From: an uncultured Gammaproteobacteria bacterium | GTDB taxonomy: Bacteria; Pseudomonadota; Gammaproteobacteria; JBBQDK01 | Direction of reading: 5' to 3' | Assembly: GCA_963778665.1 (NCBI GenBank) | Contig: CAVZVG010000003.1 | Span: 128,813-192,812, forward strand | Length of the DNA stretch: 64,000 bases | Part shown: piece after piece, positions 1 to 64,000 of the stretch | Layout of the letters: each line of letters opens with the position of its first letter | Position numbering within the stretch: position 1 is the first letter of the stretch | Position numbers and translations under genes: made by a program | Notes under the pieces: generated by a model | What the model saw: the letters and a program-made list of their open reading frames with translations, nothing else | The model's database searches: none | What the model was told of the DNA's origin: nothing

Positions 1-16
1 GAACAATAAACAAGTC

Positions 17-514
17 GTGACCGGGATTGCCTTGACACTGCTGTTGTCCACGCTGTCGGTGCACGCCGACCCGCTGGATGTGAAGCTCGGGCTTTGGGAA
101 ATAACCTACATGACACGGACCAGCGGCTCGATCATGCCGGAATCCGTCCTGAAGGAGATGTCGCCCGCGCAACGCGCGCGCGTCGAGGCCGCCATGCAAA
201 AACGTCAGGCGCAGCCGCCGCAGAGCCATACCCATAAGTCCTGTCTGACGCAGGAGGAGCTGAACCGTCCATTCGAAAAACAGGGTGATACGGAGGGCGA
301 GAAATGTACCAACACGATACTGACCGCCACGCGCACGGTGCAGGAATACAAGATCCACTGCACCGGGCGCATGCCCAGTAGCGGTGTGTCGCGCTTCGAG
401 GCGCTGTCACGCGAGCGCATCAAGGGCACGATCAAAATGAATATGCCCAACGGCACCGTAAACAACCAGTTGAGCGCCCGGTGGCTTGCGGCCGATTGCG
501 GCAAGGTGAAATGA
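17..514 (+). CDS. secreted DUF3617-like hypothetical protein (signal peptide; GLWEI motif)
   Basis: 165-aa ORF with a GTG start near the window edge, so the N-terminus may be truncated. Hydrophobic signal-like N-terminus; conserved Cys residues; ends before a strong terminator. Confidence 0.5.
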   Translation: MTGIALTLLLSTLSVHADPLDVKLGLWEITYMTRTSGSIMPESVLKEMSPAQRARVEAAMQKRQAQPPQSHTHKSCLTQEELNRPFEKQGDTEGEKCTNTILTATRTVQEYKIHCTGRMPSSGVSRFEALSRERIKGTIKMNMPNGTVNNQLSARWLAADCGKVK

Positions 515-594
515 CCGGCCATGGCAAGCCGGGGAACTTCTGCCGCACAGGCCGGTCCTACTAATCGATTCTCCCACTCCTGTAGTAAACTTGT

Positions 595-633
595 GACCCG
601 TCCCCGGACCCCCCGGGACGGGTCTTTTTTTTC
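595..633 (+). terminator. rho-independent terminator
   Basis: GC-rich hairpin GACCCGTCCCCGG/CCGGGACGGGTC followed by a T9 run, directly after the upstream ORF. Confidence 0.65.
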
Positions 634-667
634 TCCCGGCCACCCCTATTGCACCGGTGGATAAGCC

Positions 668-1246
668 ATGCCAGACAGCCAGTTACCCGACACGCCGGCG
701 CAATCCAGCCCGGACAGCATCCTGGACTTCTGGTTCTCGGCGCCGGTCCGCCCGCTGTGGTTCAAGTCCACGCCTGAATTCGATGCCGAGCTGCGCCGAC
801 GCTATGCGGATACCTGGCAGGCGGCGCGGCGCGGCGAACTCGGCGCGTGGGAAAGCTCGGCAAACGGCGCGCTGGCACTGGTGATCGTGCTCGATCAGTT
901 TCCCCTCAACATGTATCGCGACCGCCCCGAGGCCTTCGCCACCGAGGCCGCCTCGCGCGATGTAGCGCGCCGCGCCATCGCGCACGGTTTCGATACCGGC
1001 CTCGACAACAGCCGACGGGTCTTTTTGTATTTGCCCTTCATGCACAGCGAAGATCCCGCCGATCAGGATTACTCGGTGCAACTGTTCGCGCAGCCGGGCA
1101 TGGAAGACACGCTCAAATGGGCGCGGCATCATCGCGACATCGTGCGGCGCTTCGGCCGCTTTCCGCATCGCAATGCCGTGCTGGGCCGCGCCAGCAGTGC
1201 CGCGGAAATCGCCTATCTGGAATCCGAGGCGGCGTTCCATGGCTGA
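668..1246 (+). CDS. DUF924 family protein
   Basis: 192 aa. Motifs LDQFPLNMYR, YLPFMHSE and RFGRFPHRNAVLGR match my recollection of the DUF924 family. Stop overlaps the sprT start (ATGGCTGA). Confidence 0.55.
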   Translation: MPDSQLPDTPAQSSPDSILDFWFSAPVRPLWFKSTPEFDAELRRRYADTWQAARRGELGAWESSANGALALVIVLDQFPLNMYRDRPEAFATEAASRDVARRAIAHGFDTGLDNSRRVFLYLPFMHSEDPADQDYSVQLFAQPGMEDTLKWARHHRDIVRRFGRFPHRNAVLGRASSAAEIAYLESEAAFHG

Positions 1247-1829
1247 CTGCGGATCATCAGGCGGCACGGGGTTTGTGCTGTCAGCCGTGGAAAAACTCCG
1301 TCCCATCGATGCCGGCCGACAGCAGCAGGTCATCGCCTACACGCAGGCCTGCCTGGCACGCGCCGCCGCGCTGTACGGGCGCAAACTGCCATCGGTGGAG
1401 GTGCTGTTCGATCTGCGCGGTCAGGCCGCCGGCCAGTTCCGCTGGACGGCGCGGACCCGGCAATGCGTGATTCGCTACAACCCGTGGGTGTTCGCCGCCG
1501 ACTTCGAGCATCATCTGCACGACACCGTGGTGCATGAAGTCGCGCACTACCTCGTGTATCGCCTGCACGGTGCGCGTACCCGACCGCATGGCGCGGAATG
1601 GCGACGCGTGATGCAGGACTTCGGTATCAAACCCAAAGCCACCGGCCGTTACACGCTGCATGGCGTGCCTGTGCGGCGCCAGCAGCGGCACGCCTACCGC
1701 TGCGCGTGTCGCACCCACGAACTCACCAGCACCCGCCATAACCGTCAGCAGCAGGGCAGTGCGTATGTCTGCCGCCGCTGCGGCGAGCCCTTGCAGGCCG
1801 TTGCTTCGCCGGAGGCTCAGTGTGGTTAA
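1239..1829 (+). CDS. sprT: SprT family zinc metalloprotease
   Basis: HEVAH zinc motif; HGAEW motif; C-terminal zinc ribbon YRCACRTHELTSTRHNR...YVCRRCGEPL, collinear with the E. coli SprT C-terminus. ATG at 1239 overlaps the upstream stop; the ORF-track start 1173 is an upstream extension. Confidence 0.8.
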   Translation: MADCGSSGGTGFVLSAVEKLRPIDAGRQQQVIAYTQACLARAAALYGRKLPSVEVLFDLRGQAAGQFRWTARTRQCVIRYNPWVFAADFEHHLHDTVVHEVAHYLVYRLHGARTRPHGAEWRRVMQDFGIKPKATGRYTLHGVPVRRQQRHAYRCACRTHELTSTRHNRQQQGSAYVCRRCGEPLQAVASPEAQCG

Positions 1830-1844
1830 CAAAAAATGTTCTTG

Positions 1845-2075
1845 CCACGGAGGCGCAGAGCTCACAGAGAGGATGAAAACTGTTTTTCAGTGCCTAAGAG
1901 CGCCTAACAAAAAGCCATCACCACGGAGGACACGGAGAAATTTTATCAAAAGCATTCACCAGGGGGAATACGGGGAGCACGGGGGTAACCGCTGATAACC
2001 CCGTGCTCCCCGTGGTAATCGCTTTTCTGCATTGACAAAAAAATCTCCGTGTCCTCCGTGGTGAATGCTTTAAAG
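1845..2075. repeat. composite palindromic repeat element (family A, CACCACGGAGGACACGGAGA inverted repeats with an inner GC hairpin)
   Basis: Outer inverted repeats at 1918-1937 and 2044-2063 plus AAAGCATTCACC/GGTGAATGCTTT. Inner hairpin CGGGGAGCACGGGGG...CCCCGTGCTCCCCG. Related copies at 5558-5625, 20385-20650 and 46888-46988. Confidence 0.6.
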
Positions 2076-2104
2076 AAAAATCATGCGGCCGGCAATTCAT
2101 AAGA

Positions 2105-2515
2105 TCATCCGCTCATGATGCGCGGCCAGCGGTCATGCACCGCATCGGCCATTTCGGGTTCCACCGTCACCACATAGATGCGCCGTTCGTGCGCGTCGCG
2201 CGCGACCAGTCCCTGAATCCATTGTCCCCTGGTCAAGTCGTACCAATGCGAATGACCTTCCAGATCCTTCTCCATGAAACTCTTGACGGGAATCTTCACC
2301 GGGATCGGAAACCACTTGTCCCAACGGCCCGCATAGATCGAATCGAGCCGCGCCCAGCCGCCGAGCGGCAGTTGGCCGGCCTGCTCCCTGCGCCGTCCCC
2401 AGGGCAACAGTTCGACATGCCCGTCCTTGGCCTGCACCGGCAGCGCCGCCTTCGGATTGGGGAAATAGACACGGATGTCCGCGCCCTGATACGTGTAATA
2501 CACACCGCCACACAT
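2105..2515 (-). CDS. SOS-response-associated peptidase (SRAP/YedK)-like protein, short form
   Basis: Starts MCGG (Cys2, as in SRAP MCGR). C-terminal YVVTVEPEMADAVHDRWPRIM matches the SRAP motif ...IHDRMPVIL. Only 136 aa versus ~220 aa typical. Confidence 0.45.
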   Translation of the reverse strand: MCGGVYYTYQGADIRVYFPNPKAALPVQAKDGHVELLPWGRRREQAGQLPLGGWARLDSIYAGRWDKWFPIPVKIPVKSFMEKDLEGHSHWYDLTRGQWIQGLVARDAHERRIYVVTVEPEMADAVHDRWPRIMSG

Positions 2516-2542
2516 GCTGCAACCTGCTCGTGAATGCTTTCG

Positions 2543-2953
2543 TTACCGTCGCAATGCGGCGTCATCCCCAAGATTATCCTCCTGAAGTCGATAAACAATC
2601 TCCCCTCTCCCGCGAGCGGGAGAGGGGTCGGGGGAGAGGGCAAGGCGTATCCTTTCCAGCACAGAATCCATCTGCAGCATCACCTCGTTATTCCAGAACC
2701 GCAACAGGCGATAGCCTTGGGTACGCAGCCACGCATCCCGATACTGGTCATAGGCTATCCGCACGTTATGTTGCCCGCCGTCGAGTTCAATGATCAGTTG
2801 TCGCTCGACACTGACAAAATCGACGATGTAGCGGCCTATGGGTTTTTGCCGCTTGAATTTAACACCCATAAAGCGATGCGCTCGCAGGTGATACCATAAC
2901 CGCTGCTCGGCTATTGTTGGGTTGCTGCGCATGGTTTTGGCGTGGTGCAGCAT
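2543..2953 (-). CDS. DUF559 endonuclease-domain protein (Vsr-like fold)
   Basis: Motifs TIAEQRLWYHLRAHRFMGVKFKRQKPIGRYIVDFVSVERQLIIELDGGQH and LRFWNNEV. The 3' end reads into a GEG-type repeat element, as is common for DUF559 genes. Confidence 0.7.
   Translation of the reverse strand: MLHHAKTMRSNPTIAEQRLWYHLRAHRFMGVKFKRQKPIGRYIVDFVSVERQLIIELDGGQHNVRIAYDQYRDAWLRTQGYRLLRFWNNEVMLQMDSVLERIRLALSPDPSPARGRGEIVYRLQEDNLGDDAALRR
2600..2645. repeat. family E palindromic repeat (CCCCTCTCCCGCGAGCGGGAGAGGGG type)
   Basis: Perfect GC palindrome. Same family at 2990-3160, 5707-5747, 14944-15000 and 20345-20376. Confidence 0.6.
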
Positions 2954-2989
2954 AAGTTCCCTCTCTCTTTCAATTCTTAACCACCATCC

Positions 2990-3160
2990 TGTCCCCTCTC
3001 CCGGAGGGGAGGGTTCGGGAGAGGGCGAGACTCACGTGCGGCAGCAATTTAGTCCCTCTCCCAAGTGTTTTCCTTAATCAAGGAGGGGTAATTCACTCAA
3101 CCCCGCCAAGCACTCTCTATCCCATCCCTCTCCCCGCGCACAGGGAGAGGGTGCTTGCAG
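2990..3160. repeat. cluster of three family E palindromic repeats
   Basis: CCCCTCTCCCGGAGGGGAGGG, CCCTCTCCC...GGAGGGG and CCCTCTCCCCGCGCACAGGGAGAGGG hairpins. Confidence 0.55.
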
Positions 3161-3208
3161 AAGGCACCTTGGAGGGTAGCGCTTTCGTAAACCTGAAAAA
3201 ATCCATTG

Positions 3209-3349
3209 AACCGCCAAAGACGCCAAGAGCGCCAAGAACGCCAAGGAAGGCAAGCAATTTGACCCAGCTACCTTTTCACTGGTTGTGTGAATAGGCGGTT
3301 GGAAACATATATCAGATTCTCTTGGCGCTCTTGGCGTCCTTGGCGGTTT
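3209..3349. repeat. MITE-like element with TTGGCG-triplet inverted termini (family C)
   Basis: AACCGCCAAAGACGCCAAGAGCGCCAAGAACGCCAAGG at 3209-3246 is the inverted partner of TCTTGGCGCTCTTGGCGTCCTTGGCGGTT at 3321-3349. Related copies at 10388-10420, 20467-20545 and 58909-58925. Confidence 0.55.
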
Positions 3350-3352
3350 AAA

Positions 3353-4603
3353 CTAAATCGTTTGCCGGTGGCCGTGCGGTTTCCACGCCGGCGCGATGAC
3401 GTTGGGCATGGACGAGCGGTTCAACAGACGCGCCGGCGCCAGAGTGAATTCGCCGTAACGCTGGTTGATGCGATCCATCACGGCATGTACCGCGTGGGCG
3501 TTGCTCGGCGAGTCGTCGAACAGTTCGCGCTGTTGATCGGCGGGACGCGGATCGAGCGCGGTCACCTGTACCTGATGGATGCCGCGGCCCTGCCAGTAGT
3601 GATCGAGCACCGCCTCGCACAGCGTCATGATGGCGTGACTGTCGGCGCAGGGCAGCGCGGTTTTGAACTTGCCGCCGATCCAGCCGTCGTTGCAGCGCAG
3701 GCCGATGAAGAAGCGGCTTGCCTGCATGCCGTGACGGCGCAGCCGCGCGGCGACTTTTTCGCTCATGTGCAGAAGATAGGTGGTCAGTACTTCGCGCGCC
3801 CGCGTGTCGGGCGGCACCACCTTGCCGTGGCCGATGGATTTGGGCGCCGGGACATTGATGTGCATGGGCTCCGGGTCCTGTCCAAGACACATGTGCCAGA
3901 TGCGCCGGCCGGGATTGCCGAAGCGCTGCGCCAGCACGCTGATCGGCAGTTTCGCCATGTCGCCGCAGGTATACACGCCATGTTTGGCGAGAAAGCCGCC
4001 GATGCCCTCGGCGATGCCGCACAGTTCCGTGACGCGCGCCGTGCTCAGTCGCTCGCGCGCTTCCCACGGCGGAATGATCGTCAGCCCGTTGGGCTTGTCG
4101 AGTTTGGCGGCATATTTTGCCGTGGTCTTGTCGCCGCTTACGCCGATCGAACACAACACGCCGGAGGCGGCGAATACCACTTCCTTGACTTGCTGCGCGA
4201 TCTGCTCCGGCGTACCCAACAGGCGTTGGCAGCGCGTCACGTCGAGAAACGCCTCGTCCACCGAGAACACCTCGATATCCGGCGTGATGCTCTGCAGCGC
4301 ATCCATGATGGCGGTGGAGACCGCCGCATAACGCTGCGGCCGCGCCGGGCATTGGATGAGATCGGGACACAGCCGTCGCGCTTCCTTCAGGCGCATGCCG
4401 GTCTTGATGCCGTAGGCGCGCGCCTCGTACGAACAGGTGATGATGCAGGTGCCTTGCAGGCCGTTGGTCACGGCCACCGGGCGGCCGCGCCATTCGGGAC
4501 GGTCGCGCTGTTCGATGGACGCGAAGAAGGCGTTCATGTCGACGAGGATGATGGCGCGCGGCCAGATGTCAGGATGTGCGGCGGTCATGGCGGAGTCACT
4601 CAT
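3353..4603 (-). CDS. dinB: Y-family DNA polymerase (Pol IV/DinB-like), overlapping lexA
   Basis: N-terminal LVDMNAFFASIE and FSVDEAFLDV retain catalytic Asp/Asp-Glu equivalents of E. coli DinB D8/D103/E104, so this is not a catalytically dead ImuB. 416 aa. 8-nt overlap with the lexA stop. Alternative start at 4588. Confidence 0.75.
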   Translation of the reverse strand: MSDSAMTAAHPDIWPRAIILVDMNAFFASIEQRDRPEWRGRPVAVTNGLQGTCIITCSYEARAYGIKTGMRLKEARRLCPDLIQCPARPQRYAAVSTAIMDALQSITPDIEVFSVDEAFLDVTRCQRLLGTPEQIAQQVKEVVFAASGVLCSIGVSGDKTTAKYAAKLDKPNGLTIIPPWEARERLSTARVTELCGIAEGIGGFLAKHGVYTCGDMAKLPISVLAQRFGNPGRRIWHMCLGQDPEPMHINVPAPKSIGHGKVVPPDTRAREVLTTYLLHMSEKVAARLRRHGMQASRFFIGLRCNDGWIGGKFKTALPCADSHAIMTLCEAVLDHYWQGRGIHQVQVTALDPRPADQQRELFDDSPSNAHAVHAVMDRINQRYGEFTLAPARLLNRSSMPNVIAPAWKPHGHRQTI

Positions 4604-5186
4604 AGGTGCGCATCTGCCCGACCAGCACGCCCTGGATCTGCACGCGCTCGGCCGCGTAGCGCAGCGAAGTCATGGTGTGGTTGGCGGGAATCAATTCGAT
4701 CTCGCCGTTGCGGTGCTGCTTGATGTGTTTCAAGGTCACTTCGTCGTTGTCGATGAGTGCCACCACGACCTCGCCGTCGCGCGCGGCGTCGCGCTTTTCG
4801 ATGACCACCAGGTCGCCGTCGAGAATGCCCGCCTCGATCATCGACTCGCCGCTGACCTGCAAGACGAAGCGCTTCGGTCCATTGAACAGCGCATTGATGT
4901 CCAGCGACTGCTGATCGGCGATCGCCTCGATCGGCCGACCCGCCGCGATGCGTCCGAGCAAGGGCAGGGCATCCGCCGCGGGCGGCGTCGCGAGGCCGAT
5001 GCCGCGCCAGCCACGCTGCCGTTGCACATAACCCTTGTCGGTCAGCGACTGGATGTAACGATGCACCGTGCCCTTGGACTGCACGCCCACCGCCGCGCCG
5101 ATTTCGGTCAGCGTCGGGCCGTGTTCGTGGTGGTCGAGATGAACGCGGACAAAATCCAGGATGCGGCTTTCCAGTGTCGTGAGCAT
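4596..5186 (-). CDS. lexA: LexA repressor (S24 peptidase)
   Basis: HTH N-domain (MLTTLESRILDFVR...) and C-terminal S24 domain with the Ser (GESM) and Lys (VTLKHI) dyad context. GGAG Shine-Dalgarno 7 nt upstream of ATG 5186; the ORF-track start 5216 is an extension. Confidence 0.8.
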   Translation of the reverse strand: MLTTLESRILDFVRVHLDHHEHGPTLTEIGAAVGVQSKGTVHRYIQSLTDKGYVQRQRGWRGIGLATPPAADALPLLGRIAAGRPIEAIADQQSLDINALFNGPKRFVLQVSGESMIEAGILDGDLVVIEKRDAARDGEVVVALIDNDEVTLKHIKQHRNGEIELIPANHTMTSLRYAAERVQIQGVLVGQMRTYE

Positions 5187-5211
5187 GGGCAGGTCTCCAG
5201 GGTGTGAAAAC

Positions 5212-5240
5212 AGCATAGAGAACTTTTGGAGAACTTACAA
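5212..5240 (-). promoter_or_regulatory. candidate lexA promoter (-35 TTGTAA, 17-bp spacer, -10 TATGCT) with a direct-repeat operator GTTC-N7-GTTC in the spacer
   Basis: Minus-strand reading: TTGTAAGTTCtccaaaaGTTCtcTATGCT. The 8-bp direct repeat AAGTTCTC x2 sits ~34 bp upstream of the lexA ATG. No CTGT-N8-ACAG box is present. Confidence 0.35.
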
Positions 5241-5557
5241 GGCAAGATTGCGAGGCGATAAATACTTCCATAAAGACAATCTCTTGCATCTTCTTTGGCG
5301 GGTATGCGGGGTGTGTATCACGCGCCGTGCCGGGCATATTCAGGCGAATTCGCAGAGCCGCGGTTTGCAGTGCGGCGGCCCGGACTTGAGACAACAGGCG
5401 AGGGTTGCCCACCGTGTTCAGAGCCATTGTGTCCATTCGTCGTCTATCGATCCTCGATGTCTCGCTCCCGCACGCGGACGTCGTTCCGTTCACGAAGGCA
5501 TCGCTAGTGGTGTGTACTATTGATCACCAGGATGACATCGATACCCAATGACGCTTG

Positions 5558-5650
5558 GAGCGCCTGACAAACAGCGATCACCACGGAGGACACGGAGAAA
5601 TTTTATTAAAGGAACTCCTTAATTGCAAAGCCGTCATGCCCGCGAAGGCG
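5558..5650. repeat. family A half-element plus family G hairpin (CATGCCCGCGAAGGCGGGCATC)
   Basis: GCGCCTGACAAACAGCGATCACCACGGAGGACACGGAGAAATTTTAT is near-identical to 1890-1945. The hairpin recurs at 10340-10356 and 15072-15099. Together they create spurious ORF 5555..5797. Confidence 0.55.
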
Positions 5651-6029
5651 GGCATCCAAGTTTTTCAGGCGGCCTGGATTATTCGCTACGCGTTACCCTT
5701 CGCGCCGCCCTCTCCCCAATCCCTCTCCCGCAAGCGGGGAGAGCAAAATTCGGCGGGGCGTAGCCGGCGCGGACAAATAAATCAGAGCTTCCTTTAATGA
5801 CGGTTTTCGGATTGGTCAGGGGTTGCTTGGTATTTCCTGTTCACTGATATCACGCGCGTTGCAAGCGCGACGGATCAACGAGGTTTCTTGATAAACCGGC
5901 TCACTGACTTATACTGACCGGCGTACAAGGGTAAAAACAAACGGGATATTGATTGATATCCGACAACGGTCACCGGTCCATGTTTATTGCAAACCCGGGC
6001 TGCAATCAGGGCGCTGACTTGGATCAGGC

Positions 6030-7343
6030 ATGAAACTGAAACTTCACTGGCAAATCATGATCGCGCTGGTACTGGCCGTACTGGCCGGTGTCGCCAGTGG
6101 CAAGGATGCGGCGCTGTTCGGCATCTCGTTTTATGCCATGTTCGCGTTTATCGGCGCATTGTTCCTGAATGCGCTGAAGATGATCATCGTGCCGTTGGTG
6201 GTGTCGTCCATCATCGTCGGCATCGCGGGCATCGGTTCCTCGGGTGCGCTGGGTCGTCTGGGCGGCAAGACCGTACTGTATTACCTCAGCACCAGCCTGC
6301 TGGCGATTCTGGTCGGCCTGCTGATGGTCAATCTGTTTACGCCGGGCATCATCGACGGCCATCCGGCCCGCGAAGTGCTCGGGCAACTGAATGACAAGAC
6401 CGTCGGCGACGTGCTGTCCCGCGTGCAAGGCAAGGGCGCCGGCGACCTCGCGGGGATCTTCCTGCAACTGTTTCCTGCCAACATCATCGCCGCGGCCAGC
6501 AGTAACGGCCAGTTGCTGGGGCTGATCGTCTTCTCGCTGTTGATGGGTTTTTTCATGACCCGTATCGACGAGCCCTATGCGGAGACGCTGTATAAATTCT
6601 GGTCCGGCCTGAACCAGGTCATGATGATGATCACCGACCTGATCATCAAATTCGCGCCGATCGGCGTGTTCGGTCTGGTCGCCAAGGTGGTGGCCGACAC
6701 TGCAACATCCAGATTGGATGAGCTCGCGCAAACCGTCGGCATCTTTTTCCTGACGGTCATGGCGGCGCTGGCCATCCATTTCTTCATCATCCTGCCATTG
6801 ATTCTGCGCTACGTTGCCGGCGTCAATCCCTTGCGCCATTACAAGGCCATGGCGCCGGCATTGCTGATGGCCTTCTCCACCTCGTCATCGGCCTCCACCT
6901 TGCCGGTGACCATGGAGTGCGTGGAAAAGAACGCCGGCGTCTCCAACCGCACCGCCAGCTTCGTGTTGCCCTTGGGCGCCACCGTCAACATGGACGGCAC
7001 CGCGTTGTACGAATGCGTCGCGGCCATGTTCATCGCCCAGTCCTATGGCCTGGCACTGCCGTTTTCCGTACAGTTCACCGTCGTCCTGATCGCGCTGCTG
7101 ACATCGATAGGTGTCGCGGCCATTCCTTCCGCCAGCCTGGTCGCCATCACCGTCATTCTCGCCGCCATCGGTCTGCCCGCCGACGGCATCGCGATGATCA
7201 TGGCGGTCGACCGCATCCTCGACATGTGCAGGACGGCAACCAATGTGTTCAGCGATTCCTGCGGCGCCGTCGTGATCGGCAAACTGCAGGGCGAGCAGGG
7301 TATCCTTGAAGACAGCGACGAAGCCAGGATTGTGGGCGCTTAG
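6030..7343 (+). CDS. dicarboxylate/amino acid:cation symporter (DAACS/SDF family; GltP/DctA-like)
   Basis: 437 aa, ~10 TM segments. Family motifs: glycine-rich GIAGIGSSGALGRLG and a conserved C-terminal reentrant-loop region. Confidence 0.8.
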   Translation: MKLKLHWQIMIALVLAVLAGVASGKDAALFGISFYAMFAFIGALFLNALKMIIVPLVVSSIIVGIAGIGSSGALGRLGGKTVLYYLSTSLLAILVGLLMVNLFTPGIIDGHPAREVLGQLNDKTVGDVLSRVQGKGAGDLAGIFLQLFPANIIAAASSNGQLLGLIVFSLLMGFFMTRIDEPYAETLYKFWSGLNQVMMMITDLIIKFAPIGVFGLVAKVVADTATSRLDELAQTVGIFFLTVMAALAIHFFIILPLILRYVAGVNPLRHYKAMAPALLMAFSTSSSASTLPVTMECVEKNAGVSNRTASFVLPLGATVNMDGTALYECVAAMFIAQSYGLALPFSVQFTVVLIALLTSIGVAAIPSASLVAITVILAAIGLPADGIAMIMAVDRILDMCRTATNVFSDSCGAVVIGKLQGEQGILEDSDEARIVGA

Positions 7344-7384
7344 GCCGCATCGAGGACCGGGTTCACGATCCGGCCCGGCTTCAG

Positions 7385-8836
7385 TTGGTATCAAGCGCAG
7401 GCCGGATACAATGCACCGTTACTTTATGCAATGAGCCGAAGAACCGATCCGTGACAACTTCCGATTTCGACAAGCGGGTACTGATCGAGCAGGTGCGCTC
7501 TATCGAAGCGGAGCATGCGCTGGCCGACGACGCGCAGGGAGTCGCCGCCGATCTGCCCGCGCACAGTGATTTCGACGAGCGTCTCTGGCAACGGGCGCGG
7601 CAGCTTGTCGAGCGCAACGACTTGCAGTCCATTGTGGGGCGCGCCGCCATCCAGTCGCGCCGTGTCAATGGCATCGCCTTGCTCGTGGTTGCCGTGTCCG
7701 GTGCGCTGGCGACGAGTTACGCGCTTACCGCCGACCATGCCATCAATATCTACTGGCTGTTGCTGGTCCTGCTCGGTTTCAATCTGTTGTCCATGCTGCT
7801 GTGGCTGGTGGGCATCAGCCTGCATATGGAAGGCTTGATAAGCGGTGTGCTGGCCAAGCTGACCAGCTGGCTGCCCGCGCAGCTGAAAACCAATGGCAGC
7901 GTCGGCAGCCGCGCGGACCGCGCCTGGCTGGCCTGCAACTTCGGCGGCAAGGTCGGCAAGTGGCAGCTCAGCAAAATCGCGCATCAACTCTGGTTGGTGT
8001 ATATGCTCGCCGGACTGCTGGTGTTGGTGCTGGTACTGATGACGCGTCAGTACGACTTCGTCTGGGGCACGACACTGTTGTCCGATACGGCCTTCGTGAA
8101 ACTGACCAAGGCCTTGAGCACGCCACTGCAGGCATTGGGCCTGACCACGCCGACGCCACAGCAGGTTCAGGAGACGCGCATCGGCGCATTACAAGTATTG
8201 ACCGCCGCGCATCGCTACGCCTGGGCGCAGTTTCTGTTGGGCGCGTTGCTGTGCTTCGGCATCGTGCCGCGACTGCTGCTCTGGTGCTGGTCCGTGCTGA
8301 TGCGCGGCCTGGCCCGACGGCGCTTCGCGCTCGATCACTACCTGCCTTATTACATCGCTCTGCGCCAGCAATTGCTGCCGCTGGCGGGTCATGGCCGGAT
8401 CATCGACGCCGACACCTCGCCGCCTGCTGCCGATGCCGCGCCGCGCAGCGAGCCTGTGCCACACCAACTTCCGACTGAGGCGCAATGGGTGTCGGTCGAG
8501 CTCGGCGATGCTATCGCCTGGCCGCCGCAATCCGTCGACCCCGGCAGTGATCTCGGCCAGGTGGTCGATCGCGACTCGCTGACGCGGATATTGCAACGCC
8601 TGCAGCACGGCGCAGTGCCTGTGCTTGCCGTGGCGGTAGCGGCGGCCCGGTCGCCCGACCGCGGCGTGCAACGCACGATCGCCGACTTGATAGCGAACAG
8701 CGCGCAAGCCTGGCTGGTGCTGCTGCACAGCCGTGAGCATGCTGCGATCTCCACCACGCGATTGGCGGCCTGGTACCGGCTGGCCGAGGCTTGCAAGGTG
8801 CCTGCCGATCACGTCATCAGCATGAGCGTGGCGTAA
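7385..8836 (+). CDS. DUF2868-like polytopic membrane protein (partner of the downstream GTPase)
   Basis: 483 aa. TTG start at 7385, or GTG at 7451. Several TM helices (LLVVAVSGALATSYAL; IYWLLLVLLGFNLLSMLLWLVGISL; LWLVYMLAGLLVLVLVLM). Ala/Pro-rich C-terminus. The stop lies 4 nt before the GTPase gene. Confidence 0.5.
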   Translation: MVSSAGRIQCTVTLCNEPKNRSVTTSDFDKRVLIEQVRSIEAEHALADDAQGVAADLPAHSDFDERLWQRARQLVERNDLQSIVGRAAIQSRRVNGIALLVVAVSGALATSYALTADHAINIYWLLLVLLGFNLLSMLLWLVGISLHMEGLISGVLAKLTSWLPAQLKTNGSVGSRADRAWLACNFGGKVGKWQLSKIAHQLWLVYMLAGLLVLVLVLMTRQYDFVWGTTLLSDTAFVKLTKALSTPLQALGLTTPTPQQVQETRIGALQVLTAAHRYAWAQFLLGALLCFGIVPRLLLWCWSVLMRGLARRRFALDHYLPYYIALRQQLLPLAGHGRIIDADTSPPAADAAPRSEPVPHQLPTEAQWVSVELGDAIAWPPQSVDPGSDLGQVVDRDSLTRILQRLQHGAVPVLAVAVAAARSPDRGVQRTIADLIANSAQAWLVLLHSREHAAISTTRLAAWYRLAEACKVPADHVISMSVA

Positions 8837-8840
8837 AGCG

Positions 8841-10277
8841 ATGCCGAACCAGCCACGCGACGCCGGCATCCCTCCCGTCAGGCTTGCCGTGGTCGGTCAC
8901 ACCAATGCCGGCAAAACCTCCTTGATTCGTACCCTGCTGCGTGACGATCGGTTCGGCAAGATCGATGACGCCGCCGGCACGACGCGGCATGTGGAAAGCT
9001 CGGCGATTTTTGCCGGCGACGATGCGGTGTTGAATCTGTTCGACACACCCGGCTTCGAGGATTCCAGTGCCTTGTTGCAGAGGCTGGAAGCACTGGGGAA
9101 AACCGTTCCGGTCAAAGCGCCGGCGGATTTGTTGCGCGAGTTCATCGCGCGGGCGGCCGATTACCCCGACTTCGCGCAGGAAACCAAGGTGCTGCGGCAG
9201 GCGCTCAACAGCGATGTGCTGCTGTATATCATCGATGTGCGCGAACCCCTGTTGGGCAAGTATCGCGATGAAGTCGAAATCCTCGGCAAGGCCGGCAAGC
9301 CGATCGTTCCGGTGTTCAATTTCATCGCCGGCAACAGCGATGCCCTGGCGCGCTGGCGCGAACAGATGGCGCATTTCAATCTGCATGCGGCCTTGGAATT
9401 CGATACCGTCGCATTCGATTTCGAGGCCGAGAAGCGCCTCTACCAGAAGCTGCAAAGCCTGTACGAGAAACGTTACGATGCGCTGCAGGCGCTCATCGAC
9501 TATCGCCAGGAGGTGTGGGAAAACCTGCGGCATGCCGCCGCGCAGCGCATCTTTCAGTTGCTCGCCGAGGTCAGTTGTTATCGACGCGAAGTGAGCGGCA
9601 AGGGCGCCATCGCGCGCGTCGACATCGAATCAATGCAGGACTTCGTGCGCAGCGCGGAACAGCGCGCCTTGCGGGATCTGCTGGCGATATTCGCGTTTAC
9701 GCAGTTGGATGTCGACCTGCAGCAACTGCCCGTGAGCGACGGACAATGGGAGCTGGATATCTTCTCGCCCCGTGCCTTGAAGGTCTTCGGGCTGAACGCC
9801 GGCGCGACCGCGTTGAAGGGCGCCGCCGCCGGAGCGGGCGTCGACCTGATGGTCGGCGGTTTGAGTCTCGGTGCGGCAACACTGTTAGGTGCGGCGCTGG
9901 GTGCGGGATGGGCGACCGTGCGACGCTATGAACAGGAGTTGAAGGCCGCCTGGCGCGGGCACAAATGGTTGTGTGTGGATGACAACACGATCAGCCTGCT
10001 CTACCTCAGACAACGCCAGCTGTTGCAGACGCTGACGCAGCGCGGGCATGCCGCCCGCAACAAACTGCAACTCGCCGACGCCGCGGATCGCGCGCTGCCC
10101 AAGCGCTGGTCCAGGGTCGTCACCGTGCTGCGCCAGAATCCCGAATGGCAACAGGCCGCAGCGGGCGATCCGGAATATCAGCAAATGCAGACGCAGGTCG
10201 TGGAGTGGTTGTTGAGTGATGGAGATACCGCTTCGGGAAGTTCCGATGACACAGTGGTCGGTAATCAAGACTACTAA
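8841..10277 (+). CDS. membrane-associated GTPase (DUF3482-like; MMR_HSR1-type G domain)
   Basis: G1 GHTNAGKTS; G3 DTPGFED. C-terminal Gly/Ala-rich hydrophobic segment GLSLGAATLLGAALGAGWA. Confidence 0.55.
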   Translation: MPNQPRDAGIPPVRLAVVGHTNAGKTSLIRTLLRDDRFGKIDDAAGTTRHVESSAIFAGDDAVLNLFDTPGFEDSSALLQRLEALGKTVPVKAPADLLREFIARAADYPDFAQETKVLRQALNSDVLLYIIDVREPLLGKYRDEVEILGKAGKPIVPVFNFIAGNSDALARWREQMAHFNLHAALEFDTVAFDFEAEKRLYQKLQSLYEKRYDALQALIDYRQEVWENLRHAAAQRIFQLLAEVSCYRREVSGKGAIARVDIESMQDFVRSAEQRALRDLLAIFAFTQLDVDLQQLPVSDGQWELDIFSPRALKVFGLNAGATALKGAAAGAGVDLMVGGLSLGAATLLGAALGAGWATVRRYEQELKAAWRGHKWLCVDDNTISLLYLRQRQLLQTLTQRGHAARNKLQLADAADRALPKRWSRVVTVLRQNPEWQQAAAGDPEYQQMQTQVVEWLLSDGDTASGSSDDTVVGNQDY

Positions 10278-10320
10278 CGCCCTGCGCGATGAACGACAAC
10301 TCCACTTCGTCAGAGAACCT

Positions 10321-10480
10321 CTGATCAATCGCGAAACCGTCATGCCCGCGAAAGCGCGCCAAGATATCTCCTCTTGAATTTCAAAACAGATTTTCTTGGC
10401 GTCCTTGGCGTACTTGGCGGTTCAAGTAATAAATCAGGGTTTCCTTAAAGTTGCAGGGGCGGGTCTAAGACCCGCACCAG
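10321..10480. repeat. composite repeat: family G hairpin, family C ~105-bp element and family F palindrome (GGGGCGGGTCTAAGACCCGC)
   Basis: 10355-10450 is the inverted counterpart (~90% identical) of 20440-20545. Confidence 0.55.
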
Positions 10481-10491
10481 CGTTCGCCCGC

Positions 10492-11878
10492 TCAACCGAG
10501 CTTGTTGTCGGCGATGTGGTAATGCGGGTCTTCCTGCACATTCAGTTCGACCATGTCCTTGGCCTTGTCCAGCACTTCCAGGCAATCCGGGCTGAGGTGG
10601 CGCAAGTGCAGGCGCTTGCCGAGCAGCTGGTAGCGGGTTGCCAGCATGTCGATCGCTTCGACCGCCGAATGATCCATCACCTTGGCGCGGCGGAATTCGA
10701 CCACCACTTCATCCGGGTCGTCGAACGGGCGTGAACAAAGACTGGAAGCCGGCGGTCGAGGCGAAGAACAGCGAGCCTTCCAGTTCGTAGACCTTCCAGC
10801 CCTTGCCGTCGGTATAGGTCGTCACGTCGATCTGCTTGGCGTGCTGCCAGGCGAACACCAGCGCGGCAATCACCACGCCGAGCACCACCGCGATGGCAAG
10901 ATCGGTGAAGACGGTCACTATCGGTCACCGCCACCACGATGATGGCATCGGAACGGGGCATCTTGCCCAGGACCTGCAGGCTGCCCCATTCGAAGGTCTT
11001 TTCCGACACCACGAACATCACGCCGATCAGTGCGGCCAGCGGAATCCGCTCGATCAGGCTGGAACCGAACAGGATGAAGGACAGCAGGAACAGCGCCATG
11101 GCGATGCCGGACAGGCGATGGGTGGCGCCGTTGTTCACGTTGATCATGCTCTGGCCGATCATGGCGCAACCGCCCATGCCGCCGAACAAGCCGGTGACCA
11201 CGTTGGCGGCGCCTTGCGCCAGGCACTCCCGATTCGGCTTGCCGCGGGTGTCGGTCATTTCGTCGATCAGATTCAGTGTCAGCAGCGATTCGGTCAGGCC
11301 GATGGTCGCCAGGATCAGCGCGTAGGGAAACACGATCTGCAGCGTTGCCCAGTTCAGCGGCACATCCGGCATGTGGAACATCGGCAGTCCGCCCTCAATC
11401 GAAGCCGAGGTCGCCGACCGTCTTGGTGTCGATGCCGAGCCAGGCTCACCAGCAGCCGACACCGCCAGAATGCCGCCAGCGTGGCCGAGGCATCGCCTTG
11501 GTGAGCCTGGGCAGCAGATAGATGATCGCCATCGTCACCGCGATCAGGCCCAGCATGGTGCACAGCGGCATGCCCTGCATCCAGTGCTGGTGCCATCGGC
11601 AGCCGGTGTCTTGAAGTGCGCCAATTGCGCCAGGAAGATCACGATCGCCAGGCCGTTGACGAAGCCCAGCATCACCGGATACGGCACCATGCGGATGAAC
11701 TTGCCCAGCTTGGCAGCGCGCCGAACAGCATTTGCAGCAGGCCCATCAGCACCACGGTGGCGAACAGATACTCCACGCCGTGCTGCACCACCAGCGACAC
11801 CATGACCACCGCAAGCGAGCCGGTGGCGCCGGAAATCATGCCGGGCCGACCGCCGAAGGTCGCGGTGATCAAGGCCAT
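10492..11878 (-). pseudogene. SulP/DauA-family anion transporter with STAS domain, disrupted by at least 5 frameshifts
   Basis: Fragments in three frames: STAS C-terminus (VVEFRRAKVMDHSAVEAIDML), STAS N-part (ELEGSLFFASTAGFQSLF), and TM core (ESLLTLNLIDEMTDTRGKPNRECLAQGAANVVTGLFGGMGGCAMIGQS..., [44 protein letters not shown]), collinear with E. coli DauA. The N-terminal ~80 codons (up to ~12110) are not recoverable. Confidence 0.6.
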
Positions 11879-12274
11879 GATGAACGCGGCATACAGGCCG
11901 GTCAGTGGCTAGACATGGGCCACCAGTGCAAAGGCGATGGCTTCGGGCACCATCGCCAGGGCGACGGTGAGACCGCTCAATACGTTGTTCTGATCTCTTG
12001 CGGGGTGAGTGCGGACAAGTGACTTCTCCAGATTCTGAATACGCAGTGCTGCAAGAGTCCGGCCGCAAGGCGGGGAATGGCAGAGTACGAAAAGTGGACA
12101 GGGTATGACGCGGGCGTTCAGGCAGTGTGTATCGGGGAACGAATAACTCTAAACAGGTGCTGCGTAAGGGGGCGTCACATCGGCCTGTCGGGCCGCCCGA
12201 AATCGATGACATCAGCCCTGAAGTATATCATGTCGGCCTGCCCGGCGGTCTGAAATCGACCTGCGTTTCCCCGC

Positions 12275-13642
12275 TCAGTCCAGCGCCGTCAACTTCGCGC
12301 GCATGTCTTTGTTGATCTGCAGCAGGCGTTTTTTGTTGTCCGCCGGCACTGTCGTCAGCGCCTTGACCCGCGCCGCATAATCCGCCGTCACGCCGAGTGT
12401 CTCCTCGATCATGTCGCGCAGCGCCGCGCGCGAGAAACCGAAGCCCTTGGCGAGTTGCAGCAGCGCCGCCGCAAAGCCAACCGTATCCCCGGCCTTGTCC
12501 GCTTCGCCATAGCCGCCGAACGGCATCACCGCCAGCATATCGTGCCGACTGTAGGCGCGCATCGGCGTCGGGTCGTAGACCGGCGACCAGCCGAGTTGGC
12601 CATCGCGTTGCAGGAACGACAGATTCTCCAGATGCAGGTCACCGTTGCCGGTAATGAAGGCCAGCAACAGGCGTTGCAACAACTGCCGCTTCGCCGTCGG
12701 CGGATCCGACACCAATGGAATCGGCGAGCGATCGATGGCACGGCCGAGCGCGTCATAGGAGCTGCTGTAGTGATGCGTGACGCGCGCATCGCCGGTCGCC
12801 ATCACGGCGTAGGCGGTTTCCATGAACAGCGGGCGGCCGTTGGCATCGCGGTCGAAGCGTTCGATGGCGATGGCCGGAATGCCGTTGATCTCGGTGATCC
12901 AGTGGCGCGGCACGGCGAAACCGGCCTGTGCATGTATATCCAGCGTCAGCGCCTCCAGTTCGACGATGCCGCGATACTGTTCCTTCTCGAATTTCAGCAC
13001 CACATCGCAGCGACCTTCGCTCGCGCTGCGGCTCGGCAGACCGATGCGACCGTCCCAGCCCGACGCCGGTATCGACAGCAGCAACTTCGGAATCGCGCCA
13101 CCGACACTCGGCGTCGGTCCGAGCGCCGCCAGCAGCGCCTCGGCGTCCTGATCCATCCAGGCCAGAAATTCCTTCAGCGAGAAGCCGACTTTCTCGCTGA
13201 TCGGCATCAGTGGTGCCGGCGCCTTGTCGGCATACCAGGCCTGCGCCTTGGCATCGCTCTCGAACACATCGAGATGGCCGATGCCGCCATGCCCGGCGGT
13301 CAGCAGCATCGCCCAATCGCTGTCGAAGCCGGGCTTGGGGGTGCGACCTTGTTGTTCGAGATACGACAACACCAATCGACGCTGGAAATTCGCCTCGCCC
13401 GCCGGCGGCACATGGAATTGCAATTGCGGCAGCAGATTGAAATACGTCGAGCGTTCCCAGGTGATGGTCGTGGTGCCGACGAACGACGGCGCGTACAGAA
13501 TGCCCAGTCCGGGCAGATCCGCGCCGAGAAAGTCCGCGTCATAGCTGAAGCGGCATTGCGTGTCGGTGACCGTGAGCACGCCCATCTTCTGCGCGGCCGA
13601 GCCGATGCGCGTCCACACCACCGCGTGCTTGTCCGTCGCCAT
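12275..13642 (-). CDS. hipA: HipA-family Ser/Thr kinase toxin
   Basis: 455 aa. Catalytic-loop motif GNGDLHLENLSF (compare HipA GNTDDHLKNFS). Has both HipA N- and C-terminal domains. Confidence 0.75.
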   Translation of the reverse strand: MATDKHAVVWTRIGSAAQKMGVLTVTDTQCRFSYDADFLGADLPGLGILYAPSFVGTTTITWERSTYFNLLPQLQFHVPPAGEANFQRRLVLSYLEQQGRTPKPGFDSDWAMLLTAGHGGIGHLDVFESDAKAQAWYADKAPAPLMPISEKVGFSLKEFLAWMDQDAEALLAALGPTPSVGGAIPKLLLSIPASGWDGRIGLPSRSASEGRCDVVLKFEKEQYRGIVELEALTLDIHAQAGFAVPRHWITEINGIPAIAIERFDRDANGRPLFMETAYAVMATGDARVTHHYSSSYDALGRAIDRSPIPLVSDPPTAKRQLLQRLLLAFITGNGDLHLENLSFLQRDGQLGWSPVYDPTPMRAYSRHDMLAVMPFGGYGEADKAGDTVGFAAALLQLAKGFGFSRAALRDMIEETLGVTADYAARVKALTTVPADNKKRLLQINKDMRAKLTALD

Positions 13643-13655
13643 GACTTACGCGACC

Positions 13656-13907
13656 TCACTCATCCGTGAACAGGCTGCGCGACAGCAGCTTGTCGAGCGT
13701 CGGTTCATGCGGCGCCAGGCACACCCGCAAACCCACCGCCGCCGCCAGCCGCACCAGGGTCGACACCCGCAGGTCATCCGCCGCCTTGGCCTTGGACAAG
13801 GTACTGGCGCCCAGCCCCGCCTTGGTCACGATCGCCTTCTGATCCAGTCCCTGTGTCTTGCCGGCCGCGACTATCTCCGTCAGCAGCGACTCCACTGTGT
13901 CCGCCAT
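13656..13907 (-). CDS. hipB: XRE-family HTH protein (HipB-like antitoxin)
   Basis: 83 aa. HTH segment IVTKAGLGASTLSKAKAADDLRVSTLVRLAAAVG. Lies 13 bp upstream of hipA on the same strand. Confidence 0.6.
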   Translation of the reverse strand: MADTVESLLTEIVAAGKTQGLDQKAIVTKAGLGASTLSKAKAADDLRVSTLVRLAAAVGLRVCLAPHEPTLDKLLSRSLFTDE

Positions 13908-13974
13908 CAGGTTGTCCTATAGGGTAAATATTGTGGAATATATGTCATTAATTACCTAATAAAGCAACTATAAA

Positions 13975-14033
13975 ATTACCATTTAAGGTAATAAATGTAA
14001 TTATATTAGTATAAATTACCTTAAATGGTAAAT
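13975..14033. promoter_or_regulatory. two palindromic operator-like sites ATTACC-N6-GGTAAT upstream of hipB, in an AT-rich tract
   Basis: ATTACCATTTAAGGTAAT at 13975-13992 and ATTACCTTAAATGGTAAA at 14015-14032; centres 40 bp apart. The AT-rich 13920-14040 region contrasts with the ~65% GC surroundings. Confidence 0.4.
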
Positions 14034-14365
14034 ATAGCTTGTTCTGCGGAATACGCCCGTCCCGGCACACGCACTGTCCACCCCCGCGGCCTGCCTGCTG
14101 CGACAGGCTTGCCGCCACGGGCAATGCCGGACCGGTGCCGCGCACGATGCCCGGGCATCACGTCCGATGCAGTGCCATCCGGTCGTAGCGACAGGCTGAT
14201 CACGACCGGCGGGTGTGGCGCTCCGGCCGAGGTCTGGCACGAGGCTGTGATATCCTCAACTGAAAATCAGCCCTGTCGTATGGATCGACTTGTGCGGTGG
14301 CCGGACTTCCATACCGGGCTCGCGCTGCACGGCATCGATAGACTGCGACTCACCACGAGAACTTC

Positions 14366-14716
14366 ATGAGCAGTGACATCGAGCAACTGAAACTGCGTCT
14401 GCGCGAATTCGCCGCCGAGCGCGACTGGGACCAGTTCCATTCCCCCAAGAATCTGTCCATGGCACTGATCGCCGAGGCCGCCGAACTGGTCGAACATTTC
14501 CAGTGGCTGACCGAAGCGCAGAGCACCAGTCTCAAGCCGGACAAGCTCGCCGAAGTCGAGGCCGAACTCGCCGACATCTTCATCTACCTGATCCGCACCG
14601 CCGACAAGCTCGGCATCGATCTCGTCGCGGCGGCGCAGAAGAAGATCGAACACAACGCACGGAAATATCCGGCCGAGCAGGTGCGGGGCAGTGCCAAGAA
14701 GTACACGGAGTACTGA
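14366..14716 (+). CDS. MazG-like nucleotide pyrophosphohydrolase (small all-alpha NTP-PPase)
   Basis: 116 aa. EAAELVEHFQW and ELADIFIYLIRTADKLGIDL motifs typical of the MazG/YpjD family. Confidence 0.7.
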   Translation: MSSDIEQLKLRLREFAAERDWDQFHSPKNLSMALIAEAAELVEHFQWLTEAQSTSLKPDKLAEVEAELADIFIYLIRTADKLGIDLVAAAQKKIEHNARKYPAEQVRGSAKKYTEY

Positions 14717-14898
14717 CGCGGAAGACAGTGCTGCTTGGGATTCCAGCACCCCATCTGGATGGGCGGCATTGCTGGACGTTCCGTCACGGATATCGGATGT
14801 TACTCGCCAGCTGCAGCAAGTCCGAGTCCGCAGGCGCAACACATTTGAACCTGATGCTGATTTGTATGACTAAGGTTATAGCCGGCGCTATGATCACA

Positions 14899-15118
14899 GG
14901 AGCCTCTGATTTATTGAACTCATCAACATGGAGAGTCCGGCTTCGCTCCCCTCGCTGCGCTCTCCCCGCTTGCGGGAGCAGGGGACAGGGCGAGGGAATG
15001 TCTCTGAATAAGATTCCTTCCTCCGGTCAATTGCTTTTCATCAAGTGCTCTTATGGAAACTCTGATTGATTGGCATGCCCGCAAGTACGGGCATGACGGT
15101 TTTCCGATTGATCAGGGC
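14899..15118. repeat. repeat cluster: family H (AGGAGCCTCTGATTTATTGAACTCATCAA), family E palindrome, family G hairpin
   Basis: Family H recurs at 17348-17390. Hairpin GGCATGCCCGCAAGTACGGGCATGACGG at 15072-15099. Confidence 0.5.
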
Positions 15119-15145
15119 TTCCCTGGATAAATAAAGGGATCGACC

Positions 15146-17194
15146 ATGCCGCATTATCCTGTCGACGCTATCCGCAACATCGCACTGGTGGGGCAGAGCG
15201 GCAGCGGCAAGACCACCCTGGTCGAGGCCTTGCTGCATCGCGCCGGTGTCATCGGCACGCCCGGTGCGGTGGCCAGGGGCAACACGGTCTGCGACTTCAG
15301 TCCTTTGGAAAAGGAGTATTGCCATTCGCTGTCGTCCAGCGTGGTGAGCTTCGATCACGATCGCCTGCACATCAATCTTATCGACACGCCCGGTCTGCCG
15401 GACTTCGTCGGTCAGTCCATCGCCGCCTTGAGCGCGGTGGAGACGGTGGCGGTGGTGGTGGATGCCGTGGCGGGCATCGAGCCGGTCACGCGGCGTATGC
15501 TGGAGTGGGCCGCGGCGCGCAAATTGTGCCGCCTGGTCATCATCAATCGCATCGATACGCCGGGCGCTAAACTCGAGGAACTGGTGGCGTCGCTGCGCGA
15601 TGAGTTCGGTCCCGAGTGCCTGCCGCTGAATCTGCCGTCCGACAACAATGCGGCGGTAGTCGACTGCTTCTTCACGCCCGACGGCACGGCGGATTTCTCT
15701 TCGGTCAGCGTGGCGCACGATAACATCGTCGATCAGGTGGTCGAGGTCGACGAAGCGCTCATGGCGGTCTATCTGGAGCAGGGTCAGGCGCTGGCGCCCG
15801 AGCAATTGCATCAGCCCTTCGAGCAGGCCTTGCGCGAAGGCCATCTGGTGCCGATCTGTTTCGTCTCGGCGCAAACCGGTGTCGGCGTGCCGGAGCTGCT
15901 GGAGATATTCGAACGCCTGATGCCGAATCCGCTGGAGGCCAATCCGCCGGCCTTTCTCATCGGCGAAGGCGCGGCGGCCCGGCCGTTCGCGGTCGTGCCG
16001 GACCCCGGCAAGCACGTGGTCGCGCATGTGTTCAAGGTGATGGCCGATCCGTTCGTCGGCAAGCTCGGCGTGTTCCGCATTCATCAGGGCACGGTGACCC
16101 GAGCCAGTCAGTTGTTCGTCGGCGACGGCCGCAAGCCGTTCAAGATCGCCCATCTGTTCAAGCTGCAGGGCAACAAGCAGGCCGAAGTCGAGACCGGGAT
16201 CGCCGGCGACATCTGCGCGGTGGCCAAGATCGAGGAACTGCACTTCGATGCCGTGCTGCACGATTCGCACGAGACGGATTACCTGCATAGCAAACCGCTG
16301 CCGTTTCCGGTGCCGGTATTCGGTCTGGCGGTGGCGGCGAGCAGCCGTACCGATGAGCAGCGACTGTCATCCGCATTGGCGCGACTGGTCGAGGAGGATC
16401 CCTGTCTGCACCTGGAGCAGGACAGCGAGCAGAATGAAATGGTGCTGCGCGGCCTCGGTGAGTTGCACTTGCGCGTGACCCTGGAGCAGATGAAAGAGCG
16501 CTTCAGGATCGAGGCCGAGTCACGTCCGCCGCGCATCGCTTTCCGCGAGACCATTTCGACAGCGGCGGAAGGCCACCATCGTCACAAAAAGCAGACCGGC
16601 GGTGCCGGTCAGTTCGGCGAAGTGTTTCTGCGCGTGGCGCCGCTGGAGCGCGGCGCGGGCTTTCGCTTCGTCGATGCGGTGAAGGGCGGCGTGATTCCCG
16701 GGCAGTTCATTCCGGCGGTGGAGAAGGGCGTGCGCCAGGCCTTGCACGGCGGCGTGGTCGCCGGGTTTCCGCTGCAGGATATCGAGGTCACGGTGTACGA
16801 CGGCAAGCATCACACGGTGGATTCGAAAGAGGTGGCCTTCAGTGCCGCGGGCAGGAAGGCCTTTCTCGACGCGGTACGCAAGGCCAATCCCATACTGCTC
16901 GAGCCCATCATCCGACTGGTGCTGACGGTACCGAACGACCACATGGGCGCATTGACCGGCGATCTCACCGCGCGCCGCGGCCACGTACTCGGCACGCGCG
17001 CCTCAGCCAACGGACGGCTGATCCTCGACGCGTTGGCGCCCTTGGCGGAGCTCAGCGATTACGCGGGCAAGTTCAAATCCATCACCGCCGGCCAGGGCAG
17101 TTTCACGCTCGAATTCAGTCACTACGAAGCGGCACCGACAAAACTGCAGGCCGAGCTGGCGGCGCAATGGCGGCCGAAGGCGGAGGAAGACTGA
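15146..17194 (+). CDS. elongation factor G family GTPase (EF-G paralogue)
   Basis: 682 aa. G1 GQSGSGKTT; G3 DTPGLPDF. EF-G domains II-V recognisable. AAGGGA Shine-Dalgarno. Confidence 0.75.
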   Translation: MPHYPVDAIRNIALVGQSGSGKTTLVEALLHRAGVIGTPGAVARGNTVCDFSPLEKEYCHSLSSSVVSFDHDRLHINLIDTPGLPDFVGQSIAALSAVETVAVVVDAVAGIEPVTRRMLEWAAARKLCRLVIINRIDTPGAKLEELVASLRDEFGPECLPLNLPSDNNAAVVDCFFTPDGTADFSSVSVAHDNIVDQVVEVDEALMAVYLEQGQALAPEQLHQPFEQALREGHLVPICFVSAQTGVGVPELLEIFERLMPNPLEANPPAFLIGEGAAARPFAVVPDPGKHVVAHVFKVMADPFVGKLGVFRIHQGTVTRASQLFVGDGRKPFKIAHLFKLQGNKQAEVETGIAGDICAVAKIEELHFDAVLHDSHETDYLHSKPLPFPVPVFGLAVAASSRTDEQRLSSALARLVEEDPCLHLEQDSEQNEMVLRGLGELHLRVTLEQMKERFRIEAESRPPRIAFRETISTAAEGHHRHKKQTGGAGQFGEVFLRVAPLERGAGFRFVDAVKGGVIPGQFIPAVEKGVRQALHGGVVAGFPLQDIEVTVYDGKHHTVDSKEVAFSAAGRKAFLDAVRKANPILLEPIIRLVLTVPNDHMGALTGDLTARRGHVLGTRASANGRLILDALAPLAELSDYAGKFKSITAGQGSFTLEFSHYEAAPTKLQAELAAQWRPKAEED

Positions 17195-17216
17195 GTGCGA
17201 TACAAGAACATTTAAG

Positions 17217-17516
17217 GAGGATGGCACTTACTTAAGCGCTGAATTAGGAATGTAGCCTGGGCTGAGCGGTAGCGAAACCCGGGTTTCACTTCGTTCAACC
17301 CAGGCTACGTGTTGGCTTAAACGGTTAAGTAAGTGCCATTCCATTTAAGGAGCCTCTGATTTATTGAACTCATCAAAATGGAGAGGGGAGTAATCGAATA
17401 AATCAAGAGTTTCCTTAACAGAAAAATGCCTGCCGCAGAGGCGCTGAGGACGCAGAGAACAACCAGACACATGAATAACAACCTCATTACCTCTGCGTCC
17501 TCTGCGCCTCTGCGGC
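17217..17516. repeat. family D (GTAGCCTGGG...CCCAGGCTAC hairpin inside ATGGCACTTACTTAA inverted repeats), family H and family B (CCGCAGAGGCGCTGAGGACGCAGAGA inverted repeats) elements
   Basis: Family D also at 44733-44768 and 58938-59031. Family B also at 50409-50491. These overlap the annotated N-terminal extension of the LOG ORF. Confidence 0.55.
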
Positions 17517-17557
17517 ACAAGTCCATTCAGAATTTTCCTTTCGATGAGCAAACAATC

Positions 17558-18520
17558 ATGACTGAGCCTGCCGATCCGCATACACCATCAAAAGCCATAC
17601 CGGCGCCGGCGCATCCGCACCAGCGCCGCGAGCCCTTGCCCTGGCAACAACCGAAGACCATCGAGGAGGATCCGCTGTCGCATCAGCGGGTCAGGGTCAT
17701 ACTCGATAGCCCGAGTTATCGGGAGGCGGACCAGGATGTGGAGTTTCTCAATTGTGATTCGGTGCGCGGCGTGCGTCTGCTGCTCGATTATCTCAAACCG
17801 GAAACACTGCTGGCGCAGCACGGCGTGCTGCACACCATCGTGACCTTCGGCAGCACGCGTATCGTCGAACCGGCGGCGGCGCAGCGCAAGCTCACTGCGT
17901 TGCGCGATGCCGTGGCCCGCTCACCGGGCGATACGCAGTTGCATGCGCGGCTGACCGTGGCGGAACGCCTGCTGGAAAAAAGCCGCTATTATGATGTCGC
18001 CCGTGAGTTCGGTCGGCTGGTCGGTGCGTGCGGCGAGGGACCGAAAGATTCGCGTGTGGTGCTCATGACCGGCGGCGGGCCGGGTCTGATGGAGGCGGCC
18101 AATCGCGGCGCATTCGACGCCGACGCCGTGAACATCGGCCTGAATGTGACCTTGCCGCATGAGCAATACCCCAATCCTTATATCAGCCCCGATTTGTGTT
18201 TCCGCTTTCATTATTTCGCCATGCGCAAATTGCACTTCCTGCTGCGGGCCAAGGCGCTGGTGGCGTTTCCCGGCGGTTATGGCACCTTCGACGAACTGTT
18301 CGAGACACTGACGCTGGTGCAGACACGGAAGATCCAGCCCTTGCCGGTGGTACTGGTGGGCGAAGCCTTCTGGTCCAAGGCCTTCGATCTGCAATTTCTC
18401 GTCGACGAGGGCGTGATCGATCCGGAGGATGCGGAATTGTTCTGGGTAGTCGAGACCGCCGAAGAGGCCTGGCAGGGTATTCTCAAATGGCATGAGGAGA
18501 ACGGCACGCCGTTATTCTGA
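17558..18520 (+). CDS. LOG family protein (TIGR00730; cytokinin riboside 5'-monophosphate phosphoribohydrolase-like)
   Basis: PGGYGTFDELFE motif; GGGPGLMEAANRGA. The ORF-track start 17426 runs through a repeat element, so ATG 17558 is preferred. Confidence 0.75.
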   Translation: MTEPADPHTPSKAIPAPAHPHQRREPLPWQQPKTIEEDPLSHQRVRVILDSPSYREADQDVEFLNCDSVRGVRLLLDYLKPETLLAQHGVLHTIVTFGSTRIVEPAAAQRKLTALRDAVARSPGDTQLHARLTVAERLLEKSRYYDVAREFGRLVGACGEGPKDSRVVLMTGGGPGLMEAANRGAFDADAVNIGLNVTLPHEQYPNPYISPDLCFRFHYFAMRKLHFLLRAKALVAFPGGYGTFDELFETLTLVQTRKIQPLPVVLVGEAFWSKAFDLQFLVDEGVIDPEDAELFWVVETAEEAWQGILKWHEENGTPLF

Positions 18521-18955
18521 TGCCGGGAAAGCCGCTAGTCCATGGCGGTGCACGCTGGCGTTGTGTGCATGACGAGCTAGTCTTTACTATCAGGTGGTAG
18601 CACAGCATGGGAGTGGAGATGCATGAACAGTTCACGCACCGTGATATTTCAGCAGGTACCGGAACCGGAGGTGCCGCCGCCGCCCGAGGAGCCGACCCCG
18701 GCTGAACCGCCCGGTATTACGCCGGAACGTCCCGTCGAGATTCCGGTCGCGCCACCCTCCGAAGTGCCATCCGCTCCCCCCGTCGAGATTCCCGCAGTTT
18801 TCCCGCCGGAGTTGCGGAACCGGTAACACGGTTGCGAAGTCACCGGCGGGATCGGACTGCGATCGAAAGGCGGTGCCTGGCAGAGTGGCGCAACACTGTG
18901 CAGGCACCGCCGCATACAGGCCCTGAAGTTCAGCGATTGCCGAAGGCGAGCCCGA

Positions 18956-19492
18956 TCATTTCACGGGCACCATGATGTGCGCATAGGGCGTGCCCTTGTA
19001 CATGACCCACGGCCCGCCGCTCTTGGGATCGCTGGGCAGGTCGTCGAGCTGTTTCGGATCGGGCACGACGATCATGATGTGTGCGGGTGAATTCAACCAT
19101 TTCTCGCCGGGCTTGGGCGTCTTGGCGAAGGGATCGTCGTTGCTCGCATCCGATCCGCCCATCAGCATGTAGGCGACGCCCACTTTGTCGACAGCGGGTT
19201 TCTGCTTGTTCATCCATCCCTGCGCCCAGGCGGCCCACTGGCCATCCAGACACATCGGATCGTTGCCCGGCGTGCCCGCCATATCGGGATAGCAGACCCA
19301 GCCGTTGTTGCCTGCGCGCAAGGTATGATCGTTCCAGTCCTTGACGGTGGCGTGGGCGGCGATCCTGGCGGGTGCGGCGGAGAGGGCGTTCTTGATGATG
19401 GCTTTGGCGCCCGTTGTGGGCGGCGCGGCCGTGACTGTGAGTGGCAATGTAAACAGCGCTGCGGTCAGAAGTGATTCCACCATGCGGTTCAT
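18956..19492 (-). CDS. secreted hypothetical protein
   Basis: 178 aa. Cleavable signal peptide (LLTAALFTLPLTVTAAP). Trp/Cys-containing mature domain. No family recognised. Confidence 0.5.
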   Translation of the reverse strand: MNRMVESLLTAALFTLPLTVTAAPPTTGAKAIIKNALSAAPARIAAHATVKDWNDHTLRAGNNGWVCYPDMAGTPGNDPMCLDGQWAAWAQGWMNKQKPAVDKVGVAYMLMGGSDASNDDPFAKTPKPGEKWLNSPAHIMIVVPDPKQLDDLPSDPKSGGPWVMYKGTPYAHIMVPVK

Positions 19493-19778
19493 TTGACACC
19501 TCCTTATTTATAGTCAGGGTCCAACCGGGCAGTTATACGACTTTGTCCGTGCCGCGCCAATAGCCGTCTGTCGGCTGTCGTCACGGCCGCCGCCGGGCCG
19601 TTACAGGCGTGTCATTTTCCCGATGTCAATCCAGCCCGCCGCCATGACATAATTGTCAGGCAGGAGCGGTAATCGTGACTGAACTCCTGTGCGACGGCAT
19701 GGTCACAGATTTCGCCGGTTGCCGAGTCACTATCGCAGTCGCTGGTCAGTCCGGATCATCAAGTCGAGGAATCGTTCC

Positions 19779-20240
19779 ATGAAACATCGCATCGCAATGC
19801 TGTTCGTTCTGTCAGCCGTCGTCGCATTGAGCGGCTGCGCCTCCAATCTGTCCGGCGATTCCTATTCCCGCGAAGAGGCGCGTGTGCCGCAGCAGGTCCA
19901 GTATGCGACCGTCGAACAGGTGCGGCCCGTGAAGATCGAAGGCACCAAGACGCCGATCGGCGCGGGTGCCGGCGCGATCATCGGCGGGGTCGCCGGCAGC
20001 ACGGCCGGTGGTGGTCGGGGCAGCGCGGTCGCCGCCGCGGTGGGCACCGTGGCAGGCGGCCTGCTGGGTGCGGCCGCCGAAGAAGGCATCACCCGTGAAC
20101 AGGGCGTGGAAGTGACGGTGCGCTACGACAACGGTCAGACCGTCGCCATCGTCCAGGCCGCCTCCAAGAACGAAACCTTCAAGGTCGGCGACAGAGTGCG
20201 CGTGCTCAGCGTCGACGGCAACACCCGCGTCAGCCACTGA
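19779..20240 (+). CDS. outer-membrane lipoprotein with glycine-zipper 2TM domain (SlyB/Pcp-like)
   Basis: Lipobox LSGC. GAGAGAIIGGVAGSTAGGG glycine zipper. GAGGA Shine-Dalgarno before ATG 19779; the track start 19689 is an extension. Confidence 0.65.
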   Translation: MKHRIAMLFVLSAVVALSGCASNLSGDSYSREEARVPQQVQYATVEQVRPVKIEGTKTPIGAGAGAIIGGVAGSTAGGGRGSAVAAAVGTVAGGLLGAAAEEGITREQGVEVTVRYDNGQTVAIVQAASKNETFKVGDRVRVLSVDGNTRVSH

Positions 20241-20344
20241 GCGCTGCACACTGTTTTCCGCCAGTGTGGTGCTGCACGGTTCCTGGCGCTTTACCCACGC
20301 CAGCACATGCCGATGTGCATGTCGTCGAGCAGCAAGGTGATAGT

Positions 20345-20650
20345 TTCTCCCTCTACCTCCGGGTTGGGGAGAGGGTATATATAAAAGCGTCTAACAAAAT
20401 GATTGCTGAAAAGCATTAACCACGGAGGCCACGGAGAATTTTTAAGGAAACCCTGATTTATTACCTGAACCGCCAAGTACGCCAGAAGGACGCCAAAAAA
20501 ATCTGTTTTGAAATTCAAGAGGAAATATCTTGGCGTACTTGGCGGTTGACGGTTTTTTCAGACCTTCCTGAAAAGCATTCACCACGGGGAACACGGGGTT
20601 ATCAGCTGTTACCCCCGTGTCCCCCGTGGTGATGGCTTTTTGTTAGACGC
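20345..20650. repeat. nested composite of repeat families E, A and C (a family C element inserted inside a family A element)
   Basis: AGCGTCTAACAAAA at 20387 and TTTTGTTAGACGCT at 20637 bracket the composite. CACGGAG-type termini at 20420-20437 and 20582-20626. An internal 105-bp family C copy lies at 20440-20545. Confidence 0.55.
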
Positions 20651-20798
20651 TCTAAGTGTCCTGTCCGTCGGCAACCGCTTCCCGCGTTGTCCTGACTCCT
20701 GTATCCATGCGGTCGTCTCTCTGAAAGAGTAAAGAATATTCTTGTCAGGCTGCGCGGATAGCCCCCCTGTGTTTTTTCCAGACCGAGTATGCGCCCCG

Positions 20799-22253
20799 CT
20801 ATCGAGACCGGTGTTTCAGACTGTCCCAGATGTCGAGCGCCCTTGCGCGGCTCTGCGCCAGATCGACAATGGGTTCGGGATAGTCGACGCCGAATCGCAA
20901 CTGCACACTGTCCAGCACGGTGGCGGGTGCGCGCCACGGCTGGTGCAGCCACTTCACGGGCAGGTGCTCGAGTTCCGGAACCCAGCGCCTGACATAACCG
21001 CCCTCCGGATCGAAGCGTTGCCCTTGCAGCACCGGGTTGAAGATGCGGAAATAGGGTGCGGCATCGGCGCCGCAGCCGGCGACCCACTGCCAGCCCATGC
21101 TGTTGTTGGCGAGATCGGCATCGACCAGCGTGTCCCAGAACCAGCGCGCACCTTCCTGCCAGGGAATCAGCAGATTCTTGGTGAGCAGCGAGGCGACGAT
21201 CATGCGCACCCGGTTGTGCATCCAGCCCGTTGCCAGGAGTTCACGCATGCCGGCATCGACGATCGGGATGCCGGTATTGCCGTATTGCCAGCGCTGCAGG
21301 TCGGCCGCGTAGTCTGCGTGCCAGGGCATGGCAGTGAAGCGGACGTCCAGCGGTTCATTGGCGGTGTGCGGAAAGTGATAGAGCAGATGCTGAGCGAATT
21401 CACGCCAGGCCACTTGCCGAGTGAACGCCTCGGCCGCCGGCAATGCAGCGCGTGCCGTGGCGCTCGCGGCCCGGTTGTGGACATGCTGCCAGACCTGACG
21501 CGGACTGACTTCGCCGAAGTGCAGATGCGGTGACAGGCGCGACGTCCCGGGCAGGTCGGGGCGGTCACGATCCTGAGCGTAATCGGACAGTGCGTCATCG
21601 CACAGAACATCCAGCGCGACATGGGCGCCGGCTTCGCCGGGCCGCCAGTATTTGTGAAAATCCTTATCCCAGCGGATGCGCGGCAACAAGTCCAGTTGCG
21701 CCGGCGCAAGGCGCGGCAGTTTCGTTTGTGGGACGGGTGGCAGAACGGGCGGACAGCTGCCGGTCGCCGGCAAGGGACCGACCTTCTGCAGATTTTTCCA
21801 GAACGGCGTGAAGACACGGTAGGGCGTGCCATCCTGTTTCAAGAGTTGCGACGGTTCGCGGAGCAGATTGCCCGTATGGATGTGGACCTGCAGACCGAGG
21901 TCGCGCAAGCCCTGTTCGAGTATCCGATCCTGTTCGATGAGTGGTGGTTCGTAACAACGGTTCCAGTGCACGCTCGCGGCACCGAATGCGCGCGCGACCT
22001 GCGCGAGCAGCGCCAAAGGCTCGCCGCGGAAGATCAGCAGATCGCTGCCGTGCCGACGCAGATCGGCATGCAGCGCCGTCAGGCTGTGGTGCAACCACCA
22101 GGCGCTCGCGGCACCCAAGGGCCAGTCGCTGCGCGGCTCGTCATGTATATAGACCGGCACCGGCGTATGTCCCGCTTCGAGCGCCGATTGCAGGGCGGGA
22201 TTGTCGTGCAGTCGCAGATCACGGCGCAACCGGATCAGGGCAATCGTTTTCAT
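20799..22253 (-). CDS. phrB: deoxyribodipyrimidine photolyase
   Basis: 485 aa. N-terminal photolyase domain (LRLHDNPAL) and FAD-binding domain (WREF, GWMHNRVRMIVASLL, NSMGWQWVAGCGADAAPYFRIFNP). Start at the ATG giving MKTIALI. Confidence 0.85.
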   Translation of the reverse strand: MKTIALIRLRRDLRLHDNPALQSALEAGHTPVPVYIHDEPRSDWPLGAASAWWLHHSLTALHADLRRHGSDLLIFRGEPLALLAQVARAFGAASVHWNRCYEPPLIEQDRILEQGLRDLGLQVHIHTGNLLREPSQLLKQDGTPYRVFTPFWKNLQKVGPLPATGSCPPVLPPVPQTKLPRLAPAQLDLLPRIRWDKDFHKYWRPGEAGAHVALDVLCDDALSDYAQDRDRPDLPGTSRLSPHLHFGEVSPRQVWQHVHNRAASATARAALPAAEAFTRQVAWREFAQHLLYHFPHTANEPLDVRFTAMPWHADYAADLQRWQYGNTGIPIVDAGMRELLATGWMHNRVRMIVASLLTKNLLIPWQEGARWFWDTLVDADLANNSMGWQWVAGCGADAAPYFRIFNPVLQGQRFDPEGGYVRRWVPELEHLPVKWLHQPWRAPATVLDSVQLRFGVDYPEPIVDLAQSRARALDIWDSLKHRSR

Positions 22254-22441
22254 GGCGGAGTGTCTTGTGCGGAAATCGTGCGACGCGGCAAGCGGCAAGA
22301 GTACCTCGGCCGGCGTGCCGGTGAAACCCGGATTCACTGCCATCATTCACGATACGTGTCGGTCTTGTGGTCTTGCCGACGATGGCTGATACTTTGCGCG
22401 ACTTTTCCATCCCGATTTCAGTCATTGCAGGAGACAGTATC

Positions 22442-22537
22442 ATGAGTAAAGGTATGGACAGTAAGAAGCAGACCAAAAAAGAACCGGCCAAGACTTTGAA
22501 GGAGAAGCGGGCAGCCAAGAAGGAAAAGAAGAAATAG
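22442..22537 (+). CDS. candidate small Lys-rich protein (31 aa)
   Basis: AGGAGA Shine-Dalgarno 8 nt upstream of ATG. Product MSKGMDSKKQTKKEPAKTLKEKRAAKKEKKK. Not in the ORF track because it is under 60 aa. Confidence 0.35.
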   Translation: MSKGMDSKKQTKKEPAKTLKEKRAAKKEKKK

Positions 22538-22957
22538 CCGGCCCGGTCCGATGGCGGCGCCTGTTCGGTTGCCGCCATCGGGTCTGTTTCCGGTCGCGGT
22601 TCTTCCGGCTGCCGCATTCGGGGTGTTCGCGGCATCGGTACGTTCGAGACGGTTTGTTCCAATCAGTTTCACTTGCACCGGACGCCGCGCGCGTCCGTCG
22701 CTCCGATACCGGCATCCATCCCGACACTATTCCGGCGACAGCGTATACATGTTGCTTGAACAAGAGTCTTCCCGTTACTCAAAAATAGCATCAGCGGCCA
22801 TTCCGGCTGCCTGTGGGTCAATCGCAAGGTCTTTGCCCGTCAGGGGTAGTATTTTCCCCGAAGCTTGCTAACATCCTGCAACCGGGCAGCAGGTCGCCCG
22901 GTAGGAGAGTGCAACCTGTATACCTTGAGAGATGACCACCGGATAAGTCTTGCCGGC

Positions 22958-25900
22958 ATGCTGATCATGGTTGTACTCACGTTCGCCGCCGGTGTTGCGG
23001 TGTTTACCGTGATGCAGCGCCAAGCCGAAACTGTCCTGGCCAAGAGCCTGGCGCTCGCGTTGCAGGTCCGTGTCGAGCGGCTCGACGATACCCTCGAACA
23101 CGGCATTGCCAGCGCCGCGGCTATCACGACCCATCCCCATTTCGTACGCGCACTGCAGGGTTTCGAGGATGTGACCCTGTCTCCGGATCGGCAGGCCGAA
23201 CTCCTGCGCACCGCACAGTCGCTTGTGCCGGAAAGGTTCTCCGCCATCGCCTTGTACGACCGTAACGGCGACAACATGCTGCGGCTCGGACAATTCAGCA
23301 CCCATCCCGAACTGAGCGTCCCGCTTGTCACATCGGTTCCATCGATCACCGCCGTCCTGCTCCGCGACGCAGGCATGTGGCTGCGGGTCGATGTCGATAT
23401 CGTCGCGGGTGGAAAGCGTATCGGCCGTTTGCAGACCCAAACCCGCCTGCCGCAGATCGATGCCATGTTCGAAGAGGTCGGCAGCCTTGGCAAGAGCGGA
23501 GAGCTTGCCCTCTGCGCGCCGCTGCAGCAGGACATGAACTGTTTTCATACCCGCCTCTCCCGGCATGTCATCGGCAGGATTCCCCGTCACCAGCGATCCG
23601 GCGAGGCCTTGCCGATGAGTTATGCCTTGGCCGGTCGTCAGGGCGAGATCGTCGCGCATGATTACCGCCGACGGGAAGTCGTTGCGGCGTACAGCCCGGT
23701 AGCCAAGTTGGGACTGGGCATGGTGCTGAAGGTCGACAGCGCGGAGCTGTTCCAGCCCATACAGGGCCAACTCAAATATATCGTACCGCTGTTGCTGGGT
23801 CTGTTGGCCTGCGGCGCCGTGTTGCTGCGTTGGCAGGTCATGCCGCTGGTGCGGCGACTGGTACGCTCGGAAGGCGAGGCGCGGGAGAGCAATGCGCTGC
23901 TGTCGGCGAGTGAAGCCAATCTGAGTGTGTTGATGACGCTCTCGCCGGTGGGCATCTTCCGTGCCGACCCGGACGTGAACGCTGTTTATGTGAACGAACG
24001 TCTCTGCGAGATCACCGGCCTGTCGGCCGAACAGCTGCATGACCAAGGCTGGGTGCAGGCCTTGCATCCCAAGGACAGCGAGCGCGTGACGTCCGCGTGG
24101 TATGACACGACACATCACGGGCAGCCATTCCATCTGGAACACCGTTTTCTCCGGCCGGATGGCAGCGTCGCCTGGGCGCTCACGGAGGCGACCACACAAA
24201 CCGATGCGAATGGCACAGTCGTGGGTTACATCGGTACCGTCACCGACATCACCTCACGCAAGCACGTCGAAGAGGCGTTACGCAGCAGCGAGGCCCGTTA
24301 CCGGAATATCGTCGAGTTGTCGCAGGAAGGCATCTGGCAGATCGATGCGGACAGTCGCACCGTCTTCGTCAACGCCAGGATGGCCGAGATACTCGGCTAC
24401 ACTGTGGCGGAGATGCAGGGTCGATCGCTTTTCGATTTCATGGACGAGGACGGAAAACTGATTGCGGCGCGCAATGTCGAGCGGCGCCGTCAGGGCATAC
24501 AAGAAGAGCATGATTTCAAGTTTATCCGCAAGGACGGCAACGCAGTCTGGACGCTGCTGAGTACCAATCCCGTGCTCGATCCGCAGGGCGGTTACGCGGG
24601 CGCTTTCGCGATGGTCTCGGACATCACGGCGCGACGGCAAGCGGAATCGGCGCTCAGGGACAGCGAAGAACGTTACCGCTCGGTAATTACTGCCATGGTG
24701 GATGGCGTTATTATCCTGCGGCCGGATCTCAGCATTATCGCCTGCAATCCCAGCGCCGAACATATCCTGGGTCTTACCGCGGAACAAATGATGGGCCGCA
24801 CCACGAACGACCCAACTTGGCAGACGATCCATGAAGATGGTTCACCGTTTCCGGGCGAGACACATCCGGTCGCGGTCACGCTGCGCACCGGTAAGCCGCA
24901 GTCGAATGTGATCATGGGTGTGCGTCGTCCTGACGGCACGGACGTGTGGGTCTCGATCAACTCGCAGCCGCTTATCCGGGCCGCTGAAACTCAACCCTAC
25001 GCCGTGGCGGCGACGTTCGTCGATATTACCGAGCGCAAACGGGCCGAACGCGCGCTGATTCACAGCGAGAGCAACTTCCGCGCCCTGACCGAAAATGCCA
25101 ATGTCGGTATTCTGGTGCATTACCAGGGCAAGCATGTGTTCGCCAATCCGCGGTTGCTGGGCATGCTGGGTTATACCCTGGACGAATTCTGCCGCACGAC
25201 CATGCAGGACATCGTCCATCCGGACGAGTACCCCAAGGTCTCGGCGCGTTATCTTGCGCGGATGGCGGGCGAAGACGTGCCGTCTGTCTACGAGACGGTA
25301 TTGCAAGCCAGGGATGGCACGCCGATCCCGGTGGAACTGACTTCAACCACGACCACCTGGGAAGGATTGCCGGGCGGGCTGGTGCTGCTGCAGGACATCA
25401 GCGAACGCCGGCGTGCCGAGGAGCAGATGCGCAAGCTCTCCAGCGCCGTCGAGGAAATCGCCGACACCGTGATCATCACCAGCCCGGACGGCGTGATCGA
25501 ATATGTCAATCCGGCCTTCGTGCGCACCACCGGTTACACGCGCGAGGAGAGTGTGGGACAGACGCCGCAGCTGCTGAAATCGGGCAAGCAGGGCCAGGTC
25601 TTCTATCAGAAACTGTGGCAGACCATTCTGGCCGGCGACACATTCAGTGACGTCTTCATCAACCGGCGCAAGGACGGCGAGCTGTACTACGAAGAGAAGA
25701 CCATTACACCCCTCAAGGATGCCAATGGCCGGCTCACCCACTTCGTGGCCACGGGCAAGGACGTTACCGAGCGCATGCAGATCCAGGAGCGTCTCCAGTA
25801 TATCGCGCAGCACGACGCACTCACCGATCTGCCGAATCGCGTGCTGTTGTTCGACATCCTCAAGCGGGCGCTGGCGCGCGCCCGCCGGCACGATCGGCTG

Positions 25901-27103
25901 GTCGCAGTGCTGTTCATCGACCTGGACCGCTTCAAGAATATCAATGACAGTCTCGGCCACGAGGTCGGTGACTTGCTCTTGCAGCAGCTGTCGGAGCGTT
26001 TCACGCGCGCCGTGCGCGGCAGCGATGACATGGTGGCGCGTTTCGGCGGCGACGAGTTCGTGATTCTGCTGGACGATGTCACCGAGAACGATATCCGCGA
26101 GATCGCGCAGAAGGTCCTCAATGCCTTGTCGCCGCCGTTCAAGGTCGATCATCAGGAGTTGTTTATCACCGCCAGCATCGGTGTGAGTCTGTTCCCGAAC
26201 GATGGCGAGGATTCCAGTACACTGCTCAAGCATGCCGACGTCGCGATGTATCGTGCCAAGGATCTCGGCAAGAACACCTATCAGTTCTATTCCTCCGATA
26301 TGAGCGCACGAGCCTTCGAAAGGCTGACGCTGGAGTCGAGCCTGCGGCATGCATTGGATCGCGGCGAGTTCCTGCTTCACTATCAGCCGCAACTGGCAAT
26401 CTCCGACGGCTCGATCATCGGCGTCGAGGCGCTGCTGCGCTGGCAACATCCGGATTTCGGCATGGTCATGCCGGCGGATTTCATGTCGCTGCTGGAAGAG
26501 ACCGGTCTCATCGTGCCGGTCGGCGAGTGGGTACTGAAAGCGGCCTGCACGCAACTGCGCGCCTGGCATGATGCCGGATGGACGGGCTTGCGCATGGCGG
26601 TGAATCTTTCAGCGCGTCAGTTCCATTCGGCGGAGTTGGCGACCAGCGTGCAACGTAGCCTCGCGTTGCTCGATGGCGGTGCCGAACGTCTCGAGCTTGA
26701 AATCACCGAAAGCGTGCTGATGCATAACGCCGCGGCGACCGAAGAGACTCTCAAGCAGCTTGCCGCAATGGGCTGCCGGTTCGCGATCGACGATTTCGGC
26801 ACGGGCTATTCGTCGCTGTCCTATCTCAAGCGTTTTCCGATCAACGTATTGAAAATCGACCGGACCTTCGTGCGCGACATTCCCGGCGACACCGACGACG
26901 CGGCGATCGTCAGCACCATCGTCGCCATGGCCCATAATCTCAGGCTGGACGTGATCGCGGAAGGTGTGGAGACCATGGATCAGCTTGACTTCCTGAGCGC
27001 CTGCGGCTGTGATGTCATGCAGGGCTATCTGTTCAGCAGGCCCGTGCCTGCCGATGAAATCAAGGCCCTGCTGGAAGCGTCGACAAAGTACGCGCCCCGC
27101 TGA
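22958..27103 (+). CDS. sensor diguanylate cyclase/phosphodiesterase (periplasmic sensor, multiple PAS, GGDEF, EAL)
   Basis: Two TM segments flank a ~250-aa periplasmic domain. At least 4 PAS/PAC repeats. GGDEF (RFGGDEFVILL). EAL (EALLRW...DDFGTGYSSLSYL). Confidence 0.85.
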   Translation: MLIMVVLTFAAGVAVFTVMQRQAETVLAKSLALALQVRVERLDDTLEHGIASAAAITTHPHFVRALQGFEDVTLSPDRQAELLRTAQSLVPERFSAIALYDRNGDNMLRLGQFSTHPELSVPLVTSVPSITAVLLRDAGMWLRVDVDIVAGGKRIGRLQTQTRLPQIDAMFEEVGSLGKSGELALCAPLQQDMNCFHTRLSRHVIGRIPRHQRSGEALPMSYALAGRQGEIVAHDYRRREVVAAYSPVAKLGLGMVLKVDSAELFQPIQGQLKYIVPLLLGLLACGAVLLRWQVMPLVRRLVRSEGEARESNALLSASEANLSVLMTLSPVGIFRADPDVNAVYVNERLCEITGLSAEQLHDQGWVQALHPKDSERVTSAWYDTTHHGQPFHLEHRFLRPDGSVAWALTEATTQTDANGTVVGYIGTVTDITSRKHVEEALRSSEARYRNIVELSQEGIWQIDADSRTVFVNARMAEILGYTVAEMQGRSLFDFMDEDGKLIAARNVERRRQGIQEEHDFKFIRKDGNAVWTLLSTNPVLDPQGGYAGAFAMVSDITARRQAESALRDSEERYRSVITAMVDGVIILRPDLSIIACNPSAEHILGLTAEQMMGRTTNDPTWQTIHEDGSPFPGETHPVAVTLRTGKPQSNVIMGVRRPDGTDVWVSINSQPLIRAAETQPYAVAATFVDITERKRAERALIHSESNFRALTENANVGILVHYQGKHVFANPRLLGMLGYTLDEFCRTTMQDIVHPDEYPKVSARYLARMAGEDVPSVYETVLQARDGTPIPVELTSTTTTWEGLPGGLVLLQDISERRRAEEQMRKLSSAVEEIADTVIITSPDGVIEYVNPAFVRTTGYTREESVGQTPQLLKSGKQGQVFYQKLWQTILAGDTFSDVFINRRKDGELYYEEKTITPLKDANGRLTHFVATGKDVTERMQIQERLQYIAQHDALTDLPNRVLLFDILKRALARARRHDRLVAVLFIDLDRFKNINDSLGHEVGDLLLQQLSERFTRAVRGSDDMVARFGGDEFVILLDDVTENDIREIAQKVLNALSPPFKVDHQELFITASIGVSLFPNDGEDSSTLLKHADVAMYRAKDLGKNTYQFYSSDMSARAFERLTLESSLRHALDRGEFLLHYQPQLAISDGSIIGVEALLRWQHPDFGMVMPADFMSLLEETGLIVPVGEWVLKAACTQLRAWHDAGWTGLRMAVNLSARQFHSAELATSVQRSLALLDGGAERLELEITESVLMHNAAATEETLKQLAAMGCRFAIDDFGTGYSSLSYLKRFPINVLKIDRTFVRDIPGDTDDAAIVSTIVAMAHNLRLDVIAEGVETMDQLDFLSACGCDVMQGYLFSRPVPADEIKALLEASTKYAPR

Positions 27104-27290
27104 AGCAGCCGGTCTCTGGACTGCTGCGTGTGGTAATGCACGATGGTAAGTCGGTGACGCGAGTTACAGTGCGCGGCCGTGGTTGGCATGCTGATGAAGG
27201 GATTTGTCCGGTATTGCACTATCGTCCGCAGGACAATTCGTACATACTTTGATGCAACATATCACCTGCCTGAATTTCCGACAGTAAAGA

Positions 27291-28430
27291 ATGCAGAAGA
27301 ATCTCATCGTGCGCACCGAAACCCGTATAAATGTAACTCCCCACGCCCGGCCCGCACGCGGCATGCTGCTGCTCGTGATCATGGGTATGGTGTTTGCCGC
27401 CGGCTGCGGCAAATCGGGCTCGGAAAAACACGAACCCGTGCGACTGGTACGCACGGTCAAGGTCGCCGCCGCGCCGGTCTCGCGGCAATTGAGTTTCCCC
27501 GGGCAGGTCGAGTCGCGCTATGCGACGGCGCTGAGCTTCCGCGTGGGCGGAAAAGTGATCGGCCGTTCCGTGGACGTGGGGTCGCGCGTGCACACCGGGC
27601 AGGTACTGGCGCGACTCGATGCGACGGACCTGCTGTTGGCCGTGAAGGCCGCGCAGGCCGATCTCAACGGCGCCGAGGCGGATCGCAAACTCGCGCAGCT
27701 GAATTTCAAACGCTTCAGCGATCTGCGCAAGAAAGGACTGGTCAGTCAATCCGACTACGATCGCCTGCAAACGCAGCTCAAGGCCGCCGAGGAGCGGGTC
27801 ATCGCCGCGCGGTCGCGCGTCACGCAGGCGCAGAACCAGGCGCACTACGCCACGCTGCATGCCGATGCGGATGCCGTCATCTCGGCCGTCGATGTGGAAG
27901 TCGGGCAGGTGGTCGCCGCGGGACAGCCGGTATTGCAGTTGGACCGCAACGGCGATCGCGAAGTGTCGATCAGCGTGCCGGAGCAGCAACTCGCGGCAGT
28001 GCGCGGCGCACAGGCCATCCATATCAAACTCTGGTCGCACCCCGATCACATTTATACCGGCAAGCTGCGCGAGATCGCGCCGAGCGCCGATCCGGTGACC
28101 CGCACCTATGCGGTGAAGATCGCGGTGACCGACGCGGATGCCGACCTGCAACTGGGCATGACCGCGGCGGCGCTCATCGATCTGCCTGTGGAAAACGATC
28201 GGATCAGCTTGCCCTTGTCGGTGCTGTATACCAAGAATGCGCAGCCCAATGTCTGGGTCGTCGATCCCGCCACGCTTGCCGTGAAACTGGTGCCGGTGAC
28301 GACCGCCGGTCTGTCGGGCGATCAGGTCATGATCAGCTCGGGTCTGCATGCCGGTGACATCGTCGTCAGCGCGGGCGCCAATCTGCTGGTGCCGGGGCAG
28401 GTGGTGAAGCTGGCGGAAACCGAGCCGTGA
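27291..28430 (+). CDS. RND efflux periplasmic adaptor (MFP, AcrA/HlyD family)
   Basis: Lipobox AAGCG. Coiled-coil hairpin. ATGA-type overlap with the downstream RND pump. Confidence 0.85.
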   Translation: MQKNLIVRTETRINVTPHARPARGMLLLVIMGMVFAAGCGKSGSEKHEPVRLVRTVKVAAAPVSRQLSFPGQVESRYATALSFRVGGKVIGRSVDVGSRVHTGQVLARLDATDLLLAVKAAQADLNGAEADRKLAQLNFKRFSDLRKKGLVSQSDYDRLQTQLKAAEERVIAARSRVTQAQNQAHYATLHADADAVISAVDVEVGQVVAAGQPVLQLDRNGDREVSISVPEQQLAAVRGAQAIHIKLWSHPDHIYTGKLREIAPSADPVTRTYAVKIAVTDADADLQLGMTAAALIDLPVENDRISLPLSVLYTKNAQPNVWVVDPATLAVKLVPVTTAGLSGDQVMISSGLHAGDIVVSAGANLLVPGQVVKLAETEP

Positions 28431-31400
28431 GTGCCGGTGACAAGGAACCGGGCAACGGGTTCACCGATCGTTTCAATCTTTCCGCCCTGGCACTGCGCCA
28501 TCGGCAACTGACGCTGTTCTTCTTCCTGCTCATCGCCATCGGCGGCACGCTCGCCTATTTCCAGCTCGGTCAGCGCGAAGACCCGGACTTCACCATCCGT
28601 TACATGGTGATCCGCACGCTCTGGCCGGGCGCCAGTGCCGTACAGGTCGATCGCGAAGTCACCGATCGTCTGGAGCGCAAGCTGGAAGAGACGCCTTACT
28701 TCTACATCACCACCAGTTATTCCAAGCGCGGCGAATCGCTGATCATCCTGCAGGTCAAGGAGAGCGCGCCTCCCAAGGCGGTTGCCGACGCCTGGTATCA
28801 GGTGCGCAAACATATCGGCGATATCCGCAACACGCTGCCGCCCGAAGTCATCGGGCCGTTCTTCAATGACGAATTCGGCGATGTGTTCGGCTCTATCTAC
28901 GCCTTCACCGCCGACGGCTTCACGCAAAGCGAACTGCGCGACTATGTCGAAACCGTGCGCCAGCGGCTGATCACGCTGCCGAACGTGGCCAAGATCGAAC
29001 TGGTCGGCGTGCGGCCCGACAAGGTGTACATCGAAGTGTCGGACAAGAAGCTCGCGCAGCTCGGCATCGGCATCCCCGACATCGCCGCGGCCTTGCAGGG
29101 ACAGAACGCCATGCAGAGCGCCGGCACGCTGACGACGTCCGTGTTCAGCGTGCCGGTGCAGGTCACGGGCCAATACACCTCGATCGCGGCCATCGCGGCG
29201 ACACCGCTGCGCGCCAACGGCAGAACCCTCAAGATCGGCGACATCGCCCGCGTCTATCGCGGCTACACCGATCCGCCCGAACAGATCATGCGTTATCGCG
29301 GCAAGGAGGCCATCGGTCTCGCCGTGTCCATGGTCAAGGACGGCGACGTGCTCAAGCTCGGCGAAGACCTCAAGCGCAGCATGCAGGCGATCAAGGCCGA
29401 GCTGCCGCTCGGCGTCGAATTCGCGCAGGTCTCCGATCAGCCGCAGGTGGTGAAGCAGTCGGTCTCGGAGTTCATGACCGCCCTCGGCGAGGCGGTGGCC
29501 ATCGTGCTGCTGGTGAGCTTCGTCGCGCTGCGGTTGCGCGCCGGCCTGGTGGTGGCGGTGACCATTCCGTTCGTGCTGGCCGCGACCTTCCTGCTCATGC
29601 TGTATTTCAAGATCGACCTGCACCGCATCTCCACCGGCGCGCTGATCATCGCCCTCGGTCTGCTGGTCGACGACGCCATGATCGCCATCGAAATGATGGC
29701 GCGCAAACTGGAGGAGGGCTACGACCGCTTCGCCGCCGCGACCTTCGCCTTCAAATCGACGTCGATGCCGATGCTCACCGGCACCCTGATCACCGTCGCC
29801 GGCTTCCTGCCGATCGCCACGGCGAAATCCGCCACCGGCGAATACACCTTCGCCATTTTCGCTGTGGTCGCCATCGCGCTGTTGTCGTCCTGGGTGGCCG
29901 CCGTGACCATCACGCCGTTTCTCGGCTACAGCTTTCTCAAGGAGCACAAAGGTGTCGATTCCAGTCGCGATGTGTACGACACCCGGTTCTACCAGGGTTT
30001 CCGCGCGCTGGTGGACCGGTGCATCGAGCACCGCAAGCTCGTGATCGGCGTGACGCTGGCGGCCTTTCTGCTCGGCGGCTTCGGCATGAGTCTTACCGAG
30101 AAGCAGTTCTTTCCCTCGTCGAACCGCATCGAGCTGATGGTCGAACTGTGGTTGCCGGAAGGCTCCAGTCTCGCCGCCACGGAAACGCAGGTGAAACGGC
30201 TGGAAGGCATTCTGGAAAAAGACCCGGACATCGCCACCTACGTGAGCTATGTCGGCAACGGTTCGCCGCGTTTCTTTCTGTCCATGGACCAGAAACTGTA
30301 TCGGACCAATTTCGACCAGACCATCGTGCTGACCAAGAACCTCGCCGCGCGCGAGCGGGTGGTGCAGGTGCTGCGCAAGGCGCTGGCCAGCGAGTTCCCC
30401 GGCATCCGCGGCCGGGTGGAACGCGTGCCGCTCGGCCCGCCGGTGAACTATCCCGTGCAGTTCCGCGTCACCGGTCCGAAGATACAGCCGCTCAAGGCCA
30501 TCGCGGATCAGGTCGCCGCCGTGATGCGCAAGGATCCGCATACCCTCGACGTCAATGTCGACTGGGGCGAGCGCGTGCCGGCGCTGCACGTGCAGATCGA
30601 TCAGGACAAGGCGCGCGCGCTCGGCGTCACCACGCAAAGCGTTTCGCAGGCCCTGCAAGGTGTGTTGTCCGGACTGACCGTCGGACAGTATCGCGACAAT
30701 GACCGGCTGATCGATATCGACGTGCGCGGCGTTCCGTCCGAACGCCACGACCTGTCCGCGCTCGGCGAGATCAACGTCCCTACCGCCAGCGGACAGTACG
30801 TGCCGTTGGCGCAGATCGGCAAGGTCGAACAGGTGTTCGAAGAACCGATCATCTGGCGGCGCAGCCGCGAACTCACCGTGACCGCGCGCTGCGACATCGT
30901 CGACGGCGTGCAGGCGCCCGATGTGTCCATGGCGATCAATCCGCATCTCGACGCGATCCGCGCCAAACTGCCGCCCGGTTATCGCATCGACGTCGGCGGC
31001 GCCTGGGAAGAAAACTCCAAGGCGCAGGTCTCGATCAACAGCGGCTACCCGCTGATGATCGCGCTGACACTGACCCTGCTCATGCTGCAACTGCAGAAAT
31101 TCTCGCTGACCTTCATGGTGGCGCTCACCGCGCCGCTCGGCATCGTCGGCGTGGCGCTGGCACTGCTGCTGTTCCACCAGCCCTTCGGCTTCGTCGCGCT
31201 GCTCGGCACCATCGCGCTGTCCGGCATGATCATGCGCAACTCCGTGATCCTCATCGATCAGATCCAGCAGGACATCAAGGCCGGCCACCCGCTGTGGATC
31301 GCCATCCGCGAATCCGCCGTACGCCGCCTGCGCCCCATCCTGCTCACCGCCGCCGCCGCGATCCTCGCCATGATCCCGCTCACCCAGAGCGTCCTCTGGG

Positions 31401-31510
31401 CACCGATGGCCTTCGCCATCATGGGTGGATTGTTCATCGCCACCGTACAGACACTGCTGTTCGTACCGGCCTTGTATGCGGCGTGGTATCGGGCGAAGCG
31501 GCCGGGGTGA
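28427..31510 (+). CDS. RND efflux permease (AcrB/HAE1-like, 12 TM)
   Basis: 1027 aa. Typical RND topology with two large periplasmic loops. Confidence 0.9.
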   Translation: MSAGDKEPGNGFTDRFNLSALALRHRQLTLFFFLLIAIGGTLAYFQLGQREDPDFTIRYMVIRTLWPGASAVQVDREVTDRLERKLEETPYFYITTSYSKRGESLIILQVKESAPPKAVADAWYQVRKHIGDIRNTLPPEVIGPFFNDEFGDVFGSIYAFTADGFTQSELRDYVETVRQRLITLPNVAKIELVGVRPDKVYIEVSDKKLAQLGIGIPDIAAALQGQNAMQSAGTLTTSVFSVPVQVTGQYTSIAAIAATPLRANGRTLKIGDIARVYRGYTDPPEQIMRYRGKEAIGLAVSMVKDGDVLKLGEDLKRSMQAIKAELPLGVEFAQVSDQPQVVKQSVSEFMTALGEAVAIVLLVSFVALRLRAGLVVAVTIPFVLAATFLLMLYFKIDLHRISTGALIIALGLLVDDAMIAIEMMARKLEEGYDRFAAATFAFKSTSMPMLTGTLITVAGFLPIATAKSATGEYTFAIFAVVAIALLSSWVAAVTITPFLGYSFLKEHKGVDSSRDVYDTRFYQGFRALVDRCIEHRKLVIGVTLAAFLLGGFGMSLTEKQFFPSSNRIELMVELWLPEGSSLAATETQVKRLEGILEKDPDIATYVSYVGNGSPRFFLSMDQKLYRTNFDQTIVLTKNLAARERVVQVLRKALASEFPGIRGRVERVPLGPPVNYPVQFRVTGPKIQPLKAIADQVAAVMRKDPHTLDVNVDWGERVPALHVQIDQDKARALGVTTQSVSQALQGVLSGLTVGQYRDNDRLIDIDVRGVPSERHDLSALGEINVPTASGQYVPLAQIGKVEQVFEEPIIWRRSRELTVTARCDIVDGVQAPDVSMAINPHLDAIRAKLPPGYRIDVGGAWEENSKAQVSINSGYPLMIALTLTLLMLQLQKFSLTFMVALTAPLGIVGVALALLLFHQPFGFVALLGTIALSGMIMRNSVILIDQIQQDIKAGHPLWIAIRESAVRRLRPILLTAAAAILAMIPLTQSVLWAPMAFAIMGGLFIATVQTLLFVPALYAAWYRAKRPG

Positions 31511-31871
31511 TATGAGTGCTGTAGATCGGGAGACTTTTGTAAAGAGAAAAATATTTTCTCTATTAAGAGAGCGCTCGCAATCGGCGTGATCGGCTTGACA
31601 TTACCGGGTTCCGGAATTTAAATGGGGCCAAGACGAGCGGTGTGGGAATGGAAGTAGATCGCTCTCAATAAAAATCAACAGGGAATACCATGGAGAGGAC
31701 ACAACTCAATCGCCTCCGTGTACCTCACGCTACCGGCTTTGCGCTGGCAACCGTCCCTGTTCGTTCCAATCAGCCTTCCAAGGCTACGCGCGCAGTGAAT
31801 TTACGTGGTGAATCGGTTGGTATTCTGGGCGCGATATATATTGCGATACGGCATCAGGCTCGTGGCTTTCG

Positions 31872-32414
31872 GTGGCGTTTATAGCGCAAAAGATATTTGT
31901 TTTGTGTCTGCGACACATTACTACAATCTTGTGTGAGTTTTCCGTCCTAATTGTAGTGCTCGTAGTATGCTGTCAGCCCTTGGCAAAGGCATCCGTCAGT
32001 TTGCCACCCATTCTAACCCCTACGTATCTGTACAATACTTCATGGGATAGCGGCGTTCCCCTTCGCACGTACTCATCGTTTGATGAGATGAGTCAACGAA
32101 TTATACAGTCTCTCTTAAATTCTGACCCGATCCTCTTCGCGGGAAGCTATTGGATTCAAGGGTCGAATCTCTTGATCCGCAGCCCTAACTACGGGAGCGG
32201 AGCAACGTTTGATTGGCCCGGGTATTATGCCTGTAGTGATCCGTATGGAACCGTTACTGGAGTGCCGGTAGATTATACAAATCAAGACACTCCTTACCTT
32301 TGTGCCTCATGCGCTCCCGGGGCCTTTTTATATGGACCTGATACGAACTATCAGTGCATGGGTTACTACATCGAATCTCAACGTTTCAATCCAATTAATA
32401 ATGGAGGAAACTAA
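31872..32414 (+). CDS. hypothetical protein encoded in low-GC (~45%) DNA immediately upstream of Rhs
   Basis: 180-aa ORF in AT-richer DNA, where long random ORFs are unlikely. Hydrophobic N-terminal segment; 6 Cys in the C-terminal half. No family recognised. Confidence 0.3.
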   Translation: MAFIAQKIFVLCLRHITTILCEFSVLIVVLVVCCQPLAKASVSLPPILTPTYLYNTSWDSGVPLRTYSSFDEMSQRIIQSLLNSDPILFAGSYWIQGSNLLIRSPNYGSGATFDWPGYYACSDPYGTVTGVPVDYTNQDTPYLCASCAPGAFLYGPDTNYQCMGYYIESQRFNPINNGGN

Positions 32415-35400
32415 ATATTGTCCGGCAATTGTTGGAGACCCCATCAGTCTCACAACTGGCAACAAGTTCCAAGTAGAGGACGTAGTGATCGGCAACACTC
32501 CGAGTGGTCTCTCATTCGCTAGCTACTATAACAGCCAAGCAGAAACTGCAGGCTCTCTGGGTGTTAACTGGCAACATACCTACGGCAGCGTGCTGCAATT
32601 TGACAGTGCGTCGTCAGGCCCTCCCCCACAGAATCCGTACATTCCGCAGCGGAGCAATATCTACTCCTCACCTCAGGGTGCCTGCGATCAGGCTGGAATG
32701 ATATCAAAGGCAACATTGCAGAGCCGTGGGTCAGCACCGCTGTTACTCTATACACAAATAATCGCTGTGAGATATACAGCAACGGCAGGTTGGTGTTGCT
32801 CTTGCCTATTTATTATCTGGGCGGTACGATTTTTTCTGGGGGCGGACTTATTTCGTCAACACTTCCAACACATACCGTCACAGTCATTCGCCCTGATGGC
32901 AAACAGATCCAATTCAGCAAGATCAGCGGTGTCTGGCAGAACCAGTCCTATATTGCCGAGCACTTGACCGAGACTGACGATAGCAATGGCAATACCACCG
33001 GCTACACCTACACAACTGCCGATGACAACACCGAAAATTACGACGCTACCGGCAGGCTCCAGTCCATCACCGACATCGCGGTAACACGCAGAACACTCAG
33101 TTACGATCGCCAGGGCGTCTTTCCACCGTCATACCAATACTGCCGAGTCGCTGACGTTCAGTTACGATATCAGCAACCGCATCAGCACGATAACCGATCA
33201 AGGCGGCCGGTCTGGCTGTACGGCTACGACGCCAACAACAATCTCGCCTCGGTCACCTATCCGGACGCTACGATCGCCGACAACACCGACAATCCGGAGC
33301 GCGTCTATCTCTACGAGAACACCAGCTTCCCACACGCACTGACTAGCATCACCGATTGCGCGCACGTATCGAGCTGCAGCACCTCCGCCGTGAACCACTA
33401 CGCCAACTTCGAGTACGACGCGCAACGGCCGCGCCACCGCGAGCTATCTCGGTCCAGCAGACATCGGTGACTGACCGACCGCATCGAAGGCGTCTCCATC
33501 GTCTACAACAGCGACTTCATGCGCACCGTCACCAACAGTCGAGGCAAGGTCAGCACCTACAGCACCACCACGCAACTCGGCGTGGCGCTGGTCACCGGTA
33601 TCACCGGTCCGGGGTGTTCCTCGTGCGGCGGCAAGCAATGCAAGCACCAGTATGACGGCAGCAACAACCTCACCAGCAAAACCGATAACAACGGCCACGT
33701 CACCCATTACGGCAACTACGATGCCAACGGCAACCCGGGCTGCGTGGTCGAAGGCATGACGACGGCGGATGCCAGCACCGGCGTGTGCAGCTTCGATCCC
33801 GCCGCCTCGCCCGATGCACGCCGCATCGATTACACCTACGACCCACGCTTCCACAGCAAGGTCGCGACGATCAGCGAACCGTCGGTGTACGCAGGGCACA
33901 ACAAGCTCACCACCAACAGCTACGACGACTACGGCAACCTGACCCAGGTCACGATCAGCGGCTATACACCCGACGGCACTCCCGTCACGCGCACCACGGG
34001 CGGCACCTACGCCGGTCCCTTGCATCAGCTCTCACTGATCGACGGCCCGCGCACCGATGTGCAGGATCTCACGACACTGGCCTATTACCCCGACGATCCG
34101 ACGCAAGGCAGCAACCGCGCCCGCCTGCTGAGCGTCACCGACGCCATGGGTATCGCGTTGCGGTCCAACATCCAGTACTCCGCCACCGGCAAGGTGCTGT
34201 CCGAGTCGCGTCCCAACGGTGTCTCTCTGACCTACACCTATTACCCCGGCAACGACCGCCTGCACACATTGACCGAGACCGGCGGCGGCACCAGCCGCGT
34301 GCTGAGCTGGACCTATCTGCCGACCGGCGAGGTGCAGTCCATCACCACCGCGAGCGGCACCGCCGCCGCCACGACCTTGACCCTCGGTTATGACGCCGGC
34401 CGTCGCCTCACCCGCATCACCGACGGCCTCGGCAATTACATCGAGTACACGCTCGACACCGAAGACAACCGTATCGGCGAGAACACCTACGACAGCAACG
34501 GCGCCCTCAAGAAAGCCATCACCCAGACCTTCGACGACTACAACCATCTGAGCAGCCGCAGTCAGGCCAATGAGACCCTCACCACCCACGTCGCGCCGGA
34601 CGGCACCCTCAGCAACACGGTCGATGGCAACAGCAGCACGACAAGTTATGGCTACGACGCCCTGAAGCGCCTGATCAGCACCACCCAGGACCTGGGCGGC
34701 AGTGATCCCACCACCCAGAACGCACTGACCCAGTACGCCTATGACAGTCACGACGACCTCATCCGGGTCATCGATCCCGACAACCATGCCACCAACTATA
34801 GCTACGACGATCTTGGCGACCTGATCAGCACCACCAGTCCGGACACCGGCACCACCACCAATACCTATGACGCCGCCGGCAACCTCAAGACCCGCAGCGA
34901 TGCCAACGGCAGTTCGTTCAGCTACAGCTACGACGCCGACAACCGCCTCACGCTCGTCGACGCCCCCGGCAGCAACGATGACATCACCTACACCTACGAC
35001 ACCTGCACCGACGGCGCCGGCCGGTTGTGCAAGGTCAGCACGCCCGGCAACAGCGTGTTCTACACCTACACCGCCTTCGGCGAGATCGCCGGCAGCGAGG
35101 GGCTGTATTACAGCTACGATGCCGCCGGCCGGGTGCAGACCATGACCTATCCTTCCGGCGCCGTGGTGACCTACGGCTACGATGCCGCCGGTGGGATCAC
35201 CAGCGTGCAGCTCAACCGCAACGGCACGATCACCAACCTCGCCAGCGGCATCGTGCACGCGCCGTTCGGTCCGGTGACGGCGCTGAGCTACGGCAATGGC
35301 AAGACGCTGACGCAGACACTCGACAGCGCCTATCGGCTGCAAGCACAGACCGTCCCCGCCGCCCTCGATCTGAGTTATCCGCAGTACGATGCCAACGGCA

Positions 35401-37094
35401 ACCTCATGCAGCGCGGCGACAGCTTCGCCACGCCCGCGACCAGCGGCTTTGGCTACGACGCCCTGAACCGCCTCAACACCGCCACCGGTCCGTTCGGCAG
35501 CCGCAGCTACAGCGACGACAAGAACGGCAACCGCACCCAGCTCGCCGATGGCACGACGACCGACTACAGCTACGAGTCCGGCAGCAACCGCTTGCATACG
35601 ATCGGCACGGCCGACGTGCTGAACGACGCCAACGGCAACATGCTCGGCAACGGTGTCTGGAGCTATGCCTACAACACCCACAACCGAATGACGCAGGCCA
35701 AGCAGAGCGGTACGGTGATCGGCAGCTATAGCTACAACGGCCTGGGCCAGCGCGTCGTCAAGACGCTCGCCAACGGCAAGGGCCGGGTGTTCCTGTACGG
35801 CACCCACGGCGAACTGCTGGCCGAGGCCGATCAGGGCGGCACCGTCCTCAGCGAATACATCTACCTCGACGGCACGCTGCTCGCGATCAACCAGCCCGAC
35901 GACAACAATAACGGCCAGACCAATGCCCAGGAAGATGTCGCCGGCACCAACCCGGTCAGTGCCGACTATGACGTCGACGGCCTCAGCAACCTCACCGAGT
36001 GGTTCGTGACCGGCACCAATGCGCGCCAACACCGATACCGACGGCGACGGCATCAGCGACAGCGTGGAAGATCGCCAAAGGCACCGACCCGCTGAACGGC
36101 AGCGCCTATCCCGGCGACGGCGACCTCAACCAGGACGGCCAGATCAACGCCGGCGATCTGGTACTGGAATCGCAGATCGCCCTCGGCACCCGCACCCCGA
36201 CCGCCACGCAACTCACCCACGGCGACATGAACCAGGACGGCGATCATCGACGTGCGCGATATGCTGAAGCTGGAAAGAAAGATACTGGGGCTGGCGTTCA
36301 ACAGCCTCACCACGCTGCCCGGGTATCAGACGCTGGTCGCCAGCCTCGATCGGGCCAAAGACACACTCCACAGCACGGCACACCAACTCCTCGCGAGCCT
36401 GATCAGCGAGGCCGATGCCGCGACACCGGGCGGGAAGATCTTTTATGTGCACACTGATCAGGTCGGGACACCGCAGGTGCTGACCGACGAGACCGGTGCC
36501 GTCGTCTGGCGGGCGAGTTATGATCCGTACGGGATGGCGACGGTGACACTGGCGACGGGCAATCCCATTCCGGAGATGGATATCAGGATGCCGGGGCAGT
36601 ACTTCGATCAGGAGACTGGGCTGCATTACAACTACTATCGGGATTATGATCCGAAGAGCGGTAGATACCCGGAAGTAGACGCCATTGGTTTAGCAGGTGG
36701 GACGAATCCCTACGTGTACGGGTATAACAACCCACTGAGATATACAGACCCGTCAGGACTGAAACCCATTCCATGTCCCCCAGGGTCTCCTGAGGGCGCC
36801 ACATGCGATGATGGAACAGATAATCAGAATTCCCCGCCTGTCTGTGTAACTGCTGAATGTGCAGCAAACATATTACCTAACCCTCCTTCTGATGCTTGCG
36901 ACATTGAGTGCGGGTTTGCCTCTGATGCGTGGTCATCTAGGCAAATGGTTTGCACTCCAATCGGCGGTGTAGCGCGACTCTTTGGAGCACCAGGATGGGC
37001 TGTCTCAACTGGGTGCAAAATTATTGCATCGCACGAATGTAAGAAAAAGTGCGAGAAACGCAAGGAGAAGAGTGTCCCATGTACAAAAAAATAG
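32401..37094 (+). pseudogene. Rhs/YD-repeat polymorphic toxin, frameshifted in at least 5 places
   Basis: N-terminal Rhs motif CPAIVGDPISLTTGNKF...GVNWQHTYG. About 50 YD repeats. Core end IFYVHTDQVGTPQVLTDETGAVVWRASYDPYG...DPSGL at 36747-36761, then a 110-aa Cys-rich tip. Frame changes near 32800-32960, 33470-33520, 36030, 36065 and 36245. Confidence 0.7.
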
Positions 37095-37414
37095 CACTAT
37101 CAACAATTATCTTGTATCAACGATTTATATCCCCCTACAAGGGTTACTGTTGCGCGCATCGTATCGCGTATGGCGGACCGTCATGCTCGCAATATGCCGC
37201 AATAGTTATATCTGAATCTGGAGTTCTATCTTCAATTCTGAAGATTAAGTTTCGTTTGCATAAATGCAGAGCTGCCTATGCTCAATTGCTAACAGACCAT
37301 ACAAATGGCATCGGCAGTAACGGTGGTGAGACTGATGACAACCAAGCGAATGGGAAGTGTGGGCCATGTGCGAAAGACACCGCAGGGAATATATGCACAA
37401 TGCCTTGTCTGTGA
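37079..37414 (+). CDS. YidD/DUF37-like protein (membrane protein insertion efficiency factor homologue) with Cys-rich tail, in the Rhs immunity position
   Basis: ILYQRFISPYKGYCCAHRIAYGGPSCSQYA...KFRLHKC matches the YidD pattern YQRLISP...CRF.PTCS.Y...KC. Overlaps the Rhs stop by 16 nt. Low GC, like the Rhs tip. Confidence 0.55.
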   Translation: MYKKIALSTIILYQRFISPYKGYCCAHRIAYGGPSCSQYAAIVISESGVLSSILKIKFRLHKCRAAYAQLLTDHTNGIGSNGGETDDNQANGKCGPCAKDTAGNICTMPCL

Positions 37415-37481
37415 CTGCCAAAGGTGACGACTGCCAAAGGTGACAACCAAAGGTGACCAACCAAAGACTGCCAAAGGTGAC
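37413..37481. repeat. degenerate tandem array of a 16-bp unit GACTGCCAAAGGTGAC (about 4 copies)
   Basis: Two perfect units at 37413-37444, then degenerate units running into the left REP of the RAYT. Confidence 0.6.
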
Positions 37482-37483
37482 AG

Positions 37484-38283
37484 ACGAACCAAAAGGGACA
37501 GATTTATTTGAGTCCACCATGCGGCAAGCTTGAGTGGTCAAAAATCACGGAGAGGAAGACATGCCAAGGAATGGCAGAGTTGTGTTGCAAAACTACCCCC
37601 ATCACATCGTGCAACGTGGCCATAACCGGCAAGTTGTGTTTGCCGGGGAAGATGACTTCAGGTACTACCTCGACACGTTAATAAAGTGGAAAACAGAGTA
37701 TGGCGTCAAGGTCTATGGTTATTGCCTGATGACTAATCATGTTCACTTGGTGCTGGAACCGCCCGACGAGATCGCAGTGCTGGGCCGGTTGATGAAACGA
37801 CTGGCAGGGCGGCAGACCCGCTATGTGAATCGTCTGGAAGGTCGGCGCGGGACTCTTTGGGAGAGTAGATATAAATCGAGCCCAATCCAGACCGATGAGT
37901 ATTTGTTGGCATGCTGTCGTTATGTGGATCTCAATCCGGTACGAGCGCGCATGGTGGTTTCACCACAAGATTATCATTGGTCAAGCTACAGGATGAAGGT
38001 GGGATTGGACGCATCATCTTGGATAGACGAAGATCCTTGTTATTTGTCGCTTGGTCTCGTAGCCGCAACAGCGGTATGAACGTTACCAAGACTTTGTGTA
38101 TTCAGCGATAGCGGAGGGTGAATGGGAGTTGATACGACAGGCCGTTCATCGTTGCCAATTGACAGGAAACAAATACTTTATCGATGAAGTAAACGTATCA
38201 CAGGTCGGCGAATAGAGCACCGCAACCCTGGCAATCAACCGCTGGAGAAGCGCGCCAAATAAATCTGTCCCCTTTGGTTCGTC
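37484..38283 (+). mobile_element. REP-associated tyrosine transposase (RAYT, IS200/IS605-like HuH) flanked by 28-bp inverted REPs; transposase frameshifted
   Basis: Inverted repeats GACGAACCAAAAGGGACAGATTTATTTG (37484-37510) and CAAATAAATCTGTCCCCTTTGGTTCGTC (38256-38283), 1 mismatch. CDS 37561-38215 has HuH motif MTNHVHLVL and Tyr motif RYVDLNPVRARMV..WSSY. A C-terminal frame change near 38070 continues into ...EGEWELIRQAVHRCQLTGNKYFIDE. Confidence 0.65.
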
Positions 38284-38794
38284 TTGCTTGATGCAGCGAA
38301 ATTTGCCGCCGTCAATTATGCCGCATCGAGGAGCAGCATGTGAAAATGGATATTGAGATTCAGCGCACTGCAGAAGCGCTGGATGAGGGTGATCCATCGT
38401 CTGTGCATCGAACGATATTACTCGTTAGCGATCTCTAATATTCTGCTGCATGGCGCCTTAGGATTGACAAGCGCACGGCACCAGTGTTAGCGTCGCCTCC
38501 ACAAGAGATGTGCCGTCAGCGCATGTCCACAAGCAATGACTTGAATAATTCATACGCAGGGCTGCATCAATGTCTCACGGATCGATGACATTCTTCTTCT
38601 GAATCTTGCCGGATCGAGCGTGTACAGCTGTGTCGTCCGGTGATAGCGACTGTTCATAAAAGTTGTAGCGCAAGCGCTGCCCCGCAAGCTGTGCAGCGCG
38701 ATGCGTCAGCGTCGTCCGTAGGATGGACCGGCGCGCAGGGATTTCCGCACCGACGGTTTCAAAAATTACCAACTCGGCCTAAAGGGAGTTCGTC

Positions 38795-41700
38795 ATGACG
38801 CACAATCCTCGCAACCTTCTAAGCGGCATCGTCATCCGTTTTCTGCTGTTGGTTTCATTCTTCGCTCTCGCGCCGTCGACCGGGTCTGCCGCTCCAGACA
38901 AGCCGCAAGTGAAAAATGCGCAGGCCTTGATACATCGGATTGCCCCGACAAAACCCGGGCACACACTACTGACGGACGCGGTCTACCACGACCAGATCGT
39001 GGTCAAATTCCGGGAAGGGACCCGTATCCGTCTGCGCAACAAAGTGCTGAAGGCATTGAACGGAAAGAACCTGGCACAACTTCACGATATGCTCGACAAA
39101 CACGGCAGGCCGCGCGTCAGTCGCTTGTTCAGCCGTTCCGAGGCGGGTCTTGACGACGATAAGACACGTGGCGAGGCTCGTACCCATCAGCAGCTCGCGG
39201 ACCTCAATCTGTACTACATGGTCCAGCCGCCCAGTGGTGCGAGTGAACAGGATGTCGAGTCCTTGATCGACGATCTCAACGCCATGGATATCGTCGAGAT
39301 CGCCTATCCGGAACCCAAGGCCGAACCGGCCGCCGCCGACATCCCACCCACGACACCCGACTTCGAAGCGGATCAGGGTCACCTGAATTCAGCACCACAG
39401 GGTGTGGACGCACACTATGGTTGGACCCTGCCCGGCGGCCAGGGTCTGGGTACCCGGTTCATCGATGTCGAATACGGCTGGCGTTCTACCCACGAAGATC
39501 TGAAGGCGCCCTTCTTCGCAGCGGGCAATTTCAGCAGCGGCACCTTAAGCGGCAACTCGTCCAACGACAACCACGGCACAGCGGTACTGGGAGAGATTCT
39601 CGGCGACGCCAACGGTTTCGGTATCACCGGCATCGCGCCGCAGGCCGAATATGGTGTCTCCTCCGCCACGCAGGGCGTCGCCCAGGCCATCAACACGGCC
39701 GCGGCGCAGCTGTCGCCCGGCGACGTCATCCTGATCGAGTTGCACATGAAGGGTCCCGCGTCGGGGCAGACCTGCACCTGCAACTGCGGTCAGTTCGAGT
39801 TCGTGCCGATGGAATACACTCAGGCCGACTTCGATGCGATCAAGGCGGCCACGGCCAATGGCATCGTCGTCGTCGAAGCCGGCGGCAACGGTTCGATGGA
39901 CCTCGATTCAGCGATCTACAAGGGAATGTTCGACCGCAACGTACGCGACTCGGGTGCGATTCTGGTCGGCGCGGGCAATAGTACGAATCATGGCCCCACC
40001 TGCTGGACCAACTACGGCACGCGTATCGACGTCCAGGGCTGGGGCAATAACGTCTATACGACAGGCTACGGCAATCTTTTCAAAGGAGACACCTCCGCAC
40101 CGGATCCGAATCAGTACTACACGGCGACCTTCTCTGGGACCTCCAGCGCCTCGCCGATCATCGTCGGCAGCGTGCTGGCGATGGAGGGATATCGCAAGCA
40201 GAACTACGGCACCGTCATTGCGCCCGAGCAGATGCGTCTGCTGCTGTCCATGCTGGGAACGCCCCAGGCTTCCTCACCCAAGCACATCGGCCCTCTTCCG
40301 GATATCCATGCGATGGCCGACCGTATGGGCGTGGATTCCGATCTCGACGGGCTCACCGATCAGCAGGAAGTCCAGTTCGGAACCGACATCCACCAGGTGG
40401 ATACTGACCACGACGGTGTATCCGATTACCGGGAAGTCTGTTACGACGGAGATTGCTCGACCTACAATCCCGCACCTGGCGGCGGAGACATGAATGCACT
40501 CGATCCGGATACCGATCACGACGGACTGACCGACGGGGACGAACTGCTGTTGTACGGCAGCAGCCCCGTGGCGATCGACGGCGATGGAGACGGTCTGTCG
40601 GATTTTGATGAAGTTCATGTCTATGGGACCAACCCGGGCAAGAGCGACAGCGACGGCGACGGCCTGAACGATCAAGAGGAGATTGTCCAATACCACACCG
40701 ATCCGCTGAATGCCGATAGCGACGGCGACTTGTTGAACGACTACGACGAAGTCATCACCTACCATACCGACCCTAACAACCCCGACAGCGACGGCGACGG
40801 ATTCACCGATGGCCAGGAAGTCCAGGCCGGCATGGATCCGCTGCAGTACGACGGGGAAGCCCATCCGTGGCTGGGCACGGTGACTGGCCGCGTGACGACG
40901 CCGGACGGTCGGGGGCTGGCAGGGGTGACGTTCTGGGATGTCACGAAGTATCCGCAGACGGTGACCACCGATGCGAACGGTTACTTCGTGCAGCGTGGTT
41001 ACACCAGCGGTCAAACGGTGTACTTCAACACTTTCGGAGTGCCGGGTTACACGCTGACGCCTTCCGGTTGGAGCGGTGCGCCGTTCGCCCACTCCGGCGG
41101 CGCGGAGGTGGCACGCAACTTCATCGCCACGCAGAACACCGGCACGGTGTCGGGACGGGTGACGAAGGACGACGGCAGCGCCCTGGCGGGGGCGACGTTC
41201 TGGGATGTCGTGAAATACCCGCTGACCTTCACCACGGCGGCGGACGGCTCGTTCATCCAGACGGGGTATCAGGCAGGACAGACCGCCTACTTCAACTACT
41301 TCGTGGTGTCCGGCTATTCGCTGACGCCTTCCGGCTGGAGCGGTGCGCCGTTCATCCACGACGGCAGCGCAATGACGGGCAAGGACTTCGTGGCCACGCA
41401 GAAGACGGGCACCGTGTCCGGGCGCATCACCTCGCCTGACGGCAAAGGCATCTCCGGACTGACCTTCTGGGACGTCCAGCGTTACCCGCAGACGGTGACC
41501 ACGGCGTCCGACGGCTCGTTCATCCTCACGGGCTACAACGCAGGCGACAACGTATTGTTCAACACCAACGGTATATCGGGCTACATGGTTACGCCTTCAG
41601 GCTGGAATGGCCAGTCCTTCACCCACGACGGCAGCGCCATCAAGCATCGTGACTATGTGGCGGTGCCCAACGGCAGTACAACCTGGTTGGGCACGGTAAC

Positions 41701-42490
41701 TGGCCGCGTGACGACGCCGGACGGTCGGGGGCTGGCAGGGGTGACGTTCTGGGATGTCACGAAGTATCCGCAGACGGTGACCACCGATGCGAACGGCTAC
41801 TTCGTGCAGAGTGGTTACACCAGCGGTCAAACGGTGTACTTCAACACTTTCGTGGTGCCGGGTTACACGCTGACGCCTTCCGGCTGGAGCGGTGCGCCGT
41901 TCACCTACTCAGGCAGCGCGGAGGTGGCACGCAACTTCATCGCCACGCAGAACACCGGCACGGTGTCGGGACGGGTGACGAAGGACGACGGCAGCGCCCT
42001 GGCGGGGGCGACGTTCTGGGATGTCGTGAAATACCCGCTGACCTTCACCACGGCGGCGGACGGCTCGTTCATCCAGACGGGGTATCAGGCAGGACAGACC
42101 GCCTACTTCAACTACTTCGTGGTGTCCGGCTATTCGCTGACGCCTTCCGGCTGGAGCGGTGCGCCGTTCATCCACGACGGCAGTGCAATGACGGGCAAGG
42201 ACTTCGTGGCCACGCAGAAGACGGGCACCGTGTCCGGGCGCATCACCTCGCCGGACGGCAAAGGCATCTCCGGTATCACGTTGTGGGACGTGACCAAATA
42301 CCCCCAAACGGTCACGACGGCATCGGATGGCTCCTTCACCATCACCGGTTATCAGGGTGGGGAGAATGTGCTGTTGAACACCAACGGAGCCACGGACTAT
42401 GACATCACACCTTCGGGATGGGATGGCCAGACCTTCGTTCACGACGGCAGTGCGATCACCAAACGCGACTTCATAGCCGTGCACAAGTAG
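38795..42490 (+). CDS. secreted S8 (subtilisin-like) peptidase with TSP3-type Ca-binding repeats and six carboxypeptidase-regulatory-like domains
   Basis: Signal peptide. Catalytic triad contexts D (FIDVEYGW), H (NHGTAVLGE), N (VVEAGGNG) and S (FSGTSSASP). DxDxDG repeats (DTDHDGLTDGDE, DSDGDGLND). Six ~90-aa repeats of the form GTVTGRVTTPDGRGLAGVTF.... Confidence 0.8.
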   Translation: MTHNPRNLLSGIVIRFLLLVSFFALAPSTGSAAPDKPQVKNAQALIHRIAPTKPGHTLLTDAVYHDQIVVKFREGTRIRLRNKVLKALNGKNLAQLHDMLDKHGRPRVSRLFSRSEAGLDDDKTRGEARTHQQLADLNLYYMVQPPSGASEQDVESLIDDLNAMDIVEIAYPEPKAEPAAADIPPTTPDFEADQGHLNSAPQGVDAHYGWTLPGGQGLGTRFIDVEYGWRSTHEDLKAPFFAAGNFSSGTLSGNSSNDNHGTAVLGEILGDANGFGITGIAPQAEYGVSSATQGVAQAINTAAAQLSPGDVILIELHMKGPASGQTCTCNCGQFEFVPMEYTQADFDAIKAATANGIVVVEAGGNGSMDLDSAIYKGMFDRNVRDSGAILVGAGNSTNHGPTCWTNYGTRIDVQGWGNNVYTTGYGNLFKGDTSAPDPNQYYTATFSGTSSASPIIVGSVLAMEGYRKQNYGTVIAPEQMRLLLSMLGTPQASSPKHIGPLPDIHAMADRMGVDSDLDGLTDQQEVQFGTDIHQVDTDHDGVSDYREVCYDGDCSTYNPAPGGGDMNALDPDTDHDGLTDGDELLLYGSSPVAIDGDGDGLSDFDEVHVYGTNPGKSDSDGDGLNDQEEIVQYHTDPLNADSDGDLLNDYDEVITYHTDPNNPDSDGDGFTDGQEVQAGMDPLQYDGEAHPWLGTVTGRVTTPDGRGLAGVTFWDVTKYPQTVTTDANGYFVQRGYTSGQTVYFNTFGVPGYTLTPSGWSGAPFAHSGGAEVARNFIATQNTGTVSGRVTKDDGSALAGATFWDVVKYPLTFTTAADGSFIQTGYQAGQTAYFNYFVVSGYSLTPSGWSGAPFIHDGSAMTGKDFVATQKTGTVSGRITSPDGKGISGLTFWDVQRYPQTVTTASDGSFILTGYNAGDNVLFNTNGISGYMVTPSGWNGQSFTHDGSAIKHRDYVAVPNGSTTWLGTVTGRVTTPDGRGLAGVTFWDVTKYPQTVTTDANGYFVQSGYTSGQTVYFNTFVVPGYTLTPSGWSGAPFTYSGSAEVARNFIATQNTGTVSGRVTKDDGSALAGATFWDVVKYPLTFTTAADGSFIQTGYQAGQTAYFNYFVVSGYSLTPSGWSGAPFIHDGSAMTGKDFVATQKTGTVSGRITSPDGKGISGITLWDVTKYPQTVTTASDGSFTITGYQGGENVLLNTNGATDYDITPSGWDGQTFVHDGSAITKRDFIAVHK
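40868..42487 (+). repeat. 816-bp near-identical direct tandem duplication inside the S8 peptidase gene (2 units, each 272 codons = 3 domain repeats)
   Basis: Unit 1 40868-41683; unit 2 41684-42487. Only a handful of substitutions, e.g. QRGYTSG versus QSGYTSG. Confidence 0.75.
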
Positions 42491-42550
42491 CACAGGACGG
42501 ACGCCCGGCGCATGCAACACGCGCCGGGTAGCTCCGCTCGCCGTCATGAG

Positions 42551-42606
42551 AAAAAGGGGGTCGGTGACAAATCGCAATCGTTCCCATTTGTCACCGACCC
42601 CTTTTC
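42551..42606. terminator. bidirectional rho-independent terminator
   Basis: AAAAAGGGGGTCGGTGACAAAT..loop..ATTTGTCACCGACCCCTTTT. A perfect 21-bp stem flanked by an A-tract and a T-tract between convergent genes. Confidence 0.65.
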
Positions 42607-42752
42607 GAACCAACCGTACCGGAGACCGGTAATCGAGAGCTCGGTAGGGTGGGCAACGTGTTGCCCACGCGTGACCTGTCGTTCTCTGCGACGCTTTCAT
42701 GTCGATCTGCCGCGCTTTCACGTCACGCGTGGGCACGAACTACGTGCCCACC

Positions 42753-44529
42753 CTACATTGTTCTGCCTTTGTTGGTCGGCAGTGTCATCGGTATCGGTTG
42801 CTTGATGATTTTCCCAGGCCCCAGCAGGCACGGCGTCTGATCGTACTTGAGTGTCTTGAGTTGTTTTTCCACCAGCTTGTTCAGTTCATGGAAGCTGGGA
42901 TTTTCTCCCTTTGCCCGGTGCGTGTGCAGGACGGTGGCGAGGCTGTAGGTGTAGGCGCCGTAGGATGTCACGCCGTGCCGGTACTCGTAGGAGAGTTGGT
43001 TTTCCTGGCAGGCTTCCATGATGACGGGCAGATAGGGGCCGTGATGGCCGTAGTCCTTGCGGCGCCGGTCGTATTGCTTTGTTGCCAGCGAGCGCAGTTC
43101 GACGCCGCGGCCGAAACGGTTGGTGGCGCCTTTGCTGCCGACATACGCCGTGCCTTCCTTGGAGTCGGCGAGTCCCTTGTTGGCGGTGGTGAGCGGGCGG
43201 TCTTGCCACATCTGCAGTTCCACATTCCAGCGCATGGCGCGATGACGGATGTCGTCGGGCGGGCTGATGCCGCGCACGCGACGGGCGCCGTCGCGACTCA
43301 TGCCGCCCGAATGACAGCAATCGAAGATGGCGACCAGCAGGCTGTCATAGGGAAGCTGCGAATAGAACTCCACGAACTGCTTGTCGATGATCGCGTGCTC
43401 CGGTGACCAGTCGAAATCGTAAGGCACCAGGCACTCGTCGATGTGATCGACCTCGTCCTGCGAACCGTAGGCGGGGATCTGCGCGCCGTGACCGGAGTAG
43501 AACAGCACGCGTTCGTCGCCGGCCTTGGTGCCGTCGAGCAGCCAGTGCAGCCGGTCCATGATGCCTTTTGCGGTGGCGCGGTCGTCGAGCACGACGCGGA
43601 TCTCTTCCGGTTCGAAGGTGCTTTCCTGGAGCAGCTGGCTCATGAGAAAGACATCGTTGACGCAGCCGTCCAGGCGGTTCGCGGGGTCGGGGTAATCGTT
43701 GATGCCGATCAGCAGCGCGCGGCGCGTCGGCTTGGCGCTGGCGCTGCCGAAGGCCTTGATGCCGCGACTCACGGCCTTGCCGAGGCTGGTGCCGGACGCC
43801 TGTCGCCAGACGGTGTTCTCGGCGTTGACATGCGCGAGGTAATGAGCGGCGTCGTGGTTGATGATGTCGTTCGGGATGTCGAACTCGGTGATCACCTGCG
43901 AGAAATTGTCGGCGGCGATGTTGAGCTGCGCGGTCATGACATGATCGTCGGGGTTGAACAGGTGATACCACTTGCGCGCCGCCAGCGGCTCGATCCGTCC
44001 GGCGAACACATCGCGCACGAACGGATTGCCGATCTGGGAACCGAAGCTGACGAAATACTTGCCCTCGATCGCAGCGGCGTTCTGCCGGAAGGTATCGTAG
44101 CTGATCAGCGAGCCCAGACTGTGGGCGCAGACCATGTCGTAGGAACCGGCGCCGACCTTGTCGAGCAGCGCCTTGCGGGTCCTGGCGCGCAGTTTGTCGT
44201 CGGCGGTCCATTGCGCGACCATGCCGGCGGTCCACTTGACCTGCTCGGGGAAATCGAAGAAGCCGCGCGAGCGCGTGAAGAGATCGCCGACGCCGTGCAC
44301 GATGCCGCTCATCAGCAGTTTCGCGACGGCTGCCGAGTAGGTGGCGAGATTGCTCTCGGCATCCTGGAAATAATCGTCGTAATGCAGGAAGTCGAGTTGG
44401 AGTTGCGTGTCGGGAGACCATCTGCCGATGGCCGCGGTGATGGCCCGGGTCCAGGAGGGCACCAGTTGGGGGTCCGCCTCGCCGTGGCCGACACCGTGGA
44501 CACAGAGGATATTCATTGTCTTCGCCATA
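42753..44529 (-). CDS. fusion protein: N-terminal alpha/beta-hydrolase (lipase-like, GHSLG) plus C-terminal caspase-like C14 peptidase (metacaspase/CHAT-type)
   Basis: N-terminal oxyanion HG (MNILCVHGVGHG) and nucleophile elbow CAHSLGS. C14 His (VLFYSGHGAQ) and Cys (IFDCCHSGGMS) dyad. AGGGA Shine-Dalgarno before the MAKTM start. Confidence 0.7.
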
Positions 44530-44960
44530 TCAGGTTCCCTCATCTTGGCTGTGGTGGTGAAGCGGCGCGAATGTCCGCTTCTTGGTCGGGATGCGTCGAG
44601 TCGGCGGGTACTTGCCGTGCGGCATCCATGGCTTGGTGCTGTGTTGTTCAGTGCGGAGTGTCGGCAGGACTATTGTTCGGCGTGTGTCGGGCATGCGTCA
44701 AGCGTTGCCGGGTGGCATGCATCGGTGGGCGGCGCAAACCCGGGTTTCACTGCGTTCAACCCAGGCTACTCGATTCCTTTCCGCCAGCAAAACCGCGTTG
44801 CCGGCGGCAGGTTATTGCCGTGCGGGCTGTGCTGTCGAATCGGTGATGCCATCCGAGACAACGGCTTACGGACTGGCTTCACCCTATGCACAAGTCGGAA
44901 CGAATCTTGCCTGAGACCAGGTAACGACTGCTTATATCAGGTGCGACCCGAGGTGCTGCA

Positions 44961-45788
44961 ATGCGAATCCAACTGCCTACCATGAACAAGTCCAGCCTCA
45001 TCGGGCTGCTCGCCGGTGCCGGATTGGTGCTCGGCATGATGCTGCTGGTGCCGGCACACATCGGCGTGTTCTTCAATATCCCCGGGCTGCTGGTGGTGTT
45101 CGGCGGCACCCTGGCGGCGACCGTGGTGAGCCGGCCGATCGCCGATGTCAAACGCGTATTGCGCAGTCTGCCGGAGCTGGTCGAGGATAAGGATGATGCG
45201 GTCTCGGCCGAGGTCGAGATCGAGCAGTTGCTGCGGGTGGCCGAGTGGTATCGGCGCGGCAATCTTTACAACGCCGAACTGGAGCTGGAAAGGATCCAGA
45301 ATTCTTATTTGCACGGCGGCATCCGCATGGTGTTCGACGCGGCGCCTCTGCCGGATCTGATCAAGGTACTGCAATGGCGCAGCGCCGGCGTGCGCATGCG
45401 CGAGCATGCCGACTCGCAGATCCTGCGTACCATGGCCGCGCTGGCGCCGGCCTTCGGCATGCTGGGGACCTTGTTCGGTCTGGTGCAGATGCTGTCCGGC
45501 CTGGGTCACAGCGGCCTGCAGGAGATCGGTGCGACCATGGCCTTCGCCATGTCGGCGACGCTGTACGGCATACTCTCCGCGAATCTGGTGCTGAAACCGC
45601 TCGCCATCAAGATGGAGCGGCGCACGCAACGCCGTCTGGTGCTGATGAACATGCTGCAGGAAGGCATCCTGCTGTTGTATGAACGGCGTCATCCGATGCT
45701 GATCCGCGAAACCCTCGAGGCCTATCTGGCGCACCAGGCGGAAGCGTCCTATTCGATGCTCCCGCTGACCCTTGTGAAGGCCGCCTGA
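44961..45788 (+). CDS. MotA/TolQ/ExbB-family proton-channel protein (stator A-like)
   Basis: 275 aa, 4 TM. Conserved LAPAFGMLGTLFGLVQM and ATLYGILSANLVLKPL segments. Confidence 0.7.
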   Translation: MRIQLPTMNKSSLIGLLAGAGLVLGMMLLVPAHIGVFFNIPGLLVVFGGTLAATVVSRPIADVKRVLRSLPELVEDKDDAVSAEVEIEQLLRVAEWYRRGNLYNAELELERIQNSYLHGGIRMVFDAAPLPDLIKVLQWRSAGVRMREHADSQILRTMAALAPAFGMLGTLFGLVQMLSGLGHSGLQEIGATMAFAMSATLYGILSANLVLKPLAIKMERRTQRRLVLMNMLQEGILLLYERRHPMLIRETLEAYLAHQAEASYSMLPLTLVKAA

Positions 45789-45789
45789 C

Positions 45790-46860
45790 ATGGCCGCCGT
45801 GCTGCGGCCATCATTCGCGTTGGCGACATCCGACGGGGTCAGGCATTCGTCGCGCGCGCCGCGCCAGACCAATGATTTCATCGACCGGCGCGCCCTCGTC
45901 GACGTCATGGCCGTCATGGAGAACGTGCATCCGCAAAGCAGCGACGATGAAATCTGGATGATCAGCTATATGGACATCATGACGCTGCTGCTGACGCTGT
46001 TCGTGCTGTTGCTGGCCTTTGCCAGGATCACGCCGCAGGCGCCGCATGTCGCGCCGATGGCCCAGGTGACGGAGCACAAGGTGGTCAAGAGCAAGCCGGC
46101 GCAGGCTGCAGTGCACACCGACACGCCGATCATCGAGGCAGTGCCGGTCAGATCGGCAGCGATCCTTTCCCCTGTCGTTGTCGTACCGACAGCGCCTGCC
46201 GCAAAGCTGACGCCGGCAGTGAAGCCGACGGAAAGAACCAACAACACATCTCCGGTATCCGCGCCGCTGAGCATGGCTGCACTGGGTATTTTCTCATCGG
46301 TGGATGCGCTAAGGCCGCCGTTGAAGGCGGCGCCGCGGAATGTCGTGCCGCTGCGCCAGGAAGTTCCTGCCACGGTTCCCACCGTACCGGCTGCGGTCGC
46401 GGCGCGCGAGAAACTGCTCGAGTCGGTGCGGACCAGCGCCCTGGGTCAGCATATCGAACTGACCTCCGACCAGGAGAATGTCAATCTCGAAATCAGCGAC
46501 AACATCCTGTTCGACCCCGGCAGTGCGACGCTGAAACAGCACGGCCTGCAACTGCTGGATGAGTTGGCGAGCTTGCTGAGCACGCAGGATTGCACGGTAT
46601 CCGTCGAAGGTCACAGCGACAATGTTCCGTTCGCCAATGCGCACTTCGCGTCGAACTGGGAATTGTCGGCCACCCGTGCCACCAACGTGACGCGTTATCT
46701 GATCGCCCATGGCATCGCCGCCGCACGCTTGCGTGCCATCGGCTACGCCGACACCCGTCCGCGCGCCGACAATGACACGGTGCAGGGCAGGGCGCGCAAT
46801 CGCCGTGTGTCGCTGGTATTGCACATGCCGGTAGCGCCGCAGGTTGCGGCTACTGAGTGA
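45790..46860 (+). CDS. MotB-like protein with C-terminal OmpA-family peptidoglycan-binding domain
   Basis: TM/plug WMISYMDIMTLLLTLFVLL. Pro/Ala-rich linker. OmpA-like domain (NRRVSLVL). ATG begins 2 nt after the motA-like stop; the start may be later, ~45907. Confidence 0.7.
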   Translation: MAAVLRPSFALATSDGVRHSSRAPRQTNDFIDRRALVDVMAVMENVHPQSSDDEIWMISYMDIMTLLLTLFVLLLAFARITPQAPHVAPMAQVTEHKVVKSKPAQAAVHTDTPIIEAVPVRSAAILSPVVVVPTAPAAKLTPAVKPTERTNNTSPVSAPLSMAALGIFSSVDALRPPLKAAPRNVVPLRQEVPATVPTVPAAVAAREKLLESVRTSALGQHIELTSDQENVNLEISDNILFDPGSATLKQHGLQLLDELASLLSTQDCTVSVEGHSDNVPFANAHFASNWELSATRATNVTRYLIAHGIAAARLRAIGYADTRPRADNDTVQGRARNRRVSLVLHMPVAPQVAATE

Positions 46861-46887
46861 CGATCGGGGAATGAATCGGAACTGCCA

Positions 46888-46988
46888 GAGCGATAGCTGA
46901 CAAAAAACGATTGACCACGGAGAACACGGAGAAGGACTGTCTATGGCATCCTCAATGCTCTCCGTGTCCTCCGTGGTTAATGCTTTCG
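46888..46988. repeat. family A inverted-repeat element
   Basis: GACCACGGAGAACACGGAGA at 46913-46932 and TCTCCGTGTCCTCCGTGGTTAATGCTTT at 46960-46987. Confidence 0.55.
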
Positions 46989-47033
46989 GTTGTTACACGG
47001 TCAGAGAAAAAACCTGATCCGGCCGTTCTTGGA

Positions 47034-47609
47034 TCACCAATGCCGAACGCGTCCCACGTCCACGTGCACGAAATTCGATTTCGGGTAATAACCGACGCCG
47101 CCACGTCCGAGCGACAGCGCGGCTTGCCGCAGTGTGATCAGCGAGCGATCGGGCAGGAAGATGTCGGCGGCCATGCCTTCCATGTGCAGACTGTGGCTCG
47201 CGACACCGCTGCTGTGGGCGTGCAGGTAGGCGTTGGTGGCCGGTGAACGATAGCCGGAGATGATGTGAAAGGCCTGATGCGAACCGAGTGTGACCTGCAG
47301 GGCATAGAGCAGGTCCAGCAGGCGCGGGTCGATGGCCTTGACCTCGTTGGTGCGATGATCGCGCAGGATGTGATTGATCTCCGCCAGTCCCTCGGGCACA
47401 TAGTGACCGTGCTCCCAGTAGTCGGTGCGCAGCGATTCGCCGGTGTGGGTGTTGTAGAACGACAGTGGCCGTTGCTTCAGCGGACCGATCTTGGCGAAGG
47501 CGGGGCCGGCTATCATGCCGGCGGCGGTGAAAGCGGCCAGTTTGAGAAAATTGCGCCGTTTTAGACTCGTCGGCTTTACATCGGTGCCGGGCGTAAGTAT
47601 TGACGTCAT
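47034..47609 (-). CDS. mepK: DUF882/YcbK-family peptidase M15-like protein with Tat signal (MepK-like murein LD-endopeptidase)
   Basis: Twin-arginine motif KRRNFLKLAA. YcbK-family core. Sits downstream of the LdtD-like gene, as for E. coli ycbB-ycbK. Confidence 0.7.
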   Translation of the reverse strand: MTSILTPGTDVKPTSLKRRNFLKLAAFTAAGMIAGPAFAKIGPLKQRPLSFYNTHTGESLRTDYWEHGHYVPEGLAEINHILRDHRTNEVKAIDPRLLDLLYALQVTLGSHQAFHIISGYRSPATNAYLHAHSSGVASHSLHMEGMAADIFLPDRSLITLRQAALSLGRGGVGYYPKSNFVHVDVGRVRHW

Positions 47610-47686
47610 GGCGTCCCCTGAATTTGTTCAATACAAATCAATAAGTTGTGTTCATTGTACATAAATAGTAGGTCTTTATCCCCGAC

Positions 47687-49411
47687 TCAGTTCACATTTT
47701 GCAAAATCTGAGCCAATTTCACATCGCGCCCATAGATGTCATCGCGGAACTGCACGACGCCCTCGGTATCGACCCAGGCCGTGAAATACACCAGATAAAT
47801 GGGTATCGGGTGCGGCAGCGTCACGGTGCGGGTCTCTTGCTTGGCGATGGCGGCGGCAATCGTTGCCGGATTCCATTTCGCGCTGTCGTGCAGCAGGTAT
47901 TCGGCCAGGGCGTCGGGTTTCTGCACACGGATGCAGCCGTGACTGAGTGCCCGCACGCTCTTGTTGAACAGACGCCGGCTCGGCGTGTCGTGCAGGTAGA
48001 TGTCGTAGGAATTGGGCAGCAGGAATTTCACCTGTCCGAGTGAGTTGTGCGGTCCGGGCAGTTGCCGCAGTCGAAACGGAAAGTGCTTCTGTGTGTATTG
48101 CGACCAGTCGATGCCGCCGGGATCGATGGGTTGGGCATCCGCGGCCCAGCTGTCGAAGACCTGAAGGTTCTCTTTGGCCAGATATTCGGGGTCCTTCTGC
48201 AATATGGGCAGGATCTCCTTGCCGGCGATGCTCTGCGGGACGGTCCAGTAGGGATTGAAGACAATGTGCGTCAGTCGGCTGCTGAAGGCCGGTGTGCTGA
48301 GCAGTTGCTTGCCGACGATGACATGCATGCTCAGCATCGGGTTGTCGTGTTCCTCGACCTGCAGCTCGAAGCCGGCCATGTTGACGAGGATGTAACGCGT
48401 CGGGAATTGCCGCGGCAGCCAGCGCCAACGTTCCATGTTCACCTGCAGCTGGTCGATGCGTTGCGGTATGGAGACATCGAGCGCGGCGCGCGTCGATTTG
48501 CCGACGATGCCGTCCGGCTCCAGTCCGTGTGCGGCCTGGAACCGGCGCACGGCTTCTGCCAGCGTGTCATCGTACAGCGTGGCGGCAGCGGCGCTGACAT
48601 GAGCGGGTTCGCCGCTGCCCGCCAGGCGTTGTCGCAAGGCCGGGACGCGGGCATCGTCATCGCCCGGTTCGAGATTGGGGCCTGCCTCGATCATCGGTCG
48701 CGGGCCTTGTGCGGCGAGTTCGCGATAATGAGCCAGGGTCGCGCGCAGTCGTGCGTAAGCGGGATGCGGCGGCGGCAATGAACTCAACCACTGCGCCAGC
48801 TGATGATTGTCCAGCGCCGCTTCCAGTGCCTCGGCGATGTCCGGCGCGGCCGGCGCTGCGATGAACCACTCCGGATCCATCTGCCGAGGCACGAAACGGC
48901 CGGTCAGTTGATCATGGGCATAGCGCAATGCGGCATCGGTAAGCAGCAGTTCCAGTTCATTCGCAGCGAGCCGTCGCTCCGTCATGACGGGGATATGATA
49001 ATCGCGGGGATCGAGACCTTCCTTGTCGGCGGTGCGCAACACATCGAGTAACAACGTGGCATCCCGTGTCGGCCTGTTCCCCGCCAGCCATGCAGGACGA
49101 TTCTGCCGCCGGCTGTAGAAGGATTGCAGGGTCGTCCACGACGAGAGCGGTTCGCCGGCGATGATCGGCGCCTGGACACTGTTCAACCACGGCAGTTCCA
49201 CGGCAGCGGGTGTTGCAAAGGCGGTTGTCGACGGTGGCGGTTCCGCGTAGACATCGGGGCACGCGGACAGGCAGCCGCACAACAGAACGGCTGACAGTTT
49301 TGCGGGTTGGGAGCGTGTGCGGTGTGCTTTAAATCGGCGCGGTGCTACGCAGCGTAGCAGTTGGAATGGGGTGCGAGACTGCTGGCCCGTTGGTTTCGCT
49401 GAATCGATCAT
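47687..49411 (-). CDS. ldtD: L,D-transpeptidase (YcbB/LdtD family)
   Basis: 574 aa. PG-binding N-terminal region and YkuD catalytic motif SHGCIRV. Start uncertain: the lipobox-like LLCGCLSAC suggests a later start. Confidence 0.7.
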   Translation of the reverse strand: MIDSAKPTGQQSRTPFQLLRCVAPRRFKAHRTRSQPAKLSAVLLCGCLSACPDVYAEPPPSTTAFATPAAVELPWLNSVQAPIIAGEPLSSWTTLQSFYSRRQNRPAWLAGNRPTRDATLLLDVLRTADKEGLDPRDYHIPVMTERRLAANELELLLTDAALRYAHDQLTGRFVPRQMDPEWFIAAPAAPDIAEALEAALDNHQLAQWLSSLPPPHPAYARLRATLAHYRELAAQGPRPMIEAGPNLEPGDDDARVPALRQRLAGSGEPAHVSAAAATLYDDTLAEAVRRFQAAHGLEPDGIVGKSTRAALDVSIPQRIDQLQVNMERWRWLPRQFPTRYILVNMAGFELQVEEHDNPMLSMHVIVGKQLLSTPAFSSRLTHIVFNPYWTVPQSIAGKEILPILQKDPEYLAKENLQVFDSWAADAQPIDPGGIDWSQYTQKHFPFRLRQLPGPHNSLGQVKFLLPNSYDIYLHDTPSRRLFNKSVRALSHGCIRVQKPDALAEYLLHDSAKWNPATIAAAIAKQETRTVTLPHPIPIYLVYFTAWVDTEGVVQFRDDIYGRDVKLAQILQNVN

Positions 49412-49723
49412 CTGCCGCCATTGTAACCGGTTTGTCGCCGGATTATCGAGACAAGCGGCAGGAGACAGGCCTTAGACACAGTATTGTCCGGCAAGGCCTC
49501 CGTGTTACCGGCGCAGCTGACAGGTGCAATCCATTGATGCGTAATGACGTAGGCAGGGTGTGCGCAGGCCTTGTGGTACGCCCGTGCAGCGCCGCTGCGC
49601 AGCCGTATGCACGTGCACAGTCACGATCACTGCCGGTCATTCCAGTCTATCGTCATGCCGGCGGGCGCGTTATAGTCCCGCACATCAATCCTTCAAACTC
49701 GGCGGCGAGCGCTGCACCACACC

Positions 49724-50374
49724 ATGAACCAGACGCGGCAGGGCAATGCGGACACCGTCATCGTGCTCGATTTCGAGACCACGGGCATGTCGCCCGAGCT
49801 CGGCGACCGCGCCATCGAGATCGGCGCGGTGCGCATCGAGGGCGGGCGGATTACCGAGACCTTTCAGGGCCTGATGAACCCGGGCCGACGCATCAGCCCG
49901 TTCATCGAGGATTTCACCGGCATCACCAACAGCATGCTGCGCAGTGCGCCGTCCTGTGCGACGGTGATGGCGCAGTTCGCGGAGTTCAGCGCCGGCTACG
50001 ATCTGGTCGCGCACAACGCCGCCTTCGACCGGCGCTTTCTGCTGGCGGAGTTGCAGCACATCCGCCGGCCCTGTAGCGCCGAGTTCGCCTGTTCCATGCT
50101 GCTGGCCCGGCGCCTCTATCCCGAGGCGCCCAATCACAAGCTGGGCACGCTGGTCGCATACAAGCAACTGCCTAACGATGGCACCTTCCATCGCGCACTG
50201 GCGGATGCTGAGATGACGGCACATCTGTGGCTGGCCATGCTCGGGGAAATCACGGCACGGCATCGCATCGCGCAGATACCGTTTGCCTTGACGCAGAATC
50301 TAGGGCGGGTGGCGAAGCGAGCGGTACCGGATTTTCTTGAGCGATGGAAGGCCATGCAAGCACACCCTGAATGA
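49724..50374 (+). CDS. DEDDh 3'-5' exonuclease (DnaQ/epsilon-like domain protein)
   Basis: Exo I VLDFETTG; Exo II HNAAFD; Exo III HRALADAEMTA. Confidence 0.75.
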   Translation: MNQTRQGNADTVIVLDFETTGMSPELGDRAIEIGAVRIEGGRITETFQGLMNPGRRISPFIEDFTGITNSMLRSAPSCATVMAQFAEFSAGYDLVAHNAAFDRRFLLAELQHIRRPCSAEFACSMLLARRLYPEAPNHKLGTLVAYKQLPNDGTFHRALADAEMTAHLWLAMLGEITARHRIAQIPFALTQNLGRVAKRAVPDFLERWKAMQAHPE

Positions 50375-50408
50375 GCCTGGCTTTGTCATGATATTCTGCC
50401 GCAGAGGC

Positions 50409-50491
50409 GCAGAGTACACAGAGATTGGGGAAGTCGTTGCTGGTATCAGCATAAACCTCTGCGTCCTCTGCGCCTCTGCGGCAATAACTCA
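50409..50491. repeat. family B inverted-repeat element
   Basis: CCGCAGAGGCGCAGAGTACACAGAGA / CCTCTGCGTCCTCTGCGCCTCTGCGG; a copy of 17433-17516. Confidence 0.55.
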
Positions 50492-50518
50492 TTTCAGGCA
50501 ACAACCATATCGGCGCCA

Positions 50519-50914
50519 GTGAGAAAAGCCATGCCTACAGCAACGCTGTTTTCGATCATCGAATCGCCGGGCCATCCGAATTTTTCGGAGCTCTACCAGA
50601 CCCTGGGCTTGAACGAACTGAAGTTCAATTCGATGCGTCACGCCTTGCAGGCGCTCAAGACACAACAGCCGGACTTCATCGTCGCGGAATTCTTCTACGG
50701 TTATGGCAACAACTACGCGGGGGTGAATATCAGCAATCTGGATGTGCTGCTATACAGCCTCCAGAAATACGCGCCCGCGGCCCGGGTCGTCGTCATGGTG
50801 GAAAAGGATCAGCGTCAGTACGTGGACAAGCTCAACGAGATCCTGCCGCTGCATGCGGTCGTGCAGCATCCGGTGCGGGTGTCCGAGTTGGAGCAGTGTC
50901 TGTCCGGCAGTTGA
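50519..50914 (+). CDS. hypothetical protein with receiver (REC)-like fold but no conserved phospho-acceptor Asp
   Basis: 131 aa. Pattern ...QQPDFIVAEFFYG...VVVMVEKD resembles a REC domain with the acceptor Asp replaced by Glu. Weak Shine-Dalgarno. Confidence 0.35.
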   Translation: MRKAMPTATLFSIIESPGHPNFSELYQTLGLNELKFNSMRHALQALKTQQPDFIVAEFFYGYGNNYAGVNISNLDVLLYSLQKYAPAARVVVMVEKDQRQYVDKLNEILPLHAVVQHPVRVSELEQCLSGS

Positions 50915-50992
50915 TGAGATGCCTGCTCGGCGGTTGCGGACAGTGAAGGGCCGCCGCAGCGATGACGGCAAGCCGTGTGACAATGCTGACGA

Positions 50993-52123
50993 TCACTGCA
51001 TCGGCAGTTGCATGAGCGACTGGTGGCTGTGCAGGAACCAGCGGTCGAGAACGACGTGGCGCGTGAACCAGGGCTTGCGTAGCAGCCGCGTGCCGAGGTA
51101 GTTGCGCGCGGCTGTCGCGACCGGCTGCGGCTTCGCGGTGCTCGCCGGGCCGAAACGCCTGGTAAGACTGTCCTGATAGGCGGCCAGTCGGGCGGTGCCG
51201 TAATCGCCTTCGGCGGCGAGTATCGTGGCGGCGGCCAGCAGCCCTGACTCGATCGCCGGACGGATGCCCTCACCGCTTTGCGCATAGGCCAGTCCGGCGG
51301 CATCGCCGATCAACAACACCCCATCGTCGATCTGCTTGCGTCTGCTGTGACCGTAGAGCAGATAGGCGTGACCGTGCAGCGTATCGGGACTGTCGGCGGG
51401 AATCCGGTCCGTTGTCTTGAGCCAGTCGAGGAAGGCGGCGCTGTGTTCGGCCAGTCGCTGCGGGTCTTCGCGGCCCAGTCCGATGTTCAGGTAATCGCCT
51501 TTGTGAAACACCCAGCCATAGCCTTTCAGGTCGGCGCAGAAATACAACTCGGGCCGATCCGGCGCCGCATTGCAGCGGCGCTGTTGCGCAGCGCTCATTT
51601 TGAACTCGATTTCCCGGGCCGTGACGGCCAGTTCGCGGCGGCCGACATCGGCGCCGAGATAACGCGCTACCGGGCAGAAGTGTCCGCCGGCACCGATCAG
51701 CAGTGCGGCCTCGATGCGCCGGTTGATCAGCCAGCCGTCGTCCCGGCGTTCTATCGACTGCAGCGTTTCGCCGAGGGCCAGGCGCGCGCCGCTGCGTTGC
51801 AGCAGATAATCGTCGAATTCGCAGCGGCGAATGCCGTAACTGACGATCCGCGCATAGTCGACGTCGTGCGGCACGGCGCCGATCAGACCGAGACGGAAGC
51901 CCGTGATCGGTTGCAGCACGCGATCGCGGGCGTACTCCGCGCGGTCGACCTGCAGTTCGTCCAGCACCGGCGGCGTGATCCAGCCGGCGCACACCTTGTC
52001 ACGCGGGAAGCGGCTCTTGTCGAGCACCAGCACATCCAGTCCCGCCTGACGCAATACCCGCGCGCAACTGGCACCCGCCGGACCGCCGCCGACGATCAGT
52101 ACATCGCAACGTTCCGTGCTCAT
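50993..52123 (-). CDS. geranylgeranyl-reductase-family FAD-dependent oxidoreductase
   Basis: N-terminal dinucleotide fold DVLIVGGGPAGAS. GGR-family motif LLIGDAAGLAYAQSGEGIRPAIESG. ATG overlaps the cfa stop (ATGA). Confidence 0.7.
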   Translation of the reverse strand: MSTERCDVLIVGGGPAGASCARVLRQAGLDVLVLDKSRFPRDKVCAGWITPPVLDELQVDRAEYARDRVLQPITGFRLGLIGAVPHDVDYARIVSYGIRRCEFDDYLLQRSGARLALGETLQSIERRDDGWLINRRIEAALLIGAGGHFCPVARYLGADVGRRELAVTAREIEFKMSAAQQRRCNAAPDRPELYFCADLKGYGWVFHKGDYLNIGLGREDPQRLAEHSAAFLDWLKTTDRIPADSPDTLHGHAYLLYGHSRRKQIDDGVLLIGDAAGLAYAQSGEGIRPAIESGLLAAATILAAEGDYGTARLAAYQDSLTRRFGPASTAKPQPVATAARNYLGTRLLRKPWFTRHVVLDRWFLHSHQSLMQLPMQ

Positions 52124-53374
52124 GGCTGCTCCCGATACAGATCGGCGCGTGTCCACGAAATCCTGTTGTTGCCGTGCCGGTTGAACAACACCTGGAACAA
52201 TTGCATCTGACCGCTGGTGAACGCCGCCTGCGAACCGGCCAGATACAGGCGCCAGACGCGCACGAAGGTGGTCATCGAACATCTCCTCGACACGCGCGGC
52301 GTTGGCGTCGAAGCGCGCCAGCCAATGTTGCAGCGTCTTGGCGTAATGCAGCCGCAGGTTTTCGACGTCGAGAACGGAGAATCCCAGCGGTTCGAACAGT
52401 TCCATCATTTCGCTGAGGCTGGGCGGATAGGCGCCCGGAAAGATGCGCCGCGTGATCCAGGAATTCATGGGACCCGGGCAGTCGCGGCCGATGCTGTGGA
52501 TCAGGCCGCGGCCGTCCTCGGTGAGTGCCGCGTCGATGACCTTGCCGAGCGTCGCATAGTTGTCCACGCCGACATGTTCCAGCATGCCCACCGAGACGAA
52601 GGCATCGAACTTGCCTTTGATGGCGCGGTAGTCGTCTTCGACGAATTCGATGCGCTCGTGCAGACGCTCGCGGCGCGCCCAGGCGCGGGCATAGGCAATC
52701 TGTTCCCGCGAGATGTTGTAGGACGTGACGCTGACGCCGTAATGTTTCGCCATGTGCATGGCCAAGGCGCCCCAGCCCGAGCCCGCCTCGACAACCCGCT
52801 CGCCCGGCCGCAGCCGAAGTTTGCGGCAGACGTGATCGAGCTTGGCGATCTGCGCCTCTTCCAGGCTCGCTTCGGGCGTGGGGAAATACGCGCAGGTATA
52901 GACCATGCGTTCATCGAGCCAGAGACGATAGAATTCATTGCCGAGATCGTAATGATGATGGATGTTGTCGCGCGCGCGGTCCGTGTTGTTGTTCGGGCGT
53001 CGCGACAGGGCATGCAGGACGCGCCGCCGCAGGCCGGCCGCCAGCAGATGACGATAGACGGTGTCGAGAAAGGCGGGCAGTTCGCCCTCGATTTCGATGC
53101 GTCCGGCGCTGTACAGTTCGCCGAACGCATACTCGGGATTGGCAACCAGCTTTTGCAGACTGCGCCGATCGTGTATGACCATGCGGGCGACCGATGCCGC
53201 ACCGGTCGGTGCAAACACCGCGCCGTCCCACAGCGCTATCGAGATGGGCGGCTGACCGACACCGTCCAGCAACCGCTTCACCAGCCATCGGTCGGGCAGG
53301 CGCGCTTTGCCTTGTGCGGCCATCCTGCTTGCCGTGACAGTGTCATTTGCAACGTGTAAGTCCTGTTTTTGCAT
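52120..53374 (-). CDS. cfa: cyclopropane-fatty-acyl-phospholipid synthase family SAM-dependent methyltransferase, with an apparent 1-nt frameshift near 52268
   Basis: SAM motif VVEAGSGWGALAMHMA. The C-terminus in the +1 frame reads FVRVWRLYLAGSQAAFTSGQMQLFQVLFNR, the canonical Cfa end. In the assembled frame it reads through into the downstream gene, giving the 793-aa track ORF. Confidence 0.7.
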
Positions 53375-53846
53375 AGCAACACCTCTTTCTTCGAGTTGTT
53401 GAAGCGCCGTCGACAGTAAAATCTATGGCGCATTGCCTTGTGTCGCACAGGCCCGACTTTACGTGCGGACCGCTGAACTTCCTTAAGCAATTACAGTGAC
53501 AGTTACTTCAGCCGCACGCCGTTCCTTTTGCTGACGTTGGGCTGCGATTCAGTGCTTATATCCTTAAGTCTAGCCGAGCTTGCGGTGGTTTTCCGGCTGA
53601 TCCGGCCGTGTCACCGCACACGGTCCATGCCCCGGACTGTGCTGCAGGCGGCGAGTGCGCCGGTCAGTCTGAGTATTCTCGGCAGTACAAGAGACTTTTG
53701 TGGCATGGGGGCCTCTGTCCTTGGAATGTCGATCGATACAGTGCTTGGATATCGCCAGCCGGGTTGGGTTCCGTGCCTGCGGCAAGATATTGTAGCAAAG
53801 CCGTCGCTGCTCGCGATGCGCGGGCAGCGTGCCGGCAAGTCGCAGC

Positions 53847-55232
53847 CTACGCGGGGACTCCTCGCGGGGACGCGCCGGCGGTCGGCAGGCTGATGATGAC
53901 GCTCAGTCCCCCGGCGGGTTCGTTTTGTGCCGTGATCCCGCCGCCATGCAAACCGATGGCGCGTTCGGCAATCGCCAGACCCAGGCCATAACCGCCGCTG
54001 TGACGATCGCGCGCCTCGCCGACGCGTACGAACGGCTCGAACATCCGCGGCAGCATCTGCTCCGGAACACCGGGACCGTGATCGGTGACGCGGATCAGTA
54101 TGTGCCCATCCGTCCGGGTTGCAGTGATCGCCACGGCGCTGCCCGCGACAGTGTAGTGGATGGCGTTGCGCACCACATTTTCCAGTGCGCTGTGCAGCAG
54201 CTTCGCATTGCCCAGCACGCTCAATGCGGCCGGCTGCCGCAGTTGGACTTCGCAGTGGCGCGCGGCGGCCTCCAGTGTGGCATCTTCCGTCACGGTCGTG
54301 AGCACCTCGGACAGGTTGACGGTCTCCAGCGGCATGTCCTGCGCGCCGGCTTCCAGGCGTGCCAACGACAACAACTGGCCGATCAGTTCGTTCAGGCGTT
54401 CCGCCTCGCCCTCGATGCGATCCAGTTCCGGCTGGTCGGCGGCGCCGGCGCGCTGGCGCGCCAGTCCCAACGCGGCTTGCAGGCGCGCCAGCGGCGAACG
54501 CAGTTCGTGCGAGACATCGCGCAGCAATTGCTTGTGCGACAGCATCAGGTCGTTGAGCCGTTCCGCCATATGATCGAAGGCCAGCGCCAGATCGACGATC
54601 TCGTCGCGACGTCCGCCCAGCGACGCGCCGACGCGCTGGCTGAGGTCACCGGCCGCGTAGGCCTCGGCGGCGCGGCGCAGGCGTTCGATCGGTGCGGTGA
54701 GATAACGCGCCAGCAGAAAGCACACCAGTGCGCTGATCAACGTGCCCAGCAGCAGCGGTACGGCGATGACGCGCGGCCGACCCAGCAGGCGGGCCAGCGT
54801 GACGCCCTGAAAATCCGGCACGATGCGATAACGGCTGCCGTCGTCGAGCGTGATCCATGACTCGGGTCGCATGCGCCGCCGCATTTCGCGGGGTCGTTCG
54901 GCGCGTTCGTCATGGCGGCGCAGACGTTCCAGTGCTTGAGCGGGCACCTCCCTGCCCAGTACATCGTTGCCTTCGGCATCCAGCACCAACAGCGGCACCG
55001 CGTCCTGCTCATCCACTTCATGCGCCCAGGCTTTTAATCCATCCAGGCCCTTCTGTTGAGCGATTGCGCGGGCCTGCGCGATACGATATTCGTAGCGCAC
55101 GCGCGTTGCGCCGGCATCCTGCTGGTCGCGCAGCCGATCCAGATAATGCGAAGTGAACAGCAGGCTGGTGGCCGCGAACAGCACCAGCGCGGTCCAGAAT
55201 GAAACGAATATCTTCCAGTACAGACGTTGCAT
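53847..55232 (-). CDS. sensor histidine kinase (CpxA/EnvZ-like: 2 TM, HAMP, HisKA, HATPase)
   Basis: H-box DVSHELRSPLARL; N, G1 and G2 boxes. ATG giving MQRLYWKIF. Overlaps or abuts the response-regulator gene. Confidence 0.75.
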   Translation of the reverse strand: MQRLYWKIFVSFWTALVLFAATSLLFTSHYLDRLRDQQDAGATRVRYEYRIAQARAIAQQKGLDGLKAWAHEVDEQDAVPLLVLDAEGNDVLGREVPAQALERLRRHDERAERPREMRRRMRPESWITLDDGSRYRIVPDFQGVTLARLLGRPRVIAVPLLLGTLISALVCFLLARYLTAPIERLRRAAEAYAAGDLSQRVGASLGGRRDEIVDLALAFDHMAERLNDLMLSHKQLLRDVSHELRSPLARLQAALGLARQRAGAADQPELDRIEGEAERLNELIGQLLSLARLEAGAQDMPLETVNLSEVLTTVTEDATLEAAARHCEVQLRQPAALSVLGNAKLLHSALENVVRNAIHYTVAGSAVAITATRTDGHILIRVTDHGPGVPEQMLPRMFEPFVRVGEARDRHSGGYGLGLAIAERAIGLHGGGITAQNEPAGGLSVIISLPTAGASPRGVPA

Positions 55233-55243
55233 GCGCTGCCGCC

Positions 55244-55924
55244 TCAGGACGTGACGAACTGGTAACCGACGCCGCGCACGGTCTTGATACGCTCCTCGCC
55301 ATCGGGTCGGGCGCCGAGTTTGCGGCGCAGGCTGCTGACGTGCATGTCCAGGCTGCGGTCGTAACGCGTCAGTTTGCGACCCAGCGCCTGGTCCGACAAT
55401 TCCGTTTTGGCTACCACCTGTCCCGCATTGCGCAGCAGCACTTCCAAAACGCTGTACTCGGTGCTGGTCATGTCGACAGTCCGTTCCCCGCAACGCACGC
55501 TGCGCGAGCCGGTATGCATCTCCAGATCGTCGAAGCGCAGCGTCTCCGTCACCGGCGAAGGCGACTCGGCGCGACGCAGCACGGCGCGGATGCGCGCCAC
55601 CAGCACGCGCGGATTGCAGGGCTTGGCCAGATAATCGTCGGCGCCCAGTTCCAGGCCGATGATGCTGTCGACATCCTCGTCGCGCGCGGTGAGCATCAGC
55701 ACCGGCAGCTGCGTGCGGGCGCGCAATTCGCGCAGCACGTCGAAGCCATTCTTCTTCGGCATCATCACATCGAGCACCAGCAGATCGAAGCGGCCGCTGC
55801 CGGCGCGCGCCAGCGCAGCCTCGCCGTCGTGCACCGCCTCCACCGTGAAGCCCTCGGCGCTGAGGTATTGCGTGAGCATCTCACACAGTTCGACGTCATC
55901 GTCCGCCAGGAGGATGCCGGCCAT
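55244..55924 (-). CDS. OmpR-family response regulator (CpxR-like)
   Basis: REC domain (LLADDD...DLLVLDVMMPKKNG) plus winged-helix (TVRGVGYQF). Start at MAGILLADDD. Confidence 0.8.
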   Translation of the reverse strand: MAGILLADDDVELCEMLTQYLSAEGFTVEAVHDGEAALARAGSGRFDLLVLDVMMPKKNGFDVLRELRARTQLPVLMLTARDEDVDSIIGLELGADDYLAKPCNPRVLVARIRAVLRRAESPSPVTETLRFDDLEMHTGSRSVRCGERTVDMTSTEYSVLEVLLRNAGQVVAKTELSDQALGRKLTRYDRSLDMHVSSLRRKLGARPDGEERIKTVRGVGYQFVTS

Positions 55925-56012
55925 CACGTTGTTCCATACAGATCGGGTGTGCCTTTCATGCCTCACAGTCTGCCACAGCGCGGGCACGGACAGACAGCCA
56001 TGGATCATCGCA

Positions 56013-56027
56013 TTTACATAGATTTAC
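56013..56027. promoter_or_regulatory. candidate CpxR-type box GTAAA-N5-GTAAA in the divergent intergenic region
   Basis: TTTACatagaTTTAC on the plus strand equals GTAAAtctatGTAAA on the minus strand. About 90 bp from the regulator start and ~95 bp from the CpxP-like start. Confidence 0.45.
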
Positions 56028-56120
56028 AGGAACCAGACCCAGGCTTACGCGGTCCACGCCTAGAGTATGGCTACCGGTGCGATAAAGCACCTCGACACAA
56101 ACCGACTGGAGGACATCACC

Positions 56121-56598
56121 ATGAAACACACTACCACTACTGTCATCATCAGCGCCGTACTGGCGGGCAGCCTGGCCGCCGCGGTGCCCGCATTCGCGCG
56201 CGGTATGGGTCCGGGCGACTGTGGCCATGACCGGGGCATGACCGGCATGCGCGGCGACCCCGAGGCGCGCATCGAGCATATGACGCGCAGATTGAATCTG
56301 GATACCCAGCAACGCGACGCGGTGCGTGCCATTGCCGACAAGCATCGCGACCGAAATGCGCACGCTGCACGACCGGATGGCGGATAATCGCCAACAGTTG
56401 CGGGCGCTCACCGCGCAAGGCGGCGATGTCGATCAAGCCAAGCTGCGTACCCTGGCGGATGCACAAGGCAAGGACATGGCGGACATGATCATGCTGCGCA
56501 CGCAAATGCAGTCCGAGATCGCCAAGGTGCTGACGCCGGCGCAACGGGAGCAGATGCAGCAGCAGCGCCGCAGTGGATTCGGTCGGAAGGGCAGCTGA
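56121..56598 (+). CDS. periplasmic CpxP/Spy-family protein, with an apparent 1-nt frameshift near 56355
   Basis: Signal peptide. Two LTxxQ-type motifs (LNLDTQQRDAV and LTPAQREQM). The two track ORFs 56067..56387 and 56326..56598 join if one base is removed in ...KHR(D)TEMRTL. Confidence 0.65.
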
Positions 56599-56732
56599 AA
56601 GCGGATCGGCAATCGGGACCGGGGATCGGTAGAATGTCCTCAGGACAGGTATGACTCCGGTCCCGATGCCACTGCGGGTTCGAATTCCGCAAACTCTCAG
56701 GCAGCGTATAGTAGCCAGAACAGGAAACAATC

Positions 56733-57281
56733 ATGCAACTGCTGGACACCGACAAGCGTTTCGGGTTTGTCTCGATCGCCAATCATTGGCTCGCCGCATT
56801 GTTGATCATCGGCATGCTGAGCCTTGGGCTCTATATGGCGGATCTGCCCAAGGGGCCCTGGAAGGGCGAACTGTTCGACATTCATAAATCCTTCGGCGTC
56901 CTGGTGCTGTTGCTGGGCGCGGCGCGCATCGGTTGGCGTCTCGGCAATACCCGGCCGGGTCCGGTGGACTCGGCGCAGCCCTGGCTGCGCAAGACCGCGC
57001 GTCTGCTGCATGTGCTGCTGTTGGCGGCGATGCTGGCGCTGCCGCTGTCCGGCTGGGCGATGTCGTCCGCCGGCGATCATGCGGTGTCGTTCTTCGGTCT
57101 GTTCACACTGCCGCCGTTGCTGGAGGTGAACAAGGAGCTGGGCAAGACATTGGGCGAGGTGCACGAAACGCTGGCCTGGACACTGATTGCATTGCTGGTG
57201 CTGCATGCCGGCGCGGCACTGCAGCATCACTTCATCGCCCGCGATGCCACGCTGCGCCGCATGCTGGGACGCGCCCCATGA
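56733..57281 (+). CDS. cytochrome b561 family protein
   Basis: 182 aa, 4 TM. Conserved His pairs (HWLAA..., HKSFG, HVLLL, HAGAALQHH). Confidence 0.75.
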   Translation: MQLLDTDKRFGFVSIANHWLAALLIIGMLSLGLYMADLPKGPWKGELFDIHKSFGVLVLLLGAARIGWRLGNTRPGPVDSAQPWLRKTARLLHVLLLAAMLALPLSGWAMSSAGDHAVSFFGLFTLPPLLEVNKELGKTLGEVHETLAWTLIALLVLHAGAALQHHFIARDATLRRMLGRAP

Positions 57282-57395
57282 TCAGCGGAATTACGCATTG
57301 CCCGACATCCCGCGCAGTTCTCTACGCCGCGTGTGCAAGTGCATCCTGCATCACGATGACCAGGTCGCGGAGCCGGCTCGAGTAGAGGCCCTCTG

Positions 57396-58854
57396 ATGTT
57401 TTTCCGATGCACCGTTTCCACAAGACCTTGGCTGGTACCGACGCTGGCACTGACGCTGGCCGGCTGCGCGGCGGTCGGACCGGACTATGTCCGGCCGCAC
57501 GCCGCCACCCCAGCGGCATGGCATGCCGATCTGCAAGGCGGCTTGAACGCCCACGCCACCGATCCGCAGCTGCTGGCGCACTGGTGGCAAACGCTCAACG
57601 ATCCGGTGCTGACGCAACTCATCACCGAGGCCGGCGCCGGCAATCGCGATCTCGCGGTGGCGCGGGCGAATATCCGCGCGGCCCGGGCCAGTCGCGGCGT
57701 CGCGGCGGCGGCCTTCTATCCGACGCTCGATGCCAAGGCGTCCGCCACCCGCAATCACAACAACTCACAGATCGGCAGCTCCGGCGTGCGCAACCTCTAT
57801 TCGGCGGATTTCGATGCGCAATGGGAGCTCGATCTGTTCGGCGGCACGCGTCGCGCGGTGCAGGCGGCCGATGCGGATGTGCAGGCCAGCGAAGAACAGT
57901 TGCATGACGTACTGGTCAGCCTGCTGGCCGAAGTCGCGCTGAACTATGTGGATGTGCGTACCCTGCAGCAACGCATCGCTGTCGCGCAGCAGAGTCTTGC
58001 CGCGCAATCGCAGAGCAACGACATCAGCGGCTGGCGCTATCAGGCGGGACTCGGCACGGCGCTCGATACCGAGCAGGCCAAGTACGCGTTGGAACAGAGC
58101 CGCGCACAGTTGCCGTCGCTGCGCACCTCGCTGGCACAGGCGATGAACCGGCTCGCGGTCCTGACCGGTCGCCCGCCCGGCGCCGTGGCGGCACTGCTCG
58201 CCACACCCGCGCCGATACCGGTGACGCCGCTGGCGCTGGCCGTCGGTGTGCCGGCCGATGTGTTGCGCCAACGGCCGGATGTACGTCGCGCCGAGCGTCA
58301 GCTCGCGGCGCAGACCGCGCGGGTCGGCGTGGCCAGCGCGGCGCAGTATCCGAATTTTTCGCTGCTCGGCTCGATCGGCTGGGAAGCGCTGTCGGCCGGC
58401 GATCTGTTCACGACGGCCGCGCGCGGCACGACGATCGGCGCCAATCTTGCCCAGCCGATCTTCAACGCCGGGCGGATCCGCCAGACGATCGCCGTGCAGA
58501 ATGCCTTGCAGGAACAGGCGCTGGCGACCTACGAGTCGACGCTGCTCACGGCATTGCAGGATGTCGAGGACGCGCTGGTCGCCTACGTGCAGGAACAGCA
58601 TCGGCATACGCGCGTTGCAGGCCGGTGCGGCGGCCGCGCAGAACGCGGCGACGCTGGCACTGGATCAATACACGGCGGGCCTGGTCGATTTTCAGGTGGT
58701 GCTGGAGACGCAGCGCGCGCTGTTGTCACTGCAGGACCAGGCGGCGGTCAGTGCGGGTGAGGTCACTGCGGACCTGATTCGTTTATATAAGGCGCTCGGT
58801 GGCGGTTGGACGCCGTTGCCCGTGTCCGATCGGAACGCGGCGAGCAAAGGGTAG
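57396..58854 (+). CDS. efflux transporter outer-membrane factor lipoprotein (NodT/OprM family), with an apparent 1-nt frameshift near 58605
   Basis: Lipobox LAGC. Two OMF repeats. The C-terminal third continues in the frame of track ORF 58246..58854 (...ALQAGAAAAQNAATLALDQYTAGLVDFQVVLETQRAL). Confidence 0.7.
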
Positions 58855-58908
58855 TGGTGAATGGCAGTGCCTGAGGAAACCCTGAGTCATATTAACACAA
58901 TTTTTAAC

Positions 58909-59055
58909 GTACTTGGCGGTTCTGACGGTTTTTTCAGAATGTAGCCTGGGTTGAACGCAGTGAAACCTGGGTTTCGCTAAGCGCTCAACCCAGGCTACAT
59001 ATGAGCAGAAACGCCTTAAGTTAGTGCCATTGGTCTGAGACCCGCCCCTACAAGT
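58909..59055. repeat. composite of family C fragment, family D hairpin and family F half-palindrome
   Basis: GTACTTGGCGGTTCTGACGGTTTTTTCAG; GTAGCCTGGGTTGAACGCAGTGAAACCTGGGTTTCGCTAAGCGCTCAACCCAGGCTAC; GGTCTGAGACCCGCCCCTAC. Confidence 0.55.
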
Positions 59056-59112
59056 TTTTCATGAAGGATAGAGTAACGATGCAAGACAACAACACAGATC
59101 AGGCTGACCTCG

Positions 59113-60378
59113 GTGGCGAGCACTCTGGGCCTCGACAAGCCTGCGTTGTCCCGGCACGGCAAGGGCCGCTGGGTTTGGATCGGCTTGGCGCTGGTTGTCG
59201 CTACACTGTTGATCGTCTGGGCCACAAGCAACGGTACGGCACCGATACAGTACCGCACCGCAGCCGTGCATCGCGGCGCACTCACCGTCACGGTGACTGC
59301 GACCGGTAATCTGCAACCGACCAATCAGGTCGATGTCGGCAGTGAATTGTCGGGCATCATCAAGAGCGTCGCCGCCGATTTCAATGATCGCGTCAAGGTC
59401 GGTCAGGAACTGGCCCGCCTGGACACCACCAAGCTGGAGGCACAGGCCGCGCAGTCGCGCGCCGCGCTGGCCGCGGCGCAGGCCAAGGTCGTGCAGTCGC
59501 AGGCCACGGTCAAGCAGGCCGAGAGCGATCTGGCGCGCTTGCGCCACGTGCGTGTGTTGAGCGGCAACAAGGTGCCGTCCGCGCAGGACATCGATGCGGC
59601 CGAAGCGACACTGGCACGCGCGCAGGCCGACACGGCCAGCGCGCGTGCCGCGGTGGCGCAGGCGCAGGCGACGCTGTCGGTCAATGAAACCGATCTGTCC
59701 AAGGCGGTGATCCGTTCACCGATCAACGGCATGGTGCTGACGCGCACGGTCGAGCCGGGTCAGACCGTGGCCGCGTCCTTGCAGGCGCCGGTGCTGTTCA
59801 CCCTGGCCGAGGATCTGACCAAGATGGAACTGCACGTCGATGTCGACGAGGCCGATGTGGGTCGGGTGGAGAAAGGTCAGGCGGCCAGCTTCACGGTCGA
59901 TGCGTATCCGGATCGCGAGTTCCCGGCGCGCATCACCGAGGTGCGTTACGGCGCGAAGACCGTCAGCGGCGTGGTGACGTATGAAACCATACTCAACGTC
60001 GACAACTCGGATCTGTCGCTGCGACCGGGCATGACCGCCACCGCGACGATCACCGTGCAGAAGATCGACAATGCATTGCTGGTGCCGAATGCGGCATTGC
60101 GCTTCACGCCGCCGTCCGCGGCGGCCACGGGCGATGCCCGCGGCGGGCTCATGAGTTTCCTGTTGCCGCGACGTCCCGGCAGAACGCAACGCCAATCGGC
60201 GAACGGTGAAGCCGGCAAGCGCAAGGAACAGCAGCAGGTCTGGACGCTGCGTAACGGCCAACCGGTCGCGATTCCGGTGACGCTCGGCGTCACGGACGGT
60301 GCGCAGACCGAAGTCCTGAGCGGTGCAGTGCAGGACGGCATGGCACTGTTGACCGATGCGGTGAGCGCGAAACAATGA
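59113..60378 (+). CDS. MacA-like periplasmic adaptor (HlyD family) of a tripartite ABC efflux system
   Basis: N-terminal TM (RWVWIGLALVVATLLIVWA), coiled-coil, beta-barrel and MP domains. GTG start at 59113; an alternative ATG at 59061 in another frame leaves the N-terminus uncertain. Confidence 0.75.
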   Translation: MASTLGLDKPALSRHGKGRWVWIGLALVVATLLIVWATSNGTAPIQYRTAAVHRGALTVTVTATGNLQPTNQVDVGSELSGIIKSVAADFNDRVKVGQELARLDTTKLEAQAAQSRAALAAAQAKVVQSQATVKQAESDLARLRHVRVLSGNKVPSAQDIDAAEATLARAQADTASARAAVAQAQATLSVNETDLSKAVIRSPINGMVLTRTVEPGQTVAASLQAPVLFTLAEDLTKMELHVDVDEADVGRVEKGQAASFTVDAYPDREFPARITEVRYGAKTVSGVVTYETILNVDNSDLSLRPGMTATATITVQKIDNALLVPNAALRFTPPSAAATGDARGGLMSFLLPRRPGRTQRQSANGEAGKRKEQQQVWTLRNGQPVAIPVTLGVTDGAQTEVLSGAVQDGMALLTDAVSAKQ

Positions 60379-61073
60379 ACGCGCAGCCGGCGGAACAGCC
60401 CGTCATTGCGCTGCGCGATGTCAGCAAGGTGTATGGCACGGGCCAGGCGGCCATGACAGCGTTACGCGACGTCGATATCGACATCCGGCGCGGCGAGTTC
60501 GTCGCGGTGATGGGACCGAGCGGCTCCGGCAAATCCACCTGCATGAATATCCTCGGTTGTCTCGACACCGCGACCAGCGGCAGTTATTTCTTCGAGGGCG
60601 TGGAGGTCGGTGCACTGAGCCGCGATCAGCGCGCGCTGCTGCGGCGCAATTATCTCGGCTTCGTGTTTCAGGGTTTCAACCTGCTGAATCGCACCACGGC
60701 ACTGGAGAATGTCGAACTGCCGCTGATCTATCGCGGCCTGCCCGCCGCAGAGCGGCACACGCGCGCCCGGCAGGCGCTGGACGCGGTCGGGCTGACCGGC
60801 TGGGAGACGCATACGCCGGGCGAGTTGTCCGGCGGCCAGCAGCAGCGCGTGGCGATCGCGCGCGCCATTGTCAGCGATCCGCAGGTACTGTTCGCCGACG
60901 AGCCCACCGGCAATCTCGATTCCGCGCGCAGCCGCGAAGTCATGGAGTTGCTCAAAGAACTGAACGCCGCGCGCGGCATCACCGTGGTGATGGTGACGCA
61001 CGAACCGGACATGGCGGCCTATGCGCACCGCGCCATTCATTTCCTCGACGGCCACATCGACGGGAGCGCCTAG
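60375..61073 (+). CDS. ABC transporter ATP-binding protein (MacB/LolD-type)
   Basis: Walker A GPSGSGKST; signature LSGGQQQRVAIARA; Walker B LFADEPTGNLD. ATGA overlap with the adaptor gene. Confidence 0.85.
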   Translation: MNAQPAEQPVIALRDVSKVYGTGQAAMTALRDVDIDIRRGEFVAVMGPSGSGKSTCMNILGCLDTATSGSYFFEGVEVGALSRDQRALLRRNYLGFVFQGFNLLNRTTALENVELPLIYRGLPAAERHTRARQALDAVGLTGWETHTPGELSGGQQQRVAIARAIVSDPQVLFADEPTGNLDSARSREVMELLKELNAARGITVVMVTHEPDMAAYAHRAIHFLDGHIDGSA

Positions 61074-62285
61074 ATGCTCTGGAACGCGATACTGCTTGCA
61101 CTGCGTGCCATCCGCCGCAATGTCATGCGTTCGTCGCTGACGGTGCTCGGCATCGTCATCGGCGTTGCGGCGGTCATCACCATGGTGACGCTGGGCAACG
61201 GCGCCACCGCGAAAGTGACGGCCGATATTTCCAGTCTGGGCAGCAATCTTCTGCAGGTACGCCCCGGCCAGGGCATGCACGGCCCGGGCGGTACCCGCGC
61301 CGACGCCGTCCCCTTCAAGCTCGAGGACGCCCAGGCCATCGCGCGCGACATCAACAGTGTGGCGGCGGTGGCGCCGCTGGTCAGTCAGGCGACGCAGGCG
61401 ATCTATGGCAATACCAACTGGTCGACCGTGGTGTACGGCAGCGACAACGCCTATCTGCAGGTGCGCGCCTGGTCACTGCTGGACGGCCGTGAATTCAGCG
61501 ACGCCGAAGTGCGTGCCGGTCAGGCGGTGTGCCTGCTCGGCACCACGGTGCGTCGGGAACTGTTCGGCGGACAGAATCCGCTGGGCAGTACGATTCGGCT
61601 GAAGCAGTTGTCCTGCAAGGTGATCGGCCTGCTGGCCTCCAAGGGCTTGTCGACATTCGGCAGCGATCAGGATGATTTCGTGCTGATGCCGCTGCGCGCG
61701 GTGCAGCGCCGCATCGCCGGCAACAACGATGTCAGTTCGATACAGGTCTCGGCCCGCGACAGCGCGAGCACGGAAAAAACCCAGGCCGATATCGAGCGCC
61801 TGATGCGCGAGCGGCGCCACATCGCGCCGGGCGGCGACGACGATTTCAATGTCATGAACATGCAGGAACTGGTCAGCACCCTGACCGGCACCACCAAGAT
61901 TCTGACCGCGCTGCTGGGCGCGGTGGCGGCGGTGAGTCTGCTGGTCGGCGGCATCGGCATCATGAACATCATGCTGGTGTCGGTCACCGAGCGCACCCGC
62001 GAGATCGGCATCCGCCTGGCCATCGGGGCACTGGAGCGCGAGGTGCTGACGCAGTTCCTGGTCGAGGCGGTGGTGCTGTCCTCGCTGGGCGGACTGCTGG
62101 GTATCGCCCTGGGCCTGACCGCCGCGGGGGTGGGGGCGCTGGTACTGAGCGTACCCTTCGTACTCAACCCCGGCATTGTCGCCCTGGCGTTCCTGTTTTC
62201 GGCGGCGGTGGGTGTGGTATTCGGCTATTTCCCGGCGCGTCAGGCCGCGCGTCTGGATCCCATCGAGGCCTTGCGCCACGAATAG
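61074..62285 (+). CDS. ABC transporter permease (FtsX-like/MacB-type) with periplasmic domain
   Basis: 403 aa. N-terminal TM, a ~220-aa periplasmic domain, then three C-terminal FtsX TM helices. Begins 1 nt after the ATPase stop. Confidence 0.85.
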   Translation: MLWNAILLALRAIRRNVMRSSLTVLGIVIGVAAVITMVTLGNGATAKVTADISSLGSNLLQVRPGQGMHGPGGTRADAVPFKLEDAQAIARDINSVAAVAPLVSQATQAIYGNTNWSTVVYGSDNAYLQVRAWSLLDGREFSDAEVRAGQAVCLLGTTVRRELFGGQNPLGSTIRLKQLSCKVIGLLASKGLSTFGSDQDDFVLMPLRAVQRRIAGNNDVSSIQVSARDSASTEKTQADIERLMRERRHIAPGGDDDFNVMNMQELVSTLTGTTKILTALLGAVAAVSLLVGGIGIMNIMLVSVTERTREIGIRLAIGALEREVLTQFLVEAVVLSSLGGLLGIALGLTAAGVGALVLSVPFVLNPGIVALAFLFSAAVGVVFGYFPARQAARLDPIEALRHE

Positions 62286-62319
62286 AGAAGCGCTTGACTT
62301 GCCGAGAGATCAGAGAGAC

Positions 62320-62348
62320 GTAGGGGCGGGTCTCAGACCCGCCCCTAC
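62320..62348. repeat. perfect 29-bp palindrome GTAGGGGCGGGTCTCAGACCCGCCCCTAC (family F)
   Basis: Related half/variant copies at 10452-10480 and 59033-59052. Confidence 0.6.
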
Positions 62349-62406
62349 AACGCATTCCCGACAGGTTATAATCAATTCCACCACACACTCTATATAGTCC
62401 ATCCCC

Positions 62407-62790
62407 ATGCCGCCGAAAAAAACCACCTCCGATGCCGACCGCCTCAACAAGATCGTCGCCGATGCCCAGCGCAACCGCGAGGCGCGCGAGCAGGATTACC
62501 GCGCCCAGGCCCTCAAGCTCTACCCCTGGATCTGCGGGCGTTGCCGGCGCGAGTTCACCCGCGAGAATCTTCAGGAGCTTACGGTGCATCACCGCGACCA
62601 CAATCACGACAACAACCCCGCCGACGGCAGCAACTGGGAACTACTCTGTCTTTATTGTCACGACAACGAACACGCCCGTTACCTCGATCCGGTGGCACCG
62701 GGCGCCGCGTCATCGGCCGGCAAGTCCGGGCCGGTGTCCAAGCACAACCCGTTCGCCGACCTCAAGTCCATGTTGAAGACCAAGGACTGA
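62407..62790 (+). CDS. yajD: HNH endonuclease family protein YajD
   Basis: [55 protein letters not shown]...NPFADLK is collinear with E. coli YajD. Confidence 0.8.
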
Positions 62791-63014
62791 AAATCGGCCG
62801 GATCGAGGTCCATGACCTGTTTCGGGGCGGACTATTGCCCGGATCGGGGGGTGATCGAGGGGAAAAAGAACTGGATATCGCGCGGAGTTGGTGTATATTG
62901 GCGGCGTTGGAGTGCACTTCTTGTGGTCGGTTCGGTATTCAATCCCGTAATTTTTCTTCCAAGAATGAACTGCAAACCAACGCATTTCTACTTTTATTAT
63001 TACGAGGTATTACC

Positions 63015-63218
63015 GTGACGACAGGAACAGTAAAGTGGTTTAACGATGCCAAAGGCTTCGGCTTCATTACCCCGCAGGACGGCAGCAAGGATGTATTCGT
63101 TCATCACTCCGCCATCCAGGGCAGCGGCTTCAAGAGCCTGGCCGAAGGCCAGCAGGTAACGTTTGATGTCGAACAGGGCCCGAAAGGTCCGTCAGCCGTA
63201 AACGTAAAACCGGCCTGA
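63015..63218 (+). CDS. cspA: cold-shock protein (CspA family)
   Basis: [15 protein letters not shown] (RNP1) and VFVHH (RNP2). GTG start with GAGGT Shine-Dalgarno. The 225-aa track ORF 62541..63218 is an upstream extension. Confidence 0.85.
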
Positions 63219-63252
63219 ACCCACCGCTCTGCGCAAGCAGAATTGGGTACTG

Positions 63253-63285
63253 AAGACCCCGTCGCAAGGCGGGGTCTTTTTTTGT
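63253..63285 (+). terminator. rho-independent terminator after cspA
   Basis: GACCCCG..CGGGGTC hairpin followed by a T7 run. Confidence 0.6.
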
Positions 63286-63429
63286 GCGTGTGTCAGCCAC
63301 AGAACGCCAGGCGATTTCGCTCTCCGTCCCTGTACGGCATCCACCGGCGCCGAGCGCCGAACGCGGATTCTCTGATAACATCACGCCGGTAATGTCTCTG
63401 TATTGATTGCGAAGAACCGCCCCATTGCC

Positions 63430-63696
63430 ATGACCGAATGGTTCGTTTACATACTGCGTTGCGCCGATGACAGTCTCTATACCGGCGTGGCCACTGATCT
63501 CGCGGCCCGCGTCTCCAGGCACAATGCCGGAACGGGTGCCAAGTACACACGGGGTCGGCGACCGGTGGTGCTGGTCTATCACGAGGTCGCGGCCGATCGT
63601 GCCGCGGCACAGCGTCGCGAGGCCGAGATCAAGCAGCTGCGCGTCGAACTGAAGCGGCAACTCGTCGACCGGCAAGCCGGCGACGACGCAAGCTGA
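63430..63696 (+). CDS. GIY-YIG nuclease family protein (UPF0213/YhbQ-like)
   Basis: WFVYILRCADDSLYTGVATDLAARVSRHNAGTGAKYTRGRRPV matches the GIY-YIG pattern. Start at MTEWF. Confidence 0.75.
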   Translation: MTEWFVYILRCADDSLYTGVATDLAARVSRHNAGTGAKYTRGRRPVVLVYHEVAADRAAAQRREAEIKQLRVELKRQLVDRQAGDDAS

Positions 63697-63789
63697 TGGC
63701 GGCGCGGCGCGGTGCCGCGGTAATCTTTGCCGGAGACGTACTGCTATCATGATGTTTGATCGAACAACCGGAGCGGCAGGAGCGACAGC

Positions 63790-64000
63790 GTGAATATCGA
63801 GCTTGGCGAATACGAGGCCCGTGTGATCGGTTGCCTCATGGAAAAGGAAATCACCACGCCGGAGCAATACCCGTTGTCGCTCAATGCACTGCTCAACGCC
63901 TGCAATCAGAAAAGCAATCGTGAACCGGTGCTGGACCTCGAGGAAGCCGATGTCCAGCAGACAGTCGATGGCCTGGTCAAAAAGAGTCTGGTCAGTGCCA
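63790..64000 (+). CDS. yceH: YceH (DUF480) family protein, 5' partial at window end
   Basis: GTG start. Product [50 protein letters not shown] is collinear with the E. coli YceH N-terminus. CAGGAG Shine-Dalgarno. Confidence 0.7.

What the first reader, a model, noticed from the sequence alone, without database searches (positions are those of the whole stretch)
7385..10277. Tightly linked polytopic membrane protein and membrane-anchored GTPase pair of unknown function (DUF2868/DUF3482-like)
A 483-aa multi-TM protein ends 4 nt before a 478-aa P-loop GTPase (GHTNAGKTS; DTPGFED) with a long helical middle region and a C-terminal Gly/Ala-rich hydrophobic anchor. To my knowledge the pair is conserved across proteobacteria but entirely uncharacterised. 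The architecture resembles a small membrane-remodelling or dynamin-like GTPase with a dedicated membrane partner.
Basis: partly seen in the sequence, partly recalled or inferred. Interest (0 to 1): 0.6.

Follow-up and report, generated by a model that had tools for sequence, protein, structure and literature searches.

The report
Conserved uncharacterised membrane-protein/GTPase gene pair
Two abutting genes encode a four-helix inner-membrane protein (DUF2868) and a GTPase with a helical, glycine-rich tail (DUF3482); the pair is inherited as a unit across hundreds of beta- and gammaproteobacterial species, including Pseudomonas aeruginosa, Neisseria gonorrhoeae and Bordetella, and I found no study of its function.

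Summary
ORF 7385-8836 (more likely 7451-8836, 461 aa) is Pfam DUF2868 (E 9e-70). ORF 8841-10277 (478 aa) is a small G domain plus DUF3482 (E 8e-87). Four nucleotides separate them.

In 80 genomes from different species, the DUF2868 gene lies directly upstream on the same strand in 79. The two proteins' divergence is tightly correlated (r = 0.97). No other neighbour is conserved, and in Pseudomonas the pair sits among core genes. Full-text searches found no functional study.

- The Gly/Ala-rich segment is internal (residues 316-358 of 478), only borderline hydrophobic, and followed by about 120 more residues.
- The protein does not pass tests for the dynamin, LeoA, AIG1 or FeoB families. Its G domain is nearest the Era/Der/MnmE group.
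- The canonical NKxD motif is replaced by N-F-x-A in all 62 diverse members examined.

DUF2868 has four transmembrane helices and a cytoplasmic alpha/beta domain with an invariant PDRG loop.

Best reading: a self-contained, membrane-associated GTPase module that acts on or through the inner membrane. What it actually does is unknown. This is a new member of a catalogued but uncharacterised kind, of moderate interest.

The parts
7385..7412 (+). Promoter-like site (TTGGTA, 16 nt, TACAAT) in the 107-nt gap after the upstream symporter gene
Evidence: Consensus scan. This is a weak pattern match, not proof of function.
7451..8836 (+). DUF2868 gene, 461 aa from GTG 7451 (the longest possible ORF starts at TTG 7385)
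   Evidence: Pfam PF11067, E 8.6e-70. The identical 461-aa public protein is P0121. AlphaFold2 model has mean pLDDT 78.6.
7670..7819 (+). Transmembrane helices 1 and 2 of DUF2868 (about residues 74-94 and 99-123), a tight hairpin carrying conserved G84, N99 and W118
   Evidence: Hydropathy, model helices 59-90 and 100-123, conservation across 25-29 diverse homologues.
7976..8296 (+). Transmembrane helix 3 (about residues 176-198), a conserved loop (F203, W205, T208, G230, P234) and transmembrane helix 4 (about residues 257-282) with invariant R274 in the YG..PR motif
   Evidence: The placement of the loop in the periplasm is inferred from the positive-inside rule.
8483..8833 (+). C-terminal cytoplasmic alpha/beta domain of DUF2868 (residues 345-461; order strand-strand-helix-strand-helix-strand-helix-strand), with the conserved P402-D403-R404-G405 loop at 8654-8665
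   Evidence: Model and conservation. Foldseek against the PDB gives nothing significant (best E 0.33), but the weak hits are dominated by G domains.
8837..8840 (+). 4-nt spacer between the two genes
   Evidence: Across 80 loci, the GTPase P-loop codon starts a median of 39.5 nt after the DUF2868 stop codon.
8841..10277 (+). GTPase/DUF3482 gene, 478 aa
   Evidence: Pfam MMR_HSR1 plus PF11981, E 7.9e-87. The identical public protein is P0001.
8877..9416 (+). G domain (residues 13-192). G1 is GHTNAGKTS (8895-8921), G2 is T47-T48, G3 is DTPG (9042-9053). There is a roughly 50-residue helical stretch between G3 and strand 4. G4 is the non-canonical N160-F-I-A (9318-9329).
9357..10199 (+). DUF3482 region (residues 173-453): long helices, a Gly-zipper hairpin, then helices carrying the conserved R401-G-H403-A motif
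   Evidence: The model is of low confidence in this region.
9786..9914 (+). Gly/Ala-rich glycine-zipper segment (residues 316-358), two short helices around invariant D335; a candidate re-entrant membrane hairpin or oligomer interface
   Evidence: Glycines fall every fourth residue. Hydrophobicity is borderline.

Best explanation
The two genes form a two-gene operon that encodes one membrane-associated GTPase module.

Shown:
- DUF2868 is an inner-membrane protein with four transmembrane helices. By the positive-inside rule, its N-terminal helical region and its C-terminal alpha/beta domain both face the cytoplasm.
- The partner is a cytoplasmic TRAFAC-class G protein of the Era/Der/MnmE-like group. 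It has a hydrophobic residue after DTPG and an invariant Asn in the P-loop.
- This G protein is extended by a helical region that contains a glycine-zipper hairpin.
- The genes abut or overlap in nearly all genomes examined and diverge in step.

Inferred mechanism:
- The GTPase docks on the cytoplasmic face of DUF2868, most plausibly on its C-terminal domain with the invariant PDRG loop.
- It cycles through nucleotide-dependent self-association, as its nearest G-domain relatives do.
- That cycle changes the conformation or oligomeric state of the membrane-embedded parts.

My best guess for the output is maintenance or remodelling of the inner membrane, in the manner of hairpin-bearing fusion GTPases such as atlastin or mitofusin, but built from a small G domain. 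The existence of a functional module is well supported. The output is a guess.
For: - Family assignment.
- Adjacency: DUF2868 is directly upstream on the same strand in 79 of 80 species loci. It is also paired in Neisseria, P. aeruginosa and Thiodictyon.
- Spacing: the P-loop codon begins within 110 nt of the DUF2868 stop codon in 72 of 80 loci.
- Co-divergence: pairwise-identity matrices correlate at r = 0.97 over 74 loci.
- Self-contained: no third gene is conserved. Pseudomonas neighbours are folA, ilvD, thyA and ptsP.
- G motifs: G1, G2 and G3 are invariant in 62 diverse members, and the residue after DTPG is L, F, M or I in all 62.
- Potassium signature: the first signature Asn (GxxNxGKT) is present (PMC3466195).
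- DUF2868 structure: four transmembrane helices plus a cytoplasmic alpha/beta domain.
- DUF2868 conservation: N99, H178, R274 and PDRG are conserved.
- GTPase domain order: G domain, long helices, Gly-zipper hairpin, helices.
Against: - There are no experimental data.
- The GTPase model is poor (mean pLDDT 56.9, and below 40 across the hairpin), so the helical-bundle and hairpin picture is not established.
- The hairpin is only borderline hydrophobic. The P. aeruginosa orthologue was predicted to have no transmembrane helix. The probable orthologue was found on a 2-D gel of soluble proteins.
- No dynamin-family membership.
- G4 lacks both Lys and Asp in every member, so the nucleotide may not be GTP.
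- The second Asn of the potassium signature is replaced by Arg30.
- Profile comparison finds no homology between the DUF2868 C-terminal domain and the G domain.
- Moraxella prophage records and one IMG/VR contig carry the GTPase with no detectable DUF2868 nearby.
Confidence: 0.4

Rival explanations
1. A split, FeoB-like device. DUF2868 oligomers form a channel or transporter, and the GTPase gates it from the cytoplasm.
For: - Polar residues inside or next to the membrane helices are invariant or nearly so across the family: N99, H178, T208 and R274 in the middle of transmembrane helix 4.
- The G domain is in the same hydrophobic-substituted group with a P-loop Asn as FeoB. FeoB_N gives weak hits in 55 of 62 members, best E 2.4e-6.
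- In this window the pair lies between a dicarboxylate symporter and a sulfate-permease gene.
Against: - DUF2868 has only four transmembrane helices and matches no transporter family in Pfam or the PDB.
- The FeoB_N match is no better than matches to other G domains and is below the cut-off (14 bits against 27 for this protein).
- The transporter neighbours are not conserved in other lineages.
Confidence: 0.2
2. A membrane-tethered regulator or assembly factor. The GTPase works as its closest sequence relatives (Der, Era, MnmE, HydF) do, on ribosomes, RNA or a cofactor-containing complex, and DUF2868 merely localises it to the membrane.
For: - The best sequence hits of the G domain are Der, MnmE, Era, HydF and IF2.
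- The probable P. aeruginosa orthologue is found on a 2-D gel of soluble proteins from stationary-phase cells.
Against: - The hits cover only G1-G3 (about residues 5-90) and lie far below every equivalog cut-off.
- No KH or other RNA-binding or cofactor-binding domain is present.
- The DUF3482 part has no relative in the PDB.
- The distribution is limited to Beta- and Gammaproteobacteria among the retrieved loci, apart from one MAG labelled Phycisphaerales. That is unlike a universal ribosome factor.
Confidence: 0.12
3. An anti-phage or other conflict module. Nucleotide-dependent oligomerisation drives the glycine-zipper hairpin into the membrane to form a pore, in the manner of abortive infection (compare the LeoA/Eleos dynamin-like defence system).
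For: - Weak PADLOC hits to LeoA and LeoBC.
- Glycine zippers are typical of pore-forming segments (my own knowledge).
- phrog_8900 matches the GTPase.
- The gene lies at the edge of 14 Moraxella prophage records and one IMG/VR contig.
- A HipA-like toxin gene lies 2 kb away in this window.
Against: - The PADLOC hits cover only the P-loop region (residues 11-73).
- In Pseudomonas the pair sits between core genes (folA, ilvD, thyA, lgt, ptsP).
- Identity falls in step with taxonomy, and the two genes co-diverge as a unit.
- Only 1 relative was found in IMG/VR, and plasmid hits are few.
- In the prophage records the gene is at the record edge, so it is probably host flank.
Confidence: 0.07

Closest known systems
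Pfam DUF2868 (PF11067) and DUF3482 (PF11981); annotated by NCBI as 'DUF2868 domain-containing protein' and 'GTPase/DUF3482 domain-containing protein'
   Same: Full-length, high-scoring matches. The gene order and spacing match annotated examples such as the Thiodictyon pTs485 pair.
   Different: Nothing differs; this pair is a member. Both families are catalogued without a function. The Pfam DUF2868 model covers only residues 154-449, although the N-terminal helices and transmembrane helices 1-2 are also conserved.
Era/Der(EngA)/MnmE/FeoB group of hydrophobic-substituted, potassium-activated, dimerisation-dependent GTPases
   Same: - Nearest G-domain relatives by sequence and fold.
- P-loop of the form GxxNxGKT.
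- Hydrophobic residue after DxxG.
   Different: - G4 is N-F-x-A rather than NKxD.
- The second potassium-signature Asn is replaced by Arg30.
- There are about 50 residues, modelled as three helices, between G3 and strand 4.
- The C-terminal domain is unrelated to those of this group.
- It has a dedicated membrane partner.
Atlastin, mitofusin/Fzo1 and bacterial dynamin-like proteins (BDLP, DynA, LeoA, IniA)
   Same: - Same domain order: G domain, helical region, hydrophobic hairpin, further helices.
- Bacterial dynamin-like proteins also tend to be encoded as tandem pairs (my own knowledge).
   Different: - The G domain is small (about 180 residues, not about 300).
- Dynamin_N, LeoA and IIGP scores are below threshold and confined to the P-loop.
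- The partner is a polytopic membrane protein, not a second dynamin.
FeoB (G domain coupled to a membrane permease)
   Same: A G domain of the same group is coupled to a membrane-embedded component.
   Different: Here there are two polypeptides. The membrane part has four helices with no similarity to the FeoB core. FeoB_N scores below threshold.
GIMAP/AIG1, Toc34/159 and septin-like membrane-associated GTPases
   Same: - A small G domain with a helical extension and a hydrophobic segment.
- Weak AIG1 hits in 40 of 62 members and weak Septin hits in 12 of 62.
   Different: Scores are below the gathering cut-offs (AIG1 21.2 bits against 27). The hydrophobic segment is internal and Gly-rich rather than a tail anchor.

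Membership tests
Pfam DUF3482 (PF11981) GTPases | Match to PF11981 above the gathering score, following an MMR_HSR1-type G domain | tested here: met
   291.8 bits against a cut-off of 29.2, residues 173-453. MMR_HSR1 scores 50.3 bits against 21.9.
Pfam DUF2868 (PF11067) | Match to PF11067 above the gathering score | tested here: met
   236.2 bits against a cut-off of 26.8.
DUF2868/DUF3482 gene pair | DUF2868 gene immediately upstream of the GTPase gene on the same strand | tested here: met
   The gap here is 4 nt. The same arrangement holds in 79 of 80 species loci.
Dynamin superfamily, including bacterial dynamin-like proteins | Large dynamin-type G domain (Dynamin_N above threshold) | tested here: not met
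   Dynamin_N scores 19.3 bits against a cut-off of 27 and covers only residues 15-36. The G domain is about 180 residues long.
Dynamin superfamily, including bacterial dynamin-like proteins | Helical stalk or bundle with a membrane-inserting paddle or hairpin | tested here: inconclusive
   The secondary-structure order fits, but the model has pLDDT of 23-41 across residues 290-370. The only full-length fold match is EHD, with an rmsd above 30 Å.
Dynamin superfamily, including bacterial dynamin-like proteins | Nucleotide-dependent G-domain dimerisation and membrane remodelling | not testable with these tools
   Requires biochemistry.
LeoA/Eleos defence system | Full-length match to the LeoA or LeoBC models and a leoABC-type gene set | tested here: not met
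   The LeoA hit (31.6 bits) covers residues 11-73 only. The LeoBC hit scores 27.7 bits. No second dynamin-like gene is adjacent.
Potassium-activated GTPases (MnmE, FeoB, Der and relatives) | Asn in G1 (GxxNxGKS/T) | tested here: met
   N22 is present in 62 of 62 members. The signature is as described in PMC3466195.
Potassium-activated GTPases (MnmE, FeoB, Der and relatives) | Second Asn, five residues after the P-loop Lys, that stabilises the K-loop | tested here: not met
   That position is Arg30, conserved in at least 90% of members.
Canonical guanine-specific GTPases | G4 motif [NT]KxD | tested here: not met
   N160 is present in 62 of 62 members, F161 in 60 of 62, and the fourth position is Ala, Ser or Gln, with no Asp among the five commonest residues.
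Der, Era and MnmE equivalogs | NCBIfam equivalog score and the family-specific C-terminal or N-terminal domains | tested here: not met
   Scores of 43, 42 and 25 bits against cut-offs of 253, 307 and 237. Only residues 12-85 match.
FeoB | FeoB_N above threshold plus the FeoB membrane core | tested here: not met
   FeoB_N scores 14 bits against a cut-off of 27. There is no FeoB_C or Gate hit on either protein.
AIG1/GIMAP and septin-like GTPases | AIG1 or Septin Pfam match above threshold | tested here: not met
   AIG1 scores 21.2 bits against 27 and Septin 15.3 bits against 26.2.

The most novel reading that the evidence does not exclude
The C-terminal cytoplasmic domain of DUF2868 is a degenerate G domain that has lost its P-loop. 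It forms a heterodimer with the DUF3482 GTPase across the nucleotide site, and the invariant Arg404 of the PDRG loop acts in trans.

The pair would then be a previously unrecognised class of bacterial heterodimeric membrane GTPase. It would be Rag- or SRP-like in pairing logic and atlastin-like in domain order. It would also have an unusual base-recognition site (N-F-x-A) and would remodel or gate the inner membrane.
Probability: 0.15. Interest if true: 0.8.

Novelty: new member of a known kind. Interest (0 to 1): 0.5.

Why it matters
The pair is found in at least 593 species of the 185,579-species genome set. These include P. aeruginosa, N. gonorrhoeae, Bordetella, Nitrosomonas and many marine Gammaproteobacteria. 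Yet the held literature contains no functional study of it.

It is a compact two-gene unit, which makes it easy to approach experimentally. Its G domain has clear, testable oddities: no NKxD motif, and only half of the potassium signature. Its membrane partner has an invariant Arg inside a membrane helix.

Working out its role could reveal a new way in which bacteria couple nucleotide hydrolysis to the inner membrane. For this window alone, however, the result is a correct identification of an already catalogued 'known unknown', not a new kind of system.

Tried and rejected
- **PDB sequence searches.** Both single proteins and diverse profiles were tried. Only the G1-G3 region matched, to Der, MnmE and Era. 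Nothing matched DUF3482 or DUF2868. Weak designed-armadillo hits (E 0.012) were judged compositional.
- **Profile comparison of DUF2868 with the GTPase.** This tested the pseudo-G-domain idea and gave no signal (probability 0.4%).
- **GTPase structure prediction.** A co-fold was not possible.
- **Search for a conserved third gene.** None was found. The recurrent antisense ORFs are artefacts of the conserved genes they overlap. The 599-aa and 274-aa ORFs in L068 are spurious high-GC ORFs.
- **Search for natural fusions of the two proteins.** None appeared among the 150 best cluster representatives or the top hits of the two homologue searches. The 240-residue C-terminal extension of DUF2868 in L061 does not match DUF3482.
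- **Weak Pfam links (DUF697, glycine-zipper families, transporters).** None was found.
- **Literature.** Searches by Pfam or InterPro accession and by guessed PA14 locus tags found nothing. One search with guessed locus tags from other species returned only irrelevant hits.
- **Mobile-element origin.** Rejected, given the core-genome context and near absence from IMG/VR and plasmids.
Full report
**1. What is in the sequence**

ORF listing shows 7385..8836 + (483 aa, TTG start) and 8841..10277 + (478 aa, ATG start). The translations contain the quoted motifs, GHTNAGKTS at residues 19-27 and DTPGFED at residues 68-74. The genes are separated by 4 nt.

Pfam assigns the first protein to DUF2868 (E 8.6e-70). 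It assigns the second to MMR_HSR1 (residues 15-160) plus DUF3482 (residues 173-453, E 7.9e-87). NCBIfam has no model for either protein. It gives only sub-threshold hits of residues 12-85 to MnmE, Der, HydF and Era.

The first gene more likely starts at GTG 7451, giving 461 aa. The identical public protein P0121 is 461 aa, and most homologues are 461 aa and start at the same residue. The TTG at 7385 is also the -35-like hexamer of a promoter-like site at 7385-7412. Base composition of the region is unremarkable.

**2. Anatomy of the membrane protein**

Hydropathy gives four strong hydrophobic helices, at roughly residues 74-94, 99-123, 176-198 and 257-282 in the 461-aa numbering. The AlphaFold2 model has mean pLDDT 78.6 and shows, in order:
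- N-terminal helices;
- four long membrane helices;
- a disordered linker at residues 308-344;
- a C-terminal alpha/beta domain at residues 345-461, with the order strand-strand-helix-strand-helix-strand-helix-strand.

The distribution of Arg and Lys (positive-inside rule, my inference) puts the N-terminus, the 124-165 loop and the C-terminal domain in the cytoplasm.

Across 25-29 homologues with as little as 23% identity, the following residues are invariant or nearly so:
- G84, N99 and W118;
- H178 and W181;
- F203, W205, T208, G230 and P234;
- W258, Y269, G270, P273 and R274, an Arg in the middle of transmembrane helix 4;
- W357, P402-D403-R404-G405 and W441.

Foldseek against the PDB gives no significant match (best E 0.33). 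The weak list is nevertheless dominated by G domains: EngA with probability 0.96 over 89 columns at rmsd 3.0 Å, then TrmE, RhoG, Gtr1, Rheb and EF-Tu. Profile-profile comparison with the GTPase family gives no signal. PDB profile searches find nothing. A degenerate G-domain fold is therefore a lead, not a result.

**3. Anatomy of the GTPase**

In 62 diverse family members (22-52% identity to the window protein), the motifs are as follows:

| Motif | Sequence | Conservation |
|---|---|---|
| G1 | GH[TA]NxGKT | G, H, N, G, K and T in 62/62 |
| G2 | T47-T48 | 58/62 and 61/62 |
| G3 | DTPG | D, P and G in 62/62; T in 56/62 |
| Residue after G3 | L, F, M or I | 62/62 |
| G4 position | N160-F161-x-[A/S/Q] | N160 in 62/62, F161 in 60/62; no Lys or Asp among the five commonest residues listed at these positions |

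A hydrophobic residue after DxxG is the hallmark of the hydrophobic-substituted GTPases such as Era, Der, MnmE and FeoB (my own knowledge).

The G4 Asp normally sets guanine specificity. Its mutation switches specificity in Ras, EF-Tu and FtsY, as summarised in PMC3466195. Nucleotide preference therefore needs testing here.

Of the two Asn residues that mark potassium-activated GTPases (PMC3466195), the P-loop Asn is present (N22). The second, five residues after the Lys, is replaced by conserved Arg30. W172, H182 and D188 are also invariant or nearly so.

About 50 residues, modelled as three helices and carrying a conserved F.QE.KVL motif, lie between G3 and strand 4.

The DUF3482 part consists of:
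- long helices at residues 194-285;
- a conserved D.F.P motif;
- a Gly/Ala-rich glycine-zipper segment at residues 316-358, with glycines every fourth residue around invariant D335;
- about 120 further residues of helices carrying a conserved RGHA motif.

The structure model is poor here: mean pLDDT is 56.9, and 23-41 across residues 290-370. Fold hits are generic G domains, namely Gtr1, IF2, Era, EngB, septin and EHD, at E around 1e-4.

The glycine-zipper segment is only borderline hydrophobic. A published in-silico study of the P. aeruginosa orthologue reports no transmembrane helix for it (PMC12864544). A 50-kDa 'hypothetical protein PA0344' was identified on a 2-D gel of soluble proteins from stationary-phase PAO1 (PMC3240657). 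Equating PA0344 with the GTPase rests on gene order next to thyA, on my memory of PAO1 numbering, and on an approximate mass match. It is probable, not certain.

**4. Co-conservation**

They cover Pseudomonas, Marinomonas, Hahella, Psychromonas, Pseudidiomarina, Halothiobacillus, Thioalkalivibrio, Nitrosomonas, Bordetella and others.

Profile searches of six-frame ORFs find a DUF2868 gene directly upstream on the same strand in 79 of 80 loci. One of these is cut by a contig end. In Bordetella ansorpii the two genes are 5 kb apart, with a Crp/Fnr regulator and a coproporphyrinogen oxidase between them.

The P-loop codon starts within 110 nt of the DUF2868 stop codon in 72 of 80 loci, with a median of 39.5 nt. 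That leaves room only for abutting or overlapping genes. Pairwise identities of the two proteins across 74 loci correlate at r = 0.97, and DUF2868 evolves faster (mean identity 34% against 47%).

The pair is also present in N. gonorrhoeae, P. aeruginosa and Thiodictyon syntrophicum. In Thiodictyon, RefSeq names the genes 'DUF2868 domain-containing protein' and 'GTPase/DUF3482 domain-containing protein'.

At the 50%-identity cluster level, 197 clusters score below E 1e-30. The 150 best hits listed are 129-532 aa, most of them 440-510 aa, and none is long enough to be a fusion with DUF2868.

No third gene is conserved. Pseudomonas neighbours are folA, ilvD, thyA, an FkbM-type methyltransferase, ptsP and a GGDEF protein. 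In this window the neighbours are a dicarboxylate symporter, sulfate-permease fragments and a HipA-like kinase.

**5. Mobile or defence context**

PADLOC gives only P-loop hits to LeoA and LeoBC. Plasmid hits are few: two N. gonorrhoeae chromosomes filed as plasmids, the Thiodictyon megaplasmid, and one weak G-domain-only hit.

Phage-database hits are 14 Moraxella prophage records with the gene at the record edge, plus an unverified 'Pseudomonas phage Y10' record that carries P. aeruginosa chromosomal genes. IMG/VR holds one relative, again at a contig edge. phrog_8900 matches the GTPase, probably because of those records.

In the Moraxella and IMG/VR cases no DUF2868 is detectable nearby. This is the one real exception to the pairing.

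**6. Literature**

Full-text searches for the DUF names and for the Pfam and InterPro accessions return four papers:
- one in-silico annotation list;
- one machine-learning feature list;
- one phylogenomic marker paper;

None addresses function.

**7. Interpretation**

Well supported: a two-gene operon encodes a polytopic inner-membrane protein and a cognate TRAFAC-class G protein that are inherited, and presumably act, as one unit.

Inferred: the GTPase docks on the cytoplasmic face of DUF2868 and uses a nucleotide-driven association cycle, like its nearest relatives, to change the state of the membrane-embedded parts.

The output is open. I favour membrane maintenance or remodelling, because of the order G domain, helices, hairpin, helices. 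Next comes a GTPase-gated channel or transporter, because of the invariant intramembrane polar residues. After that come a membrane-tethered assembly or regulatory factor and, least likely, a defence module.

The pair is a member of catalogued families. It fails the membership tests for the dynamin, LeoA, FeoB, AIG1 and Der/Era/MnmE families. The resemblance to atlastin or mitofusin is in domain order only.

**8. Verdict**

Novelty: a new member of a known but uncharacterised kind. Interest is moderate (0.5).

Noticed in passing
window 10677-12212 (- strand): A sulfate-permease (SulP) gene appears split into two ORFs. ORF 10677-11462 matches the C-terminal part of Sulfate_transp. ORF 11544-12212 matches the N-terminal part only weakly. 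This may be a frameshifted or decaying gene.
   Followed up: partly
window 12275-13642 (- strand): A HipA-like kinase (HipA_C, E 1.4e-29), presumably the toxin of a toxin-antitoxin pair, lies 2 kb downstream of the GTPase gene.
   Followed up: no
window 15146-17194 (+) and 17426-18520 (+): A 682-aa EF-G-like paralogue with all five EF-G domains, followed by a 364-aa LOG-family ('lysine decarboxylase'-like) protein with a roughly 200-residue N-terminal extension.
   Followed up: no
window 33519-36095 (+), within the compositionally odd stretch 32000-38000: An 858-aa YD/RHS-repeat protein by eye, with many 'YDANGN'-type repeats. It lies in a region of strong negative GC skew (-0.18) and positive AT skew (+0.25), followed by low-GC DNA (0.535). 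This is typical of RHS toxin cassettes with variable tips.
   Followed up: partly
window 62877-63282 (+): Full-length match to the cspA thermoregulator 5' UTR (Rfam RF01766, 119.6 bits). It is the only Rfam hit in the window.
   Followed up: no
L081 (Moraxella phage Mcat24, KR093648.1, 36535-37935) and L085 (IMG/VR UViG_2878540523_000002): A full-length DUF3482 GTPase sits at the edge of 14 Moraxella prophage records and one viral contig. A phage helicase lies upstream and no DUF2868 is detectable. Either this is host flank next to an integration site, or Moraxellaceae carry a solo GTPase. phrog_8900 probably derives from these records.
   Followed up: partly
L083 (OQ572411.1, 'UNVERIFIED: Pseudomonas phage Y10'): This unannotated 'phage' record contains ordinary P. 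aeruginosa chromosomal genes: thyA, an FkbM methyltransferase, a PAS-GGDEF protein and the DUF2868/DUF3482 pair. At least part of it is therefore host DNA.
   Followed up: partly
L082 (NZ_CP119142.1) and NZ_CP119140.1 in the plasmid collection: Two 2.17-Mb N. gonorrhoeae replicons are filed as plasmids in PLSDB. They are evidently chromosomes.
   Followed up: no
L068 (Bordetella ansorpii): This is the only locus of 80 in which the pair is split. About 5 kb lies between the two genes, carrying a Crp/Fnr-type regulator and a coproporphyrinogen III oxidase.
   Followed up: yes
L084:2872-4983 (Thiodictyon pTs485) and L061:1237-3414 (MAG labelled Phycisphaerales): These are enlarged DUF2868 proteins. 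The Thiodictyon protein (703 aa) has a long Pro-rich insertion in the linker and sits next to LH1 antenna genes. The L061 protein has a roughly 240-residue C-terminal extension with its own Ala/Gly-rich hydrophobic stretch, which does not match DUF3482.
   Followed up: partly

Follow-up and report, generated by a model that had tools for sequence, protein, structure and literature searches.

The Cys-rich C-terminal tip of a disrupted Rhs protein, found in a 64,000-nucleotide window (the whole stretch of DNA analyzed) of an uncultured Gammaproteobacteria bacterium, is not unique; it is a member of a small family, and the gene directly downstream, in the immunity position, truly belongs to the YidD family. 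The best reading of this pair, to which we give about an even chance, is a membrane-targeting toxin with a YidD paralog as its cognate immunity protein.

Pfam and NCBIfam profile searches bore out the preliminary description of an Rhs polymorphic-toxin locus, with matches to DUF6531, RHS_repeat, RHS, and the Rhs-associated core TIGR03696 (74.5 bits; cut-off 32.5). The locus and its 3' flank are organized as follows.

31872 to 32414, + strand: 180-codon ORF with a signal-peptide-like N terminus and a Cys-containing region (frame 2; ORF list).
32434 to 32607, + strand: DUF6531 N-terminal motif (GDPISLTTGNKF...NWQHTY; PF20148, 42.7 bits, frame-0 translation; tblastn with the L005 Rhs protein).
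32695 to 33467, + strand: first YD repeats, frame 2 (RHS_repeat match; GC3 frame trace; junction read-outs).
33471 to 36092, + strand: YD-repeat shell, 874 codons open in frame 2, 63 to 65% GC, GC3 0.8 to 1.0 (PF05593 RHS_repeat, 166 bits in 8 stretches; TIGR01643).
36010 to 36230, + strand: TSP3-like and dockerin-like calcium-binding repeats, inserted ahead of the Rhs core end (Dockerin_1 PF00404, 32.5 bits, frame-1 translation).
36252 to 37094, + strand: C-terminal ORF, 280 codons from GTG or 277 from ATG 36261 (the latter P0002; PF03527, TIGR03696).
36747 to 36761, + strand: DPSGL, end of the Rhs-associated core, where the TIGR03696 match ends.
36762 to 36842, + strand: 27-aa linker KPIPCPPGSPEGATCDDGTDNQNSPPV (sequence comparison with other Rhs proteins).
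36843 to 37091, + strand: 83-aa family-specific tip core (alignment A4; local hmmsearch, 111 bits).
37062 to 37067, + strand: AAGGAG ribosome-binding site (read from the sequence).
37079 to 37414, + strand: YidD-like gene, 111 codons (PF01809, 40 bits; TIGR00278, 57.7 bits; alignment A5).
37418 to 37481, + strand: four exact copies of CCAAAGGTGAC within 64 nt, directly 3' of the YidD-like stop.
37534 to 38079, + strand: REP-associated tyrosine transposase (IS200-like Y1 transposase; PF01797, 50.7 bits; NF047646, 74.5 bits, just under the cut-off of 80).

The carrier rhs gene, at first taken as one gene, is not a single intact ORF as sequenced; its frame is broken by about 10 single-base changes, which fall in four short patches (approximately 32411 to 32695, 33113 to 33215, 33425 to 33470, and 36010 to 36230). 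Its long stretches are all in frame 2, to which each patch returns, and frame-2 stops (32412, 32520, 32601, 33468, 36093, and 36228) lie inside three of the four patches. The DUF6531 motif is readable in frame 0 only; within the first YD repeats, the patch at 33113 runs in frames 1 and 0 with three single-base deletions, and the one near 33425 runs in frame 0 with the frame-2 stop at 33468 to 33470 inside it; the calcium-binding repeats can be read only by starting in frame 0 and moving to frame 1, with three +1 shifts and the last two stops. Because of these multiple disruptions, a full-length, tip-releasing Rhs protein is impossible as sequenced. The C-terminal ORF, which contains the Rhs core end, DPSGL, and the tip and has no signal peptide, is the sole rhs piece that is intact and the sole one called in public data, and since only this ORF and the YidD-like ORF are intact, the cassette in the window resembles an orphan module. 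The 180-codon ORF, which has no Pfam or NCBIfam match, probably formed the 5' end of the rhs gene originally, upstream of the start first proposed, and is now probably cut off from the DUF6531 motif by the frame change near 32411; an intact homologue (L005) likewise places a signal peptide first, then a Cys-rich region, and then DUF6531. The window lacks PAAR, VgrG, and other type VI secretion genes, and export probably proceeds by way of a Sec signal peptide.

The GC mosaic noticed earlier was reproduced, with GC contents of 0.50 (31600 to 33100), 0.63 (33100 to 36600), and 0.48 (36600 to 37414) against 0.61 to 0.63 in the flanking genome, and GC3 drops from about 0.8 to about 0.4 near 36600, about 150 nt ahead of DPSGL. 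The stretch from about 36600 to 37414 is best explained as a horizontally acquired low-GC toxin cassette fused to the end of a high-GC Rhs shell gene; it comprises the last part of the Rhs core, the common Cys-containing linker, the 83-aa Cys-stapled tip, and the translationally coupled YidD-family gene. Such an origin is supported by the fall of both GC and GC3 at about 36600 and by mini forms of the toxin (P0001, P0007, and P0014), which start at exactly that point of the Rhs core. The transposase lies at the 3' edge of the low-GC island, and CCAAAGGTGAC has only one further site in the window, with one mismatch (5 matches versus 0.64 expected). The orphan rhs C-terminal modules of Salmonella (PMC3967940) likewise combine the Rhs-core end, a tip, and a partner gene and do not require an intact upstream shell, and the retained core piece can act as recombination homology.

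These features bear on whether the locus in this genome is a dead relic, that is, an rhs pseudogene with an unexpressed cassette, whatever the family does elsewhere, which we regard as a serious possibility somewhat short of an even chance. The roughly 10 frame changes, the low GC of the island, the adjoining transposase, and the lack of a signal peptide on the C-terminal ORF all fit this view; however, the tip and YidD-like ORFs are intact and align over their full length with homologues, and the confinement of the indels to four short patches, each restoring frame 2, is unexpected under random decay (about 1 in 81). Errors of an unpolished long-read assembly are a live alternative because the source contig is 1.07 Mb, and orphan Rhs C-terminal modules can be expressed or reactivated (PMC3967940).

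DPSGL closes the conserved core exactly where described and is the expected autoproteolysis site, by the known behavior of the family. The tip that follows has 110 residues up to a TAG stop (37092 to 37094), as reported, with 11 rather than 12 Cys and a Lys-rich tail (KKKCEKRKEKSVPCTKK); its length stands, but it is not a single unit, being composed of the linker and the family-specific core. The linker continues into a CVTAECAA motif that opens the core, and linker and motif are common to many Rhs proteins with different tips. The core has a conserved framework of eight to nine Cys (alignment A4), arranged as C-x4-C, C-x3-C, C, a hydrophobic Gly/Pro-containing segment, C, C-x3-C, and a charged tail with the last Cys, and is found in about 12 clusters among 1.84 billion representative proteins. 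Searches of Pfam, NCBIfam, and PDB gave the tip no family, in agreement with its initial placement outside known toxin families.

The downstream gene, described earlier as YidD/DUF37-like, scores above the curated thresholds of both PF01809 (gathering score 27) and TIGR00278 (cut-off 40). It starts at ATG 37079 and overlaps the Rhs stop by the 16 nt originally noted, and the AAGGAG lies 11 nt ahead of the ATG, inside the tip coding sequence. The protein consists of a YidD domain (residues ~3 to 65) with C-x10-C spacing, a variable linker, and a C-terminal tail, GNICTMPCL, modeled by AlphaFold2 with pLDDT below 50; it has no signal peptide and no transmembrane segment (highest 15-residue hydropathy, 1.7). 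Like canonical YidD (rnpA-yidD-yidC operon; PF01809, TIGR00278), it has an N-terminal hydrophobic or amphipathic stretch, the YQRxISP motif, three conserved Cys, and a helical core. Its C-x10-C spacing contrasts with C-x5-C, which we take to be that of Escherichia coli YidD. Further, the canonical PxxxGGxDPVP C-terminal region is replaced by the variable linker and Cys-rich tail, its context is a toxin tip instead of rnpA and yidC, and it evolves as fast as the toxin.

A survey of related Rhs loci revealed strict linkage of the two genes. Among independent loci that match the tip core strongly (at least 97 bits) and extend far enough downstream (the window, L001/L002, L006, L019 [partial], L020, L021, L023, L024, L025, L026/L027, and L028), the YidD-like gene directly follows the tip core in 11 of 11, overlapping it by 4 to 25 nt or lying within 8 nt. 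All 11 family members match Pfam YidD and have the C-x10-C insertion and a tail of the form CxNxCT[ML]PC[LW]; those of the other loci share 36 to 48% identity with the window's ORF. That this ORF is uncalled in the window's public annotation and protein collection, as in L001 and L028, might suggest a coincidental neighbor or a spurious overlapping frame; the strong ribosome-binding site and the recurrence of the identical arrangement at these protein identities, with Pfam matches throughout, rule this out for practical purposes.

The YidD-like family keeps pace with the toxin in its evolution (mean identity, 48%), and the identity matrices of tip and YidD-like protein correlate (Mantel r = 0.63, p ~2e-4); linkage by itself would produce such co-divergence, which is no demonstration of interaction. 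Across the 11 loci, no partner gene other than this one is conserved. L020 and L025 are orphan toxin/immunity arrays (tip, small gene, orphan tip, small gene) in which the YidD-like gene occupies the slot held by a lipoprotein-like or transmembrane protein for neighboring tips. Downstream of sister tips that share the Cys framework or the linker come genes for small membrane proteins, either a zinc ribbon with two transmembrane segments (L009, L010, L012, and L029), a multi-transmembrane protein (L007, L011/L013, and L017), or a protein with one transmembrane segment (L005).

Where the preliminary description left the choice between immunity, membrane-delivery helper, and two-component toxin, this context favors immunity without proving it; the YidD identity of the partner, the linkage, the matrix correlation, the lack of an alternative conserved partner, and the array slot all count in its favor. 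Canonical YidD is believed to lie on the inner membrane, at its cytoplasmic face. By our reading, the tip would be a small membrane-acting toxin, folded as a helical hairpin whose paired C-x3-C motifs clamp the hydrophobic Gly/Pro-containing segment, and the YidD paralog would act at that same face, binding or blocking the hairpin. Its toxicity, membrane target, and neutralization, the paralog's location, and the disulfide or metal state of the Cys are what we infer from this context.

The membrane target is suggested by the partners of the sister tips and by the parallel to Tse5, an Rhs pore-former of Pseudomonas aeruginosa, and its immunity protein Tsi5 (PMC9637101, PMC10684867). Tse5, too, delivers a small, non-enzymatic C-terminal Rhs fragment, which acts on the cytoplasmic membrane, where its immunity protein also resides, as we propose for the tip and its partner; neither tip has a predicted enzymatic fold. 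Tse5, however, depends on type VI secretion, has a PAAR-like N terminus, and has a tip that lacks the conserved Cys framework, and Tsi5 is integral with two transmembrane segments, whereas the YidD-fold partner has none. Several observations count against the immunity reading. The paralog has neither a signal peptide nor a transmembrane segment, the tip's own hydrophobic segment is modest (highest hydropathy, 1.3), and the AlphaFold2 models are of low confidence (pLDDT 55 for the tip, which is helical, and 61 for the YidD-like protein). The Sec signal peptides and many Cys of the mini forms P0001, P0007, and P0014 also suggest that the toxin is disulfide bonded and lies outside the cytoplasm, beyond the reach of a cytoplasmic protein.

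The main rival, which we consider unlikely although clearly worth weighing, is that the YidD paralog is not an antidote but is dedicated to helping the tip through export, insertion, or maturation. In the manner of canonical YidD at the Sec/YidC translocon, it would preserve the ability of the hydrophobic, Cys-rich tip to be exported by Sec or prevent it from inserting into the producer's membrane from inside, and its Cys tail might take part in metal or redox chemistry. The partner truly belongs to the YidD family and has no export signals, PMC8082313 (citing Yu et al. 2011) lists YidD as a SecYEG/YidC-associated insertion efficiency factor, and the signal peptides of the mini forms imply that the toxin passes the translocon where YidD acts. 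The subfamily with Cys-rich tails also occurs without a tip on megaplasmids or chromids (Deinococcus sp. QL22 WP_249395900.1, Pseudomonas silesiensis pPL1, Vibrio parahaemolyticus, and Loktanella salsilacus), which makes the linkage one-directional, suggests a generic biochemical activity, and may reflect a general function unrelated to immunity. These stand-alone paralogs, annotated by PGAP as YidD, share the signature SPxKG[YF]RCA[HY]...GG.xCS...RFxxC followed by a charged linker and a Cys-rich tail, but have no Rhs tip upstream and lack the CxNxCT[ML]PC[LW] ending. Against a helper, the 11 loci offer no other conserved gene for immunity, the gene sits exactly at the immunity-gene position in both arrays, and sister tips do without one, having downstream only the small membrane proteins typical of immunity.

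It is far less probable that the two proteins act as the halves of a two-component toxin or are secreted together as a Cys-rich complex, with the tail as the active or modified part. Both are Cys-rich and translationally coupled, and the strongly conserved Cys motif after a variable, disordered linker gives a leader-and-core-like layout; modification enzymes and dedicated exporters are nevertheless absent from the loci, and the YidD-like protein has no secretion signal. To our knowledge, polymorphic toxin systems offer no earlier example of such an arrangement; their downstream gene is normally the one for immunity.

Among known systems, the locus is close to the Rhs/YD-repeat polymorphic toxins, in which a tip is paired with an immunity gene downstream (Zhang et al. 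2012, PMC3482391; Poole et al. 2011, PMC3150448). It shares with them the DUF6531 motif, the YD-repeat shell, the core ending in DPxGL, the low-GC variable tip, the small same-strand gene directly downstream, and the orphan arrays of related loci; unlike them, its tip and partner families are not in Pfam or NCBIfam as toxin or immunity, the window gene is disrupted, and type VI secretion genes are missing from the window. The text of the 2012 survey does not mention YidD or DUF37, and no prior description of the pairing was found in the literature searched. Unlike the Salmonella orphan modules, the mini form encoded in L001, L024, and L026 has a Sec signal peptide of its own and is preceded by a conserved Transglut_core2 gene, which suggests an independent function rather than a silent spare part. 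The recurrence of the tip and the YidD-like gene as a pair points to an undescribed toxin/partner family.

An Rhs-type gene lies on the + strand of the window from ~31.9 to 37.1 kb, as read from the ORF listing and a three-frame translation. Profile searches matched its N-terminal motif, its YD-repeat shell and its conserved core, and two Asp-containing motifs, VDAIGL... and DPSGL, were found in the sequence. The gene probably starts at ~31872, where an upstream ORF in frame 2 (frames 0, 1 and 2 are the forward reading frames of the window, and frame 2 is the main Rhs frame) carries an N-terminus that was judged by eye to be signal-peptide-like; this start is proposed because L005, a fetched homologous locus, has the same layout.

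Features of the Rhs locus in the window (all on the + strand)
Rhs N-terminal motif: DUF6531, matched by profile search
YD repeats of the shell: PF05593 (RHS_repeat), 166 bits in 8 stretches; TIGR01643, 80 bits
Rhs-associated core: TIGR03696, 74.5 bits (cut-off 32.5); PF03527, 54.4 bits
~32411-32695: patch 1, in frame 0
33113-33215: patch 2, in frame 1 then 0 owing to three deletions of one base each, the first of them within a run of G
~33425-33470: patch 3, in frame 0
~36010-36230: patch 4, in frame 0 then 1, spanning TSP3-like and dockerin-like repeats, with three +1 shifts
36747-36761: DPSGL, end of the core, followed by the 110 codons of the tip
37062-37067: AAGGAG ahead of the YidD-like ORF
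37079-37414: YidD-like ORF of 111 codons, ATG at 37079, overlapping the tip stop by 16 nt
37092-37094: TAG stop of the tip

The GC mosaic reported in the preliminary description is real: GC content is 0.50 at 31600-33100, 0.63 at 33100-36600 and 0.48 at 36600-37414, against 0.61 to 0.63 in the flanking genome. GC3 falls from ~0.8 to ~0.4 near 36600, ~150 nt ahead of DPSGL, so the foreign cassette starts within the end of the conserved core and not at the cleavage site. DPSGL and the 110-aa tip behind it were read exactly where that description had placed them, and the Lys-rich C-terminal end of the tip, KKKCEKRKEKSVPCTKK, was also found; 11 cysteines were counted in the tip, not the 12 first given. 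From these motifs, we infer that the tip would be released by autoproteolysis at DPxGL.

The domains and core of the Rhs gene stand as described, but one intact ORF does not: no single continuous ORF runs from the N-terminal plug to the tip, as there are four out-of-frame patches together with frame-2 stops, which fall within three of the four. The Pfam matches change frame along the gene (DUF6531 in frame 0, YD repeats in frame 2, the dockerin-like repeat in frame 1, and the end of the core in frame 2), and a GC3 frame trace, tblastn with the intact homologue from L005 and nucleotide-level reading of the junctions all agree on the same path, in which every long stretch is in frame 2 and the four short patches need other frames. 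The ORF containing the tip comprises only the last 277 to 280 codons and is the sole piece called as a protein in public data (P0002). About 10 single-base indels fall in four short clusters, each of which returns to frame 2; under random decay or random read error, the chance of this is ~(1/3)^4, or ~1 in 81. The locus sits on a source contig of 1.07 Mb, in which neighboring genes of 1,027 to 1,412 codons are intact. The frame breaks may mark a real pseudogene or may be long-read indels left uncorrected in a stretch where polishing is difficult. The homologous Rhs of L005 (5097-10303) is encoded by two ORFs with a 4-nt overlap, the second having its own signal peptide and an extra domain ahead of the Rhs core end; the split falls at the site of the frameshifted TSP3/dockerin insert of the window.

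The locus belongs to the Rhs polymorphic-toxin class; its carrier gene is broken in the sequence as read. Assignment as a type VI secretion effector was rejected, since no type VI secretion proteins were found among ten large neighboring ORFs scanned against Pfam. Elsewhere in the surroundings, a 1,231-aa secreted protein with bacterial TSP3 repeats and long, near-identical internal CarboxypepD_reg-like repeats is encoded at 38795-42490; the gene for a caspase-family (Peptidase_C14) protein adjoins it on the opposite strand (42753-44543, -), just past the low-GC island. A HipA-like kinase gene of the toxin-antitoxin type (12275-13642, -) is unrelated to the Rhs locus.

The tip resembles no known toxin family, as had been suggested from the sequence. 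Together with 12 relatives (13 tips in all), it matched no Pfam or NCBIfam family at E <= 0.01, with no significant match to the nuclease, deaminase, ADP-ribosyltransferase and pore-former models in these collections; PDB sequence searches with the tip profile and with the YidD-like profile were both empty, and Foldseek returned nothing at E <= 0.001. Word-index searches with the tip gave only one protein and then two, and an exhaustive profile search was needed, which obtained 26 matches at E <= 1e-3 among 1.84 billion representative proteins, ~12 of them with the whole core; 72,556 plasmids gave no match. The tip consists of two parts. The first is a 27-aa linker, KP[IV]PCP.G...CDDG.DN.N.PP, which continues into the CVTAECAAG motif opening the second, an 83-aa family-specific core. 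The core framework contains C-x4-C, C-x3-C, one Cys and a hydrophobic segment of ~20 residues with a G-x-P-G turn, followed by one Cys, C-x3-C and a charged tail, in most cases with a final Cys. The twin C-x3-C may be structurally analogous to that of the small Tim proteins. The AlphaFold2 model of the tip has three helices at a pLDDT of 55, so its fold is not established.

The linker and the CVTAECAAG motif are common to many Rhs proteins bearing quite different tips. As LKP[VI]PCP.G...CDDG.DN.N.PP.C[VA]T[AG]ECAAG (36762-36869 in the window), the stretch after DPxGL stands ahead of many unrelated tips and is also found in the fetched loci L003, L005 and L007-L018 and in the matching proteins P0017, P0019 and P0021-P0026. 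The Cys-containing linker behaves like a pre-toxin module; it matched no Pfam family.

The 111-aa product of the downstream ORF, proposed earlier to be YidD/DUF37-like, is assigned to that family by two models above their curated thresholds, Pfam YidD (PF01809, 40 bits; gathering score, 27) and TIGR00278 (57.7 bits; cut-off, 40). Alignments A5 and A7 show that the YQxxISP motif and three Cys are kept. The first two conserved Cys, KGYCCAHRIAYGGPSCS, have C-x10-C spacing, a five-residue insertion relative to Escherichia coli YidD, which presumably has C-x5-C. Where canonical YidD has its C-terminus, the protein instead has a variable linker and then a Cys-rich tail that ends in NICTMPCL. Housekeeping yidD belongs to the rnpA-yidD-yidC operon, whereas the neighbors here are the Rhs tip and a REP-associated transposase, which indicates a paralog; context, insertion and C-terminus together rule out a housekeeping yidD. 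Neither an export signal nor a transmembrane segment was found in the protein, and its AlphaFold2 model is of low confidence (pLDDT, 61). Between its stop and the gene for the REP-associated tyrosine transposase (37534-38079), four exact copies of CCAAAGGTGAC lie within 64 nt (37418-37481). They are direct repeats and not of the palindromic REP type usually tied to such transposases; a single further site in the window matches, with one mismatch, against 0.64 matches expected by chance.

The exact YidD-like protein is absent from a collection of 15 billion proteins, so the gene in the window was never called; gene finders also left it uncalled in L001 (1946-2257) and L028 (1137-1451), probably because of the overlap with the preceding gene. 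Consequently, protein-database searches under-report the family. A word-index homologue search with the YidD-like protein gave no relatives, the gene being often uncalled and the window copy missing from the collection. When viral contigs were scanned with the YidD-like alignment, no relative emerged.

For every fetched locus, six-frame translations were searched with two local profiles, one built from the tip core and one from the YidD-like protein, with at least 97 bits taken as a strong tip-core match and loci with enough downstream DNA as testable. A YidD-like ORF directly follows the tip in 11 of 11 distinct testable loci (the window, L001/L002, L006, L019 [partial], L020, L021, L023, L024, L025, L026/L027, and L028); L022 is outside the count, as its sequence ends 59 nt past the tip. 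Chance adjacency is refuted by these 11 loci. The partner start codons overlap the tip gene by 4 to 25 nt or lie within 8 nt of it, all 11 partners match PF01809 and carry the C-x10-C insertion, and 8 of the 10 full-length ones end in CxNxCT[ML]PCL (the L006 partner ends in CSMPCW, and that of L001 in CL after a shorter Cys tail). The pairwise identities among tips correlate with those among partners (Mantel r = 0.63, p about 2e-4), which is expected of co-inherited genes and is not proof of contact. Apart from an upstream Transglut_core2 gene in three mini-form loci (L001, L024, and L026/L027), no gene is conserved beside the pair. Several relatives are mini proteins (P0001, P0007, P0014 and P0016), in which a Sec signal peptide precedes the last ~40 core residues, the linker and the tip; the mini form lacks a YD shell.

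Related genes in the fetched loci
L001:497-2257, L024:238-2078, L026:5093-6869 (= L027): conserved three-gene operon of signal-peptide Transglut_core2, mini-Rhs and YidD-like genes; L026 is from GCA_943372515.1
L009:6249-6512, L010:1745-2056, L012:300-605, L029:881-1192: zinc-ribbon two-transmembrane protein after a sister tip
L030:3977-4294 (Deinococcus sp. QL22), L031:3974-4390 (Pseudomonas silesiensis), L032:3001-3405, L033:2501-2854, L034:2477-2905: stand-alone YidD paralogs

The partner is specific to the tip family: all 11 loci with the tip core have the YidD-like gene, whereas sister tips and tips sharing only the linker have other partners. The sister tips (L009, L010/L008, L012, L004, and L029) have the same Cys framework with a middle richer in Gly and Ala; the protein encoded after them combines an N-terminal zinc ribbon (CPxC...CxxC) with two transmembrane segments. 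These proteins look like a so far uncharacterised family of immunity proteins. Behind the same linker, other small Cys-stapled tips have a small multi-transmembrane partner (L007, L011/L013, and L017) or one with a single transmembrane segment (L005), and larger tips behind it have soluble partners (L014 and L018). Pairing with membrane proteins is also known from Rhs or type VI secretion membrane toxins such as Tse5, whose immunity protein Tsi5 has two transmembrane segments (PMC9637101). L020 and L025 contain typical arrays of an Rhs end, a small gene, an orphan Rhs end and a small gene, in which the YidD-like gene takes the slot held by a lipoprotein-like or transmembrane protein for neighboring, different tips. 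The proposed immunity position is borne out by these two arrays, by tight coupling and by the shared strand.

In the best-supported reading, the tip and the YidD paralog form a toxin/immunity-like pair: the toxin would be small, probably membrane-acting, Cys-stapled and delivered by or derived from an Rhs protein, and the paralog would be its cognate immunity protein, acting on the cytoplasmic side of the membrane. Three observations count against this reading. The paralog lacks an export signal and a transmembrane segment; the mini toxins are exported through Sec and rich in Cys, pointing to disulfides in the periplasm; and the YidD subfamily also occurs without toxins. Its stand-alone members, on megaplasmids or chromids of Deinococcus, Pseudomonas, Vibrio and Loktanella, share the C-x10-C insertion, charged Lys/Glu-rich linkers and long Cys-rich tails, are without the CT[ML]PC[LW] ending, are annotated just as YidD and have no toxin adjoining; the tip always brings a YidD-like gene, yet the subfamily is broader than the toxin context. 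The main rival is that the paralog serves as a dedicated export or insertion helper for the tip, in keeping with current knowledge of YidD (PMC8082313, citing Yu et al. 2011). A two-component toxin, with the tip and the YidD-like protein as its parts, is less likely than either. A further proposal, which we consider improbable, is that YidD-fold proteins would be the dedicated antidote or handling factor for a family of small, Cys-stapled, membrane-inserting Rhs toxins, because these toxins would exploit or attack the YidC/Sec insertion route; the paralog would serve as decoy or blocker at the place where hydrophobic hairpins encounter canonical YidD.

Neither the tip family nor the YidD-fold protein as its conserved partner is in Pfam or NCBIfam as a toxin or immunity family, and both are absent from the text of a 2012 survey of polymorphic toxins. 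A literature search for YidD with Rhs, toxin or immunity returned nothing relevant and, within the library searched, no description of the arrangement. The analysis also defines a rare tip family (~12 clusters among the 1.84 billion representative proteins), a shared linker that points to a broader group of small, Cys-stapled tips paired with membrane proteins, and an operon in which a "mini-Rhs" with a signal peptide is accompanied by a Transglut_core2 gene.

Polymorphic toxins, Rhs toxins among them, are a main source of newly found antibacterial activities, and every new toxin/immunity pair indicates a point at which cells are vulnerable. The partner in this case is no orphan fold but a paralog of the widely conserved YidD. 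YidD is small and present in most bacteria, and no function is known for it beyond a modest one as "insertion efficiency factor". A fast-evolving paralog that strictly accompanies one toxin family offers a simple assay, toxicity with and without the partner, of what a YidD fold can bind, and it points to toxin action at or through the inner membrane. An ordinary toxin/immunity pair would be a useful new family with no new principle. The decoy or blocker reading, if true, would provide a new toxin target and the first clear, genetically testable molecular activity for the nearly universal YidD family. The interest of the finding lies in linking a poorly understood, near-universal family of small proteins to a phenotype that is simple to test.

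Follow-up and report, generated by a model that had tools for sequence, protein, structure and literature searches.

The control of effectors by proteases has lately come to the fore as a dominant principle in bacterial immunity. One such arrangement, the pairing of an α/β-hydrolase with a caspase, was described among the effectors of NTP-dependent conflict systems (Kaur et al. 2020, PMC7159879), and its Lysobacter capsici representatives, LcCaspase and LcHydrolase, have been characterised (Evans et al. 2025 preprint, PMC12642450). LcHydrolase is a zymogen whose toxicity is released when LcCaspase cuts it between Arg and Gly, at R73-G and R117-G (PMC12642450). Other protease-gated effectors include the gasdermin-protease and MBL nuclease-protease pairs, Pepco and EACC1 (PMC12642450). 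Prokaryotic C14 peptidases fused to another enzymatic domain are also on record, as a survey of orthocaspases listed rare cases in which C14 is paired with a lytic enzyme, among them Amidase_2 and, in Chitinophaga pinensis, a GDSL lipase (Asplund-Samuelsson et al. 2012, PMC3501461).

So far, the hydrolase effector has been studied only as a two-gene pair with a sensor-wired caspase. The gene analysed here belongs to a family that carries protease and putative zymogen in one conserved, widespread chain of ~590 aa without a sensor. It would share with the gasdermin, MBL, Pepco and EACC1 systems a toxic effector that stays latent until a protease cuts it at a specific site; in those systems, however, the effector is a protein apart from the protease, which in most cases carries a fused sensor, and the effectors use other chemistry (pores or DNase). 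Unlike the surveyed orthocaspase fusions, it represents a large, uniform family and not a one-off. The fused chain is thus the simplest system in which to ask how the caspase is switched on, whether one cut in the lid is enough, and what the hydrolase attacks.

The gene lies in a 64,000-nt stretch of DNA (the window) from a gammaproteobacterium related to Chromatiaceae-like MAGs, and all coordinates are window positions. Residues are numbered from the first Met of the ORF, at 44543; the ORF occupies 42753..44543 on the minus strand and encodes 596 aa. Because all homologues begin at Met6, which is preceded by an AGGGA Shine-Dalgarno-like motif, we place the start at 44528 and the protein length at 591 aa. 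The first-pass annotation had delimited the gene correctly at 42753-44529 except for the start, which was off by one base. It had read the gene as a single polypeptide joining a lipase-like hydrolase to a caspase-like C14 peptidase. This fusion is borne out, with both halves catalytically intact, and all the motifs it had named are present at the coordinates we checked: VHGVGHG (H16-G17), CAHSLGS (S142), YSGHGAQ (H352) and DCCHSGG (C410). The features are as follows, with conservation counted over 194 fused homologues of 48-100% identity from many phyla.

42753..44528, minus strand: entire hydrolase-caspase fusion gene, stop codon included (591 aa counted from Met6)
43794..44528, minus strand: N-terminal serine hydrolase domain, residues 6-250
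44493..44498, minus strand: H16-G17, oxyanion-hole HG after strand 1 (H in 192/194, G in 193/194)
44262..44267, minus strand: R93-G94, predicted caspase cleavage site between Arg and Gly in the lid insert (R in 192/194, G in 180/194)
44118..44120, minus strand: Ser142, nucleophile (AHSLGS motif), with strand 137-141 before it and helix 143-154 after it (194/194)
43944..43946, minus strand: Asp200, triad acid (NPDDHV), after strand 191-196 (194/194)
43854..43856, minus strand: His230, triad base (INHD), after strand 214-218 (194/194)
43731..43793, minus strand: interdomain linker, residues 251-271, poorly conserved and modelled with low confidence
42789..43730, minus strand: metacaspase-like Peptidase_C14 domain, residues 272-585, comprising p20, a linker of ~85 residues and p10
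43488..43490, minus strand: His352, catalytic His (YSGHGAQ), aligned with the metacaspase catalytic His (194/194)
43314..43316, minus strand: Cys410, catalytic Cys (DCCHSGG) (194/194)
43269..43274, minus strand: R424-G425, an Arg-Gly pair 14 residues after Cys410 (both residues 194/194)
42553..42605, no strand: bidirectional intrinsic-terminator hairpin, 20-bp stem with an A-run 5' and a U-run 3', common to the convergent subtilisin-like gene
44529..44960, no strand: divergent intergenic region upstream of the fusion gene, 432 bp

The flanks agree with the anatomy first proposed, a bidirectional terminator on one side and about 430 bp of intergenic sequence on the other. The terminator hairpin has a perfect stem (dG -32 kcal/mol, z -5.7) and sits between the convergent stop codons of the fusion gene and the subtilisin-like gene. 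Upstream, the intergenic region spans the gap to a divergent MotA-like gene and contains one weak sigma-70-like match on the minus strand (44701-44672). An Rfam search of both flanks of the fusion gene matched no family.

The N-terminal half is a minimal α/β-hydrolase core interrupted by a helical segment that resembles a lid (about residues 56-132). Its AlphaFold2 model (pTM 0.80) has α/β-hydrolase topology and a strand-Ser-helix nucleophile elbow, and the Ser, Asp and His follow in the order and on the loops that are canonical for this fold. The Ser-Asp-His triad, on which the first-pass reading had hinged, is invariant in all 194 fused homologues. Pfam gave no match to this half even at E<=10, an NCBIfam search found nothing, and no PADLOC v2 model matched either the fused N-domain or the stand-alone hydrolase discussed below. 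A PDB sequence-profile search returned a lipase at E 1.5 as its sole match, and the best Foldseek matches (FSH1, YdeN-like, LipA and cutinase) were weak, with TM 0.3-0.45. Despite the absence of a Pfam match, this is a real, conserved domain, whose profile matches 899 clusters at 50% identity clustering. Because it escapes Pfam, the orthocaspase survey (PMC3501461), which was Pfam-based, would have scored the fusion as a bare caspase. Pfam-based surveys label the family simply 'caspase family protein', which leaves gaps in any census of bacterial caspase architectures or of protease-effector modules. The linker that follows the domain has a mean conservation of 0.43, compared to 0.66-0.81 elsewhere, and includes the low-pLDDT segment 254-271.

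Profile comparison identified the relatives of this domain. Aligned by hhalign with the profile of a stand-alone hydrolase family (A4), the N-domain profile matched at 98.1% probability (E 7e-14) over its full length (237 aligned columns). Sequence identity to the stand-alone hydrolases is only about 23-29%. The triad residues are in register: Asp200 aligns with an Asp, and His230 with the His of an RHG motif, that are invariant among the stand-alone hydrolases. Five A4 loci were examined, and in four of them the A4 gene directly follows a gene encoding ~580-620 aa; three of these upstream genes are identifiable caspases, and the one in L093 has no Pfam match. At the fifth locus, L094, the upstream gene encodes 389 aa, also with no Pfam match. 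In the A4 family, (K/R)-G is conserved at two sites separated by about 40 residues, in agreement with the two cleavage sites of LcHydrolase. From size, gene order and this pair of sites, we infer that A4 is the LcHydrolase family. Stand-alone relatives additionally give sub-threshold matches to Abhydrolase_6, Hydrolase_4 and PGAP1. Given this homology to caspase-associated hydrolases, the 'lipase-like' label of the first pass stands as far as hydrolase is concerned but not as a generic lipase; the domain belongs instead to a specific superfamily of protease-activated zymogens. The same homology strengthens the link that had been drawn to effector modules of programmed cell death and antiphage defence. 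Proteins of 250-350 aa that looked like free-standing close relatives of the N-domain were discarded, as most are truncated or frameshifted fusions.

The C-terminal half is a clear Peptidase_C14 domain (PF00656; residues 273-573 score 104 bits where the cut-off is 21.4, with E 1.2e-29). Its best sequence matches are metacaspases of known structure, the type II enzymes AtMC4 and AtMC9 and the type I enzymes TbMCA2 and Yca1 (E 1e-20 to 1e-14), and the alignment with AtMC9 covers the whole of p20, linker and p10. His352 and Cys410 line up with the catalytic His and Cys of AtMC4, AtMC9 and TbMCA2, and the caspase dyad noted at first pass is invariant. The acidic S1 pocket is conserved as well: C294, D297, S350 and D408, each present in 194/194, align with the pocket of TbMCA2, which we take to consist of C92, D95, S156 and D211. 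This pocket predicts specificity for Arg or Lys. The Ca2+ site, by contrast, is only partly conserved. Taking D173, D189, D190 and D220 to be the Ca2+-binding acidic cluster of TbMCA2, D387 is invariant and D369 is Asp in 155 and Asn in 37 of the 194 homologues, while the D190 equivalent is Lys388 and the D220 equivalent falls outside the alignment. Unlike the eukaryotic metacaspases, the protein is bacterial, with an enzymatic domain in place of the prodomain.

Two further comparisons place this caspase among bacterial ones. The NCBIfam model for EACC1-associated caspases, NF047832, matches over its first 82 profile positions only, at 42.9 bits against a cut-off of 140, and the sole PADLOC v2 match is the generic 'caspase' model PDLC02987, which falls short of membership in a defence system. 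The partner caspases of the two-gene systems belong to a different C14 clade and have no BLAST similarity to the fused half; the pairing of hydrolase and caspase may therefore have arisen separately. We set aside a full-length AlphaFold2 model as a guide to contact between the R93 loop and the active site of the caspase, as it rendered both the caspase half and the placement of the domains poorly (pLDDT 62).

Two Arg-Gly pairs are candidates for cleavage. R93-G94 lies in a disordered loop of the lid (low-pLDDT segment 82-95) and aligns with the E-(K/R)-G-P motif that constitutes site 2 in the stand-alone family. The fused family has no counterpart of the segment with site 1 and consequently lacks the two Arg-Gly sites, ~44 residues apart, that flank an inhibitory fragment in zymogens of the LcHydrolase type. 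With one zymogen site and no site-1 segment, gating may differ in the fused family or be absent. R424-G425 is followed by an invariant PPDDIRHR and lies within the low-pLDDT segment 410-488. Like type II metacaspases, the fusion has a long p20-p10 linker in which a basic residue soon follows the catalytic Cys. In those enzymes the linker is autoinhibitory and autoprocessed, and we predict that R424-G425, in the linker of the fusion, is an autoprocessing or autoinhibitory site.

Compared with the LcCaspase/LcHydrolase pair, then, the fusion has a hydrolase of the same superfamily that is likewise obligatorily coupled to a C14 protease, with a conserved Arg-Gly in its lid region where the pair has cleavage site 2. 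The implied logic, a latent hydrolase licensed by an Arg-specific caspase, would be the same. It differs in being one polypeptide with the hydrolase at the N-terminus, in having a single Arg-Gly in the hydrolase, in its metacaspase-like caspase, and in the lack of a fused or adjacent sensor domain (STAND, WD40 or vWA-MoxR). On balance, we favor the view that the fusion is a single-chain, sensor-less version of the protease-gated caspase and α/β-hydrolase toxin module, and by analogy its product is probably a self-contained suicide or defence toxin. In this model, the protein is cytoplasmic and the lid insert would hold the N-terminal hydrolase inactive as a zymogen. The Arg/Lys-specific metacaspase-like domain would become active, probably once it has itself been processed or released at R424-G425, and would then cut the hydrolase at R93-G94, most likely on a neighboring chain of an oligomer (in trans). 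This would let the lid rearrange and unleash the Ser142-Asp200-His230 esterase or lipase, which would kill or arrest the cell. The fusion itself, the intact catalytic sites, the homology of the N-domain, and the conservation and position of both Arg-Gly pairs are direct observations. The remainder of the model we infer: cleavage at the pairs, activation of the hydrolase by that cleavage, toxicity, and a role in abortive defence or stress-induced cell death.

We next consider where the family occurs. It comprises more than 1,800 clusters at 90% identity with a uniform architecture, and the gene is present in about 202 of 185,579 species genomes (~0.1%), a sparse and patchy spread. Median identity among fused homologues is 60%. 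Across phyla it is 47-60%, which is unusually high for a fast-evolving immune gene. To describe neighborhoods, we anchored 79 loci on the fusion ORF and clustered all flanking ORFs. Contexts are heterogeneous, mostly metabolic or regulatory genes, and differ even between copies that are 87-88% identical; the locus is syntenic within Pseudomonas and within Bradyrhizobium. Profile searches found no sensor domain within the protein, and none is conserved nearby in the 79 loci, in keeping with the earlier remark that no sensor partner was obvious. Around the homologues there were no defence-island neighbors and no PADLOC system context; phage genomes yielded no match, and the gene is not enriched in phages or plasmids. 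The sparse distribution and differing contexts fit an accessory gene. Given the mostly metabolic contexts without defence islands, a defence role stays an analogy. One neighbor cluster, of ABC ATPases (cluster 0), occurs in mixed orientations and at mixed distances and was dismissed as a chance association. The convergent subtilisin-like gene and the RHS genes in the window were also rejected as partners, being part of an ~11-kb strain-specific insertion.

About 20% of the loci have a second protease (C11, C14 or C70) next to the fusion, and these raise the possibility that the fusion is the executioner of a cascade, in which an external protease makes the first Arg-Gly cut and acts as sensor or initiator. 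Among tight same-strand neighbors in the 79 loci, Peptidase_C11 and Peptidase_C14 each occur 7 times and Peptidase_C70 3 times, most of them less than 100 nt away (range -4 to about 320 nt), and two loci (L006 and L007) have a trypsin-like neighbor. C11 and trypsin-like enzymes likewise cleave after Arg or Lys, and one protein joins C11, hydrolase and C14 in a single chain (P0196). Bacterial defence is known to make use of proteolytic cascades (Steens et al. 2024, as cited in PMC12642450). Where a C11, small C14, C70 or trypsin-like gene is adjacent, its product could be the initiator; elsewhere, a phage or host protease could take that part. The latter would have to apply to the window, which like about 80% of loci has no adjacent second protease. 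Moreover, the accessory proteases have no recognisable sensor domains and the fused caspase has invariant catalytic residues of its own, so we consider a cascade unlikely. A bifunctional housekeeping or stress enzyme, with halves that act independently or on a common substrate and with neither zymogen gating nor killing, would account for the high identity across phyla, the largely metabolic or regulatory neighbors, the lack of a sensor or of phage or plasmid enrichment, and the synteny within two genera. Protein or lipid quality control has been proposed for some metacaspases and orthocaspases. We nevertheless assign this reading a low probability: such an enzyme would hardly be confined to so few species genomes or change context between copies of 87-88% identity, and its N-domain would not be expected to be homologous to a characterised toxic zymogen family, with an Arg-Gly conserved in a disordered lid loop, or to be joined repeatedly to destructive enzymes (PLC-like, PLD-like, C11 and CHAP).

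The RHS-repeat genes, which lie about 6 kb from the fusion gene, also bring to mind an exported or contact-dependent toxin against other cells (for example RHS- or T6SS-associated) whose lipase warhead is processed or released by the caspase. A Foldseek match of the N-domain to the T6SS lipase effector 9cys (E 0.015) and the phospholipase-like domains fused to some relatives point the same way. However, hydrolase strand 1 starts at the very N-terminus, leaving no signal peptide; homologues have neither a conserved immunity-gene-like neighbor nor recurring T6SS genes; and the RHS, transposase and subtilisin block is missing from L011, an 87%-identical locus. Export is therefore very improbable. 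Finally, the metacaspase-like domain could itself be the sensor, answering a physiological danger signal, such as Ca2+ influx or envelope damage, as plant type II metacaspases do; self-processing at R424-G425 would follow, and the cut at R93-G94 would license a hydrolase of membrane lipids. This reading is a long shot. If true, the fusion would do in one bacterial protein what the damage-activated metacaspase response does in eukaryotes, and would hint at how caspase-effector pairs first arose, or collapsed, into one gene.

Under the favored reading, a single-chain protease-gated toxin, the other partners of the N-domain bear on what it attacks. The domain is nearly always tied to a cysteine protease, mostly C14, and apart from the triple fusion mentioned above it also occurs as hydrolase-CHAP (P0270). 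Other relatives are further fused to phospholipase C- or D-like domains, which suggests that the hydrolase substrate is a lipid; the recurrence of these fusions is a concrete lead toward membrane lipid as the target. An NCBIfam scan of the N-terminally extended relatives found no known adaptor domain, and in these proteins the extra domain is joined through linkers that contain T-R-G.

The fusion gene lies in an ORF of 596 codons on the minus strand (42753..44543 in the window). All homologues start at the sixth codon of this ORF, an ATG at 44528 preceded by an AGGGA Shine-Dalgarno-like motif, and we therefore set the gene end there, one base away from that in the first-pass annotation. Protein residues are numbered from the ORF's first Met (44543).

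42753..44528, minus strand: fusion gene, 591 aa, from the sixth-codon ATG

A monocistronic gene between a terminator and a gap of about 430 bp had been proposed, and the flanks bear this out. A hairpin with a perfect 20-bp stem and flanking A- and U-runs (42553-42605; dG -32 kcal/mol, z -5.7, with no shuffled sequence equally stable) separates the stops of the fusion and the convergent gene and is a credible bidirectional terminator, while the upstream gap to the divergent MotA-like gene is 432 bp. No Rfam family matched on the flanks. Additionally, two REP-like palindromes (GTGGGCA...TGCCCAC; 42649-42668 and 42729-42751) are found between the terminator and the fusion stop codon. None are expected by chance, no further copies occur in the window, and at a distance of 5 kb there is a gene for an IS200/RAYT-type Y1 transposase.

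The four motifs quoted in the first-pass annotation, VHGVGHG, CAHSLGS, YSGHGAQ and DCCHSGG, were all found, and their coordinates were checked. As proposed there, the C-terminal half is caspase-like: it matches Pfam Peptidase_C14 over residues 273-573 (E 1.2e-29), and among solved structures it comes closest to Arabidopsis metacaspase-4 and -9, Trypanosoma MCA2 and yeast Yca1 (E 1e-20 to 1e-14), with the MC9 alignment spanning p20, linker and p10. We assessed conservation in 194 fused homologues with 48-100% identity to the window protein. The His352/Cys410 dyad is invariant, as are C294, D297, S350 and D408, which align with the Arg/Lys-specifying S1 pocket of TbMCA2. The Ca2+ site is conserved in part only. 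Judged from its sequence, this half is a metacaspase-like C14 peptidase with intact catalytic residues.

The N-domain matches no Pfam, NCBIfam or PADLOC model and no PDB sequence. Its AlphaFold2 model is good (pTM 0.80, core pLDDT about 90) and has a canonical order of elements, with a nucleophile elbow (strand 137-141, Ser142, helix 143-154); Asp200 follows the next-but-one strand and His230 the final one, and an insert at about residues 56-132 forms a helical, lid-like element. Foldseek similarity is weak (TM 0.3-0.45), and the more sensible matches are small serine hydrolases, namely FSH1, a YdeN-like hydrolase, B. subtilis LipA, cutinase and a T6SS lipase. H16 and G17 occur in 192 and 193 of the 194 homologues, respectively. 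Because S142, D200 and H230 do not vary across the 194 sequences, a missing Ser-Asp-His triad, which had been set as a test of the proposed alpha/beta-hydrolase, is ruled out. We conclude that the N-terminal half is a real but very divergent serine hydrolase.

Two remote matches to the N-domain, found by tblastn on plasmids of Hymenobacter tibetensis and Bradyrhizobium sp. 187, connect it to hydrolases encoded beside caspases. Both are annotated as hypothetical proteins of 266-293 aa and directly follow a gene for a "caspase family protein" of ~600 aa. With hhalign, the N-domain profile matched them at 97.9% (E 4e-13, nearly full length) and 97%. The relatives of the Hymenobacter protein number at least 1,551, with lengths of about 286-293 aa, and are named alpha/beta hydrolase or lipase family protein in some sources. 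Of three further such loci, two (L093 and L095) have a 4-nt overlap between the stand-alone hydrolase gene and the gene upstream, whose product has 581-615 aa and in one case a weak C14 match; at the third, L094, the 389-aa upstream product had no Pfam match. A profile-profile comparison of the fused N-domain with the whole stand-alone family gave 98.1% probability (E 7e-14, 237 columns), with the Ser elbow, Asp and His in register.

The stand-alone family matches the description of the "alpha/beta-hydrolase-caspase peptidase pairing" in NTP-dependent conflict systems (Kaur et al. 2020, PMC7159879) and of the LcHydrolase/LcCaspase pair of Lysobacter capsici (Evans et al. 2025, preprint, PMC12642450). 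LcHydrolase, of ~32.6 kDa as the sum of three fragments, is cut by LcCaspase at two Arg|Gly sites, behind Arg73 and behind Arg117, and 161 homologues conserve both (PMC12642450). Our alignment of the stand-alone family contains exactly two conserved (K/R)-Gly sites, ~40 residues apart (columns 71-72 and 112-113). From size, gene order and these two sites, which strongly suggest it, we infer that the stand-alone family is the LcHydrolase family.

The fused hydrolase has one conserved Arg-Gly, R93-G94 (R in 192/194; G in 180/194, with Ala, Asp or Ser in the rest), where a loop of low model confidence (residues 82-95) ends within the lid insert. In the alignment it corresponds to site 2 of the stand-alone zymogens and immediately precedes a conserved P-x-x-x-W, whereas the site-1 segment is missing from the fused family. 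A second Arg-Gly, R424-G425, is invariant (194/194). It sits in the p20-p10 linker, which is modelled poorly, 14 residues beyond the catalytic Cys, and an invariant PPDDIRHR follows it. In type II metacaspases this linker is autoinhibitory, and they autoprocess at the position of R424-G425. Relatives with an extra N-terminal helical domain contain T-R-G in the linker to the core, consistent with Arg|Gly as the preferred site of this protease. Six of them (P0128, P0137, P0140, P0168, P0173 and P0176) have in common a ~100-residue helical extension with Arg-rich, T-R-G-containing linkers to the hydrolase; it has no family in Pfam (three proteins scanned) or NCBIfam and may act as a prodomain that can be removed or as an adaptor that links to a remote sensor.

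For a protein with this architecture, homology, intact active sites and conserved Arg-Gly sites, the evidence best supports reading it as a self-contained, protease-gated toxin, with cleavage, activation and toxicity as predictions. The active metacaspase-like domain would cut the lid loop at R93|G94 and so release the Ser-Asp-His hydrolase, while R424|G425 may be a maturation or autoinhibition site of the protease itself. The trigger may be self-activation when the gene is induced, Ca2+ or damage to the envelope, or an adjacent or foreign protease, the last being the main rival. As the first-pass annotation had remarked, no sensor partner is obvious: across 79 homologous loci, no sensor-type gene recurs and no neighbour is universal. 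Proteases do recur, tightly linked on the same strand, with Peptidase_C11 genes at 7 loci, small Peptidase_C14 genes at 7 and papain-like Peptidase_C70 genes at 3; L006/L007 have a trypsin-like neighbour gene.

Protease neighbours by locus
C11: L024, L025, L028, L035, L037, L038, L045, L008, L009
Small C14: L003, L027, L034, L036, L039, L041, L043, L082
C70: L014, L016, L018

These genes hint at a protease cascade, and P0196, a natural C11-hydrolase-C14 triple fusion, confirms a functional link between second protease and fusion. Overall, about 1/5 of homologous loci have a second sensor-less protease gene, on the same strand and either side at -4 to about 320 nt.

The hydrolase-caspase core is a building block reused with other enzymes. 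P0270 is a hydrolase-CHAP protein, P0153 has a C-terminal PLD-like domain (PLDc_2), P0257 and P0156 contain FAD-binding (FAD-linked oxidase-like) domains, and 6/7 tested proteins of about 1,100 aa have an N-terminal PLC-type phosphoesterase.

N-terminal PF04185 (phospholipase C/acid-phosphatase-type phosphoesterase) fusions: P0157, P0201, P0209, P0243, P0246, P0252

Such combinations suggest multi-warhead membrane-targeting toxins. The phospholipase fusions, together with the lipase-like matches reported for LcHydrolase (PMC12642450), point to lipids as the hydrolase substrate.

Both the caspase-hydrolase pairing (2020, PMC7159879) and the zymogen mechanism (2025 preprint, PMC12642450) are already known. 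We did not find the fused, sensor-less form in accessible literature; architecture surveys relied on Pfam and would therefore have scored it as a bare caspase. Unlike the two-gene pairs, the fused form has a single lid site and a caspase from a different, metacaspase-like clade. A defence or cell-death role could be proposed by analogy only, and the homologue neighbourhoods, which had been suggested as a place to look for defence islands, showed no such context.

The family is large and uniform, with >1,869 clusters at 90% identity, the best 120 of which are all full length at ≥59% identity. It is widespread but sparse, being present in at least 202 of 185,579 species genomes, from Alpha-, Beta-, Gamma- and Deltaproteobacteria (cultured hosts include Pseudomonas, Bradyrhizobium, Cupriavidus, Sulfuriferula and Geomonas) and from Nitrospirota, Planctomycetota, Verrucomicrobiota, Acidobacteriota and other phyla. 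Phage genomes contained no copy of the N-domain.

Among close homologues, L012 (88% identity) has only the fusion gene in common with the window. L011 (87%) keeps the MotA-like neighbour, and its other flank joins sequence found at ~31.5 kb in the window. Because it is absent from this syntenic locus, the ~11-kb block at the fusion's 3' side (~31500-42700) looks like a strain-specific insertion. In patches at 32-33 kb and 37-38 kb its GC content is low (0.48-0.49), and it contains:

33519..36095 and 36252..37094: RHS-repeat genes
37534..38079: IS200-like Y1 transposase

Across the RHS-repeat gene (33000-36000), GC skew reaches -0.25 and AT skew +0.26, unlike the rest of the window. Also within the block, the convergent neighbour (38795-42490, plus strand) codes for a secreted protein of 1,231 aa. 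This protein has a hydrophobic segment resembling a signal at its N-terminus, a subtilisin-like domain that is divergent (PDB subtilisins match at E about 1e-5), bacterial TSP3 repeats and CarboxypepD_reg-like modules. Its gene includes about five 267-bp repeats in tandem (40874-42241), and the protein has two longer stretches that are nearly identical. On the other side, the divergent MotA/ExbB-type and MotB/OmpA-type gene pair (44961-46860, plus strand), whose MotB-like protein has a long Ala/Pro/Val-rich linker, is kept beside the fusion in L011 and nowhere else. Further along, a 793-codon ORF (50993-53374, minus strand) joins a cyclopropane-fatty-acid-synthase-like methyltransferase (residues 131-370) to an FAD/NAD-binding Rossmann segment (about 422-484); this could reflect a gene fusion, or two genes joined by ORF calling.
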